From: Oikopleura dioica
Lineage: Eukaryota; Animalia; Chordata
Direction of reading: 5' to 3'
NCBI GenBank assembly: GCA_907165135.1
Contig: OU015568.1
Location: forward strand, 7,874,001 to 7,938,000
Length of the DNA: 64,000 bases
The notes below the pieces were generated by a model. That model did not search any database. It saw only the letters and a program-made list of their open reading frames with translations, and was not told where the DNA came from. The position numbers were made by a program, and so were the translations under genes. Position 1 is the stretch's first letter. Every line of letters begins with the position of its first letter. This document shows positions 1 to 64,000 of the stretch, in pieces.

Positions 1-1307
1 TCCTTGAAGATAGAGCGATCAGGAAAGTAGGAAATAGAGCCGTCTGACATTTCCTCTGGTTCGAAATATTTTAATGGATTTTTATATAAAATATCTAAAA
101 TAACTTCGATGGCTGAGGAAACATCAATGTTAGGATACATCGAGACAATGTCTGCACTCCAAATTATATGTTCATCAACTGAAATTTGATCAGCAATGTC
201 CATAAAAGAGGACTTGAATTGTTTAGTTGATGAATATGAAAACTGAAGTTCAGGAATAATTTTGGAAATGATGGAATAGATGTATTTTTCTGCACCACTG
301 CATAGTGAGCCAGGGCTTCCTATGATAGTCCGCACTGGATGAGGTGAGGGTTTGTGCATTTTAAGAATACCAAAACTATTTTTGATTTTATGATTACATT
401 GAAGACTGCGAAATGTAGAATGGGAGATTTCAGGGCGAAGTTTTTTAATAAGTAAGTTGTAATCTGAAATGTCTTTGGTTGTAGGATCAGATTCACAAAT
501 TACAAATTTATTACGCGGAAATTCAGCATTCATTTTGCTAACATAATCAGTGGTATTAAGAAAACATAAATGTTTGCTTTTGTCAATTTTGACCAAAGTA
601 ATATCACGATTTTTATCAAGATATTTCCGAAGAGTTTTAATGTCATCATTTTTGGTGAAACATTGTCTAAGTTGATGTAGATAATGATTGACTTCGGTTT
701 CGACGCGTTTCTGAGTCATAATGTCAATTTTGAAGATGGAAATATGTTTTGACCAACTACGCAAGAGACTCTCAAAAGCAGGGAACAATTTGGAGTCACG
801 AGGTGAACCTCCGACAGATCTGGAAATTCCATTTTCGAGAATTTTAAGAATTTTGGTTGGAATAATTTTGTCACTAAGATTGAAGATTTCGATCTTAGGA
901 GAAGAGGAATCAGAATTAGAAATAAGATTTTTCAATTTTATTTCACGAGTTTTGTCAGAAGAACTTTCAGAAATTTGAATATTTCGTAGAAGTGATTTGT
1001 AAAAATCATTTCTCTCAAGTGTGGAAAAAGAGGAAGTGAAATTATCGAATTTAGATTGAAAGTCTTGAAAAGCAGAAGAAATTTCGAGGGAGAGATCATT
1101 TATGACTGTGTTGAGCCTTTTCAGTTGAAAATTTAAAAGATCTCTTTCAGTAGTTGAGGTGGCTTTAAGATTTAGTGATGGTGGTATTACTTGGTGTTGA
1201 GCACACTTTGTGAGAAACTGTAGTCTCTTCGTTAATCTGTAATGCCTTCTCATTAACCGCATCAGGAGTTCTCTCGATTCTCTCTCGCGGGAAAGTCGGT
1301 TATTCAT
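1..1307 (-). mobile_element. Penelope-like retroelement ORF (N-terminal region and start of reverse transcriptase), running off the left edge
   Basis: Manual minus-strand translation from ATG 1307: MNNRLSRERESRELL...FGILKMHKPSPHPCRTIIGSPGS...CSADIVSMYPNIDV. These match PLE RT motifs (YGLPKIHK..PLRPIVS and S.DV.SLYTNI). The frame is consistent from 1307 to the edge. It is absent from the ORF track, presumably because no stop lies inside the window. Confidence 0.88.
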
Positions 1308-1353
1308 CGTATATTTTTGATATTGACTTCGTTAATAATGAATCATGAGGATC

Positions 1354-1398
1354 GTTTTTCGAACGTTTTCGTTTATTTAAAACATCATCAGGAAAAAC
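1354..1398 (-). ncRNA. Minimal type I hammerhead ribozyme, sense to the PLE ORF
   Basis: GUUUUUC-CUGAUGA-U-GUUU(UAAAU)AAAC-GAA-AACGUU-C-GAAAAAC: 7-bp stem I, core CUGAUGA/GAAA, 4-bp stem II, palindromic stem III AACGUU, UUC cleavage triplet. Confidence 0.8.
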
Positions 1399-1686
1399 TA
1401 GAAACTGTTACGACAGAAAAAGAGATAGAAAACTAACTTGGTGTGTGAGAAAGCTGGACAGATAGCTAACTGAATCGAAAATTTCAGAGCAGAAAACAAG
1501 TGAAAAAGGAAAACAAGCGAAAGATAGTCGAGCGCCAAGGTGGCCCTAAAACTTTCTAAAAATTTCGCTTGTTTTCCTTTTTCACTTGTTTTCTGCTCTG
1601 AAATTTTCGATTCAGTTAGCTATCTGTCCAGCTTTCTCACACACCAAGTTAGTTTTCTATCTCTTTTTCTGTCGTAACAGTTTCTA

Positions 1687-1731
1687 GTTTTTCCTGATGA
1701 TGTTTTAAATAAACGAAAACGTTCGAAAAAC
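1687..1731 (+). ncRNA. Second copy of the minimal hammerhead ribozyme, in the inverted arm
   Basis: Same sequence on the + strand: gtttttc ctgatga tgttttaaataaac gaaa acgttc gaaaaac. Confidence 0.8.
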
Positions 1732-2424
1732 GATCCTCATGATTCATTATTAACGAAGTCAATATCAAAAAAATATTCACAGTAGTTGTTCGCATTTGGC
1801 GCTAGACAAGTATGTAAACATTCTATTGTTCGTCCATTTTACAAAAAGATAAATTTCGGTGGAAAGCAAGAAATACAACTCGAGTTTTATACTCTTGGAC
1901 CGAACTAGTCCAGTAAAGATAAGAATCTCACATCTGGAGGTCGGCAGGCAATAGATGCATAAAATTCAATCCTCAAAAAGAACCCGCCACTGGCGAGAAA
2001 TCCTTTGCAAAACTGAAGAGCGAAACTGTTTACGCTAAAAATCCGATGCTGCCAAGACTATCTGAGTCTCTTCATTCCCTTCCTCAAAATACACATTTCA
2101 TCTTTGGAGCCAACAGCTGGCTTAGCTCAGAGCCTGCTGAAATTATTCAGCAAAAAGCCAAAGAAACGACGAATAAGAACATAACCATACACAAAATTGA
2201 AGGTATTGAAATAGCCTCTCATTATGGTTGATACCTTTTCAGGTGCTTCACACCATCTTACTGCAAGCCATCCAGACGAAACCAACGATCTTATCAATCG
2301 ATGCCTGTCACATGATATTCTGTAAAAATGAAACTCTTCGAAATAAAATTCCCGTTAAATTTCACTCAGGAACTCTTCCATGATTTCAGTACAACCGAAT
2401 CAAAATCTATCGCGGTGCAGCCGA

Positions 2425-2440
2425 CCAATGAGCGCGCGCG
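2425..2440 (+). promoter_or_regulatory. CCAAT box plus (CG)n element upstream of the THOC3 operon
   Basis: ccaatgagcgcgcgcg ~160 bp upstream of the first ATG. A similar CCAAT/CGCGCG pair lies at 63978-63996, upstream of the MOCS2B operon. Confidence 0.35.
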
Positions 2441-2600
2441 AAGGTTCGATCTGCAAAATTTTAGAGATGATCCAAAGAACACGAAGATGCCCTAGAATCT
2501 GATGAATGAATGTTGAAAATTAATGTTTGCATACTCAATTTGCTGTTTTTCAAGAAAAGTAATCAAAAAGAAAAGCAATTGTTTGTTTTAGAAAAATAAT

Positions 2601-4387
2601 ATGGTCTCGGATAAATATACGACGTATTTCAAAGATCACTGCCGCGTAAAAGATTTCCCCGGACATTCTAGTAAAGTTCACACAGGCAAAGAGGTTGAAA
2701 ATTTCATTGAAAGTGGATTTGCAATAAGGATACGTGGCTTTACGTGGCGCGTTCTCGAGATTACTTCTTTCTTTGCCATTTTTTCAACCTCGAAAAAGTC
2801 GCATGGTCATGCGATGGAAAGCGTCTAGCTTCTGGAAGTTTAGATAAGACAGCATGCGTGTTTACGCTCGAGAAAGACAGATTAGTGAAAGAAAACAGCT
2901 TCAAAGGACACGGGGATGCAGTCGATCAACTGGTCTGGCACCCGTCGAATCCGCAGCTTTTTGCCACGGCGAGTGGAGACAAAACGATGCGAGTTTGGGA
3001 TGTTCGAACTGCCAAAGCTGCTGCTACTATTCAAACCAAAGGTTTCATTTTTGCGAATTTTATTTAAGATGGAATTAAAAAACTTCACTTGAGGCAAATT
3101 TTCATAAAAAATTTTTTCGTGCTCAGAAGATAGAGCAGAAAATTCTGAGTCGAATAGGCTAGATTTGACCCGAAAATTTTGACTTTATGACGTCGAAAAT
3201 TGCGTAATAAAGTCCAGATTAGGGCATTTTTGGTAAACTTTTGGGGAACTTTTAAGGGGGTTTCTGTTGGATTTATTCGACGTTCTATAGCTCAAAAGAA
3301 TCGCCGTCGAAAACTGAGGGGGGGTTTTTAAGGGTTTTGAAAAAGCTCAAGAAAAAAATTTTGACCAAAATTCGACCGGTCGGTTTCAACGTGTTTCGCT
3401 TGGAATTTCTCAAAATCCAAGAAAACCCCCCCTCAATTTTCGACGGCGATTATTTTCAGCCCAAGAACGCCAAAAAACTCCATCGGAAACCCCTTCAAAA
3501 GCTCCCAAAAAGTTTTTTGGGAGAAATGAGTCATAATGACGTCATTTGCCGGAATTATAGAGCCGGAAGTAGACCATTCGACTCAGAATTTCCTGCTCTT
3601 TCATATAAGCCAATAAAATTTTTTTGAAAAAATTTGCCTCAAGTCGACTTTTTTAATTTCATCTAAATTAATGTCGTTTCCAGGAGAAAATCTGAACATC
3701 ACCTGGCATCCAAACGGAGAATGCATCGCTGTGGGAAACAAAGACGATTTGATCCAATTCATCGATACAAAAACCTACAAGCCAAAGGGCGAAAAGCAAT
3801 TCAAATTCGAAGTCAACGAGATTTCGTGGAACAACGCGGGTACAAACTTTTTCCTCACAACTGGCACCGGCGCGCTCCATGTACTCGACTATCCGAAATT
3901 AAACAAGGTCGATGAGCTGGTGGCGCACACGGCAAATTGTATTTCCATTCAATTCAGGTGAGCAAACAAAAAGGGAAAGTTGGTAAAAATTGTAATTTAG
4001 TGACTGTGGGAAGTATTTTGCTGTAGGAAGTGCAGACGCGATTGTAACAATCTGGGATGCAATCGAATACATGCCTTTGAGAACGATGTCAAGGCTGGAA
4101 TGGCCAGTCAGAACGCTGAGCTTTTCACACAACGGAAGATTGCTTGCTGCAGCATCGGAGGACCATATAATTGACATTTGCAATGTACGCCTTTCCTTCT
4201 TTGCCATTTCTAACTTCTTTCTCAGGTCCAAACAGGAGAGCAAGTAGCAGCAGTGCCCACTGACAATCCAACCTTTTCTGTCGCTTGGCATCCATCGAAG
4301 CTCCTTCTCGCCTACACCTGCGACGACAAGGACAAGTACCACAAAGATTTGGGCAACGTGAAGCTTTACGGACTCATCAAAGAATGA
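2601..4387 (+). CDS. THOC3: THO complex subunit 3 (WD40), multi-exon
   Basis: Spliced translation: GHSSKVHTVAWSCDGKRLASGSLDKTA...GHGDAVDQLVWHP...EWPVRTLSFSH...FSVAWHPSKLLLAYTCDDKD. Intron 1 is GC-AG (2686-2798). Confidence 0.95.
3063..3668. mobile_element. MITE-like element with long imperfect terminal inverted repeats in THOC3 intron 2
   Basis: Left agatggaattaaaaaacttcacttgaggcaaatttt matches the reverse complement of right aaaatttgcctcaagtcgacttttttaatttcatct. An inner inverted pair is also present (aattctgagtcgaat / attcgactcagaatt). No coding capacity. Confidence 0.7.
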
Positions 4388-4495
4388 AACACACTCTTCA
4401 CCACATGTTTTCAGGTCCCTGTTCCGTCATTCTAGATTCAATTGTTCAAAACTGCCTACTAAAAATGCTCTTTCTCATCATGTTCGTTCTGTAGA

Positions 4496-5286
4496 ATGGA
4501 TCCTGAGAACGGCCGTCGAACCGTAGCCGAAAAGGAGGCTCAAATCGGCACTGGCAACGTTGCCGGAATCACCTTCGGCGTCGATAAGTGGAAGTATCCT
4601 TACAATGCCACCGTCGAGCACACGATGGAGTTTAACCGACGAAAGAACGGCGGCTTTGGTGTCACTAATGTAAGCTGGAAGTGGGGACCAAAAACACTAG
4701 AATCTTTTTAGGACGTAGCTGAGTCTGTTTTCGGCCCAAACCCAACCAAATCTGCTTGGGATGAAGGACCAGTCCGCGGCGTCCTCTCCTGGTTCGGAAT
4801 GGACGAAATGCTCGGTCGAGGCGACTCTGGCGCTAGCTACGTTTCCTTCATGCCTTCTGCCGAGGAATTTAGAAAGAATTCTCCTCCCCTCGTAAGTTCC
4901 TCCTAACCTTCATCTCCTAATTCTTCTTCAGCCCCTCGTTTCCAAATACACGATCGGCTGGGGTGTCTTTGGCGCTGCACACGCTCTCTCCCTCCGTTAC
5001 CAGATGCGACTTCCCTTCTACGCCGCAATCCATAGAACTGCATTCACCATTGCCGCTTACGCCTGGCTCGGTTACCAGTACCAGAAGTTCGTCTACATGC
5101 GATCTCTTGGCGAGTTCAAATACGCTCTTGACTTTGCTGATCGACATTCCGTACGTGTCAACTTGACCGTCCAAATCTAAGCCCCTCATTTAGGACATTA
5201 TCTACAAACAGGAGTCATCGAAATTCGGCGATCCCGAAATCCTCGAACACTACGTCAAACTCTGCGGAAAGGGCCACCAAGGCTAA
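4496..5286 (+). CDS. NDUFC2: Complex I subunit B14.5b/NDUFC2-like, with N-terminal extension
   Basis: Spliced: ...RLPFYAAIHRTAFTIAAYAWLGYQYQK...FADRHSDIIYKQESSKFGDPEILEHY. Resembles NDUFC2 (RP..AGLHR, YM.LHPEDF...TYGE.LE). Confidence 0.65.
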
Positions 5287-5398
5287 AGCGAAAGTTCATG
5301 TTACGTTTATTTATGATTCTAAAAATTCAAATCTAACTTATTTTGCCTCGAATAAATTGAGGTTTACTACATGATTCCGTAATTCTTTCTCCTTCAGT

Positions 5399-7725
5399 AT
5401 GAAATTGGGCAGCTGGTTATGCCCAATAGTGGCGTCGAAATTGTCCCCTTTTCTGGATGATATCCATTATGAAATCAAATGGGCGGGGATGAGGTTAAAT
5501 TTGACGAGCTGGGACATAAATATGATCAGGAAGATTTCGTGATCATGAAAACTGCGAACCAAGAAGAGTACAAATGTTTCTTTCCAAGTATGACATCCTT
5601 GAGACATCTTTCTTTCTTATTTTATTCTTATACAGGCGATGAATCGGTTACAGTCGAGGATAAAAACAATGAAGAAACAGGCGATTCTGCCGAGACTCTT
5701 CTGGAGCCTCTTTTCAACAAAGCCTCTTCAACTAAAAAGGACTGCTCATTGAGAATCGAGACTTACTGGTCCTACGAGCTCTGCCACGGTCAGTTCATCA
5801 GACAGTACCACGAAGAAAAAGTAAAGGGCAGCGTGAAAACGACGGAGTACTATCTTGGTCGATTGGACAAGAGCCCACTCGATCCCAACAACGCTGTAAC
5901 GAAACGAGCAGAAGTGAGCAAAAAGAAACTCGACGGAATTCCAACTCCGTATCATTTAATAACTATGGGCGATGGAACAGAATGCGACATTCATACGGGG
6001 AAAAAGAGAAAGACTGAAGTAAAATATATCTGCAACGCTGAGGCTAGAAACCCCGAAATTCTTTCGTAAGTTTATTTTTCTAAAAAATGGGATTGAAATT
6101 GTTCCCTAGAATCACGGAAACAACAACCTGCGAGTACGAAATCATCGTCTTGACCAATCTCCTTTGTTCCTCTCCTCTTTATTCTCTTCACCTCGACACA
6201 GAAACATTCGGAATTCCCTGTAAAAAACTTGGGGACTCCCCTACAGGTATTCCTGCCATTTCCTTCGCCCAAAACTGAAAAAATAAAAACACATATACTA
6301 GTCCCTACCGGGTACGTGCAGCCAATCGAGCCCTTGTCCATTGATAGCATGCTTGAGCTGCTCAAAGATGGTATCAACTTGGACAAGCTAGGCGCCGCGT
6401 TTTTCAAGTTTGACGCTGAAACTGGCGCGGTCGAGCCTCTCTCCGAGGGAGACCTCGAACAGTTTGACTTAGGCGATCAAGTCGGGTTCACTTTTATCTG
6501 CTTTTGGTGGTAGTTGCTTTTAGTAGAGTAGAGTTTTCATTAACAAATCATCCGGTGTGATCATTGTGTTGGTGTTTGTAATTACATATAATGATTCAGT
6601 TCCGAGCGGGTATACAAAACCCATGTCCGACGCAGCTCCGGGTCGCAACTGAAACTAATCGATTCATAGTTGATTTGCTTTGATTTCACATTAATCGCTT
6701 TATTGAGTGCACTTGATTTTTCGTTACTTTATCACCAAAAAAGAAAGGCATTTTGTGACCCCATGAAACAGAAGGAATCGTTCAAACGATTATCAAACAT
6801 GCTCAAGAAATGGGAGTCAATGTTAACGACAGTGAGTAATAATCGAATCGACCTTTCGTAAAATTCTCTTACTAGTTCAAATCGATGGACTTGATGCTGC
6901 AGACAAAACGGCCAAAGAAATCAAGCAAAAACTTTCGGAGCATACAAAAAGCCAGCTGAAGGCAAACATGCCTTCACAAAAAGTCCAAGAGGCGAAAAAG
7001 GTACTTATCCTTTTTTCTTGAATCGAATTGATGACTGTTGAAAGGCTCAACTTTCGGCTGAAACAGAAAAGATCCTTAATGATTTCTTGGCGGGAGAATT
7101 TTGCTTGCGAGGAGGCCAGGGCTGGTGGAAATATGAGTTTTGCTACGGGAAGCATGTGAAGCAATACCACGAGTTCCAAAAAGGTGGGACTCAAACTGAC
7201 CACTCTCTTTTTCAAGTCGATTTTAGAACAAGGAAAGCCAAAGGAGCCGACAAAAGAAATCATCGTCGGAACGTGGGACGAAGCAACCCATCTTGACTGG
7301 GCGAAAAACAGGCAAAATGTGAAACGATCGAAAGTAAAAGTCAATACTGGCGAAAAAGCAAAAGCCGGCAAGACAGTTCATGACGAAGATGGCTTCCCGA
7401 TTACTGTGTGGGACTCTGAAGACAGTGTTGATGCGACGAAAGAGGTAGAAGGAGATGTACAGGAAGTCGAGCTGTGGTATGCCGATGGAGAAGTTTGCGA
7501 TATTACGAAGAAACCGAGAGAAGTTCTTGTCAGACTAAAGGTAGATCAATTGTAATGAAATCAATAGTGAACTCGAAATCTTTTTAGTGCAAACCAACTC
7601 AAGACGCCTTATCGCTGTATCTCCTCGAGCCAAAGACCTGTAGCTACATTCTTGTGCTAGAATCCAAATTGCTTTGTTCAATCCTCGCAAATGCCGACGA
7701 AAATGGCCTCCTCAGCTTGAAATAA
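5399..7725 (+). CDS. ERLEC1: ER lectin 1 (XTP3-B), two MRH/PRKCSH domains; apparent 1-bp frameshift at G-run 5485-5488
   Basis: DDIHYEIKW, then in a shifted frame DFVIMKTANQEEYKCFFP; RIETYWSYELCHGQFIRQYHEEK; GQGWWKYEFCYGKHVKQYHE; LWYADGEVCDITKKPREVLVRLKC...EPKTCSYILVLES. Confidence 0.93.
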
Positions 7726-7908
7726 TTAGTTCCTTATTTATAGCTTTAGAAATTGACCTATCCCTTCTTCCTTCTTTCAAACAAAAAATGTGCAATCTGT
7801 GAAAACTGAAACAGCAACTTTTCAAATGTTGAATAAAAAATTCCTTCAATTCAAGAATTCTGTATTAAAATAAACAAAATCATATTGATTATTCTTGCTT
7901 CTTTCCAG

Positions 7909-8807
7909 ATGATAACAGATGATGAGCTCTCTACGGGATGGGAAGGGCCGATTTGGATTTCCAAAGAGGACAGAAGCCGGCTTCCAAGATTTGAATACAT
8001 CGGGAACAACCAGTCAGGAGTAACTGAATTATACGACACGCTTTTGAACACGCGCCCTGGATGTTTTTGTACAGATGATGCTGACTGTTCAGAAAAATGC
8101 GACTGCGGAAGTTCGTATGTTTTAAATGAAGATGGGGTCGTTGTTCTGCGCCCTGGAATTCCTGGTGTTACAGGGTAGGGCTGTCTTTGATAAGTTCTTA
8201 GATTGATAGTTCAATAAAAACGAGGGTTAGCCTTTTCTGAGTGCAATATCAACTGTCCATGTCAACCGGACTGTCAAAATCGCCTAGTTCAAAAAGGCTG
8301 CGATCGCCCCCTCCGCGTCAAATATTTTGGCAGCGATAAAGGCCACGGACTCGTCGCTGAAAATGAAATCCACTCGGGCGAGTTCATTGTTGAATACATG
8401 GGCGAGTATCTCAATCTGGAGACGGTCAAGGAGAGACAAGTTTATCAAAGAGAAAATGAAAAGATGAATTATATTTTGTCGCTCAAGGAAGTCTTTGGAA
8501 ACGGAGAGGAAGAGACTGCTCACATCGGTACTGATATTTCAACAATATCAAAAATAAATCTTTTCCAGACGCTGGTCGAATGGGAAACGCAGCTCGTTTC
8601 GCCAATCACTCGTGTTCTCCTAATGCCAAACTCTACCCCGTTCGCGTTGAAAACGACATTGCCCGAATCGCCCTCTTCGCTCTCCGCTTCATCGAGCCCG
8701 GAGAGGAGATAACCTACGACTACGGAAGTGCAGAATCGACACTCAGTGATAGAAAATGTCACTGTGGCTCCCGTAACTGCAGATTATTCATGCCCTCTGA
8801 TGATTGA
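7909..8807 (+). CDS. SETMAR: SETMAR-type histone lysine methyltransferase (pre-SET, SET, post-SET; no transposase), copy 1, intact
   Basis: GCFC...DC...CDC pre-SET; ECNINCPC..DCQNRLVQKG; GEFIVEYMGE; GNAARFANHSCSPN; EEITYDYG; CHCGSRNCR. Confidence 0.85.
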
Positions 8808-8921
8808 AAAACGCTGTTATTTTTTTATTTCACACAAAGATAGTATTATATTTTCTTGAATTTCATAGGACCGTTGTTTCTTTAGAATTATGATCTGAAG
8901 TCGCGGAGGGTATTTGCGGCG
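7963..8921 (+). repeat. ~950-bp direct repeat, copy 1 (copy 2 at 14934-15880), covering most of the SET gene and its 3' flank
   Basis: Near-identical from aaagaggacagaagccgg to gagggtatttgcggcg in both copies, with scattered substitutions. Confidence 0.95.
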
Positions 8922-9245
8922 AAATACCCCCTTCTTCGGCGGCGAAAGGGGCTGGAAGTTACGTAACTTGCATCATAACACCTGTTCTCGAGACGAAAAA
9001 TAGCAAAATTTCGACATTTTTTACGTTTTTAGATTACTATAAAATATTTTTTCTAAATATTCGAAGCAAGTTAGACGTGTTTTTTGACGTAGATCCTTAT
9101 TCCTTTCAAATTTTCGATTTCGGGCGAAAATTGAGAGAGAAATGGACAGAAAACCTTGAACGGTTGCACTCAGTGCACCCCCATCACGCATAGGGTTAAC
9201 GATATTTTTTTTTATCTGATCGAGACTCTCGATTCGAAAGAGACT

Positions 9246-9836
9246 GACGCGCTTTTTTTAAGGTTGTGCAAGTTATTTCTCCCACTTTTTCATTGAAATA
9301 CCCGGAGCTTCATATATATTTGGAATCAGTGAGAAAAATCTAGAATCGTGACCTTTTTAGTTTTTCGAAAATCACTTCCGGTTTCAATTCTAGAGCCGGA
9401 AGTTAGCGAAATTTATGAGAATGGCATTCATGTGACCTATCTAACTGGAGCATAGAACATTTTCAGTCACTTGGAAGCGAAATTCAATCAAACCGCGGTC
9501 AGAACGACCAGTTAAACGAGAAAAAAAAATCGATATTTTGCATATTTTTACGAATTTCAAACTGAAAAAAGGGCGCACTAAACCAAAGGGAACCGAATCT
9601 GAACGCGATAAAATGATTTAAAACGTTCTAAGCTTCAATTTGATAGGTCACAAGCATAAAATTCCCATTAATTTCGCCAACTTCCGGCTCTAGAATCGAA
9701 ACCGGAAATGATTTTCGAAAAACTAAAAAGGTCACGGTTTTAGATATTTCTCACTGATTCCAAATATATATGGTGTTAAGGGTATTTCAAAGAAAAAGTG
9801 GGAGAAATAACTTGCACAACCTTAAAAAAGCGCGTC
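9246..9836. mobile_element. 591-bp MITE with ~195-bp TIRs (GACGCGC...GCGCGTC) and 3-bp TSD ACT
   Basis: ACT at 9243-9245 and 9837-9839. Long inverted arms. The paralogous site at 57601-57610 is empty (gagACTgcgacc on the minus strand). Confidence 0.9.
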
Positions 9837-10028
9837 ACTGCGACCAAGGCTAGTCGGAGCATCATTTGAAAATATTCAATTTTCGAGAATTGTTTTCCTT
9901 TTTTCTAGATTCGAGTTTACTCATTTTTGCTGGTCGGCCAACGGCATTTCAGGGCAGACCTCTTTACGAAAAGAGTTGAGAAACGATTCGATATTTTTTT
10001 GTTCAGACGGTGCGTTATCGGATTGAAA

Positions 10029-13000
10029 ATGAACCCCAAAGAGAGTGATGAATCCCCTTCGTCGGATGATCATTCGGGAGTGCTTGTCATTGACGAGGGA
10101 GAATCTTCAGAGCAAGGTAAAATTAAATCCAGCTGACATATTTTCATCCAATTCCGCGTAGATATCTCCCCAATGAAAACACGGTCTGGAAGAATCAACC
10201 AGCGAGAGAAAGCAGCGACTGTCAAAACGTCTCAAAAAGATGGTAAGTCTAAATGTTTGCTCAACTTTTTAACAACTATAACTAGCACCACCATCGAATA
10301 AAGAGCCTGCTCGAACGAGATCTTCAAAAATTCATATTGATCTAACGCCAGAAAAATCACAGGCGACCACGCAAGAGAGTTTGGAAGATTCTCAAAGACT
10401 ATCTCAACTGAGCCGTTACGAGATGATGGAACGAGCTGCTGAGTTTTCGCAGCCTTCACCCTACTTCAAATCGCCGAAGAAGACTTCTAACAAATCATCC
10501 AACTCGAAGCTGGCCTCAGATCTTGATCCCGACCAACCAAGTAAGCGACCAAACAAATATTGAAAATAATCTCGAATTATAGCGCCGATTCCCCAACGAA
10601 AGACAAGATTTGCGAAGGAATCAACTGAGATCTCCCCTGAAATACCGTTACCGGAGCTTCCCCAATCTCAAGAGAGCACGGCTGGCTGGGAAACTCAGGA
10701 AACTCAATTTTCCCAATTGAGCCGATATGAGATGATGGAGCGAGCTGCTGAGTTTTCTCAAAGCACAACTGACGCTACTCCAGATAAAAATCGCACAGAG
10801 CACTCGCCTAAAACACCAAGAGCGGGAAAGAAGCAAAACAAAGCTGTAGAATCATCTCGTAAGTTATTGATTCTTTTACTAGATCCTTACCTTCTGTTTA
10901 GCAAAAGCCACGCACTCTCCGAGAAAAACTCAATCGGGAAAAGCGATAAGCGACGATCCCCTCGAAAGGATTGAAAAATTGGCCCAGGCTGCTCTTGCGT
11001 CTTCACAATCTTCGGAGGATACTCATGCATCCGAAGAAGGGATCGCTGGAATTTCCTTATCAGTCAGTGGTGAACTACTCATTAATGAGGTGCCTTCGGA
11101 TCCACAGATCTCCGTCTCCGTCAGCGGTGAACTTTTCAATAATGAGCCACAGCCAATGGATACTACGCAGATTCCCCAGCAAGAAGAAGAGGAAGCGAAC
11201 TCCTCTCAAGGCTCCTCCGTCTACGAAACGCCTGAAAAGAGTCTACCGAAAACGCCCAGTAAGACTGATCAATCAGCACCCGCTACACCTCCACAGCCCT
11301 CGAGAAAGCTTCGTCGAAGCCTCTTCAATGAAAATCAGGAAGAAGAACCGATGGAGTCCCCAGACATAATCATGTCATCCTCGGGAGATACGAAAGGAAG
11401 ATCAAAAAGGTCGAAACAAAAGATAATTGGTCACAGGTTTCTGGAGAGACGCTACGAGAGACTGAAGGGAGAAAAAGGAGAACTCACGATGTGCTGAACT
11501 TATGCGCCGAAGAGTCTCAAGAAGAAAAGTCGCAAGAAGAGATAAACCAGACTCAGCGAGTGGGCGATCTTTTAAACCACACAGCGCTTGCTCTCGACTC
11601 TCAACAGTCAACACAAGCAAGTCAAGCTCGACAAGAGTCAACATCAGCAACTCAAATTCAACCTCAACAAGAGTCACAAGGGACTAATGAAAAATATTTT
11701 ACGCCTCCCACTTCTCCAACCTTGGAGCAAACGTCAGCGTCTCAGAAGACTTTCGATGAGGATTTAGATGATGATTACTTTGCGAAACTCAAATCGCCGA
11801 CGAGCAAAGCTGAAACACAGAAAATTAACAAACAAGCAGATCAGGCAAAAAAGCAAAAAAGAGTTAATAGAAAAATGCCGAGATCGAGAGCAAAACCAAC
11901 GCGTGATGAGGTCAATGAATCATTGGCCAGAGCCTGTCGAAAAGCACAAGTTGGCGGTATTAGTAGACGTCTGGAATTCGCGAGGGCTTTTATTTCAAGA
12001 AGATACCGAGCACGAGATTCGAGCGATCAACAGCCCTTGAATCGAGAACTCGAAAAAGCGATTTCGTGGGAGCCAAAAGTACCGAATGTGAATTTTTCGA
12101 AGCCCGTTCCAGGATCATCAACCCGTTTCAAAAAGCCTTTTCCAGTAGCGGAAAAGCCTGCAAAAGAAAAACCGGGACCTTCGAAATCTAAAGCTTCCAA
12201 ATCGAAAAGTCAGCAACGCTCGCAGCCACGAGAAGAGCAGGAGTCAGCTCATAATTGGTCGCAGCAAGCTTTGTTCGATGAATCTGCGGAGGATCGACAA
12301 GCGCTATCGCCGGAACATGGTCAGTCCCCATCTGCGCCAATTGACAGAGAGGCCGTTCGCGAATTTATGTTTCCCACCTCAAACAAGAGAAAGCTTCAGA
12401 CTCCAGAAAAGGACGCGCAGGGCAAAGCAAGCGCTAAACATCAAGCAGCGAAAAGGAGAAAGCACGTGAAGGAAAATAAAACGCCTAAGAAAAGCGCTTC
12501 AAAGCCGACGATTCTTAAGCCAGCTGTGGATATCACCATTGCTCGTCGTCCAGGAAGAGATGCCCTGAGCGAGATTTCTGACTTGTCTTCTGCATTTGAT
12601 AATGACACTCCAATAAGAGGCGTCGGAAAGATGAATCAAAGTCAAAAGAAAGCTAGCAAAGAAAAGAGTGCGAAACCGTCGGGAAAGAGGCATGACGAAG
12701 CGGAGAATCAACCAACGTGCAGCAAGAATTTAACACCTCCAGCGATGCCACCAGATGTTGATCTTTCTAGCTTCTTGAACTCGAGCGAGGATGAGGAAGT
12801 TCGTCGACCGCAAAGTCGTCCTCGGAGACGAAATGGATCGCCAACAGCTAGCATGCCGAAGCTCACCAAATTACGATCACCAGAGAAGTCACCATCGCCA
12901 TCTAAATCAAAAAAGAAGTCGATTCAGATGAAGAAAAAACATCCAAAAATAATCCCTTCTGCAGCTCGAAAGCCTCCGAGAAGCATCACTTCGTCCGTGG

Positions 13001-14266
13001 AGACAAGGGATCCGCGAGAAGTATATGATGAGAAAACAATCGTCATCAAAGATGTAAAGAACAGTAAGGGTAGAATTGGATTCAGGCTCAGCGAAAATAG
13101 CTTAGCAGGAATCCACATCAGCGAAGTTGTCCCGGGGTCGTTAGCAGATAAAGCTGGTCTTCGTGCTGGAGATACTCTCATTTGCTTCAACGGTGTGAGA
13201 TGCTCCGTCAAGAGCAAAATCAAGCTGTCTATACTGCTACCAGTCATTATCGAATCTGCTTCGAAAGACTTCGAATTCACAGTTCTTCGCGATGTACCCG
13301 ACCAGTATTCGGAGGAAGAAGACGTTGACACATCGGAAGTTTCAGATATTTCAGATGCAGAGTCTGATGTCCAAGTACAAAACATTGATTCAGGAAATGA
13401 TTTAAAACTGTAAATTCACAAATATGGTATCTTTGATGAGACCATCACAGTAATAATCTGTTAATTCTTTTATATCATTACCAAAGATGGCAACGTGAGC
13501 AGAGTAGAGACTCCTGTTGATACGAATCCAGAGTATGGAACATTCGACAACACTGCTAACGTGACCAATCTTACTTCCGAGAGAAACGCTGCTGAAACTA
13601 CTAATCCTGAGTACGAGACATTTGACCGATCTTTTAATATCACGGCTGGTACCTCCGAACAGCCTGGGACTGCGTTATCTGGCTCTTCTTCAGATGTTTC
13701 CTACACAAGATTGGCACGCAAGTACGATGAAGGCTCTTCAATTGCTGATTCTGTTAAAACGAAAAAACGAAAAGTCGGAATGAGCCACTACTTGAATCCG
13801 AGGCCAGAATCTATTGCTTCGAATCAACGAGAAAAGGTAACGATTTGAAATCATGAAAGATTACTCTAATTTCATTTTAGTCTGACGAGTCAGCCAGTGA
13901 AGTGTCAGTCCAAACATCTTCGCGGGCAGCGACAAGCCGACCAGCTTCGCGGGCAGAGTCAGTCCGACCAGCTTCGAGGGCAGCGTCAAGCCGAATTAGC
14001 CGGGCTCCAAGCACATCAACCCTTGGCCCGCAGAAAAGAAAGAAGTGGACGGACGTGAGCACTTTATAAATGATTTAACTCTTTCATTGTTATGAATTTA
14101 GGATGAGGACGCCTTATTGATTGTTGGCCTCAATCAATACGGAAAAGACTGGATAAAGATCTGGAACAAGTTTTTCCGTGAAACGAAGAGGACGAATATC
14201 AACCTCAAAGACAGACACCGTCAGCTTCTCAAACAAGGCGACCCACGGGTGAAGGAAAAATACTAA
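10029..14266 (+). CDS. Large disordered protein with PDZ domain and C-terminal TRF/telobox-like Myb domain, copy 1 (1-bp frameshift at A-run 11404-11408)
   Basis: PDZ: IKDVKNSKGRIGFRLSENSLAGIHISEVVPGSLADKAGLRAGDTLICFNG. Last exons: KRKKWTDDEDALLIVGLNQYGKDWIKIWNKFFRETKRTNINLKDRHRQL. Five A's here versus six in copy 2. Confidence 0.8.
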
Positions 14267-14513
14267 ACCCCTTTCCTTCTTCCTCACTGTATATAGTTCA
14301 CATTTTCACCCACATCACCTCACTTTCATAGTCTTAATTCACTGCCTTTATCGCCTAACTATGATTTTAAATTAACGTTTTTTCCATTTTAGATTGCATC
14401 AGACTGAGAGCTCACTCGAACCGCCAAAAATTTCATCAAGGATGAAAGAAGATCTTTTGAAAAATTAAAATACTGCCAATTTGTAAACTTCAATAAAACT
14501 GACATGTTAAAAA

Positions 14514-14926
14514 TTATTCAGCATGGTTAATACCGGTATGATTATACCGATTCTGTGTATGAGCCTTCAGAGGATTCGTTTGTCTTCCTTGATGGCATTG
14601 AAAAGGAGCTTGAGGATAAATGTTTAGGCAAGGAAGTCAGATATTGTAGCATATTTTGTAGCGCTTGTAGATTTTTTCCGAAGAAAAGCCTGGTCTAGCA
14701 GTTGAAATCGGTTCCGGATCGGGGGTCATTTCATGTGCCTTTGCGAGTTGGACAAAAAGCTACGTTCTTTCTTTGGACATCAACGAGTTATGTTCCGAAT
14801 GCACGAGTAAAAATGGAAAGAAGAACGATTCACTTGTAGGCAGCGCCGTAGACAACGCGGGTAGTTGCCTTCATATAGGAATATTCGATTTTGTCTTGCT
14901 AAACCCTCCGTATGTCGTGACAACCA
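14514..14926 (+). pseudogene. N6AMT1: Truncated N6AMT1/HEMK2 copy
   Basis: Retains YEPSEDS and FDFVLLNPPYVVTT. Lacks the ATGcgtccaacg start of the intact copy, has a short insertion near the 5' end, and breaks at 14926 into the SET repeat. Confidence 0.88.
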
Positions 14927-14933
14927 TCCTAAA

Positions 14934-15767
14934 AAAGAGGACAGAAGCCGGCTTCCAAGATTTGAATACATCGGGAACAACCAGTCGGGAGTAACTGAAT
15001 TATACGACACGCTTTTGAACACGCGCCCTGGATCTTTTTGTACAGATGATGCTGACTGTTCAGAAAAATGCGACTGCAGAAGTTCTTTCGTTTTAAATGA
15101 AGATGGGGTCGTTGTTTTGCGCCCTGGAATTCCTGGTGTTACAGGGTAGGGCTGTCTATAATCATTTTTATCAACTGGAGTTGGATAAAAGAACAAGGGT
15201 TAGCCTTTTCTGAGTGCAATATCAACTGTCCATGTCAACCGGACTGTCAAAACCGCCTCGTTCAAAAAGGCTGCGATCGCCCCCTCCGCGTCAAATATTT
15301 TGGCAGTGATAAAGGCCACGGACTCGTGGCAGAAAATGAAATCCACCCGGGCGAGTTCATTGTCGAATACATGGGCGAGTATCTCAACCTGGAGACGGTC
15401 AAGGAGAGACAAGTTTATCAAAGATGAATTATATTTTATCGCTGAAAGAGGTCTTTGGAAACGAAGAAGAAGAGACTGTTCACATTGGTATTGATTTTTC
15501 AACAATAGCAAAAATAAATCTTTTCCAGACGCTGGTCGACTGGGAAACGCAGCTCGTTTCGCCAATCACTCATGCTCTCCTAATGCCAAACTCTACCCCG
15601 TTCGCGTTGAAAACGACATTGCCCGAATCGCCCTCTTCGCTCTCCGCTTCATCGAGCCCGGAGAAGAGATCACCTACGACTACGGAAGTGCAGAATCGAC
15701 CCTCAGTGATAGAAAATGTCACTGTGGCTCCCGTAACTGCAGATTATTCATGCCTTCTGATGATTGA
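14934..15767 (+). pseudogene. SETMAR: 5'-truncated, frameshifted SETMAR-like copy 2
   Basis: No start exon. A 13-bp deletion (agaaaatgaaaag) at 15423/15424 relative to copy 1 shifts the frame inside the SET domain. Confidence 0.85.
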
Positions 15768-16567
15768 AAAACGCTGTTATTTTTTATTTCACACAAAGAT
15801 AGTATTATATTTTCTTGAATTTTATAGGACCGTTGTTTCTTTAGAATTATGATCTGAAGTCGCGGAGGGTATTTGCGGCGCTTCGGTAAAATTGACCAGA
15901 TGGAGTGTACCGCCGGAAGAGCTTGAATTGGGATCCTCGACCTCCTCTCAGTCTTTTTGAGCTATATTTTTGATAAAATGAATTCATTAATCAATTCTGT
16001 TTCACTAAGGTCGCTAGGATTAGACATTATGAGCTTTCCTGGATTGATTTCTCTGTTTTGGCACTTCATTTGTATATGTTGCTGCCTTGGCTCTCTGCTT
16101 ATCACTTATTGAGTTAAACTTTATATTAATACTTACATAAACATTATAAAATGAAACCAATTCACCTATTTCTTTTGAATCAAAGTGATAACAATTATGA
16201 AATAAATGAAAAAAATCTAACTCTGCCTTGTAATTGAGTCGTAAATGCCAGACATTGTTCTGAAAAACTGCGCTGAAACGCAAGTCGTCGAAAAAATTAT
16301 AGTGATAATTGAGAATCTCATTCTTCTGTGATTTTGTGATTTGTGAACTTCAGTCCTCAATTTTATAGCAGCGATTGTTTTCCTTTTTTGTTGGTAGAGA
16401 ATGTTGACAAACATGACTTGTTCGGCATCTTTTTTAAATTTATAATTGCAGTTATTTTTCTGGCGAAAAGACCGTGCTATTAACACGATGTTAATTCTAT
16501 TTTTCATTGTTTATTATTGAGCGTTCTGGAGCCCCGCTCGTCATTTACAAGTTTACACTATCATAGA

Positions 16568-17112
16568 ATGAACGAAGAAGAAATGAAGGCCCACGTTCTA
16601 GCGGATCTGGAGCAAACAGGTCGGCTGGAACAGCTCCGCGCAAAAGTACGATACGAAGTCTACCATAGCATGGCGAAAGAAAAAGCGGTGTCGAAAAAAG
16701 AACTCAGCAACCGCGAAGTGCTAACAGTTTCCATTATTTCAGACTGGCTTAATAACCATGGGTGAGTTTGAATCTCATTTCCGCGGCTAACCAGAATTTT
16801 AGCTTTTCAGTCACTGCTGCGCAGTTGAATTCTGAAACGCAAATGGGCGGAAATCCGTTGCCGAAGACAGTTGTAAAGGTTTTTTATTATCGAAAAGAAT
16901 GCCGATTTGAACTGACGGATGTTTAGTCAGAACTACGAATCGACCCTTCAGACGAGCGAGCAATCTTAGACTCGTTAATCGACAACCACCTCGGATCACT
17001 TCCCCCTCAGCACAGCGAAAACGCAAGACCAAGCGATTTCAATCCAGAGCCACCTCAAAATCCGAAAAACTCAAAATCGACAGATTCTCAAATGATTTTC
17101 TTCAAGAAATAG
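16568..17112 (+). CDS. CEP20: FOP-family LisH centrosomal protein (CEP20/FOPNL-like)
   Basis: MKAHVLADLEQTGRLEQLRAKVRYEVYHSM...IISDWLNNHGFSVTAAQLNSE resembles the FOP dimerisation/LisH region (LKARIRAEVF...LIREYLEFN.Y..TASVL). Short length fits CEP20. Confidence 0.7.
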
Positions 17113-17205
17113 TCTGTCACATTCCGCCAACATATCTTCTTATTTTTCTATTTTTTTCAATCAATTTCTTTTTCAGTAGTTCTTACTTTCATCCCATCTT
17201 TAGAA

Positions 17206-19555
17206 ATGTTACGATTGAGTCGTAATCTCTCGCTTTCTTTTCGTTTCGCCAGAGTATCAACAGATACAGACGGAAATCTTGATGAACTGAACGAGCAATA
17301 CAAGAAGTTCACTGGCGCCCAGTCCTTTTCGAGCAAGATAAGCCCCTCAAAGGTAACTTTTTTCAAAATTGAACAGCTTGATGAAATTCAGAAAGCGAAA
17401 GAATACCGCCAACAAAAGAAGGAATTCGAGAAGTTTTACTTTAAAAAGACTTCCAAGGATTTCCTAATGCATCAAGCAGCTCATAAGTTCCACGATTTTA
17501 CATACGAGCATTCCGCTTCGTGGCTGATCAAAAATTACGGGCTGCCAGGGGATGTAATTGAAATGGGAGTTATAAGAACACCACGGGGGTTGGAGAAGAC
17601 GCGCACGGGCTGGTCCGATCCAATGATGCCAATCCGCGCCAATGCGAAAGTAAACACACAAAAACTACAAATTAGGGTCCTCGCCGCCGCGCTCAACGTG
17701 GAAGACCTGCATGTTGCACGGGGATGGTGTGCCTTTCACAATCACTTCAGAGCAGACCCGATCGCCTTCGCTTCAAAAATCATTCGGAGATGGAGTCAAG
17801 GAAGACCAGACGACGCGATTGTCACGACAAATGCGAACATGTCCGCCAATGCGACGGAATTTCCGATTGTGCTGGGAAGAGAGTTTTGTGGGGAAGTACT
17901 CGACTGTGCTAGTGACATGATGTACGAGTTTCCTCCTGGTTCGAAAGTTGTTGGATATTTAAAGCCTTGGCAAAGTGGGGCCTTATCGGAATGCATCGTT
18001 GCGAAAGCTTATCACTGCGGGAAAGGGGTTCATATTTGCCATGCTCAGAAAATAACGCTGCTTAATAAGACCTGCAATGAAAAGAAAGACACAAAACAAA
18101 GATTTCTGGAAAGATACTAAAAATCTCTGTGTAAAAGAAGTAGTTTGAAAGTTGCGACTGTATTTTCAGATCTTGTGTCCCGCATCCCTTTTCTGGGATC
18201 CCTCCTCGCTTCCAAGCTCGTACAAAGCCCTCCAGGAGGCCAGTCTAAAATTATTGATTAAGTTTATAATCATAAAAAACGTAACTTACGGAATTTTGAT
18301 CAGTGCCGGACTTCGAAAATCCGAAGACTGACGAATGTTGCTCGAAAGGCCTCATCCCAACAACAAATCTAGAGAAAAATTGCGCATGTTCTCAAAATTC
18401 TCAAAGTCGACAACAAGTCTTTTTTCATCGTTTCTATAACACAGATGAAGCGATATGAATCCCCAAAAGTCCTCTTCCTTCAAATCTTTCTCCAATTGAA
18501 GGAGCTGGAGTTGCATTTGGTGCAAATTACATCATGAACGCACTAATTGGGCTGCAAGATGATCGCAATCCATACTTGAATTTGCGAAGAATCTCACAAG
18601 AACGCTCTTTTGCGAAAGCGGCTGACTATGCCGGGAAGAATGTGCTTGTTCTTGGCATCGGAGGTTTAGGTAGTCAATTAACAAGTTATTTTTTAGAAGT
18701 TGGGCTATCTATATATTTTAGGATCAATGTGTGCCCAAATTCTCCGATGCCTGGGGGCGAATGTGACGATAATTTGCTCTGAAGAAGCCTCTTTATTGGC
18801 CGAAGAGCTCGGCTTTGAAAGCGTGTTCAATTATGAAAAATATGAAGAAAAGGATGAAATGCTCGACGACATCATGGAATCGCTCGACTTTGAAAAGTTC
18901 TTCGCCGCAGTGGATTGTTCTCGCGGTGGCTCGGTCGAGAATAATTTTGAAATCATCGGTCCAATGATGAGCAGAAACGACTCAATCGTCATCTCCCTCA
19001 ATTCACCAGAAACTGCCGTCAAAGATTCTTTGAACCTAATTCAATGTAAGTCTTTTTGTGAAAGCTCTCAACTGAAGCAATTATTCAGCATTCGGCTGGC
19101 GTTCTACAATGCGCTCGATCGAGAAGGAAATGGAAAAGCATCTGGTTCATTACGCGGGGAAATCTGACTCGGGCAAGCGCGGTCTGCGGTTCCGCTTCTC
19201 CACCGTGATGGTTGACCATCGAAACTTACTTCAAGTTCTCGACTGGTTGGAAGAAGGCAAAATTAGACCCTGTGTGGATTCTGTTTATGATTTTGAAAAT
19301 ATTCCTGGTAAGCGATGTAATGATTTTTATCGATATGTTTCAAGACTGTTCTTTTATTTATTGGCCCTAGAAACTAGTAGAAATAATACGAGAAATATTT
19401 AGAGAGCTCTCTCGCTCCACTAAGAACATATTTTAGACGCGATCGAAAGAATAACTGAGGGGCGATTACGTGGCAAAATAATCGTCAATTTAGCTGGCGA
19501 AGAATCATTTGAAAACACTTGCGGTTCTGGCCTTTATTTCAAAACAGAGTACTAG
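17206..19555 (+). CDS. RTN4IP1: Reticulon-4-interacting protein 1-like mitochondrial NADPH:quinone oxidoreductase (MDR family)
   Basis: Mitochondrial-type N-terminus; IRVLAAALNVED; FPIVLGREFCGEV; KNVLVLGIGGLG; EEGKIRPCVDSVYDFENIP; RGKIIV. Confidence 0.85.
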
Positions 19556-19642
19556 CCCTTTTTCTGCGAGTTCAATTTGTATTTATAAAAAACAGATAGC
19601 TTCCCGTTCATTTCGATCGTTCGCTATTTTCGTGCTCTTAGA

Positions 19643-20956
19643 ATGGCGGAAGTGAACAAGCAGACGACAGGTGGCACTGGTTTTGGTGATGACAACAGAA
19701 AGCGCAAGGCAGACGTAAATTGCACCCAAAATATTTTCATCCAATATAGAGCGCTTTTAGGATTCGGCTCAAATGCAAACTGACAGTGCTGAGCGACCCT
19801 ACCTACCACCGATCGCTGCTGCAGCGGATCAAAAAGTTGGTGGAAAGAGGCGGTCTCTCGATGTCAGAAAAGGTAACCTGCATGTTGTGCTCCTGCAATA
19901 AAAAGACTCAAGACTCAGGGCAAAGATTTCCGGAAAAGAACAAGAAATCTTCGAATAAAAGAAGTTTTTTGATAGTTGAAAGTTGCGACTGTATTTTCAG
20001 ATCTTGTGTCCCGCATCCCTTTTTCGGGATTTTTTGAACTGGTTAAGCATTTTCATGCTACTTGATTTTTCGCAAGTGCTTCCCTAGGATGCAATTGATT
20101 CTGTGAGACCACGGAGTGGTCTTGGCATGTCCTGCGAGCAGAATCTAAATACAAAAATAAATTAATATTTTGCGAAGAAACAACGGGAATTACCTTGATT
20201 TTAACCGGACCGGACTTTGAAAATCCGAAGACTGACGACTTTTGCCCTAAAAGGCCTGAGCGCAACAACAACTCTAGAGAAAAATCGCTAAATTGCAAAC
20301 TCGACAGCAAACATCGCGTAATGTCATTATTCTAGTGCCCATCCCTCCCAACAGACTGACGCCGTTGAAAGAAGCCTGGCAGAAGCTCTTTGAGCCGATT
20401 GTAAAGCAGCTCAAGCTGGAGATCAGGTTCAACGCGAAAAAGAAGCAAGTGGAACTTCGCGCTGGCAAAGCCACAACGGATATCGGCGCGCTCCAAAAGG
20501 GTGTCGACTTCGTGACCGCGTTCACGTACGGTTTTGACATTGACGATGCCTTGGCGCTTGTCCGACTCGACGAGCTCTTCCTCGAAACCTTCCAAGTTGA
20601 AGATGTCAAACAGACGCTGAAGGGCGACCATCTCGGTCGAGCAATCGGCCGAATTAGCGGAACTGGCGGCCGAACAAAAGTAAAAGAGTTCATAAAAATA
20701 CACGTTTTTCTATAATTTGTTATTTCTCAGTACACAGTTGAAAATGTTACCAAAACGCGAATTGTGGTCGCCGATAAGAAAATTCATATCTTGGGCAGCT
20801 TCCAAAACATTCAGGTACTGCCAAAGCGAGTGTTCTTTGATTGAATGTTTGAAGGTGGCGAGAAGAACTATTTGCGCGTTGATTCTTGGCTCTCCTCCGG
20901 CAAAGGTCTATGGAAATATGCGAAACGCAGCGGCGAGAATGGGCGAACGGTTTTAA
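19643..20956 (+). CDS. PNO1: Partner of NOB1 (KH-domain pre-40S factor)
   Basis: Spliced [27 protein letters not shown]...[21 protein letters not shown]...[22 protein letters not shown]. Confidence 0.97.
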
Positions 20957-21074
20957 AAGATCTGACTGTACTTTGAACGAAATCGAATGGAAGAAATGTA
21001 TCAGCTCAAATAATATGTCGATTGGACCATTGGGTTACCTCTTGAGCCAAGAAATAAGTTGTTGAACGTTTAGA

Positions 21075-23160
<2,086 letters not shown>

Positions 23161-23244
23161 ACCTGTTCTCAAGCCTCTTGATTAGGCAATTACTGAACGT
23201 GATTACTTTCAACTTAGATATTTGTTGAAACATTCTCCCCTAGA

Positions 23245-24852
23245 ATGTTTTCGCCGCCGAGTTATACCGTGATTAGATGTTCAAAAAGGGACGAGTTTAT
23301 CGCCGAAATGTCAAGGAAGCTTCCAGCCTCGTACGAAGCGCGCCATTTGCCCGTTCCAGAAATCGAAAAGGCCGGAGCTGATTTAGGCCTCGTCTGTATA
23401 AAAACAAGAATCGATGATGATGTTCAACCGTTGAGGCATCCCTGCGACAAGCAAAACTACGAAGAACAGAATATCATCGTCGACAGTTCTGGCGGCGCTG
23501 CTCTTCTGAGGGGAGCTGATTTGTTCGCACCGGGAATTGTCACTTGCACGGAAACATTTGTTGGAGATATCGCTTCTATTTGGGTACGTATTATTATATT
23601 TCGTCATTTACGCTGCGGTTTTTTATTCATGAAGTTTTGACACGTACGGTTATTAACTCAAAATAAGCCGAAACCCGCAGCAACAATATCGTACTTTATT
23701 TTTAGTGCGATTCGTCGAACGATCCACAATCGCGCTCTGGAAAAGGAAAATCTAAATTTATTCTCAAAGGAGCGCGATTCCCAATCGATGAAAGTTTCAG
23801 AAGCCAACTTGTTTTTCTTGGGCTGGGAAAGGTGCTTATTCCGAGGAGCGATATCTTCTGCGAGAATCCGGTCAAAACGGGGGTAGCTGTTCAAATGTAC
23901 AGGCCAGGCATGGTTTAGAATTAAGGCTATCTACTTCTATCGTGTTTCTTCTAACCAAACATGAGTTTTCGATTGCCCGCCAATTTCCAATCATTTCCTG
24001 GAAAGCTGCTCAAGTGAAGCAATGCTGCAAAACTACGCCTCGGTGAAAATATGCGAAACCTTCGCCCGGAACCTAAAACACGGTGCTGAATCGACAAATC
24101 AAGAGCTTCTCGACATGTGCGCTGCTCCTGGGTACCGTGAGGCTTCTTCTCGATCAATTTGATTTATACGCATTTAGCGGAAAGACGACGTACTTGCTTA
24201 ATCGATTGCCTAACGAGAAGTGGTACGCAGCCGATAAACCGTCAAGAGTTGAACTGCTTAGAAAGAATACCGCAAAGATTGAGACACCCTTGGAGATAAT
24301 AAGTGGGGATTCGACAAAGCTGGACTTTGAAGATGGAAAATTTGATGGAATCTTGTTAGGTTGGGTTCAAAATGAACGAGATTTATTTCGGTAATTTCAG
24401 ACCAATTCTATTTGAAGAATAACTGTCATTACACATAAAAAGGCTCCAAAATTATAACTGCACACGATTATTATCTATTTTTGAACCATTTTCAAGACGC
24501 TCCGTGCTCCGCTACTGGCTCCCGCCCTAAGCCTGTGAATGTTCACATCTCAGAACGTCAAATTTCAAGTTATCAGAAGTTGCAGCGGAAACTAATCGCC
24601 GAGGCGGTTCGCGTGCTGAAACCGGGCGGGGTGCTTTGTTATAGCACTTGCAGCGTGCGTGTTGAGGAAAATGAAGAAAATGCTAATCACATTGTGAGCA
24701 AATACGGGCTGCAGCTTGTCGAGCAAAACTCCTTCAACCCTTTTTCCGCGAAGAAGACGCTAGTGAAGGGAATTAATAGAATAGAAGTCGAGGGGGACTT
24801 GATAGAAGATACTATAGGATACTATTGTGCACTTTTAAGAAAAGCGGAATAA
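23245..24852 (+). CDS. NSUN6: tRNA m5C methyltransferase with PUA domain
   Basis: GGAALLRGADLFAPGIV (PUA); LDMCAAPGGKTT; DAPCSATGSRP; LKPGGVLCYSTCS. Confidence 0.9.
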
Positions 24853-24885
24853 TCAAGAGTGATTAAAGAATCCCAACTTTTAAGA

Positions 24886-25522
24886 ATGGTTAATTCGAAG
24901 TCGGAAGAAACGAGTTCCAAGACATTTTCCGTCGGCGGGCACACATACACCGAGCAAGAACGCGACCGTGATTACTACAAGCGACATGTCTTTTCCGAGA
25001 ATCCTTACCTGGCCATGCCGAGCGTCGAAGAGACCAAACATATAAAAGATAGATATGCGAAGGCGGACAAGACGCAGGCTTGTTATCAGGTGCGAATGAA
25101 GCGCATGACGTTTCTTTTTGTTATGCAAGTCTCGTTCCTTTTTTTATTGAACGTTGTTTAGGTGAAGTGGGATTTGATTCACTGTGTGGTCGAGTCCGAC
25201 TGTGTTAAAAAGGATGGAAGAAGAGCGAAAGAATGTCTAATGAACAAACGCTTAGTAAGTAAAGACCTTCTCTTTGAACCGCGGCTGGCCTGAGCCCAAT
25301 GGCGGAAAGACAACTTAACTTTCTTCGATACCCGAGCATTAACATCTGCTCCTTCAGTTACCGAAAAAATGCAAAGTGTTGCAGAATGCGCTGCAGGATT
25401 GTAAGGCGTCTCAGATTTCGCAGCGGGCGCGTTTTACTGGCACTAGAGGCGTGAATGATCATGCCATGACGGACGAAGCGGCTGGAAATATCGGAAAATA
25501 TATGTGGGGCGGCAAGAAATGA
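24886..25522 (+). CDS. COA5: Cytochrome c oxidase assembly factor 5 (Pet191)-like
   Basis: ACYQVKWDLIHCVVESDCVKKDGRRAKECL...LQDCKASQISQRARFTGTRG matches the COA5 pattern (AC...DL..C...SDCV...C...CKRS..D.RARFRG). Confidence 0.8.
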
Positions 25523-25588
25523 AACTCCTTTTCTCTCTTTAATTCACGGTTAATTCTGCTACTTGCTCATCGGTTTTTGCTTCGTAGA

Positions 25589-26892
25589 ATGATAGAAACT
25601 GATTTGATGATCGAATTCGGGGCGATCATGGACGAGACCGAACAGTGGGCTGGTCTCTTTGAGTCTTTTTGGTAAATCACTGCCTTCGACTACCAGTGAC
25701 AAATTTTTTGTTTCTAGTTTCAAAACCAAATACCTCATTGAACGTCAAAAACGCGCACTACAGCATTTCGCCGAAGAGAACGAAACTCTCAAAGCTGAGA
25801 ATTCGAAGCTCCGCGCCAAGAACAGACGAATGAAGCACATGTTCATCGGGTTCGGGAACCGTTTCAAGTAAGTGACAGTCAGACTACAGTTAGAGTACGG
25901 TATCGTTTGCAGGGAGCTAGATGTGACTCCAAGTCCAAACAACGTGAAGGGGCAGCAGCTGATGCGATCCGAGTCAGACGACGATGGTGAAGTGAACGCT
26001 CCCTCTCCGCTCGATATGAACTTTTTCCCGTCCCCAGGATCACCTGTCTTCCCCGGTTTAGGTTAATCTTAGACATTCAACATAATCACTCATCACAAAT
26101 CCCCCAACAACTAATCGCATGAAATTTAAAGATTATTATTATTTATCAAAAATTATTTGTAATGCATGATAAAAAATCGCTTGGTGAACGAAATTGGTGT
26201 CTGTTCAATTACCCGCTTCTCAAATTGATTTTCAGTAACTAGAGGGCCACGACAACCACAACAAAATCAAACTCAAAAAACAAGTGCACCGGCCTCGGAT
26301 AATTCTGATTCCGAAAGTGAATCCGAGAAAAACAAAGCCCTTGGACCATGCGCATTCAAAAGTAAGCTACAGCTTTCGCTGGCATTATATAACGAGTGTT
26401 ACAGTGTTGATGCAGCAGAAACAAGCGTCGCCTGGAAAAACTCCAAAACGTTCACCTCGAAAGACGCCGTCAAAGAAGCGCACCCGCCCGCAGAGTTCCT
26501 CCAGCGGTCAAAGTCCGAACCAGAAAAAAGAGCAAAGCGGAAAGCTGAAGCAACTCCGGATGGATGTTTTTTCTCCTAAAAAACCGACAACCCAGGAAAA
26601 TTCAAATACCGGAAATGCAGAACGCCGCAATTCAGAATCAGACTCTTCTCAAAGCCCATTTAAAGTTCCCAAGTCTCCTGCCTCCAGGTCAGTTAGTAAC
26701 TCCCTTCACTATTCTTCAAAGTCCTGTAGATCCCTGTACCAAAAATTCAACACCCCAGTTGTTGCCCCTGACGTCCGAAGCTCCTCTCGCTCCGAAACCG
26801 AACCTGACGACCAACCAGTCTCCGAGAATTCGAATTCTATCGATCAAGAATGCCGAGAATTCAATCAAAAAGTGAAAGAAGAACCCGAATAA
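25589..26892 (+). CDS. Unassigned protein: N-terminal coiled coil plus S/T-P-rich basic disordered region
   Basis: Acceptor-ATG context like the other operon genes. Spliced exons ERQKRALQHFAEENETLKAENSKLRAKNRRMK and SPGKTPKRSPRKTPSKKR...KQLRMDVFSPKK. Internal exons not fully resolved. Confidence 0.55.
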
Positions 26893-27715
26893 GCAACTTT
26901 CTTATTTTAGACTTCTACTCAACCCTTCTTAGAATCAATTCAGAATCCATGATTCCTCATGTTTTTCAGTTTCCACAATTTCCATACAAGATTTATCTGT
27001 CATCTTTCCGTATTTTCAAAATATCTTCCTAATAAATGCAATAAAACGACACAAGATCAAAAAGAAGCTTTTAATCAAATTAAAAGCCCCTGAATAATTT
27101 TAGTTTATAGTCATTTGCAAGCCACCTGAACGGTAGTTACTGTATTCATGAAAGATATTGGCAGGGTAATTTTCCTCTTCAGAGAAAATGGAACTTTTTA
27201 TTTTTAAAACGTCCATCATTTCTTCGAGAGTTTTTAACGGCGTAGAAGCAGGATTTTTTATTATTTTTAATTATCTGTTGTATAAAAAAAACTTTCAACC
27301 CGGCCGGGGAAAATATTATTTTCTGCGGCAATCGAAAAACTGGGTTTTTAAAAGTGAATTTAAAAGCCGCTATTAATGCCTTTTAGCGGCTTTTGAAGAA
27401 AATTGTGCGTGGTAACTGGTAGATCATTTTTTTCTTGAATTCATTCAGATTCAAATTTTGGGAAAAAGAACTCGAGGTAATAAAGCGAAGATTGTGTACT
27501 TGTGTGATTTGAAAGAAGCGTGTTGGAAATTTTCAGAACGCAAAATTTTTTCTTGAGCAAAAAAGCAAAAATTATTCGTCAAAAATTTTCAAACAAAGGG
27601 TCCTCAAATTCGAAATCCCAAAACTCAAAAACGAAAGAAATCAGAAAAGAGTTTTATGTACATATTTTATCATTTGAAAATGATAGAATAAGGGGGATGA
27701 AATTAAGTTGGGTTT

Positions 27716-29314
27716 TTAATTTCGGATTTTTGATGATGTGTTGTGCTTTTGTGACTCGTTAAGCCAGGGGTGGTGTTTCACTTGGGTCAGGTTGATTCGT
27801 CGCTTTGGGTTCTTGTCCAACATCGATTCTGAGTTTGGGTCCCAAATAATTATTACTCAATTATTAGCCTGTTAACGATTTATCGGATGTTGCTCGATTA
27901 TTCCTCCTTAGAGTATATAAGATACTGTACCCTAACCCATAAAATTTTTAAAATATGCTAAGATGTTAGGATGATAAAAAACTGAGACCGTTGCTATAAG
28001 ATTCTTAACTCCACTGGTCAAAACCACACTATCTGGCCAGTGAACTCTTCGGGCGCAGATTTCCTCCGTCGATGCAAAAGGCAGTCTTCCTGTAACCAAA
28101 CTGTAGAGAAGAACTCCACACGCCCTGAAAATTGCTCATTAATTAACTCCTCTGATTAACGAAAGGAGCGATCCTTTGATATTGAAAATTATATGATATG
28201 CATCCGCGTAGTTTTATAATTACGAAGGCATGGAGAGAGCGGAATGTAAACTCATATCCGCATGTGCATAGCGCAGATTGATTCTCTTCAGGAGTTGATT
28301 GAAAAGTTCAACAAAAAAGAAAGAGCTTCGACGAGCTGTGCTTGCTAGACACGTGGTTGGATTTTGATCGATTTACGAATAAAATCGACTTTGGAAATGG
28401 ACCGCTTTTCGAATTTAAAAAAAATGATGGATCTTGCTACTCAGGAATTCGATTGAGCAAAATTAAGGTGACTTTGGAGATAAATTCATTGAAAAAGCAA
28501 AAGTTACCAGACTGTCTGTGCATATCCGTTGTATCTTCTCTCGAGGAACCACTCTGGTGGGTAGTACTGAGGAGTGCCAGCAAAATCATTGAATTCATCT
28601 TCCTTCGCGAACGCGCCGCAGCCAAAGTCGATAAGGGTAGTCTGAAGAGTAGTGGGGACGATGAGAATATTCTCGAGCTTGACGTCTCGATGAAAAACGG
28701 CGCGACTTTGGCAGTGCTCGATGCTGTCGATGATTTGGAGCATGATTTTCCTTAAAATCTTTATTATTCTTTTCTCTTGGCCGATCTCCTACTGTGACTC
28801 CTTTTCTGTCAATCTCTTGCGCTTGGAAACATAGTCGAAAAGATCCATTACTGGCGTGGGTCGTGCCATCACGACCAAGAAGCAGTCAGCGCACTCGAAC
28901 CATTCCAGCACTTCAACGATCCCAGAGTGGCGTTTCTCATTTACGCGGCGGAGTAAAGCAACCTCCATCGGCACCTAAATAATAGCTAACAGCGCTGTTC
29001 ATATTTTTAAAAAGGGCGGCCATTAAGTTTTCCCCTCATAATTGATATGCATAACATCAAAAAATTCAACAAAAGCTTACTTGTCGGCCGCGAACAAGCC
29101 CCCATCGCTTGACCCTGTTCCTCATGATTCTCTTGATGGCGACGGCTCGTCCATCGCGTCTCCGTCTGCCCGAGAAGACTGTTCCATTCGATGTGTCGGA
29201 AAGAACCTGTCGGAGAGAGTACAGATCGCGCAGTGTTACAGCTCGGTTTCGCTCGGGCTCTTCTTCAGATGACGAACTGCCGGAAATTGAACGGGAAGGG
29301 GACAGTGGCGGCTG
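27716..29314 (-). CDS. PIM-family Ser/Thr kinase, exon 2 to last exon (probable exon 1 at 37178-37294)
   Basis: AVAIKRI...VPMEVALLRRV...VMARPTPVMDLFDYV...HRDVKLENIL...LIDFGCGA...GTPQYYPPEW...MLDKNPKRRINLTQVKHHPWL. Confidence 0.9.
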
Positions 29315-30897
29315 CTAAATAGAAAGTTAAAAATGATCAAAAAATAAGGCCTTTTGAATCCTAAAAGCCTCTAGTTTCATAGAATATCAGTGTATTTAAC
29401 TCCCTTTTATTCAATCAGACGAGGGATGAAAAATTAATCTGCCACAAATTCGGTTATAATTTTTATTCAGTCTGTTGTGGACGAGCCATAAATGGAAATG
29501 CACTGTCGACAGGTCCGAAAAAAATGTTGACGAAATAAATAAAATATTTATGTCGCTAATCTATGGAATTAGTACCGCTCCTGCAACTACTGTGTCTGAC
29601 TGTAATAAGGCAGAAATACTTAGAAACCGCTTCATTTAGCGTCTGAAAAAATCAGGAAAAAATGATGATGATCGTAGAGAATAAGAAGGAAGACCTCTTT
29701 TACAATTTGAAAAAGGTAAGCTTAGAGGATTAAGAACGCGGTGGGATTTTTAATTTGAGATTTGTCGAGGTAGACAGAATTCTGAATTCATTTCAAGCAG
29801 AGTTTTCAGAGAAATATGGACTATCTTTTTTATATACTTAGAAAGGTTCGCTAATTGTCTCATAAAGAAGTCAATATTTCAGCTTATGAAAATATATATA
29901 GTTTTCTGAATAATACAGTTTGCAGTTTAGACTACTGATAATATACTTCATAGTCTATGGCTAAATTTGTCGCACCTGGATGACCAAGATTATAGTTAAA
30001 TCAAGAGAGAAGGAAATAAATCCTCCCCTTCCATTTTATTTACAGTTCTTTTTGTGCGTTTTTCAGGAGTGTAGCTAACTCCACACACGACTGTAAGTAA
30101 CTCTGTGGCTTTTTAAAAACAATAAAAAACAGGCTTCCAACAGAAAGCCACAAGCGGTCAAATCTATCTACGTATAGATTTGTTAACAGATTAATTTAGA
30201 GAGCACGGAATAACTACGAACGCCTGACTCAAATGGAAAATCCACCGAAAAAATCAAGATCGAAGAGAAGGAAATTTAGAAAAAGATTTTTCGAAAACAC
30301 GGTCTACAGCGACAGTGAAACGCAGGAACGATTCTTAGAGAAAAAAGTTAATACAGTGATTTTGTCAGTAACTCAGCTTTTTGAATGTGACAGTAATCCT
30401 CTGCTGATGCAAAAGGAAGTCAAATTCGAAGTAGTTTTCGCTCGACACCGATTCAATGAACCTTTTTCTTTTTCTTTGTCTATCAAAAATAGAGACGCGA
30501 GTTGGTTTATATTTTCAGTATTGCAAGGTCAACCCTTTTTCTTTCTGTTACCTGCTGGTATTATCGAAAATCAAAGCGGAAACCAAATTCAATGGAAACC
30601 TTTTTGCGCGGTCGAGTCACATTTTCGCGAAAATATTGCGCGATAAATTCACCAGCAAACCCACCAAAAGTTCAACAAAAAAGTCGCCATCCGTCACGGC
30701 CTTGCATAAGAGTCGATTTTTCATTTGCTCATTTTTGTTATTTGTTGCTTATTTTTTTCGCAAAGTAGGGGCTAATGAGGGCTAATTCGTGCATTTGTTT
30801 ATATTAAATAAAATAATAAAATAATTTTAACGGGCTTTTCTGGAAGCTCGTTTAAGTAGAAAATTATTTGTTTGACGTGAGAAATATTAAGAATTAA

Positions 30898-33800
30898 ATG
30901 CAGACAGGAAAAGATGAAGCGAATGCTGAGGTAAGTCACTTTCAAAATTAGGTTTCTGCATGTATGTATCTTCCCTTATTAACGGTATAAAGAGAGTGGA
31001 CTGAAATCAATGTTGATCAAACATTGTCAGTATGCGACTGATGAGCATTTGGTTTTTAGAGAGCATTTTCTCGGAAAGACTTTTTCACAAGACAATAAAA
31101 CGAGGGGTCGAATATAGTAAACGCAGGAGTACAACTTATGAGGTAGAATTTTAAAGCTCATACTTTAGTTACCCCCTTTAGGCAGGCACTGATTATGCCT
31201 AGGCTCAGCAATCTGTGTGGAAAAACTGAGTCAGGGTCTGAAAGACAAGTTATCAAAAGCCGCGTGGCGGCTTTTTTTTAAAGAAGCCGCAATGCGGCTT
31301 CACCAGAACTATGTAACCAACTGATAGTCAAATTCTAGCGAAGCCGCTTTGCGGCTTCTTTTCAAAAAAAGCCGCTACGCGGCTTTTGATTACTTGTCTT
31401 TCAGACCCTGATTCAGTTCTTCCACACAGGTTGCTGAGCCCAGCATTATGCCCCCCTAAAGACGTCACATCCTTTTTCAGAACATCTACGAATACTCGCC
31501 CTGGTTGCGTCAAATTAGAAGCTCCGGGGTGCACTGGGTGCGGAGGATAATCTGGTGCACTATTATTTTCCTCGCCGCCTCGCAAAGGAAAAGGTTCAGA
31601 TCTCTCTGCGGCATTTCCTCATTCAGTACACGACACACTCTTCCACGTACATGCCGAGTTCAATTTCAATTACGCAGCGATTTATTTCTTTCTCACGGTC
31701 TTGATACGAATTCGAAAATGAACCTTTCCCAGTATCCGGATGATATTCAACAGGAACTTGTTTTGAAACAAAATTGACGAGTCTTTTTATTTTTATTTCG
31801 AAAAGAAACATTGGTTTTGTTGAGCAAGTTTAATTCAGCTATGCGAAATTCAAGAGATACCCTTCCTATTTAAAGCCAGGGCTCGCTAGCCTAACAGTAG
31901 TTATCGTCGCTACTGTAAGCTATTTCCTAAGCCCGCTCAAAAGGAAGAACCAGAAGAAAACGTCACATCGGTATTTCCGAAAATTACCGTCTGCCTGAAC
32001 ACGATGCATTCTATGCGCAAACTTTTTAGAAATTACCCCCAAATTCTAGGGCCCAGTTCGAAATTGGATTAGCGAGGCTTAATTTATCGCAAATAAGCTT
32101 ATCAAAATTGAACGCTCTTGAACGTGACCGAGCGGGAATCGGAGATTATCCGATTTAGCTTAGCGAAATTTGAATAAGCAAAAAAAAAATCACTTTTCGA
32201 ACTTCACTTCAGCCCCGGATATACCCGGCGTTCACGTCAATTTCGCTCTATTATCCGCATTCTATGGGCAACTAAATGGATCTCTTCCGACTTGGGCCGC
32301 AAATAATAGAACGTTCAGGTAGTGGACTCGATTAGGGTGGAAATTAGTGGCTTCTTGGAGGCCTCGATAAAATTCTAACCGCGGTTTTCAGAGAATATCT
32401 CCAGCAGATTGACGTCCCTGAGTTTCTGCGAAAAACCAACTCTGGTATGTTCTTTTTTAGTCAAAAAAGGACGACAGAAGAAAAATTGAATTTTCGTAGA
32501 TGTGGAAATTTTCGGCTGTCGATTTGGAAAGTACGACTGCAAAAATGACTGGACAACCAAACGCACTCTTTATGGAAGTTGCAAAGAAATCGTCCCAAAG
32601 CGCTTCAGAGACGACTACGGCAATGAAATCACGGCACAGTCTTTGTCTCTTCTAATGCCCTAGGTTTAAAAATCGCGCAAGGGTTGCCCTTAATGTTCTA
32701 GCGTTTCCAGAGAAGGGGGATAATGAGCTGCGGGCGCTAGAACGTTGATAATTTACGTGGAAGGTTCCTCGAAAAGAAAAATCCGACGAGCACTTCTAAC
32801 TGCCAGTCTGGCCAAACGAATCTGTTCCATATGGAACGTGTGTTTGACAAGACACCCTTAATTCTTAAATTCAAGAGTAGCTCTTTTATAAACCTATCAA
32901 CAGACTTATAACTTGACCGACTGGGTTTCAGGAGGATGGGCTCATTATTTGGAGGTAAGAAAACTGCCCTCAAAAACAGCTGATTCGAGGCATTCTTTCA
33001 GGGATATACCATTTACTACTCTCATCCGGACGACAACGCATTTTCCCCAACGAATGGAATTCTAGTCGCGGATATAACCCGTGGAGTTCCGGTATGTTTC
33101 CTTGACGAACTACTCGTAAGCAGAACTTATACTTATAGCCTATTGGAAGTAAAAATAGACTACTGTTGTAATTATCCATATGTTCTAGTGACAATCTTAT
33201 GGTAGTAGGGATTTCCTTTTCGGCAGAAATGCCAAAAACTTCGATGGTTTTTTTCTGATTTCCTTTTCGGCAGCTTGCCGAATAGTATTTCCAATTTCAA
33301 GCCTTATTTCAGGAATACTTTTTGGCAGAACGCCGAAAAGGAAATCACAATTTAAAGAAAGCTTTTCGGCTAAATGCCGAAATGAAAATCATAATTTAAG
33401 GGATCACCCCCCGATTTTTCAAAACTTTGGCATCGGTCATTATTGCCTATTATTAGATTCCTCGTGTTCTGAGGATCATTTTGATATATGATAGTACCCC
33501 TTTACATAAATGCATCCCCGAAATTTTGGCTCCCAAAGTTCGGGAAAATGCATGTAAATTGTACTTAGCGTGAAAATCGCAATTTTTTTCGATTTTTCAA
33601 AGTCATCGAAATAACACAAATAAGGGCTCTTTCGAAAGCTTAGAATGTGAAGATTACGAATATAACAACCGCACTAGAATTTTCGGCCAATTGTTGGCGC
33701 TAGAGAGCATTCTAACACCCAAATAACGCCAAAAATGGTTTCAAAAAGTTTTACAACTAGAATTTTTTTATTCACTTATCCGATCATGCTGATTCTACCA

Positions 33801-36800
33801 AAAAATAAAGATTAGCGTCTATACTTTTAGATAAACTAAAAAGATTTTGAATCCTAAAGCCCAAAAAAAAGTAGATACGATTTGAAAATGACCTAAAATG
33901 GCCATTTTTCAAAATGTTAATCACTTTGACGGCCTGTAATGCATAAGCGAATGTTTTGCTGGCAAGCTGATTCTACCAGAATTTGCTCCTTTCGAAGCGG
34001 GCTTTCTAATGCGCCCAAAACCAGCTTCCTACGTCAGCTCAAAAAAAAGTAGATAGAGGTCAAAGTTGGCGAAATCGGGGGGGGATCCCTTAATGAATTC
34101 TTTTCGGCAAAGTGCCGAAATGGAAATCATTATTTGGGGAAAACTTTTCGGCAAGCTTTTTCATTCAAGTTTACATGAAAAGCTCTACTTTTAGGTAGAA
34201 AATTATCAAATCTAATCATCCCCTACCTGGGGGCTCCGCCCCCTAGGTCCTAAAATGCCGGAGTCTAGTCTAGGGTTACTTAGGGTTACCTGCGGTAACC
34301 CTAACTAACCCTAGCCTATCCCCCTAGGGTAAGGTTGTTCTGTCATTTTGCCCAGTGCCCCTAACCCTAACCTTTATTTTAGTAAATACTATAAATTAAG
34401 CATTATGCTTATTTATTCTTTCCTGCAAAATTTAAAAGTTTCCTTAAAAAATTAATGCATCACTTTTAATTTCTAGTAGGATATACTGTCTTCTTCTTTC
34501 TAGACTTTTGAATTCTTTCTTTAAAATGTGCCGAAAAGCTTTTCCGAAAAACGAATGAAATAAAGTAAATGCTTTCGGCAGATCTGCCGAAAAGCTTTCC
34601 CTCTAACAGGAAACAATTCTGATTTCTATTTCGGCAAAGTGCCGAAAAGCTTTTCTAATAAATAGGTTAAACATGGTAATACTTTTCGGCGGTGTGCCGA
34701 AAAGTAAATCAGAATTATGCCTTCAAAATGATTTTCTTTTCGGCTGCATTTGCCGAAAAGGAAATCCTTACTACGAATCTTATTCATAGAACTCATCTTG
34801 CGTGGCTCAAAATGAACAGTTGTCCCCAAATAGAATGGTTTTAGAAAAACGCTATTTTGTAACAACAAAGTTCATTTCAGATCGTGTCCATGTTTGAGAA
34901 GAGAACCCATCTCATTGGAGGGCAATACTCGAAGTGTGTCGGTAAGATCAGAGTAGAGCATTAGAGGGTCACTATTACAGTGAGTAGGAGCGCTTACTTA
35001 ATTATAGCGCACGATGAGCTGAGAAAACTGCACTACTTTGACACGTACACCAAGGAGCAATGCAGGTTTCGGGACAAGTTTCTTAGCGCTTATTAGTTTT
35101 AGTAACATACTACAGGATCTAACTGTTATAGCATTATTGACTACATGTATTTGAAACACAGTCGTCATTACTGTCAGACAAGGCGGTAGGTAAACATAAC
35201 GTTGTGTCAGCAGAAACCCTCAATTTGGGCCAATAAGAACGCTCGAAACAGCGCCATCTACAATGTAGACAATCCCGAAACCAAAAAATAGACAAGACTG
35301 TATGTTGCTTCAGGTCCAAGAGCAATGCGGATGTTGGCCAGCATTTCTGGTAACTTTTGGATTATTACAAAGCCAAGACTTACAGTAATACTACTAAGCC
35401 GCCGAAGCACAATCACGTCAAGATTTGCGACTTTATAGAGCACGCTGAGTGTGTTGGTAAGTCCTTTTCGATGAAAAAAAGAGAGAAGAAAAGTGGGAAT
35501 TATGTAACCTTGTAAGTGAGGAATATTCTAAGCCCCACTGCTGGCGAATTTTGAATATTCAAAGTTCTGCAACTGCGCACCCAAATGTGAAGAAAGCGAG
35601 TCGTTCTGCGACTCAATTCAATACGGCAAGTACCATGGAACACGATCAGGCCAGATAAAAAAGGACAAAATGCTCACCTCCATCATGCTCTACGTCAAGC
35701 CAGAGCAGAGGTGAGTGTAACGGTCATTAAGAAAAATATGATGAGCTTTCGAAAATTCAACATTCATTTCAGAGTTTTCCGAACGGAGCAGGTCGAGTAC
35801 GACATGACGCAATTTTTCTCAGGCAGCGGCCGTAAATTCAAAATTCCGTCTTGATGATGTTTGGCGTGTTTCATCAAAAGGTCTCGGACTTCAAGTGATC
35901 GAGTGAATGAGTGTTGAACAAAATCGATCACAAATATAACCCCAAAGTTGTTACTAGAATTATATTTTGAAGAAGACGCCTTTATCATCAGTTATCTCGC
36001 CAGCTGTCGCCTAATTGTGAGCCAATTTGTTGACACTGATTTCGGACCTTTCACGATAAATATTTCGGTTCTTGTTAAACTAGTTCAACTAGTTTTGCTT
36101 CATTGACCGAATTTCTTCGACAGAAAATCAAACAATTGAATGATCACTACAGTAGATGAGCTTCAGAATCAGATGTTGATAACGGGTTCAAAAAAAATTA
36201 CGGCTGGAATTTTAAAAGCCGCCTTTGAGACGTCGGCGGAGCAGCAGGCCTCTTGCTCGGTATTTCGCTAACTTCGCTGTTTGGAATGCTGGACGCGATT
36301 TTTTGGATAATTGTGGGCTTCCTTGTCAAGAATAGAAGAAGGATCAAGGTAGGCCACAATAAGCAACGGTCAGTTATGTACAAAGCAGTGCTAATTTGAA
36401 AAAGCACTTCTATTTCAGCGCTTGTTCCAAGCAGCTAGGTTTGTTTTTGGTGCTGAGTTTTTAACTAGAAAGTGCGTTTTTTGCCTTGAACCTCAAATAA
36501 ATGGATTTCTAAGCAAACTCAATTATTATTGCCTGACGATTATCGAAATCCGTTAGTATGTTTTGAACAAGTACATTACTAGCCAATTATTTATTGTAAT
36601 TGGAGTCTGCTTAATTTGTAGCTCGAGGAAAGGTTTTGTAATTGGCCTTTTTCTAGAGGAAGATCAACAACGAAAAGAAGATTCAGTTTAAAGATCGATC
36701 GATCAGCTGCACTGGGGAGGAATTCGAGGCTTTAGAAAAAACGTCACCGGGTGAGAATGTCTCTGATTATACAGATGCGCTATTTTGTGAGCAGTCCAGT

Positions 36801-36971
36801 ATGATCCGAAAAATTACGACTGACGGAATTAATTTTACGCAAAGACTCAAACTGTTTATTGTAGTGGCGAATTCCTGCTACTTTCAAGTCTCCTCCATTA
36901 CGCCAGAAACAGGGAAGAAAATGAACCAGAAGGATCATCTTCCTATAGACAATTATTATTTTCATCAGTGA
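30898..36971 (+). CDS. DEG/ENaC (ASIC-like) channel gene, many small exons; ends approximate
   Basis: Exons read by hand in family order: FLIQYTTHSSTY (~31610); VFPKITVCLN (~31975); QGYTIYYSHPDDNAFSPTNGILV (~33000); EKRTHLIGGQYSKC (~34900); FCNCAPKCEE (~35570); EQVEYDMTQFFS then DVGGAAGLLLGISLTSLF (TM2 with GxS filter, ~36230-36290). Confidence 0.8.
31202..31440. mobile_element. Fold-back MITE-like element (~95-bp arms with internal AAGCCGC...GCGGCTT palindromes)
   Basis: ggctcagcaatctgtgtggaaaaactgagtcagggtctgaaagacaag pairs with cttgtctttcagaccctgattcagttcttccacacaggttgctgagcc. Confidence 0.75.
33205..34771. mobile_element. Non-autonomous TIR element with many TTTTCGGCA...TGCCGAAAA sub-repeats, possible TA TSD, in an ENaC intron
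   Basis: TA|GTAGGGATTTCCTTTTCGGCA at left and TGCCGAAAAGGAAATCCTTAC|TA at right. Confidence 0.75.
33400..34089. mobile_element. 690-bp MITE nested in the preceding element, TTAA (or TA) target duplication
   Basis: TTAA|GGGATCACCCCCCGATTT ... AAATCGGGGGGGGATCCC|TTAA. Host sub-repeats resume on both sides. Confidence 0.8.
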
Positions 36972-37177
36972 ATACTGAAGTTCAGAGCACACTGTAATTG
37001 ATTGGACATGTAAATAATTTTTTTTAATTATTAAAAAAATTGTATAATTTTTTTAAAAAATTTTTAAAAAATTTTTTTAATTTAAAATATTTGATACAAA
37101 AAAAATTAGAAAAAATCGTGATAAAAGATTAATTGATGTTACTGTGATAATGACTGTATAAATTTTTTTTCACTAAC

Positions 37178-37294
37178 CTGTGGTTTTCGCTGTCTATTGA
37201 CTTGACGATAGGATCCAGTGGGCGAATTATTGTTGGAGAATCCAGAGTCACTATCTCCCCACAACCTTTTTTCATTCTCAATCACTTCCATCAT
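37178..37294 (-). CDS. Probable first coding exon of the PIM kinase (MMEVIENEKRLWGDSDSGFSNNNSPTGSYRQVNRQRKPQ)
   Basis: 117-bp open exon from ATG to a CAG|GTTAGT phase-0 donor. PIM exon 2 begins in phase 0 and has no Met before the kinase domain. Confidence 0.5.
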
Positions 37295-38827
37295 TTTTGT
37301 TCAAAAAAGGCGAAAGAATGTATCAAAATAAAAATGGGACGAAAACTTTGAAATCGAGCGATTGAGAGATGAAAAATATAAAGTCTAATCGGAGTTGAAA
37401 GAAAGCGTTACTTGGCGGTTTAGGGGAGTAGCACTTACCTTCGGGGTTGGTATAAAAATGCCCAGCAGAGGTTAATTCAGCCAGCGAAAGAAGTGAAAAA
37501 ACCTAAATGAACGGTGAGTTGGGTTCTAGTCTCGGAATTCGGTAGCGAAAGAAGCGGACTTTAAAAGTGTCACTTCAATGTCAAGGAGCGGCGATTTCCG
37601 CTGAAGTTTCGATTTTTCGAATTTGATGCTCAAAGATATTTGAATAATCAGTTTTGGACGAGCACACGTCTCCTCTAATCGACAAATGACAAGCGGGGAG
37701 CACCACTTTTCGAAAAAGTTAGACCGTTATTTTGCATAAAAACGAGACTCCTTCTTTTTGTCTTATTAGGGGAATTAGCGACACTTCGTAGATTTTCAAA
37801 GCTATCATCATTTTTTAGAAACGAATTTCAAGATTTTTGATGTTCAAAATTTTCAACCGGCAATTTGTCAAAAAATTAATGTTATCTTAATAATAGCAGC
37901 GTATTTTTCATCCACTAAATAGTTCAAATAGTCCTTGATTGACCCGAGAGCGCATTTTGATAAGCTAGAATTGAAAAATTCAAGAGCAACTAATCATTCT
38001 TAGTCCCACTTGAATCTCGTGCTCGGATTAAAAAAAACTTATTTGAGCCGATTTTTTTTTTATCAATTTCGGGCACAAGTTCTTAGAGCCCCAGGCTAGA
38101 GGAAAAAAGAATCCGGGGAGGGATCCGGTAGGGATATCCTTAAGGAAATTGTCCGTTAAAATGGGGATCCCTATTTTAGATCAAATTCTTTTATCTGTTT
38201 TACTTTTTGGATTTAAATCCGAGCCTTGCTTCAATCAAATTATGACAAAAAGTCTCAAAGTGAATATTTTAAAAGGGCGTCAAAAAGAATAAATGTTCGG
38301 CTAATCGGAGTGAACGTGATTTTCTTGTTGCTTGGCCGCCCGGTTATTACGCCATTAAACGGTTAATTTGGAAGTTGCTTAATCGTCGCTTTCAGAAAAT
38401 TTTTAAATGAAACGCTTTCAAACAAATCTCGGTTCGTTGTTTATCCTTGAAAACCGCGCCGTTGACCAACCAGTTTGAGAAGCTAATTTTTCCGGAAAAA
38501 GAATGACGAGATTAACGCTGGGCGTTAAATAAAGGAAACTCTTCAGGCGACGCTTTAGATCGAGTATGCAAAAAGAGATCCGGATAAGGTCGGAAAGCGA
38601 AAGAACCTGGGGGCCCTTAGACTAATCCGACAGATTGGAGTCTGGAGCTCTTATCGCGTTTTTTCTAAATAAATTAGAATATATTGAACTCGACAAAAAT
38701 CTAGACAAGAGTACTGCGATTGAATATCTATCTGTTTAGATTGATATGATTCAGTTCTCCTCGGAAAAATATAGAAGAAATAGTCACAAATTCAATAAAG
38801 CAGAAGAAAAAATCAAAAATAAAATAA

Positions 38828-40571
38828 GGGAGTTCCCCATTTTAACGAGCAAATACTTCTGGATCTCCATTTTAACGGACTTTATATTCCACCACCAGGT
38901 ACTCTTTTAACGGATTTTCCTAACAGCTAGAAAATCCATTAAAATTGCGACTCTTTTGACGAATATTAATGCTGCTAAAATCCTCCCAAAAGTATTTGCC
39001 CGTCAAAATAAGGACCCCTATATTGAATTGCAATAAATCAATAAATTTCCGAAATTTTTGGCTCGAGAAAATGAGTGTTCTGAAAATTAACTACTGTCTT
39101 AAAAGTTTTATAAATTCTTTTGAAAAAAAAAATAATCCGTCTGAAATGAAAGGAGCGGTCTATGTCTGGATTACATCAGAGTTAGTTTAGTTTTTTTTTG
39201 GTTGAGCCCAAAAGTTGCAAAGAGCCCCCGCAAAGCTGAGACGGTGACATCCCTTCTGGGCGTTCTATATTCGCAATTCTGCTTAGACAGCGCGTATGCA
39301 CGTTCTCGGAAACAGAATCAGAGGACATTTTTGTTTGGTCGATAATTACTGTTTTGGCTAAATAAAAATCTTTCAAAACCTCGAAAATATGGCTATTATT
39401 TAGCAGCTAAGTTATTCAAGTTATTATTTATTTAATATTCCAGTGAAGTAAACTTCGAATAGTTGGAAAAATTTAAGATTTTGAGAGCATTAAATTGAAT
39501 AATAAAAAATATTTTTTATCAAAAAATCTTTCTTAGCATAATTTTTGTGAAATTTAATGAGCAATAATTTCAAAAAAAAAAATTATTTTGACTTTGGGGC
39601 AATTTTTAATCAGAAATTTTAAATAGATTAAGACCAACCCAATTTTTATAATAATTTTTACAAAATTATTTCTTTGCAAAAACTAAAATTTTGACGATTT
39701 GCAGCAATTATCGAGGTCTTCTAATACAGAAGTTGAAGATCACGTGAGATTAGATAAGCCGGAAATGATTTCACTTTTAAAGAAAACTTCGACAATAAAA
39801 TATCTTGAAAATATTATTTTTAGCGTTAATTTGAGAAAAAAATGAGCAGCTCTTTTTTCTACAAACCACTTTGTCTGATACTCTCAAATGAAAACTCTTT
39901 GAAATGGCGGTCTCTATCAAAGTCTCTCTTACAGTGAAGTATCTTATAAACGTCTTTCTCCGAAAAAAAAGAAAGGAAGTTGCTTACCTAAATATAAAAT
40001 TGCAATGAGTCAAATTTCCGCGAGGAGGAAAAAAAGGAAAAATGCGCGGCGGGCGCGGATCCGCTCGAGGGCGCTCGCACTACAAAGATTTTCATGAACG
40101 CTCTTGAACGCCACGGCCCGACCAACGCGCTACCTCGAAGATGACCAAATTCTGATAATGCACGTTAAAACTTAAATTCGGTATTTAGACATTTTAGACC
40201 AACCAAAAATTAAAAAACGCCATTTATTTTCCCTTTTTCAATCAATAATTATCTTCCTTAGTCTGAAAAGATAAAAAGACTCAATTTAACTTCAAATACG
40301 TGCATTTTCAACGCGGCTAATATGCGGATATTTACGCCAAAATATATAAAAAAAAGCTACGGTTCAATCTCTTTCCTCCGGATAATCGAGTTTATTCCGT
40401 ATTTAATCGATAATAAGCATGTTTTAACAGATCTCTGTTTCCCTCATCTACAAATTTGGGCACCATTTTAACGGAAAATCGTCTTCTTTTAACTGATTTA
40501 GGACTCTTAGCTTTGTCCAAAAGTCCGTTAAAATGAAAACCTCTCGGTTATCCGTTAAAACAGGGACTCCC
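38828..40571. mobile_element. ~1.7-kb non-coding TIR element with subterminal TTTTAACGG repeats
   Basis: gggagttccccattttaacg at left and ccgttaaaacagggactccc at right. A related end occurs at ~38150-38172. TSD not clear. Confidence 0.55.
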
Positions 40572-41070
40572 AATTCTATTTCTTGCCGAAAAAATGTTGA
40601 ACAAAGAAATTCTTATTATAGATTTCCTAAGAGTAAGCGATGACTTGGTAAAAGAAAGCTCAAAAATATCTTTTTTGATAATCAATTTTAATTTAGCCAT
40701 TTTTAAATCATCTCTTGTTCTTTCCCAAAGTTGTCACATTAAACAAGTCCCGTTGGTTTTTCACTGCGGTTTCTACTGTGGTCAAAACTGGCTGATCGTG
40801 ATTTACGAATTCGCGCAATTCTATCGTCTCCAGCCGAGAGGTGATTTGCTCCAACGTGATAATTTCTGAAGCCGAGAACTCGAGAAACTCGTAATCGCCC
40901 AAACACTTAAAAATTATGCAAGGCGAATTCGAGTCTCTGGACTCAGTAAGTTTATTCTGGCTAAGTAATTTAAATAAACTCCCGTTTTTAGCGTCGTTTA
41001 TTTGACATTTTGATAGCCTGAAAACGCAGAAAGTTTTCTAATTGGTGTAAATTTATTTCTTATCAAGTTA

Positions 41071-44000
41071 TCAGTTGTCGAGGTACTCGTCTTCGTCCAG
41101 CGAAAATGTAGGCATCCGATTATAGTTGAGTCGTTTCAGTGCGAATTTCGTCGCAAGATAAAGTGCCACAGCGATTGTAGCTGTTATAAATACTGTCAGA
41201 AGTGCCACGCCGCCAGTAGAACATTCGTCCGTAGATTCTAGATAGAAAGTTTGCTAAGCCAAATTATTAAAATTTCCTGTTCGCTTTTTGATTTCGAGAA
41301 TCCTTCCCTTTTTCCTTTTTAGTTTAAAAAAAAAGGTTTTCTTCGTTTTTTATCACTGATTGCACTGCACTTGATCTTGTCTACCTTTCTACACTATTTT
41401 TCAAGAAATAATAAAGAGATACCATGGGAAATGCAGCTGAAAAAGGATTTTCAAACGGAAATGTTCGCAATTTTTTGTCTAATTTTTAATGATTACTATT
41501 GAGCATAATTATTAACTAATAACATTTGATTCGATAAACATGTGTAACATTCAAAGAAAACCCAGAAGTGGATCGAATCCTTGGGGATCTCAAGAAAAAC
41601 GAACGAGAAGTTCTCGCTGCGAAAAAGAACGCAGCTAAAGCTCAGCAAAAAGTCAAAATGCTCCAGAATAAGCGCTGGGACTTGGAAATCGCGTTGAAAG
41701 ACGCCTATAAAAAGGCTCTCGGAAAAGGTAAATGTCAACAACATGTGATAACTTTTATCAGTACTTTTATCAGTAATTGAAAGTAAAAATAATTTTTAGA
41801 CAAACGACCTGTGTGCCTAAGACCCAACGAGCTCGATGCCGCAGCTTCCAAAATCGAAATCACTGAAGACTCTTCACTTGAAGTACAATTCAGTGAAGAG
41901 TACCCCCTTTAGCCAAATTTTGACTGAAACCTCCTTTTCTCCGAGAAATCGTTGAGAATAAAATTGAAAAAACTTGCTGGTCATTTCTCTCAATAATTTA
42001 TTAGAAAATCGGAAGAAGCTTATTGTAAATTCCCAATTTCGCTTCTAAATTATTGCTCTAGTAGACCTACCTTCGTTCTCGTGGCAAGTCCGTTGAGCCA
42101 GGTCGCGTGGATCATCGCAGCTAAGCTCGACTCTCAAAGGGCTCAGGCCACGGCAGCAACCGGTTTATTATGCGAATTTATTGAAGCTCCACGCTGATAA
42201 GCAAAGTTAACAAGTGGGCTTGAGCTTCTTGAGCTACAGCTTGATCTGATAAACTTTTTCGATGAACGCGGATAACCTGGCTGCCTCTTTTTAGGCTTCA
42301 TAAGATATCAAGAACTCCTCTTGGTATTTCAACCATTAAACTAGAATTAAAGGTGTCAACATCGATTTCGTCAGGAAACAAGGGGCATTTAGTTTCTGAA
42401 GAATTAGATAATTTCCTCCAGAAAGTATCAATTTTCGATAAAAAGTTCACTTAATAAGTGGCAAATTTTGATTAACTACTACCATGGAGTTGAGCTCTAA
42501 AGGGAGATTGGAGAATCTGAGCGACGCTGGCCCTGAGCGTCGCTCGATCTGGAGCGCGCGCAATTTCGCGGCAAGAGCACCTAGTCATTGCAAAAACCCT
42601 TGTCGGCTCTCTGATTGGCCGAAACATCAGAAAATCTCGAGATTCACATCTTCAGAATCTCGAGATTCTCCTCAAGCGCAAACCAGGCGCTAAGGAAAAT
42701 TTCTAGACTTCCCCGAGAGTGATCTGCGCGGGAAACGGGGAAGCGGATCGGAGGCCTTCTCCCTAAAGCGTTCAACTCCATGGTAGCTAAGTTTGGCTCA
42801 TTTTCGCTTGAAATTTTAAACGTGAAGGTCTAAGACTCTAATAGCTGATATTGATGTTTGAGCAGTCGAATCCTGGTGTAAACAAGGGCATTGTTGATTT
42901 CATCCCTTGTCGAGCATAGGTCACAGTCGAGAGGGTTGTTCAGCAGCGCTAGAATTTGAGAATCAGTTCAACGAATTTTTATTCAACTAAATTTCATGTT
43001 CGCAGAAGAACACAAAAAATGGGCAAGTAAGGGTAAGTTTTGTTTATTGTTAAAACAAGAAGCTAGAGACCTAATCGCGGAGCTAAGTTTTCGTGAGGTT
43101 TGCTTGAAGATATGTTTATTCTTAGAAAAATTTCTAGCTCCGAAATAATTTTTCCAGATGGCCTCAAGTAGTTTCTATCTGATAAGGCTGTTATGCACAT
43201 TTTGAAGGCGCAGGTAAACTGAAAAATCACCTGGCAGATCAGCTGCTCTCTTTTATAAAAGCAGAGTACAATCGCTTTGAGAATTATACAGTATAAAACT
43301 TTGAAATGACAAACTAAAGTGTCTATCTTTTGTAGCCATTCATCTGATTTTTTTTTCCCAAATATAAAAAATGCCCTCTATATTTGTATTGAACTGTGTG
43401 TTCTTGTGTGTTTTTTAAATTAAAGTTGTAACAACTTCGGTGGAAATGAGACGCAAATTTGTACTCACCCAAAACTGTATCTGGAAAAGCGGACGACACG
43501 TTGAACGGGAGCGAGGCGATTTTGTTATTCGACAAGTCTGTGTAAAGATAGCCAACTCATAATCAATGTATTTCTTGAGCATTGCCGCTAGTATCGTGTT
43601 TTGGAGTAAATACGGGTTGCTTTAGAAAATATTGCTATCCTGGACGAAATAGGTCAAAGGGAGATTGAAGGTGGCCGGTATTACGGGAAGGGATGAGATG
43701 GAGTTGCCGAGGAGTCGGAGGGTTTGGAGATTTTCTGAAAGAATTCTAGGGCAGAATCGACGATGAATGGTTACCTAGCTGAGAGAAGGCGGACCACGAA
43801 AGATACCGGAGGTGGTTAAAGCTTGATAAGGAGGTAAACGATTCATTCACGTTCGCGATAAACAACAGTAGATGTCAACAAAATATCACTTTACTGCTGA
43901 TGACGAGGAGACCGTCTTCTAATGTTTGTCTAGCAGGTATCTAGTAATGTCATAGATCTTAGAGGAGTTTGTTCAATTTCAGGAACGCGTCGGTCCGATT

Positions 44001-45412
44001 ACGCGCGTCTGGTGTTGAATTCAACACTCCACAGCCAGCGAGAAGGATAAGCTCCAATTGAGCTCTAGTTTGACTTTTTCGCCGCTTAGGCCTTTTTTAT
44101 GATTTCGGAAAAATGTCGAAATATTTCAGATTGAATTTAAAATTTTCGGTTTTCATATTCTTTGTTTTAAAAAGAACGTGAGAACAGTGTTCAAGCGTAA
44201 TATGGAATCTCTGTGATCGGATCCTGTGGGCTTTGTGGCGGTGTGCCCGAAGGATCGAGCCGGATAAGCGGCTTCATGCGGCTGCCCGGAACATGAACGT
44301 GAACCGCGCTGATATCAAAGAACTCGCTCGGATAATTTCGGATCCAATTATGCCGCCCCTTCCCTGAGGTCTACTGATGCAAGAGAGGCGGGTAAGCAGG
44401 GAACTTCTTCGAGTCCGAGGAATTGAAGACTCAACTGGAAAATGATTAAAATAATAGAATAAATAATACAAAAAATTCAAAAAATGATCTTACCTCTTCC
44501 AGGCTCGTCATGTTATCAAAGAAATCGTCTTCGAACTCAACTCTGCCGCATTGCTTGATATCTAATTCTTCAAGAATCGTAGCAATACTGTAGCTAGGTT
44601 CAAAAACGTGAAACGCTTTCTATCCCGAGTGTCAAGCAAGCACGAAATTGCTGCTTTCAAGTGCTTAATTTTCAACCTCGCCTATTGACGTCGCTTCTGT
44701 TCAAACTCTGCCCGTTTTCAGCCTGTAACTCTGCTAGAAAAAAGTGCTCAAAACAGAGTTAGGTCTCTAATTCACCAAAAAACGTTTGAGGCAATTTTCC
44801 TTTATTATTGCAGTTGACTTGCAACTTCAAAGATTCAGAGGCGCAGTCCTCGAGCGAACGGAAGAGCTCCCCAAGAGCGAAAATATTTTCATTGTCAAGA
44901 TCAAAAACCACTGAGCTGGCCAATAATCGGCCTCTTGAAAATGACTCAAGTGACGTTTGCCAGTAATGGATTCTCACTTTACAAGGATCTTTTAACCCCT
45001 TCGCCAGGGGTGGATATTTTGATTTCAACTCCTCATTTCAACACCAATTTGGCCATCCTGATTGGTCGAGAGCGGGAATTTCAGGGTTTGAAATGAGGTT
45101 TGAAATCAAAATATCCACCCCTGCCCTTCGCTCCATTTTCAGTCTCACAGCCAGGCTAGAATCTGCCAGATGCCACCTGCGAATTATTAGATCCAGTCCT
45201 GTATCACAATTTTCGCTTTCAATTTTCTCCAAGCTGTCAAAATGAAGCTCCGTTAAACATGTTGAGTTAGAAATAAAATAATCGCAAATATCTTCTTCGA
45301 AAATCACATTTCTATCTGTATTCTCTATCTCTTTGCATTCAATATATTTTTCATATCTTTGGCATTTATCTGCACTAACAAAAATGTTAAATAATAACAA
45401 TAATTTTTTCAT
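41071..45412 (-). CDS. Leucine-rich-repeat type I transmembrane protein with short cytoplasmic tail
   Basis: Signal peptide MKKLLLLFNIFVSA; LRR exons LEELDISKCGRVEFEDDFFDNMTSLEE, LQTLRLLGNSISSLP, DLSNNKIASLP; final exon TM GGVALLTVFITATIAVALYLA, then KRLNYNRMPTFSLDEDEYLDN*. Confidence 0.7.
41424..41912 (+). CDS. Small coiled-coil protein gene nested antisense in the last LRR-gene intron
   Basis: Three exons: MGNAAEK(E)NPEVDRILGDLKKNEREVLAAKKNAAKAQQKVKMLQNKRWDLEIALKDAYKKALGKDKRPVCLRP...EEYPF*. Intron 2 is canonical; intron 1 needs a GA donor. Confidence 0.5.
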
Positions 45413-45835
45413 GGGGTTTATTCAACTTTTGTGATAATTGAGAGAAAGGGAAAATTTGGTTTACGCACACAGGAGCCAAATATTGACCAAATTACACATT
45501 GAAATCAACGAGGAAAGCAGCATTTTTTCATGATATGGAATTAATGAATTCTGACTGGATGTACAGAACAGTTTGACTTTCAGCATCCAATATTTATGAA
45601 CAAATAAGGAACCCTATATAATCATACGGATAAGGGGTCACTGAAGAACTCCTTACTGTTAACTTTCGATGAATGATGACACCCACTGTTGCCAGAGTAA
45701 TACAGTAATGGAAAATCAATTAGTCGCTCTATGTAGCGTAAAAGTATCACCATTGATTCGTTGCCCATCCTGCATCTTATGATTTAGTAATGGCCCACTC
45801 AACTATATTATAAAAACTAGGTTAGGGAAATCAGA

Positions 45836-48800
45836 ATGCGGAGTATGACGAGTTTACTTTTACTGCTGCAGGTGATTCTTGCTTCTCAGTCCATTATTAT
45901 TTCGAATTCTGACTCCTGCTCAATACCTGTCAATGGAACCTGTCAAGGCGGCTTCGCTCTGGGCACGCTGAGAGATAGAGAGCGACTAACTTGCCAGCGG
46001 CGAGCGGACACACAGTCAGAGAAAGAGGCCGATTGCGCGGCAAAGTGTAAAGTTCGTTGTGATGAGATGAACTGCCAACTTAGCGGCTGGTCTGACTGGT
46101 CTCCTTGCTCAAGAAAATGTTACTATATTTACTTTATTTTCAAGGATTTTATTTAGTAACATTTTATAGAACTTGTCTCCCTTCTTCGAAATATCGAACA
46201 AGAGAAATCCGAAAATATGATCCTCCTTGCGACTTTGTCGATTTATTCGAATCGAAAGAATGTCAAGATATGGCAGACTGTGGTGAAATACGAGAAGAAG
46301 TAAAGAATTCCGACTGGAGTCCGTGTCTAGGTGAATCAGGTGCTACTGGGCTACAGAATCTGACTCTGTCGAGCGTGAGAGGGTCGATCGTTGTCAGTAG
46401 ATCTTGCTCGACGTCATCGCAGTGTGAGGTTTCGCAGTGGTCGGAATGGAGTTCTTGTCAGTGGTCCAAGATTGGGATTAAATTTTTCAAGGTCGAAGTA
46501 TGACTTGACATGAATTAATTAGTGTTTCAATCCTGAGAGAAGTTTCTCGACCCTCTTCAAGTTCGAAAACGCTACCCAACGAGTTGGATCGATCAGGAAA
46601 GCCATTTTATATTTATTCATATATTCATAATTTCAAATCAATTTGAAACAATCAATTATGCAACTTCAGTCTTTTTAAAATGGCCAAAATAGAATATTGC
46701 ATCTTGTCCTTCATTTGAAGAGCAGAAGATTTGTTCGAATGAAGATATCCCGTCTTGGAAAACGGGATTATGGACAAATTGCGTAGCGAAAAATCAAACT
46801 TGTGGGGATGGCTTTAAGTTTCGCAACGTCTGGTGCGGCGTTAACTCGAGTTCTGAGTTAACAATCTTGCCTGATGATAAATGTGAATCTTCAATTCCAC
46901 TTTCACGAGTTTCTTGTTCCATTCCATGCCAAACTGAGTGTATTTATGCAAGCTGGTCAGCCTGGTCAACTTGCTCACAATCCTGCCTTGACCCTTCAAA
47001 AGGAAGCACTGCGCCAGTACAAACTCGCTCTAGGGTGCTTCTGAACAAGGAAGACTCACTGACTTGCAATCAAAATGAGTACTATCGCTCATGCTTTCCG
47101 CCACTTTGCTCACTTCTCTCAGAAACGTCCCTTGAACCCGTAGAAAACGACTGTATATACTCAGATTGGAGCTCCTGGACACGCTGTCCGACATCTTGCG
47201 AAGAGAGTGGTCTTCAGAACCTCGGGGAAAACATACGGAGCCGAACAAGATCTGTTCTAGGTCAAGGTTCTAACAAAACATGTGTCGAGCAGACTCAAAA
47301 TCTAAAGAGTTGTCCAGCACCAAGTTGCACAACATTTTCCTGGAAGACTCAAGAATGGTCGTCCTGCCGAAGAATACATCGAGACCCACTTGTTGATGAT
47401 CCAGATGGCATTTGTTACAAAGGAACCAAAACACGAGCCATTTCCTGCCTGAACTCTCGTGGAGAGTCTTCATATCAATGTCCAGAAGATAGAAAGCCGG
47501 CAGAATCAATGTCCTGTACTATCAGTTGCAGACAATCGGCAGAGTTGAGCGATTGGTCAAGCTGGTCAGATTGCAATTGCATCAAAAATCAACAAGGTTC
47601 GAAAACAAGGAGGAGGAGAATTACAAAGCAAGCCAGTGAGCCGAAAATTGCGGATTACAATCAGACACTCTACGAGGAAACCTTTTGCAACTGCACTAGA
47701 CCAACTTTAAAGATCGGCCCTTGGAGTAAGTGTTTGATAATAAGTGGCGGAAACCCTACAAATGTCTGCAAAGGGATTCAGTATAGAAGCATTAACTGTA
47801 TCGAGTCCGAACTCGGACAAGAAGTTTCCCTCTTCAAGTGTATTGGTGAAAATACGACAGTTCTCCCATCGAGAATGCAAGAATGTCTTGGTCTCTGTGA
47901 AGCAAACGAACAAGCTAGTCGCTTTTACAAGTTGAATAATCTTGTCCAAAAGAACAACATTGAAATAACGATTCCGACTCAAGGACCACCAGTTACCTCA
48001 ACCATCACAAAAGATATCAGTGGTTATAGTGACTGTTTTCCGATTGCTGGAAATTGTGGCGAAGGAAGAAGGAAAGGTTTAAATGATCGATTTGAAATTA
48101 TATTAAACAAAGCTTGAACCAAGATCAAGACAAATTGCTCGAGGATGCTTCAGACTCGACGGAAGACCTCTTCTACGAACTGACTGTAATCTGAACTCAT
48201 ACATTCTATCTACACCGTGCACGATTCCATGTGAGGATCCACTAAACCCAGATCTGGAAGTTTGGTCTGAGTGGACTCCCTGCTCGAATTCTTGTGGATT
48301 TGGAGTTCGCAGCCGGACTAAACCATCAAGTAAATCTGTTTTATAAGTGAGCGTCTAAATATATCTTTAGCAAAAATGAAAACAGAGGCTTGCTGGACAA
48401 ATTGTTTTCGATTTCGTTGGACAACGGGTCCATGGTCAAGTTGTGAGCTGAAAGATAAAGCTATTTGCGGCACCGGTCTTCAGAGCCGCAAAGTCAACTG
48501 TTTTATGGAAGATAACGGAATCGATAAGAAAGTACAGAACCTTTATTGCAAAGAACTAAGGCGACCTTTGCAGGAAACGCTATCTTTATTAATAATTTAA
48601 GTTCTTGAACGAGTCAATCATACGTCAAATGAAATAATTGAATCAATCTTGTCAGACAGAAAATTCAATCGCTTCGCATAATGGAATTACTAATCGAATC
48701 TGAATTACAAAGCGTTAAAAAGGAACAGCAATGCAGCATCTCATGCCCTGGAGATTGTGTCGTTTCAGAATGGACAGCGTGGACACGCTGTGATTCTAGG

Positions 48801-50041
48801 TTTAGGTTCTGAAATCTTTTTGCTGATAAACGGAAAATATTTTGGGAACCTCTAAAATTGAGCTGCTCTGACTCAATCAGAAACCGTTCGCGCTCAATTC
48901 TGAGGCAGTCTTCCGTTTCAACTTGTGCCTTTGATCTAATGGAGACGGAGAGCTGCGTCGCTGGAATCAACTGCAATCAACTAAAGACAGTGTGGACAGA
49001 ATGGACTTCATGCACGTCTCAGAATGGGTGTAACAATGATGGATACAAATTTCGCTTCATGAATTGTTACAAGAACAATCAGCTGGTGGATCCCTACGAA
49101 TGTTCAAGCTCGGGAGAAGAGCTAGTCGAAAGACAAACCTGTCGCTTTGAATGTGATGTCGACTGTATAATCAGCGACTGGGGAGAATGGAGCCCCTGTC
49201 CACCTATGCCAACTTGTGGAGTTTTACAGGAAAGAGCCAAACCTCTACCATCAAATGTAACTTTTGTCATTTGACTCTAAAAAGTCAAAAAGGTCACGGA
49301 AGATCATTCAAAAATCCTCGGGATATGGAAAGGCATGTCCTAATAACTCACAACAGTCGAAACCGTGTGGTTATCGACCCTGTGTCGAGTGGATTCCTGC
49401 CGATTGGTATGCTTGTATCCCGTATTTTGGAACTTGTGGGGCTGGAGAACAGAAGCGAAGATTTAGCTGCGAGAAAAATGGACAGTTGATTCAACGAGAG
49501 CTCTGCAATCAAGTCTTCGGAACCATCGAAGATATTTTTCCGAGATCGGAGCGTGTTCAATCGTGTAATCTTTTATGCAAGAATGAAGACCTGAAAATCC
49601 CGTGGACAAGCTGGAGCGACTGTGAAAAATCATGTGGCGCTAACAAGTCTGATTTGAGAATAAGGACGCGGATAGAGACGAACATGTTAACGATGGACTA
49701 CAAGAAAATAACAGAATTCGACAATTGCACTTCTTACTGTACGTATGAAAGATCTGCAGATTCAACTTCAGCGGAAAACTTTCGCGAAGAAACTTCGGCA
49801 GCACAAGAGATGGAGACAACCAAGATCGCAAAAGTTGCACAGGAAGAATCAGCCGCCGTCAGGGTTATTCTGTGGGTTTTTCTAATTTCAGGAAACGTTC
49901 AACCTTCGATAATTAATCAAATTAAAAATACGATGATAACATTGAAAAGCAATATCTGTCACTGTCGCCTCGTCGATCGCGATATTCATGATCAATTGTT
50001 ACTACAGAAGACTCGATAGTCATCAATCCCTGCCAAGCTGA
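45836..50041 (+). CDS. THSD7: Thrombospondin type-1 repeat transmembrane protein (THSD7A/B-like)
   Basis: Signal peptide and many TSR repeats (WSDWSPCS, WSAWSTCSQSC, WTTGPWSSC..CGTGLQSRKVNC). C-terminal TM ISVTVASSIAIFMINCYYRR. Confidence 0.8.
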
Positions 50042-50131
50042 TATTTAAACTTTACTGCATTTTGAACATTCTGAATAAAGTATTTATCTATTCATAATAA
50101 TTTATTAATAATCCAGCCAAGTTAGAGCAGA

Positions 50132-52092
50132 CTAAAGCCTTGCGAATCTATGTGCGCGCAGACAGCTAGTATTACAGAATTGAAAGTCTGAATATTTGAA
50201 GGGCGTCCCATTTATTTCTCCACCGCACTCGCTGCAGGGAACGAAAACGAGTTCTTTCTTCTTCGGCTTTTCAGCAGGTTCCTCGACTGTAGGAGTGGGC
50301 TTCTTCTTTTTCTTTGGCTTTTGTCTCTTTCTCTTCGACGGGTTTTCGCTAATTCCCGCTGGATCAGGAACTTCTGCTTTAGCCCAGTCCCACTTGTCCG
50401 GATTCGAACCTCTGAAATTCCAAAAACTTGCTCTTGCTTCGCGAACTGTACACAGACGGAATGGAGGCATCTTGTCCTTATTTTTCAACGTCGGATCTGA
50501 TCTATTCAAGAGTAGAAATTCGATCACTGGTGAAGAATTTTGCTCTGCTGCAAAATGAAGCAAAGTCTGAATAAAAAGATTAATTATTTTTGTAGAGAAA
50601 TATTTTAACTGACCATCTCATTCTTGAGGGGCACATTGATGATTTCTTCAGGAGAGTTGATTTCAGCGAAATACGATGCTAGTTTTTGAACGTCTCCACT
50701 TCGCACGCCGGTAAAGAGCAAGTCTAGTCTTGCCCTTACTTCTTCGTCAATCGTTTCCGAGCATTCTGAGCTGTCCAATCTCGCTTTTCTCGATTTCGAA
50801 ATTTTTGCTTTCTTCGGCGAAAGTTTGACCTTTGCCATTTCTTTTTCCACTTTATCATCTTCGTCGTCTGAAATAACATCCAAATGAGGGTTTGCGGTAA
50901 TTTTTGGTTTTGCTTTCGGTTCAAGTATTTCGGTATTTCTCCTCGGGCTTCGTTGTTTTTTGAACTGTTCTACTTGTGCTTCGGTATGAATTCGCAATGA
51001 AAAGATCTTCTGAAATACTCGTTGTGTTTCCTCGAAGCGAGGCTTGTGCATCGGCACCATCAGTGGTCTTATAATTGTTTTGTTCTCAACGACGCGGTGA
51101 AGAGGCTGGAGAATCACAGATTTCTGATGTTTCGGCGCACGACAGAAGATCGTCGCGCATTTAGCTAGTGTTGCTCCCCACTCGGTAATCTGCTCCTCAA
51201 TTTTTCTACACAATTCTTTTTCATTTTCTCGTCGTAATTGAGCACCCATGGACTTTGGCTTCATTCCTGCACGAATATTATCAGTCGCTTAGGAATCCTT
51301 CTACCTTGATTATCCCGAGTTGACTGCGCAGTGCCTCGTTTCGCCCGGACAACGTATTTCTTTATGCATTTGTGGAGCAGGGGCTTTCCATTTTCGAATA
51401 TGCAACCAGCAAAGGCGCCGGCAGAGAATAGTAAAATTGCATCATGTCGTTTCCCTTCAAATGCTTTACTTTTTGAATATTTTTGGATCATACCTTCAGG
51501 AGCAATTTTTTCGGTGAAGGATCGGCGGGTCATTACCAGGCGTTTGAGAATTTCTAATTCCGACAAGAACTCGTTTCGATGGGCGACAAGACCTCGATAA
51601 GCTGTTATTCGTTCTTTGTCTTCGTTGAAAAAATACATTTCCTAATGCACATTCAACGGATATGTTCAGAGACGAAAATATACCTGCTGAGCACGACCTC
51701 TAAATCGCATTTCAGGAGCATCAAGATTCGCAGAAGTCGCTATTTCCTCGTCTCCAGACCAATCCGACCCCTAGGAACACTCTTTATTTATTTCAGATAC
51801 ACCTTTTTACCTCCTCAGAGCTATCCGAGTCACCATCGCTCTCGTTTTCTCCGCTTCCCGATTTTGCTTTGAGCTTCGATTTTAGCAGGTTTCTGTGCTC
51901 AGCTGACTTGTAGTGTTGCACTTGATCTTCCCGAGTGACAAGCTCAACGGAGCATGTTCTACAGTAGAATTCGGATTCAGTCGGAATTGACACTTGACTT
52001 GCTTCGGCTTCTCCATTTGGAATCTCTTTTCCGATAACAAGGTTCTCTAACTTGCCCTTCCAAAACTCATCCCAAATCGGGAACGAAGACAT
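50132..52092 (-). CDS. ANKZF1: ANKZF1/Vms1 (C2H2 finger, VLRF1, ankyrin, C-terminal Zn finger)
   Basis: FYCRTCSVELVTREDQVQHYKSAEHRNLLK; LFSAGAFAGCIF; HKCIKKYVVRAKRGTAQSTRD; LHFAAEQN; CSECG...FQFCNTSCLRAH. Confidence 0.93.
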
Positions 52093-52181
52093 TCTTAAAT
52101 TTAAAATTCGCTTTTTGAGGACATCTCGTTAAAAATGATGAAGTCATGTTCAGATGACACGTGTTCGATCAGATGACATCA

Positions 52182-52897
52182 TTAGTGTTCATTTATTGAC
52201 TCTTTTGATGAATGAGTGATCTTGAGCAAGTATAAATACTCTCGCCCCGCTTTTCTTTCAATAACAATATTCATCAAGTAACTTCGTTCATTCAAAAACT
52301 CGCGTATTTCTTCCAGAACGTTCTCTCTTATCGCTATTAGGTACAAACAACCAGAGTTATTCATCAACTTCAGTGCTTTTGGCAAAAGATTGGCGAATAA
52401 AAGTTCAGTTCCATTATTTCCACCGCTCCATGAAGCACTCAGATCTTGGTCTTTTTGTGATTTGTGGAGCTCTTCACTGGTTGTCACGACATACGGAGGG
52501 TTGAGCAAGACAAAATCGAATAGACCGGTACGAAGGCAACTACCCGCGTTGTTTACGGCGCTGTCTACAAGTGAATTGTTCTTCTTTCCATTTTTACTCG
52601 TGCATTCGGAACATAACTCGTTGATGTCCAAAGAAAGAACGTAGCTTTTCGTCCAACTCGCAAAGGCACATGAAATGACTCCCGATCCAGAACCGATTTC
52701 AACTGCTAGACCTGGCTTTTCTTTGGAAAATTATCAACAAGTGCTACAAAACACGAGGTATATCTAAATTCCTTGCCTAAACATTTATCCTCAAGTTCCT
52801 TTTCAATGCCATCAAGAAAGACAAAAGAATCCTCAGAGGGCTCATACACAGAATCGGTATAATCATACCATGCTGAATAATCTGGCGTTGGACGCAT
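52182..52897 (-). CDS. N6AMT1: N6AMT1/HEMK2 methyltransferase (intact copy)
   Basis: MRPTPDY...VYEPSEDSFVFLD; VEIGSGSG; FDFVLLNPPYVVT; WSGGNNGTE; ERKAGREYLYLLK. Confidence 0.95.
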
Positions 52898-53150
52898 TCT
52901 TAATTTTTAACATGTCAGTTTTATTAGAATTTACAAATTGGCAGTATATTAATTTTTCAGAAGATCTTCTTTCATCCTTGATGAAATTTTTGGCAGCTCG
53001 AGTGAGCTCTCAATCTGATGCAATCTAAAATGGAAAAGACGTTAATTTAAAATCATAGGTAGGCGATAAAGGCAGTGAATTATGAGTATAAAAGTGAGGT
53101 GATGTGTGTGAAAATGTGAACTTTATACAGTGAAAAATAAGGAAAGGGGT

Positions 53151-56100
53151 TTAGTATTTTTCCTTCACCCGTGGGTCGCCTTGTTTGAGAAGCTGACGGT
53201 GTCTGTCTTTGAGGCTGGTATTCGTCCTCTTCGTATTACGGAAAAACTTGTTCCAGATCTTAATCCAGTCTTTTCCGTATTGATTGAGGCCAACAATCAA
53301 TAGGGCGTCCTCGTCCTAAATTCATAACAATAAAAGAGTTAAATCATTTATAAAGAGCTCACGTCTGTCCACTTCTTTCTTTTCTGCTGGCCAAGGGTTG
53401 AAGCACGGCTAATTTGGCTTGACGCTGCCCTCGAAGCTGGTCGGACCGATCCTGCCCGCGAAGCTGGTCGGCTTGACGCTGCCTGCGAAGATGTTTGGAC
53501 TGACACTTCACTGGCTGACTCGTCAGACTAAAATGAAGTTAGAGTAATCTTTCATGATTTCAAATCGTTACCTTTTCTTGTTGATTCGAAGCAATAGATT
53601 CTGGCCTCGGATTCAAGTAGTGGCTCATTCCGACTTTCCGTTGTTTGGTTTTTACAGTATCAGCGATCGAAGAGCCTTTATCGTACTTTCGTGCCAACCT
53701 TCTGTAGGAAACATCTGAAGAAGAGCCAGAGAACGCAGGCTCAGGCTGTTCGGAGGTACCAGCCGTGACATTAAAAGATCGATCAAATGTCTCGTACTCA
53801 GGATTTGTCGTATCAGCAACGTTTCTCTCGGACGTATGATTGGTAACGTTAGCAGTGTTGTCGAATGTTCCATACTCTGGATTCGTATCAACAGGAGTCT
53901 CTACTCTGCTCTCGTTGCAATCTTTGGTAATGATTTAAAAGAATTAATAGATTGTCACTATGAATTATAGTCTATGATGGACCATCATTGATGGTCTCAT
54001 GAAAAATATCATATTTGTGAATTTACAGTTTTATATCATTTCCTGAATCGATGTTTTGTTCTCGAACATCAGACTCTGCATCTGAAATGTCTGAGACTTC
54101 CGATGTGTCAACGTCTTCTTCCTCCGAATACTGGTCGGGTACATCGCGAATTACAGTGAATTTGAAGTCTTCCGTTACCGATTCGGCAATGATTGGTAGC
54201 AGCATAGACATCTTGATTTTGCTCTTGACGGAGCATCTTATACCGTTGAAGCAAATGATAATATCTCCAACACGAAGACCAGCTTTATCTGCTAACGACC
54301 CCGGGACAACTTCGCTGATGTGGATTCCTGCTTCGCTATTTTCGCTGAGCCTGAATCCAATTCTACCCTTACTGTTCTTTACATCTTTGATGACGATTGT
54401 TTTCTCATCATATACTTCTCGCGGATCCCTTGTCTCCACGGACGAAGTGATGCTTCTCGGAGGCTTTCGAGCTGCAGAAGGGATTATTTTTGGATGTTTT
54501 TTCTTCATCTGAATCGACTTCTTTTTTGATTTAGATGGCGATGGTGACTTCTCTGGTGAGCGTAATTTGGTGAGCTTCGGCATGCTAGCTGTTGGCGATC
54601 TATTTCTTCTCCGAGGACGACTTTGCGGTCGACGAACTTCCTCATCCTCGCTCGAGTTCAAGAAGCTAGAAAGATCAACATCTGGTGGCATCGCTGGAGG
54701 TGTTAAATACTTGCTGCACGTTGGTTGATTCTCCGCTTCGTCATGCCCCTTTCCCGACGGTTTCGCACTCTTTTCTTTGGTAGCTTTCTGTTGACTTTGC
54801 TTCATCTTCCCGACGCCTCTTATTGGAGTGTCATTATCAAATGCAGAAGACAAGTCCGAAATCTCGCTCAGGGCATCTCTTCCTGAACGACGAGCAATGG
54901 TGATATCCAAAGCTGGCTTAAGAATCGTCGGCTTTGAAGCGCTTTTCTTAGGCGATTTATTTTCCTTCTCGTGCTTGCTCCTTTTCGCTGCTTGATCTTT
55001 CGCGCTTGCTTCGCCCTGCGCGTCCTTTTCAGGTGTCTGAAGCTTTCTCTTGTTTGAGGTGGGAAACATAAAATCGCGAACGTCCTCTCTGTCAATTGGC
55101 TCCTGGTCTTCTCGTGGCTGCGAGCGTTCCTGACTTTGCGATTTTGAAGCTTTAGATTTCGAAGGTCCCGGTTTTTCTTTTGCAGGCTTTTCCGGTACTG
55201 GAAAAGGCTTTTTGAAACGGCTTGATAATCCTGGAACGGGCTTCGAAAAATTCACATTCGGTACTTTTGGCTCCCAAGAAATCGCATTTTCGAGTTCTCG
55301 ATTCAAGGGATCGCTCGAATCTCGTGCTCGGGTTCTTCTTGAAATAAAAGCCCTCGCGAATTCCAGACGTCTACTAATACCGCCAGCTTGTAATCTTCGA
55401 CAGGCTCTAGCCAACGATTCGTTGACCTCATCACGCGTTGGTCTTGCTCTCGATCTCGGCATTTTTCTATTAACTCTTTTTTGCTTTTTGGCCTGATCTG
55501 CTTGTTTGTTAATTTTCTGTGTTTCAGCATTGCTCGTCGGCGATTTGAGTTTCGCAAAGTAATCATCATCTAAATCCTCATCGAAAGTCTTCTGAGTCGC
55601 TGACGCTTGCTCAAAGGTTGGAGAAGTGGGAGGCGTGAAATATTTTTCATTAGTCCCTTGTGACTCTTCTTGAGGTTGAAGTTGAGTTGCTGAAGTTGAC
55701 TCTTGTCGAGCTTGAGTTGCTTGGGTTGACTGTTGTGAGTCGAGAGCAAGCGCTGTGTGGTTTAAAAGATCGCCCACTCGCTGGGTCTGGTTTATCCCTT
55801 CTTGTGACTTTTCTTCTTGAGAATCTTCGGCGCATAAGTTCAGCGCATCGTGAGTTCTCCTTTTTCTCCCTTCAGTCTCTCGTAGCGTCTCTCCAGAAAC
55901 CTGTGACCAAGTATCTTTTGTTTCGACCTTTTTTGATCTCACTGTCGTGTCTCCTGAGGACGCCATGATTATCTCCGGGGACTCCATCGGTTCTTCCTGA
56001 TTTTCATTGAAGAGGCTTCGCCGAAGCTTTCTCGAGGGCTGTGGAGGTGTTGCGGGTGCTGATTGATCAGCCTTACTCGGCGTTTTCGGTAGACTCTTTT

Positions 56101-57306
56101 CAGGCGTTTCATAAACGGAGGAGCCTTGAGAGGAGTTCGCTTCCTCTACTTCTTGCTGGGGAATCTGCGTAGTATCCATTGGCTGTGGCTCATCATTGAA
56201 AAGTTCTCCGCTGACGGAGAGGGAGATCTCTGGATCCGAAGGCACCTCATCATTGAGTAGTTCACCACTGACTGATACGGAAATTGCAGCGATCCCTTCT
56301 TCGGATCCCTGAGTATTCCCAGAAGATTGTGAAGACGCAAGAGCAGCCTGGGTCAATTTTTCAATCCTTTCCAGGGGATCATCGTTTATCGCCTTCCCGG
56401 ATCGGGTTTTTCTCGGAGAGTGCGTGGCTTTTGCTAAACAGAAGGTAAGGATTTGGTAAAAGAATCAATAACTTACGAGATGATTTGACAGCTTTGTTTT
56501 GCTTCTTTCTCGCTTTTGGTGTTTTAGGCGAATGCTCTGTGCGGTTTTTATCTGAGTTAGGTTCAGCTTTGATTTGAGAAAACTCAGCAGCTCGCTCCAT
56601 CATCTCATATCGGCTCAGTTGGGAAAGTTGAGTTTCCTGAGTTTCCCAGCCATCCATGCTCTGCTGTGATGGGGGAAGCTCCGGTAAAGGTATTTCAGGG
56701 GAAAGCTCAGTTGATTCTTTCGCAGATCCCGTCTTTCGTTGCGAACTCGTTGCTATAATTCGTGTATATTTTCAACATATGTTTAATCGCTTACTTGGTT
56801 GGTCGGGATCAAGATCTGAGGCCAGCTCCGAGTTTGATGATTTGTTAGAAGTCTTCTTCGGCGATTTGAAGTAGGGTGACGGCTGCGAAAACTCAGCAGC
56901 TCGTTCCATCATCTCGTAACGGCTCAGTTGAGATAGTCTTTGAGAATCTTCCAAGCTCTCTTGCGTGGTCGCTTGTGATTTTTCTGGCGTTAGATCAATA
57001 TGAATTTTGGAAGATCTCGTTCGAACAGGCTCTTTATTCGATGATGGTGCTAGTTTCAGTTGTTAAAAAGTAGAGCGAACATTTAGACTTACCATCTTTT
57101 TGAGACGTTTTGACAGTCGCTTCTTTCTCTCGCTGGTTGATTCTTCCAGACCGTGTTTTCATTGGGGAGATATCTACACGGAATTGCATGAAAATAAGTC
57201 AGCAGGCTATAATTTTACCTATCTCTGAAGATTGACTCTCGTCAATGAGAAGCACTCCAGAATTATCATCCGACGAAGGGGATTCATCTCTCTCTTTGGG
57301 GTTCAT
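53151..57306 (-). CDS. PDZ + telobox-like Myb protein, copy 2 (no frameshift seen)
   Basis: 777-aa open central exon with PDZ. Last exons KRKKWTDDEDALLIVGLNQYGKDWIKIWNKFFRNTKRTNTSLKDRHRQL. Confidence 0.85.
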
Positions 57307-57404
57307 TTTCAATCCGATAACGCACCGTCTGAACAAAAAAATATTGAATCGTTTCTCAACTCTTTTCGTAAAGAGGTCAAGTGCCGACGGTCGAGCAGCA
57401 AAAA

Positions 57405-57745
57405 TAAGTTTTTGAATCTAGAAAGAAAGAAAACAATTCTCGAAAATCGCAGTCTCTCGATCAGATAAAAAAATTGTCGTTTAGAGTAGAAAAAAAAAGT
57501 AGAAAATGACGACAAGCAAAAAGAGTTTTCGAATCTAGAAAGAAAGAAAACAATTCTCGAAAATTGAGTATTTTCAAATGATGCTCCGACTAGCCTTGGT
57601 CGCAGTCTCTCTCGATCAGATAAAAAAAAAATTATCGTTTAGACATGGACGAATAAAAAAGCAGAAAATGATGCTCCGACTAGCCTTGGTCGCAGTCTCT
57701 CTCGATCAGATAAAAAATTATCGTTTAGACATGGACGAATAAAAA
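57405..57745. repeat. Mosaic tandem repeat upstream of PDZ/Myb copy 2
   Basis: Unit aaatgatgctccgactagccttggtcgcagtctctctcgatcagataaaaa..ttatcgtttagacatggacgaataaaaa occurs twice. gaatctagaaagaaagaaaacaattctcgaaaat also occurs twice. Confidence 0.85.
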
Positions 57746-57810
57746 CGTAGAAAGAAAGCATTTTATTCGACATGTTTTTGGACATTCAAATTGGCAGTAA
57801 TCGGTTATTT

Positions 57811-60583
57811 TTAAAAAGAAGGACTCGTTGCTTGAAACTCCTTGAGGCTCTTTTCCATTTGTTCCGCGCGGAATATCACTTCCGCTTCTTCATCCAACGC
57901 CGGTTTTCGCCATTTTCGCGGATCGATGTCCGCCAGTCCACCGAGAATCTCGCGCATAAAATAAGGAGGGAAGCGTTCGCTATTCTCGACGATGTGAGCG
58001 AATCCTCCGCCACCGCCAAATTCGACCGCAATATGACCTAAAATGAATTCAACTTTGGTTTCTTTCACTTTTCTCACCTAATTGATGGGGAACTTTTTTA
58101 AAATGGCTCATTTCCTTCATCGTGTTTATCACTGCCTTGTTGGTCGCCCACATCCCTTCTGCATCTTGAAACGCTTTCTGGAAGTACATTGGCGCCATTT
58201 CAGCCTCTTCCATGTCGATTGGAACGCATTCCGTGACAAAATGCGGGAAACCCTTCGTCTTCGTCGCTAGAAAGAGCAGTTAGCAAGGAACTAATCGACA
58301 CTGGAACTCGTAAAAAGAAATCGAGCCACGTACATAAAATCATCGTAAATGATAAAAACTCACAATCACGAAACTCCCCTCGTCATTAAAAATGCTCAAC
58401 AAGAGAAAATGAAAATTTCGATTAAACTCTTACTGGCTTGGTTATCCGTTTCAAGCGCTCAATGGTACCCTGTAAGTCCACATCGGTAATATTTTATTTC
58501 ACAAAATAAGATACAAGCTGCTGCAGCTGACTATTGTCCCTGCCCTGATAATGGAGCGCGAATTCTTGGCTTGGAATCAAAGATGATTGAGCTTGGTAAA
58601 AAACCGTTTATATTTTCCCCTAAATTTTGGTAGAAACAAGGATAAAACAGATCGAGCGAAAGACTCCCCGCCGCGGTCGCCCTGGTCCTCCTGGTCCAGC
58701 TGGTCCACCAGGACAGACTGGAATAGCTGGACAAGATGGCCATCCTGGCAGTGATGGCGCCCGTGGCGAACGAGGAGTAAAAGGAGCCACGGGGCTACGA
58801 GGACTGCCTGGTAGAAGAGGTGAACGAGGATTCCCAGGTCTTCAAGGAATCCCAGGCGACACTGGTCCTCCAGGACCTCCTGGCTTGGAGGGCGAGCGAG
58901 GAGAACCCGGCGTGCCTGGCGACATGGGTCCAAGAGGTGACCCTGGACCACGAGGTAACACATTTTATCAAAGGTTGAGATAGGTAAAATTTGAAGGATT
59001 CAATGGAGATCATGGTAAGCCAGGCAAAACTGGCGCTCCTGGACCTGATGGCCCACCAGGTCCACCTGGCAATCCTGGACTACCTGGACTGAATTTGCAA
59101 TCCCGTAGCGCGCCGACGCTCATTGTCAATGAATAAAACGTTTCCTGTCAATAAAATTAATACCTGTAGTGATAAAAACTGGCTCTGTGTCATTCTTTGC
59201 TTTGAAATAACCAGTAAGCATTCTTCGCAGGTTGAGGATCTCGCGCGCGACATCTTCATCGCATGACGGTAGATTTGGATAGTGTTCTTTTGTAACGATG
59301 ATGCAGTGGCCTTCAGCCATCGGTTCAGAGCCTGTAACAGCTAAGTACACGTGTTGGCCAACCCAGCAAATTGAGTCGCGGAGTTTCTAAGAATTTGTCA
59401 ACTTTTGTTTTCAACTGCGTTCACTCTTTACCTTATTTGAATAGCAAAAGCGACAGTTTTCGAGGCTTCTATGAATCATCCTGCTCTTTGCTCGTTCACG
59501 GTCCTCTTCTGCGTTAGGCTTCTCTTTTTTCCCTCTTGTCTTTGTACCGTCGAAGAGTTCTTCGAGGCCTCCTCCTTTGATGATATTCATTGATGCCGCC
59601 TTCATGAGCGCCATATCCGAAGCTAAAAAAGACCTTGAAGACACGGAAGACTATCATGAAACTTACCCATTCCTCCATCGTCATTCTTTTCATCGCGCAG
59701 AAGAGCAGAAATATCAGATTCGCCTTTCTGGTTACTTGGACGGATTCGACCACGGGCATCGTATTTTTGAACGACGATTGTGTTTTCATCAGGTAATTCG
59801 TCGATTTCTTTTTGAATTTTCGCAGCTTTTTCTTTGTTGCCTTTGAGATCGGCACGCATCAGCTTTCCAGTAAGTTTGTTTCGGATTTCTTTGATTTCCG
59901 CAGCCGCTAAATTTGAGGTAGACAATGCTCCAATAATAGTGACTTACATTTGCCCTCATGCTTTGATCTTTTCTTAGGCCTAGTTTCGGGCTCGACTTCT
60001 GCGTCTCTCTCTGCCCACATCGCTTCCATCTCGTCTTCATAGCTAATCTCCTGCTTCCTCTTCTCTGGTTTTCTTTGTTTCTCCCTCATTTCTTCCTCGG
60101 TCGGTGGCATTCCAGTGCCACCATCTTTGAAGTAAGGGTTCAACTCGAGTCTATGGGATCCCATTTTGTGCTTTTCTTCGAACTCTTCTCGCTCTTTTTC
60201 TTTTTGGGCAGCTCGATCTTCTTTTTTCGTAGATTTTTTTCTAAAACAATATTAGCAAGAAAGTTACATGCTTCCATCAGCTCCCCACGATGATCAAAAT
60301 AGGGGATTACCTCCTACCCTATCGAGCCAAAGAAGTCCTCCTCGCTGCCCATCCATGAAGAGTTCGTTTTCGTTGACGCTCCGGCTTCAACCCATTGATC
60401 TTGCTCTGGCGAGGACGATCGACGATCTGATTTTGATTTTTTCTCTTTCTTCGATTTTTTCTCCTTTTTTGACTTTTTCTCTTTCTTTGCTTTCTTCTCT
60501 TTTTTATCTTTTAATTTCAGTGCTCCCGGACGCATGAAAGAACTCTCGGACGATTTCATGAAATCGCCCATAAAATCCGACAT
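57811..60583 (-). CDS. CWF19L2: CWF19-like protein 2 (spliceosome disassembly factor)
   Basis: LELNPYFKDGGTGMP; LENCRFCY; AEGHCIIV; ECVPI...APMYFQKAF; VEFGGGGGFAHIVE...FMREILGG. Confidence 0.93.
58409..59136 (+). CDS. Short secreted collagen (~42 Gly-X-Y triplets) nested antisense in a CWF19L2 intron
   Basis: Four exons: signal peptide MKISIKLLLAWLSVSSA, YCPCPD, heptad-like LESKMIELETRIKQIE, uninterrupted GXY run, short tail NLQSRSAPTLIVNE*. Lies within intron 58267-59163. Confidence 0.85.
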
Positions 60584-60728
60584 TTTTCTAAAATCAGTTC
60601 ATGTTTATTTGAGTCTTTGGAACTTGTATATTTCACAGGTTTATTTGGAATAATAAATAACAAGAACAGAATCGCTTATTCTTCTTCCTCCTAAAAAATG
60701 AGTTTGAAGTAGATAGATTGGTCGTTTT

Positions 60729-61114
60729 TCAAACCTCAGCTGGAGCAGCAGAAGGTGTGTGAGGAGAAGGAAGACCCAACTCTTCGTTCAAGTAAAGAGC
60801 ATCCATCTGGTGCTGGAACTTGGGTCTGATGACGGAGCCACGTCCGGGCAAGTGATGGTCTCCGTCGTAGAAGGAGTGGTAGAAGATGAACACGAGGAAG
60901 CCGAGAGAGACGGTTTGGAACATGGCGGTGAAGACGGGATCCTGGTAGGCGCCCCACTTGTAGCTCACGTTGTACATACCCAAGTCCATTCCGACGGATC
61001 TCTTCGACTATAAACGAGTGTAAAACTAGTGTTGAAGTCGCGGTAACTTACGGTCTTGGTCAGCGAAGTGCGGCCAGAAGCCCGGAGCGAGTTTCTAGCG
61101 ACTTGTCGGAACAT
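60729..61114 (-). CDS. NDUFB2: Complex I subunit AGGG/NDUFB2-like
   Basis: Mitochondrial presequence MFRQVARNSLR, single TM, FYHSFYDGDHHLPG...YLNEELGLP (compare WHDSEEVLGH...TDEELGIP). Confidence 0.65.
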
Positions 61115-61152
61115 TCTGAAAGTTTTGTTTTTAGAGCGTTTTGAATCAAAGT

Positions 61153-61692
61153 TTATGATAAATCGACAAGTTTGAAGTTATTATCAATAGGTTTTGGAAC
61201 CACGTGACAGTGCAGTTTATAAATGAAGCTACCAGCCGGCATTTTTGTTATTTCTTCCGCCTAGAATCAAGTTAGAAAGGATTTTATCAAGACATCTTAC
61301 GAGGCGAGTATTTTTAGCTGGAATAAAAATTTCTTTCGTATATCGAACAGTTCCGTCACAGAGCGCGTAAATTCCCTTTTTATTGGTAAATTGATTCCAG
61401 CCCATTTCGAAGACGGGCTCTGTATTTGCTCCTAAACGCCAGTAAAAAGGACAATCAAGAGTTCACGAGCCGAACCTGGAAGACAACTCCAAGGTCCACC
61501 CTGGTTCTGTTCTTGGTTCCAAATCAATTGGCCCATTTTGACGGGCTCGCCCTCTTCGATCATCGCTCCGAAGGTTTTAGTCCCTTTTCGAGGATTCTTT
61601 TCTTTTAATATCAAACGACTTTTCGCCACAGCTTTTGCAGTTCTCTCCGAAGTAGTGAGTACCGACCGCGATTTACTCAAGAGCCGATTCAT
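61153..61692 (-). CDS. MRPL27: Mitochondrial ribosomal protein bL27m
   Basis: GAMIEEGEPVKMGQLIWNQ...GIYALCDGTVRYTKEIFIP...MPAGSFIYKLHCHVVP...FKLVDL matches MRPL27 (LYALEEGIVRYTKEVYVP...LYKTFVHVVP). Confidence 0.88.
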
Positions 61693-61741
61693 TTTTCTTA
61701 AACAGAAGATAACAGTTACAAGTAACGAATAAAGGTGAATA

Positions 61742-62458
61742 TTATTGAAATGTCTGTGGAATGCCTATTTCTTGGCGCAGTTCATTTAGGTCCTGCTCCC
61801 AGCGTTCCTCGTAGAAAATTGATAAATAGTGCAATTTTGTATTATCTTTCATAAGTTTCGAGAGTCTGTTTTGATGCCTTTGCCATTTAGAAGAATTTAG
61901 ACGGTAAAAAGGAGCCGCAGTAGCACCAATAAAAGGGACAGCAAAGCCAGTTTGTGAAAACTCAAAAGCTTTTACGGCCGATTCTCCTTCGAAATTTGTC
62001 GGAGCATCGAGGAGTAAGTGGAGAAAGTCGTGAATTTGTCGATATCGAAGCATGACATACGCTTGATCTTCGTCTTCTACGTATTTCACCGGCACTCGAG
62101 TGTCAGGAGAAATCTTCTGTCGCTCGAGCATAGCCTGGTACTCGTGTCCTAAAGTCTGAGAAGGAAGATTCTTTAGCGCATCGAAATCGACTGTTGAAGA
62201 ATTGATGACTGGCTTTGATTCGAGAAGGCGGTTTCCTTCTTCTGTTGACAAAATGCGTGTTCTGACTTGATCAAGTTGAGAGGGAAGTGTTGTTGCTTCT
62301 GTGGCGTAGGCTACGCAGTCATATCTTATTGGGGTTAAAGGTCGATCGAGGATTGAAAACGTTTACCTGTAGGGATCACGAACCGCCGTAATTCCACAGC
62401 CAACTGCTAAAATTCCGCGTTGGACCAATGATAAGTTTCGTTTTTGAGCCGATAACAT
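61742..62458 (-). CDS. COQ4: Ubiquinone biosynthesis protein COQ4
   Basis: AVRDPYR; LPSQTLGHEY; ISPDTRVPVKYVED..AYVMLRYRQIHDFLHLLLDAPTNFEGESAVKAFEF. Confidence 0.95.
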
Positions 62459-62506
62459 AATTCTAAAGTGGAAAAATAAGAATGTGTTTTGAATAATAAT
62501 TTAAAT

Positions 62507-63148
62507 TCATTGATTCGCGTAAGGAGCAGATTTGATAATTCTGTTCTTGAGAGACTTTGATCTCGGCTTGATTTGTACATTTGGAAAGTGGCTCTTGAAT
62601 TCTAACTCGTGAAGCGGTGGTAGTTGATTCTCTCGGAATTCCTCGTGCCAGGCGAAGTAAAGGTCGTTGTATTGCTTTTCTAGCGCCTCGAACTAGGCGG
62701 AAAATGGATTATTTGAAAGGATTAATTCATGAAATGCACCTTTTTCCAGTATAAATCCGTGCCGGGCTCTATGCTTTCAATATTGATCGAATTTATGTCA
62801 GTCAAGAAATCTTCTGTCCAAAGCCAATCTGGATATTCAGAGTCTGGTTTCAACTTGGGCTCGTCAAAGAGCGTCTTTTTCTGCTCGTCGGTCCACTCGT
62901 ACATCGTCAGGATATTTTCAGAGTGTATGTTGATTCCGCAACAGGTAGTTGTAAGCTTTACAAAATCCTAAACGACAATAAAAAAGTGAAATAATCAGTC
63001 TTTCTACCGTTTCTGGGTCTGGCACTTTAACTTCAACGGCTTTTCCTCCTCCGCCGCCGCCTCCCTTCTTTTTCTTTTTAGGTCCAAGAACGGGGCGTCC
63101 GAGGACGAGAGTCCTCCGCGGAAGGAGACTTATTCCACGGATAAGCAT
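62507..63148 (-). CDS. MRPL54: Mitochondrial ribosomal protein mL54
   Basis: GPKKKKKGGG; CCGINI; EPKLKPDSEYPDWLW; IEPGTDLYWKK. Confidence 0.88.
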
Positions 63149-63205
63149 ACTAAATAAGCATCGAAATCATTTTTAATTGTACGATAATTTTTTTTACTGT
63201 TTTTA

Positions 63206-63881
63206 TTACAGGTTTTTTGGAATGGAAGAGAAAGAAGTGAAGATTTGTGATTCAATTTGAAGATTATTCGCAGCATTTTTGCATCCAACACAGTTTTCGA
63301 TCCATTTTTCTCCATTTTCGTAAATTTCCTTTTTCCAAATCGGCACTTTTGCTTTCAAATCCTCCATGATCTCTGCAGTAGCGTGAAACGAAGCGACCCT
63401 GTGCTTCGATGAGACGGAGACGATGACTCCTGCTTCGTTTGGGGGAACAGAAGAGATACTATGGTGGATGGAGACGCGGGAGAGGCCGTATTTTGAAATG
63501 GCGTTTTGGGCGATTTTGGAAAGCTGCGCTAGAGCCATCGAGGGGTAGCAGGAGTAATCTAGGCGGAGAACTTCAGTTCCATCCTTTGCGTGGTTTCGCG
63601 TGGTTCCTTGGAATGTACAGAGAGCTCTAATAAAAGGAATGAAAAAATGTTCTCACTTGCCTAATTCAATTTGCTATCAAAATTATAAATTTCTTTATAA
63701 AGTGAATAAATTTCAAATGGAATAATGCTTCATGAAAATTCCCTGCTCTAGAATTATTATAGGCTTTCATCCCTTGGCCACAATCTGGCTGAACGGTAAA
63801 TTGCTCAACTTCCCTTGCATCCAACTTTTCTCTCTTCAACTTTATCCAAACCCTTTCTTCTTTTATCTCTTCTTCCATCAT
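63206..63881 (-). CDS. MOCS2: Molybdopterin synthase catalytic subunit (MOCS2B/MoaE)
   Basis: QPDCG; FQGTTRNH; LDYSCYPSMAL; VSVSSKHRVASF; EDLKAKVPIWKKEIY. Confidence 0.93.
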
Positions 63882-64000
63882 TTAAAATCTTCAAAACTCG
63901 GAATTGGCCTTTCAAACTTTTCGAAAAAGTCGAAAAGGCGCCGTCAATTGGCCAAAATGGATGTTCCGCGGCGCTGGATTGGGCGACGCGCGCGCGATTT

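What the first reader, a model, noticed from the sequence alone, without database searches (positions are those of the whole stretch)
10029..14266. Unusual PDZ + telobox-type Myb protein, present in two diverged copies
Seen: the final exons encode KRKKWTDDEDALLIVGLNQYGKDWIKIWNKFFRETKRTNINLKDRHRQL. Established: this follows the single C-terminal Myb of TRF1/TRF2-type telomere-binding proteins (KR..W..EED..L..GV.KYG.G.W..I...RT.V.LKDRWR), except that the last Trp is His. The rest is >1000 aa of disordered sequence with SQ/TQ clusters (SQEEKSQEEINQTQ...SQQSTQASQ), many S/T-P sites, RxL-type motifs (RKLRRSLF, SRRLEF) and a PDZ domain. I see no TRFH domain and know of no animal PDZ + telobox protein. 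Inference: a lineage-specific telomere- or chromatin-binding, cell-cycle/ATM-regulated scaffold, possibly a highly remodelled TRF or meiotic telomere factor. PDZ and Myb are nearly unchanged between copies while linkers carry indels (a 31-aa block only in copy 1).
Basis: partly seen in the sequence, partly recalled or inferred. Interest (0 to 1): 0.72.

Follow-up and report, generated by a model that had tools for sequence, protein, structure and literature searches.

The report
Oikopleura PDZ plus telomere-type Myb gene
The tiny sea animal Oikopleura dioica has a multi-copy gene that joins a protein-docking PDZ domain to a DNA-binding domain of the kind vertebrates use on telomere repeats; it is the best candidate telomere binder in this genome, but nobody has tested that.

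Summary
Window 10029-14266 (+) is an 8-exon gene of Oikopleura dioica (Okinawa assembly, annotated as PAR.g10616). It encodes a roughly 1260-aa, mostly disordered protein with one PDZ domain and a C-terminal single Myb domain. A second, inverted copy (53151-57306, minus strand, 93% nt identity) has an intact 1256-aa reading frame.

- Copy 1 has an A-run one base shorter (11404-11408), which breaks the frame upstream of the PDZ.
- Between the copies the PDZ is 88% identical, no better kept than the rest of the protein.
- The family has about 10 loci in this genome, six of them with the Myb exon.

PDZ and Myb are joined through a GA..AG intron. Its donor, position and phase are the same in the Bergen-lineage ortholog (912 aa, 43% identity over the PDZ-to-Myb part). 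The junction itself has no RNA coverage.

The Myb is telobox/TRF-type by motif, by profile neighbours and by fold ranking. It is the only such domain found in a genome that carries TTAGGG telomeres. No TRFH domain was detected, and no PDZ+telobox protein was found outside Oikopleura.

Telomere binding remains an inference (about 0.45). ATM regulation is poorly supported; a conserved D-box-like motif is a better cell-cycle lead.

The scan already reported this family at another locus near the end of chromosome 1 (s1-383384).

The parts
10029..14266 (+). Copy 1 of the PDZ + telobox-Myb gene (public model PAR.g10616 = P0001). Exons: 10029-10116, 10162-10242, 10286-10540, 10583-10858, 10902-13393, 13487-13836, 13881-14054, 14102-14266.
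   Evidence: for the reading and the model; for RNA joints 13836/13881 and 14054/14102.
11404..11408 (+). A5 run, one base shorter than in copy 2 and five other paralogs. It shifts the frame upstream of the PDZ and Myb, either as a real lesion or as a homopolymer assembly error.
   Evidence: The same A5 is present at locus L003 (models P0005/P0003).
10402..10760 (+). Two copies of a 17-aa motif (SQLSRYEMMERAAEFSQ), 309 nt apart. The motif also occurs in a Tara metatranscriptome homolog (P0027).
   Evidence: repeat D8.
12544..12618 (+). The most conserved linear motif outside the domains (RRPGRDALSEISDLSSAFDNDTPIR). Its core, RDALSEISD (12556-12582), fits the APC/C D-box pattern RxxLxx[ILVM]x[NDE].
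   Evidence: nearly identical in Bergen P0008; P0027. It is the only match to the pattern in each protein.
12243..12335 (+). 93-nt (31-aa) block present in copy 1 and absent from copy 2.
   Evidence: Locus L003 aligns in a single piece across this stretch, which suggests that copy 2 lost the block; this was not checked base by base.
13036..13296 (+). PDZ domain, with an R-I-G-F carboxylate-binding loop.
   Evidence: loop read.
13394..13486 (+). Intron 5, non-canonical GA..AG, phase 1. It links the PDZ exon to the Myb-bearing exons. If it is retained, the frame stops at TAA 13411-13413.
   Evidence: the same CAG|GAAATGATTT donor, position and phase in Bergen. GA-AG introns are common in O. dioica (PMC7072748). 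No RNA coverage of this junction.
13525..13626 (+). Two NPEY-x-TFD motifs (13525-13548 and 13603-13626), conserved in Bergen as NPVYETFD and NRVYETFD.
14034..14266 (+). Telobox-type Myb domain, split by intron 7 (14055-14101). Helix 3 carries RTNINLKDRHR, followed by a conserved tail GDPRVKEKY.
53151..57306 (-). Copy 2, an intact CDS of 3771 nt (1256 aa). Exons: 57306-57219, 57173-57093, 57049-56795, 56752-56477, 56433-54043, 53921-53572, 53527-53363, 53315-53151.
   Evidence: (no internal stop).
8920..9836 (.). Two interspersed repeats abutting the 5' end of the copy-1 duplicated unit: a roughly 280-bp element (8920-9199) and a roughly 590-bp fold-back element (9245-9836).
   Evidence: dozens of copies genome-wide; inverted repeat I9.

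Best explanation
This is a real, transcribed, Oikopleura-specific gene family. It encodes a long, mostly disordered nuclear protein that ends in a single TRF-type (telobox) Myb domain and carries one PDZ domain about 200 residues upstream.

Most likely mechanism (inferred, not shown): the Myb domain binds duplex TTAGGG repeats, as the TRF1/TRF2 Myb does. The PDZ domain, in place of the missing TRFH domain, docks partner proteins. A conserved D-box-like motif limits the protein's abundance to part of the cell cycle.

The family spreads by segmental duplication and is in birth-and-death turnover. In this window copy 2 is intact. Copy 1 is transcribed but, as assembled, frameshifted.
For: GENE AND ARCHITECTURE (shown).
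- PDZ and Myb are called by Pfam.
- The architecture is conserved in the Bergen-lineage ortholog P0008: 43% identity over the PDZ-to-Myb part and 36% over the longer alignable stretch. The domains are about 50-55% identical and so better kept than the linkers.
- The GA..AG linking intron has an identical donor, position and phase in both lineages.
- The Myb exons are spliced in poly-A RNA.
- A Tara transcript-derived homolog (P0027) joins the N-terminal/middle motifs to the Myb on one molecule.

TELOBOX CLASS.
- The helix-3 motif RT-x4-KDR-H-R aligns on TRF2's RTAVMIKDRWR.
- A profile of the family ranks TRF2 and TRF1 as the best full-length single-domain PDB matches.
- The nearest non-Oikopleura domains among 1.84 billion proteins mostly carry KD[RK][WFY]R and include multi-telobox proteins of the ascidians Phallusia and Clavelina.
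- A profile of those neighbours hits TRF1/TRF2/Terfa at 70-75 bits.
- The AF2 model (pLDDT 79.5) is closest to the TRF1 and zebrafish TRF2 Myb domains.

CONTEXT.
- The genome ends in TTAGGG arrays.
- The six family exons are the top six telobox-profile matches in the genome. The next matches are SNAPC4-, CHD1- and CDC5L-like.
- The exact pattern RTxxxxKDRWR occurs nowhere in the genome.
- O. dioica lacks NHEJ (PMC12426944), which could relax constraint on a TRF2-like protein.

D-BOX. RDALSEISD / RDALSDITD is conserved in three lineages.
Against: - There is no binding, localisation or phenotype data.
- The margin between TRF and c-Myb in the family's own PDB profile search is small (32.7 vs 32.3 bits), and the Foldseek E-values are weak (0.04).
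- The neighbour profile A3 was drawn from hits to the family, so its high score on the family is partly circular.
- The third Trp is His, and an Asn replaces the Ala/Val that, from my memory of the TRF-DNA structures, touches DNA. Specificity may therefore differ.
- The search for another TRF was exon-wise and could miss a split or divergent domain. The TRFH search had no positive control.
- The PDZ-to-Myb junction has no RNA coverage.
- Several paralogs, and the Tara homolog, lack the PDZ.
- dN/dS between the two copies is 0.45 overall and about 1 in the PDZ.
Confidence: 0.45

Rival explanations
1. The protein is a non-telomeric chromatin or transcription factor. A telobox-derived Myb with altered specificity (or a SANT-like histone or protein-binding role) tethers a PDZ scaffold to chromatin at internal sites, under cell-cycle control through the D-box-like motif.
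For: The family Myb scores only at Pfam's generic threshold. Trichomonas MYB21 and c-Myb R1 score about as well as TRF. The third Trp is replaced by His. The conserved D-box-like and NPxY-TFD motifs have no counterpart in shelterin proteins. From general knowledge, telobox proteins such as yeast Tbf1 also act at non-telomeric sites.
Against: The K-D-R-x-R recognition-helix motif and the basic N-terminal arm are kept in all lineages. The nearest neighbours are telobox-type. No other candidate duplex TTAGGG binder was found in this genome.
Confidence: 0.3
2. Copy 1 is a transcribed pseudogene and the Okinawa expansion is mostly decaying segmental duplicates, so what this window shows is gene-family debris rather than a working system.
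For: Copy 1 and locus L003 are frameshifted. Several loci lack the PDZ and/or the Myb, or are fused to neighbouring genes in the public models. dN/dS is 0.45 overall and about 1.1 in the PDZ. Duplicates carry fragments of flanking genes.
Against: Copy 2 has an intact 1256-aa frame. The architecture and several short motifs are conserved between the Okinawa and Bergen lineages. In-frame indels dominate: 3, 6, 9 and 93 nt. The Myb has dN/dS 0.22. The copy-1 3' exons are spliced and polyadenylated in wild plankton RNA. The A5 run could be a homopolymer assembly error.
Confidence: 0.15
3. These are two genes, not one. A PDZ protein ends at TAA 13411-13413, and a separate downstream Myb gene (operon-style) starts in exon 6. 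The GA..AG intron would then be an annotation artefact.
For: No RNA read covers the junction. The donor is non-canonical. The retained-intron reading ends in GNDLK in both lineages: four codons after the donor in Okinawa, but about 30 codons after it in Bergen.
Against: Exon 6 has no start codon at its conserved 5' part; ATG in copy 1 is ATT in copy 2, and it is out of frame. Yet the NPEY-TFD motifs there are conserved as protein. Donor sequence, position and phase are identical in Bergen. GA-AG introns are frequent in this species. Independent gene models in two assemblies join the parts. The Tara transcript P0027 joins upstream motifs to the Myb.
Confidence: 0.1

Closest known systems
Vertebrate TRF1/TRF2 (TERF1, TERF2, zebrafish Terfa): shelterin duplex-TTAGGG binders
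   Same: A single C-terminal Myb with a basic N-terminal arm and helix-3 RT-x4-KDRxR. These are the best full-domain PDB sequence matches and the best fold matches. The host genome has TTAGGG telomeres.
   Different: No TRFH dimerisation/docking domain was detected. A PDZ domain is present instead. The third Trp is His. The loop between helices 1 and 2 is one residue shorter. Similarity is restricted to about 55 residues.
Ascidian multi-telobox proteins (Phallusia mammillata LOC100177249, 708 aa; Clavelina lepadiformis LOC143462858, 1042 aa), uncharacterised
   Same: They are tunicate proteins with telobox Myb domains 38-40% identical to the Oikopleura domain. One of them has Tyr at the third-Trp position.
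   Different: They have two or three Myb domains and an N-terminal helical region, and no PDZ. There is no similarity outside the Myb, so orthology is unproven.
Fungal Tbf1/Teb1/Tay1-type TTAGGG-binding factors
   Same: Telobox motif with an aromatic variant (DLKDRFR). They appear among the near neighbours of the family profile.
   Different: Different overall architecture; many have two Myb domains; no PDZ.
TERB1 (meiotic telomere-nuclear envelope adaptor with a C-terminal Myb)
   Same: From my own knowledge, not tested here: a long protein with a single C-terminal TRF-like Myb and CDK-regulated linker regions.
   Different: TERB1 has N-terminal ARM repeats and a TRF1-binding motif. None was detected here, and no TERB1 hit appeared in any search.
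Paralog near the end of chromosome 1, reported earlier by this scan (s1-383384)
   Same: Same family and same PDZ + telobox architecture. Locus C4:14.49 Mb is among the six Myb-bearing copies.
   Different: A different locus with a rearranged internal order. The present window holds an inverted pair, one member of which is frameshifted.

Membership tests
TRF1/TRF2 (shelterin TRF family) | C-terminal telobox Myb domain (helix-3 KDRWR-type motif) | tested here: met
   The motif is KDRHR, with His in place of Trp.
TRF1/TRF2 (shelterin TRF family) | TRFH homodimerisation/docking domain (Pfam PF08558) | tested here: not met
   No PF08558 hit in P0001, P0003 or P0008 at E<=0.1. None in the six-frame genome search, but that search had no positive control.
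TRF1/TRF2 (shelterin TRF family) | Sequence-specific binding to duplex TTAGGG repeats and telomeric localisation | not testable with these tools
   Needs EMSA, ChIP or imaging.
TRF1/TRF2 (shelterin TRF family) | Orthology to tunicate or vertebrate TRF genes beyond the Myb domain | tested here: not met
   BLASTP of P0008 against the ascidian P0135 aligns only the Myb.
Telobox-class Myb domains (TRF/Tbf1/plant TRP type) | Three-helix Myb fold, with telomere-repeat binders as the nearest sequence and structure neighbours | tested here: met
   AF2 model with three helices, pLDDT 79.5. Foldseek places TRF-type domains (human TRF1/TRF2, zebrafish TRF2) at ranks 1-4 and 6 of the PDB list. The margins are small.
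PDZ domain proteins | Pfam PDZ profile above the gathering score, and a carboxylate-binding x-Phi-G-Phi loop | tested here: met
   PF00595 38.5 bits vs 23.2; PF17820 36.3 vs 27. Loops RIGF (Okinawa) and KIGL (Bergen) were read.
APC/C D-box substrates | RxxLxx[ILVM]x[NDE] degron in a disordered region, conserved among orthologs | tested here: met
   One match per protein, conserved in Okinawa, Bergen and the Tara homolog. This is sequence-level only; degradation was not tested.
Processed or unprocessed pseudogene (copy 1 only) | Frame-disrupting lesion confirmed in reads | tested here: inconclusive
   A5 vs A6 in the assembly. No reads covered the site.
Transposable element cargo gene | Discrete shared termini, TIR/LTR or TSD, and a nearby transposase | tested here: not met
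   Other copies share longer and variable flanks that include fragments of neighbouring genes. Introns are retained. The flanking 960-bp direct repeat exists only twice in the genome.

The most novel reading that the evidence does not exclude
Oikopleura has replaced the canonical TRFH+Myb shelterin anchor. This PDZ+telobox family would be its only duplex-TTAGGG binder, with a PDZ domain taking over the peptide-docking role of TRFH, in a chordate that has lost NHEJ. That would be a re-invented chromosome-end protection complex, with gene copies turning over rapidly.
Probability: 0.3. Interest if true: 0.8.

Novelty: new variant of a known kind. Interest (0 to 1): 0.55.

Why it matters
Shelterin's DNA-binding subunits are thought to be built the same way (TRFH + Myb) across vertebrates. 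Little is known about end protection in tunicates, and in my searches nothing in larvaceans. Oikopleura has TTAGGG telomeres but no NHEJ, the pathway that TRF2 mainly guards against. A telobox protein whose partner-docking module is a PDZ domain would show how end-protection machinery is rebuilt when that constraint changes. It would also give a concrete, clonable candidate for the first larvacean telomere protein. If it is not telomeric, it is still an undescribed way of tethering a PDZ scaffold to DNA.

Tried and rejected
- TRANSPOSON CARGO: rejected. There are no common termini, and flanks of variable length are shared among copies.
- PROGRAMMED FRAMESHIFT at the A-run: rejected by eye. There is no X XXY YYZ heptamer in the zero frame.
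- SUBTELOMERIC LINKAGE of the window copies: rejected. They lie at 7.88 and 7.93 Mb of a 17.1-Mb contig, with no TTAGGG arrays in the window or the fetched loci. Three other loci do sit at or near contig ends.
- TRFH SEARCH of the whole genome and a search of the genome with the ascidian protein P0135: both empty. Both are uninformative, because nothing rang in the controls or even on the family's own exons.
- SINGLE-SEQUENCE AF2 of P0008:540-912: failed (pLDDT 35.6).
- ESM ATLAS LOOK-ALIKES: none usable.
- N-TERMINUS of the ascidian protein against the PDB: no TRFH hit.
- RNA READS: three O. dioica raw RNA runs gave zero reads at 97% likeness, probably another lineage. The frameshift and the PDZ-Myb junction therefore stay unverified.
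- The look-up of encoding contigs for P0003: nothing on record.
- PFAM on ORFs downstream of copy 1: nothing significant.
- JOINED MODEL: no search tool was given a joined spliced model. Exons were searched by window reference, and the public whole-protein models P0001, P0003 and P0008 stood in for the joined product. The joined copy-2 CDS was built only inside scripts, to test frame integrity and count motifs.
- No complex prediction was run, because no binding claim is made.
Full report
ORGANISM AND LOCUS

The window is C1:7874001-7938000 of a 64.3-Mb assembly. Earlier notes of this scan name the species as Oikopleura dioica. I confirmed this: the protein encoded at 10029-14266 corresponds, apart from the frameshift workaround described below, to the public model Oidioi.mRNA.OKI2018_I69.PAR.g10616.t1 (P0001, 1266 aa). 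Introns are tiny (42-47 nt), as expected for this species.

GENE STRUCTURE

Copy 1 has eight exons: 10029-10116, 10162-10242, 10286-10540, 10583-10858, 10902-13393, 13487-13836, 13881-14054 and 14102-14266.
- Contigs of a poly-A marine plankton metatranscriptome (X1) match copy 1 over 13674-14313 with no other letters along the laid pieces, and are spliced at 13836/13881 and 14054/14102.
- One base at the exon-7 start (13881) reads C instead of T.
- Three O. dioica raw-read RNA runs gave no reads at all, probably because they come from another lineage. The 5' two thirds of the gene therefore have no RNA evidence here.

THE PDZ-TO-MYB LINK

The long exon's frame runs into TAA at 13411-13413. 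No GT..AG intron keeps the frame. The only solution is a GA..AG intron, 13394-13486, phase 1. Four things support it.
- Public models of three Okinawa paralogs use it (P0001, P0003, P0006).
- The Bergen-lineage ortholog P0008 (912 aa; FN653062.1) has an intron at the same place and in the same phase. Its donor, CAG|GAAATGATTT, is almost identical, although the proteins are only 43% identical over the PDZ-to-Myb part and 36% over the longer alignable stretch (exon mapping).
- Exon 6 has no usable start codon at its conserved 5' part. An out-of-frame ATG in copy 1 is ATT in copy 2. Yet its NPEY-TFD motifs are conserved as protein.
- GA-AG introns are unusually common in O. dioica (PMC7072748).

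A Tara Oceans transcript-derived homolog (P0027) also joins the upstream motifs to the Myb on one molecule, although it lacks the PDZ. I rate 'one gene' at about 0.9, but the junction itself is not covered by reads.

THE TWO COPIES

The inverted copy spans about 52478-57606, with 93.3% nt identity.
- Projecting the exon model onto it gives an intact CDS of 3771 nt (1256 aa) with no internal stop.
- Copy 1 is not intact as assembled. Its A-run at 11404-11408 has five A's, whereas copy 2 and five other paralogs keep the frame there (A6 or GA5). One further locus (L003) shares the A5.
The public model P0001 steps around it with an artificial intron, which replaces about 30 residues by out-of-frame sequence.
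- Whether this is a true lesion or a homopolymer error could not be settled.
- The other coding indels are all multiples of three (3, 6, 9 and 93 nt).
- dN/dS is 0.45 overall, 0.22 in the Myb and about 1.1 in the PDZ (16.5 non-synonymous vs 4.5 synonymous changes).
- At protein level the PDZ plus tail is 121/137 identical, with the changes clustered in its second half. The Myb exon is 51/54 identical.
- So 'domains nearly unchanged' holds for the Myb but not for the PDZ.

FAMILY SIZE AND MODE OF SPREAD

The 5.1-kb unit has about 10 loci: C1 at 6.08, 7.88 and 7.93 Mb; the start of C2; C4 at 5.12, 14.48 and 14.49 Mb; C5 at 5.67 and 5.73-5.75 Mb; and the small contig C7. Six of them keep the Myb exon, all with KDRHR.
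- Several loci lack the PDZ and/or the Myb, or are rearranged. Public models fuse some of them to neighbouring genes.
- Homology to copy 1 always stops at 9837 and 14926. Other copies, however, share longer upstream flanks with each other, including fragments of a neighbouring gene (P0005).
- Introns are retained.
- This is segmental duplication with birth-and-death turnover, not transposition or retroposition.
- Upstream of copy 1 sit two interspersed repeats. A 960-bp direct repeat, present only twice in the genome, brackets the whole insertion. Another note of the scan treats that rearrangement (s1-400480).
- The Bergen locus also has a tandem second copy.

WHAT KIND OF MYB

Pfam calls only a generic Myb, at threshold. 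More specific evidence follows.
- A phmmer/hmmsearch of the domain against PDB sequences aligns it end to end with TRF2. The basic arm KRKKW aligns on KKQKW, and RTNINLKDRHR on RTAVMIKDRWR.
- In the profile search, TRF2 (32.7 bits) and TRF1/Terfa (31.8) are the best full-length single-domain matches. c-Myb R1 (32.3) and Trichomonas MYB21 are close behind.
- A profile search of 1.84 billion proteins finds further Oikopleura-complex sequences first.
- After those come domains that mostly carry KD[RK][WFY]R. They include multi-telobox proteins of the ascidians Phallusia and Clavelina and many 'DLKDRFR' proteins.
- None of 38 such hits scanned has a PDZ or a Pfam TRFH.
- A profile of 17 of these neighbours hits TRF1/TRF2/Terfa at 70-75 bits, well above plant TBP1 and single c-Myb repeats. 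The neighbourhood is therefore TRF-type.
- An AlphaFold2 model of the domain (three helices, pLDDT 79.5) is nearest to the TRF1 and zebrafish TRF2 Myb domains (TM by target 0.82-0.88, 36-39% identity). The E-values are weak, as expected for 55 residues.
- The His at the third-Trp position is fixed in all six Okinawa copies and in Bergen. One Bergen paralog has Tyr.
- F, Y and A occur at this position in other neighbours. The substitution is therefore within the range of the class.

IS THERE ANOTHER TRF IN THE GENOME?

The genome ends in TTAGGG arrays.
- The back-translated pattern RT-x4-KDRWR occurs nowhere. RT-x4-KDR[HY]R occurs six times, all in this family.
- The neighbour profile finds the six family exons first (42-56 bits). 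The next matches are SNAPC4-like, CHD1-like and CDC5L-like Myb/SANT exons.
- The TRFH model found nothing, but it rang in no control either.
- Within the limits of exon-wise searching, this family is the only telobox-class Myb in the genome.
- O. dioica lacks NHEJ (PMC12426944), which gives a rationale for a remodelled end-protection protein.
- I found no paper on larvacean telomere-binding proteins.

OTHER CONSERVED FEATURES
- The best-conserved linear motif is RRPGRDALSEISDLSSAFDND(T/S)PIR (12544-12618). Its core fits the APC/C D-box pattern and, from memory, resembles the cyclin B box. It is the only such match in each ortholog.
- Also conserved are two NP-x-Y-x-TFD motifs, HY(L/I)NPRPESIAS, an N-terminal LVIDEG...ISPM-TRS, and the post-Myb tail GD-RVK.
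- SQ/TQ sites are enriched in the Okinawa protein (35 vs 15.6 expected) but not in Bergen (12 vs 8.9). S/T-P sites are only mildly enriched.
- The ATM argument is therefore weak. The D-box-like motif is the better lead for cell-cycle control.

VERDICT
- The protein works like a telobox DNA binder carrying a PDZ docking module.
- It is not a member of the TRF family as defined by TRFH + Myb, and orthology to the ascidian telobox proteins is unproven.
- The telomere function is the best-supported mechanism (about 0.45) but is wholly inferred.
- The same family was already reported by this scan at a chromosome-1 end locus (s1-383384). This window adds four things: the inverted pair, the frameshifted but transcribed copy, the conserved GA-AG link, and the genome-wide 'only telobox' result.

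PROCEDURAL NOTE

Exons were searched by reference, and public models P0001, P0003 and P0008 served as whole proteins. The joined copy-2 CDS was built only inside scripts, to test the frame and count motifs.

Noticed in passing
window 7963-8921 and 14934-15880: A 960-bp direct repeat (93-99% identity), present only twice in the genome, brackets copy 1 together with two interspersed repeats. It looks like a target duplication made when the 5.1-kb unit was inserted. Another note of the scan (s1-400480) covers it.
   Followed up: partly
window 8920-9199 and 9245-9836: Two interspersed repeat families lie just upstream of copy 1: a roughly 280-bp element with dozens of copies at 84-91% identity, and a roughly 590-bp fold-back (MITE-like) element with 219-nt inverted arms. 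Copies of the latter match in both orientations.
   Followed up: partly
window 14555-14994: The gene just downstream of copy 1 has ORFs with YEPSEDSF and FVLLNPPYV motifs. By eye these recall an N6AMT1/HemK2-type methyltransferase, but Pfam gave nothing significant. Its 5' part is co-duplicated with the PDZ-Myb unit next to copy 2.
   Followed up: partly
window 57401-57753: Short tandem duplications (units of 86-117 nt) of the 5' boundary sequence of the duplicated unit lie upstream of copy 2.
   Followed up: no
window 13394-13413; L010 about 8158-8250: If intron 5 is retained, the PDZ exon reads on through a conserved GNDLK in both Okinawa and Bergen. In Okinawa the frame stops two codons later (GNDLKL-stop); in Bergen it runs on for about 25 more codons. 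The donor region GGAAATGATTT is conserved, so a PDZ-only isoform is conceivable.
   Followed up: no
L010 1-810 and 6001-9149 (Bergen scaffold FN653062.1): The Bergen lineage also has a tandem second copy. Its last exons encode the same C-terminal residues as P0008 (100% over the final 55), and each copy is followed by an NFACT-R_1 gene. CBY24704 (P0014), on the same scaffold, carries two Myb copies with KDRYR.
   Followed up: partly
window 46867-50019 and 50605-51264: A TSP1-repeat gene lies on the plus strand, and an ORF with a bVLRF1 (release-factor-like) domain on the minus strand, between the two copies. Coq4 is at 61742-62251 (minus), and PRKCSH-like and ADH-like ORFs lie elsewhere in the window.
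   Followed up: no
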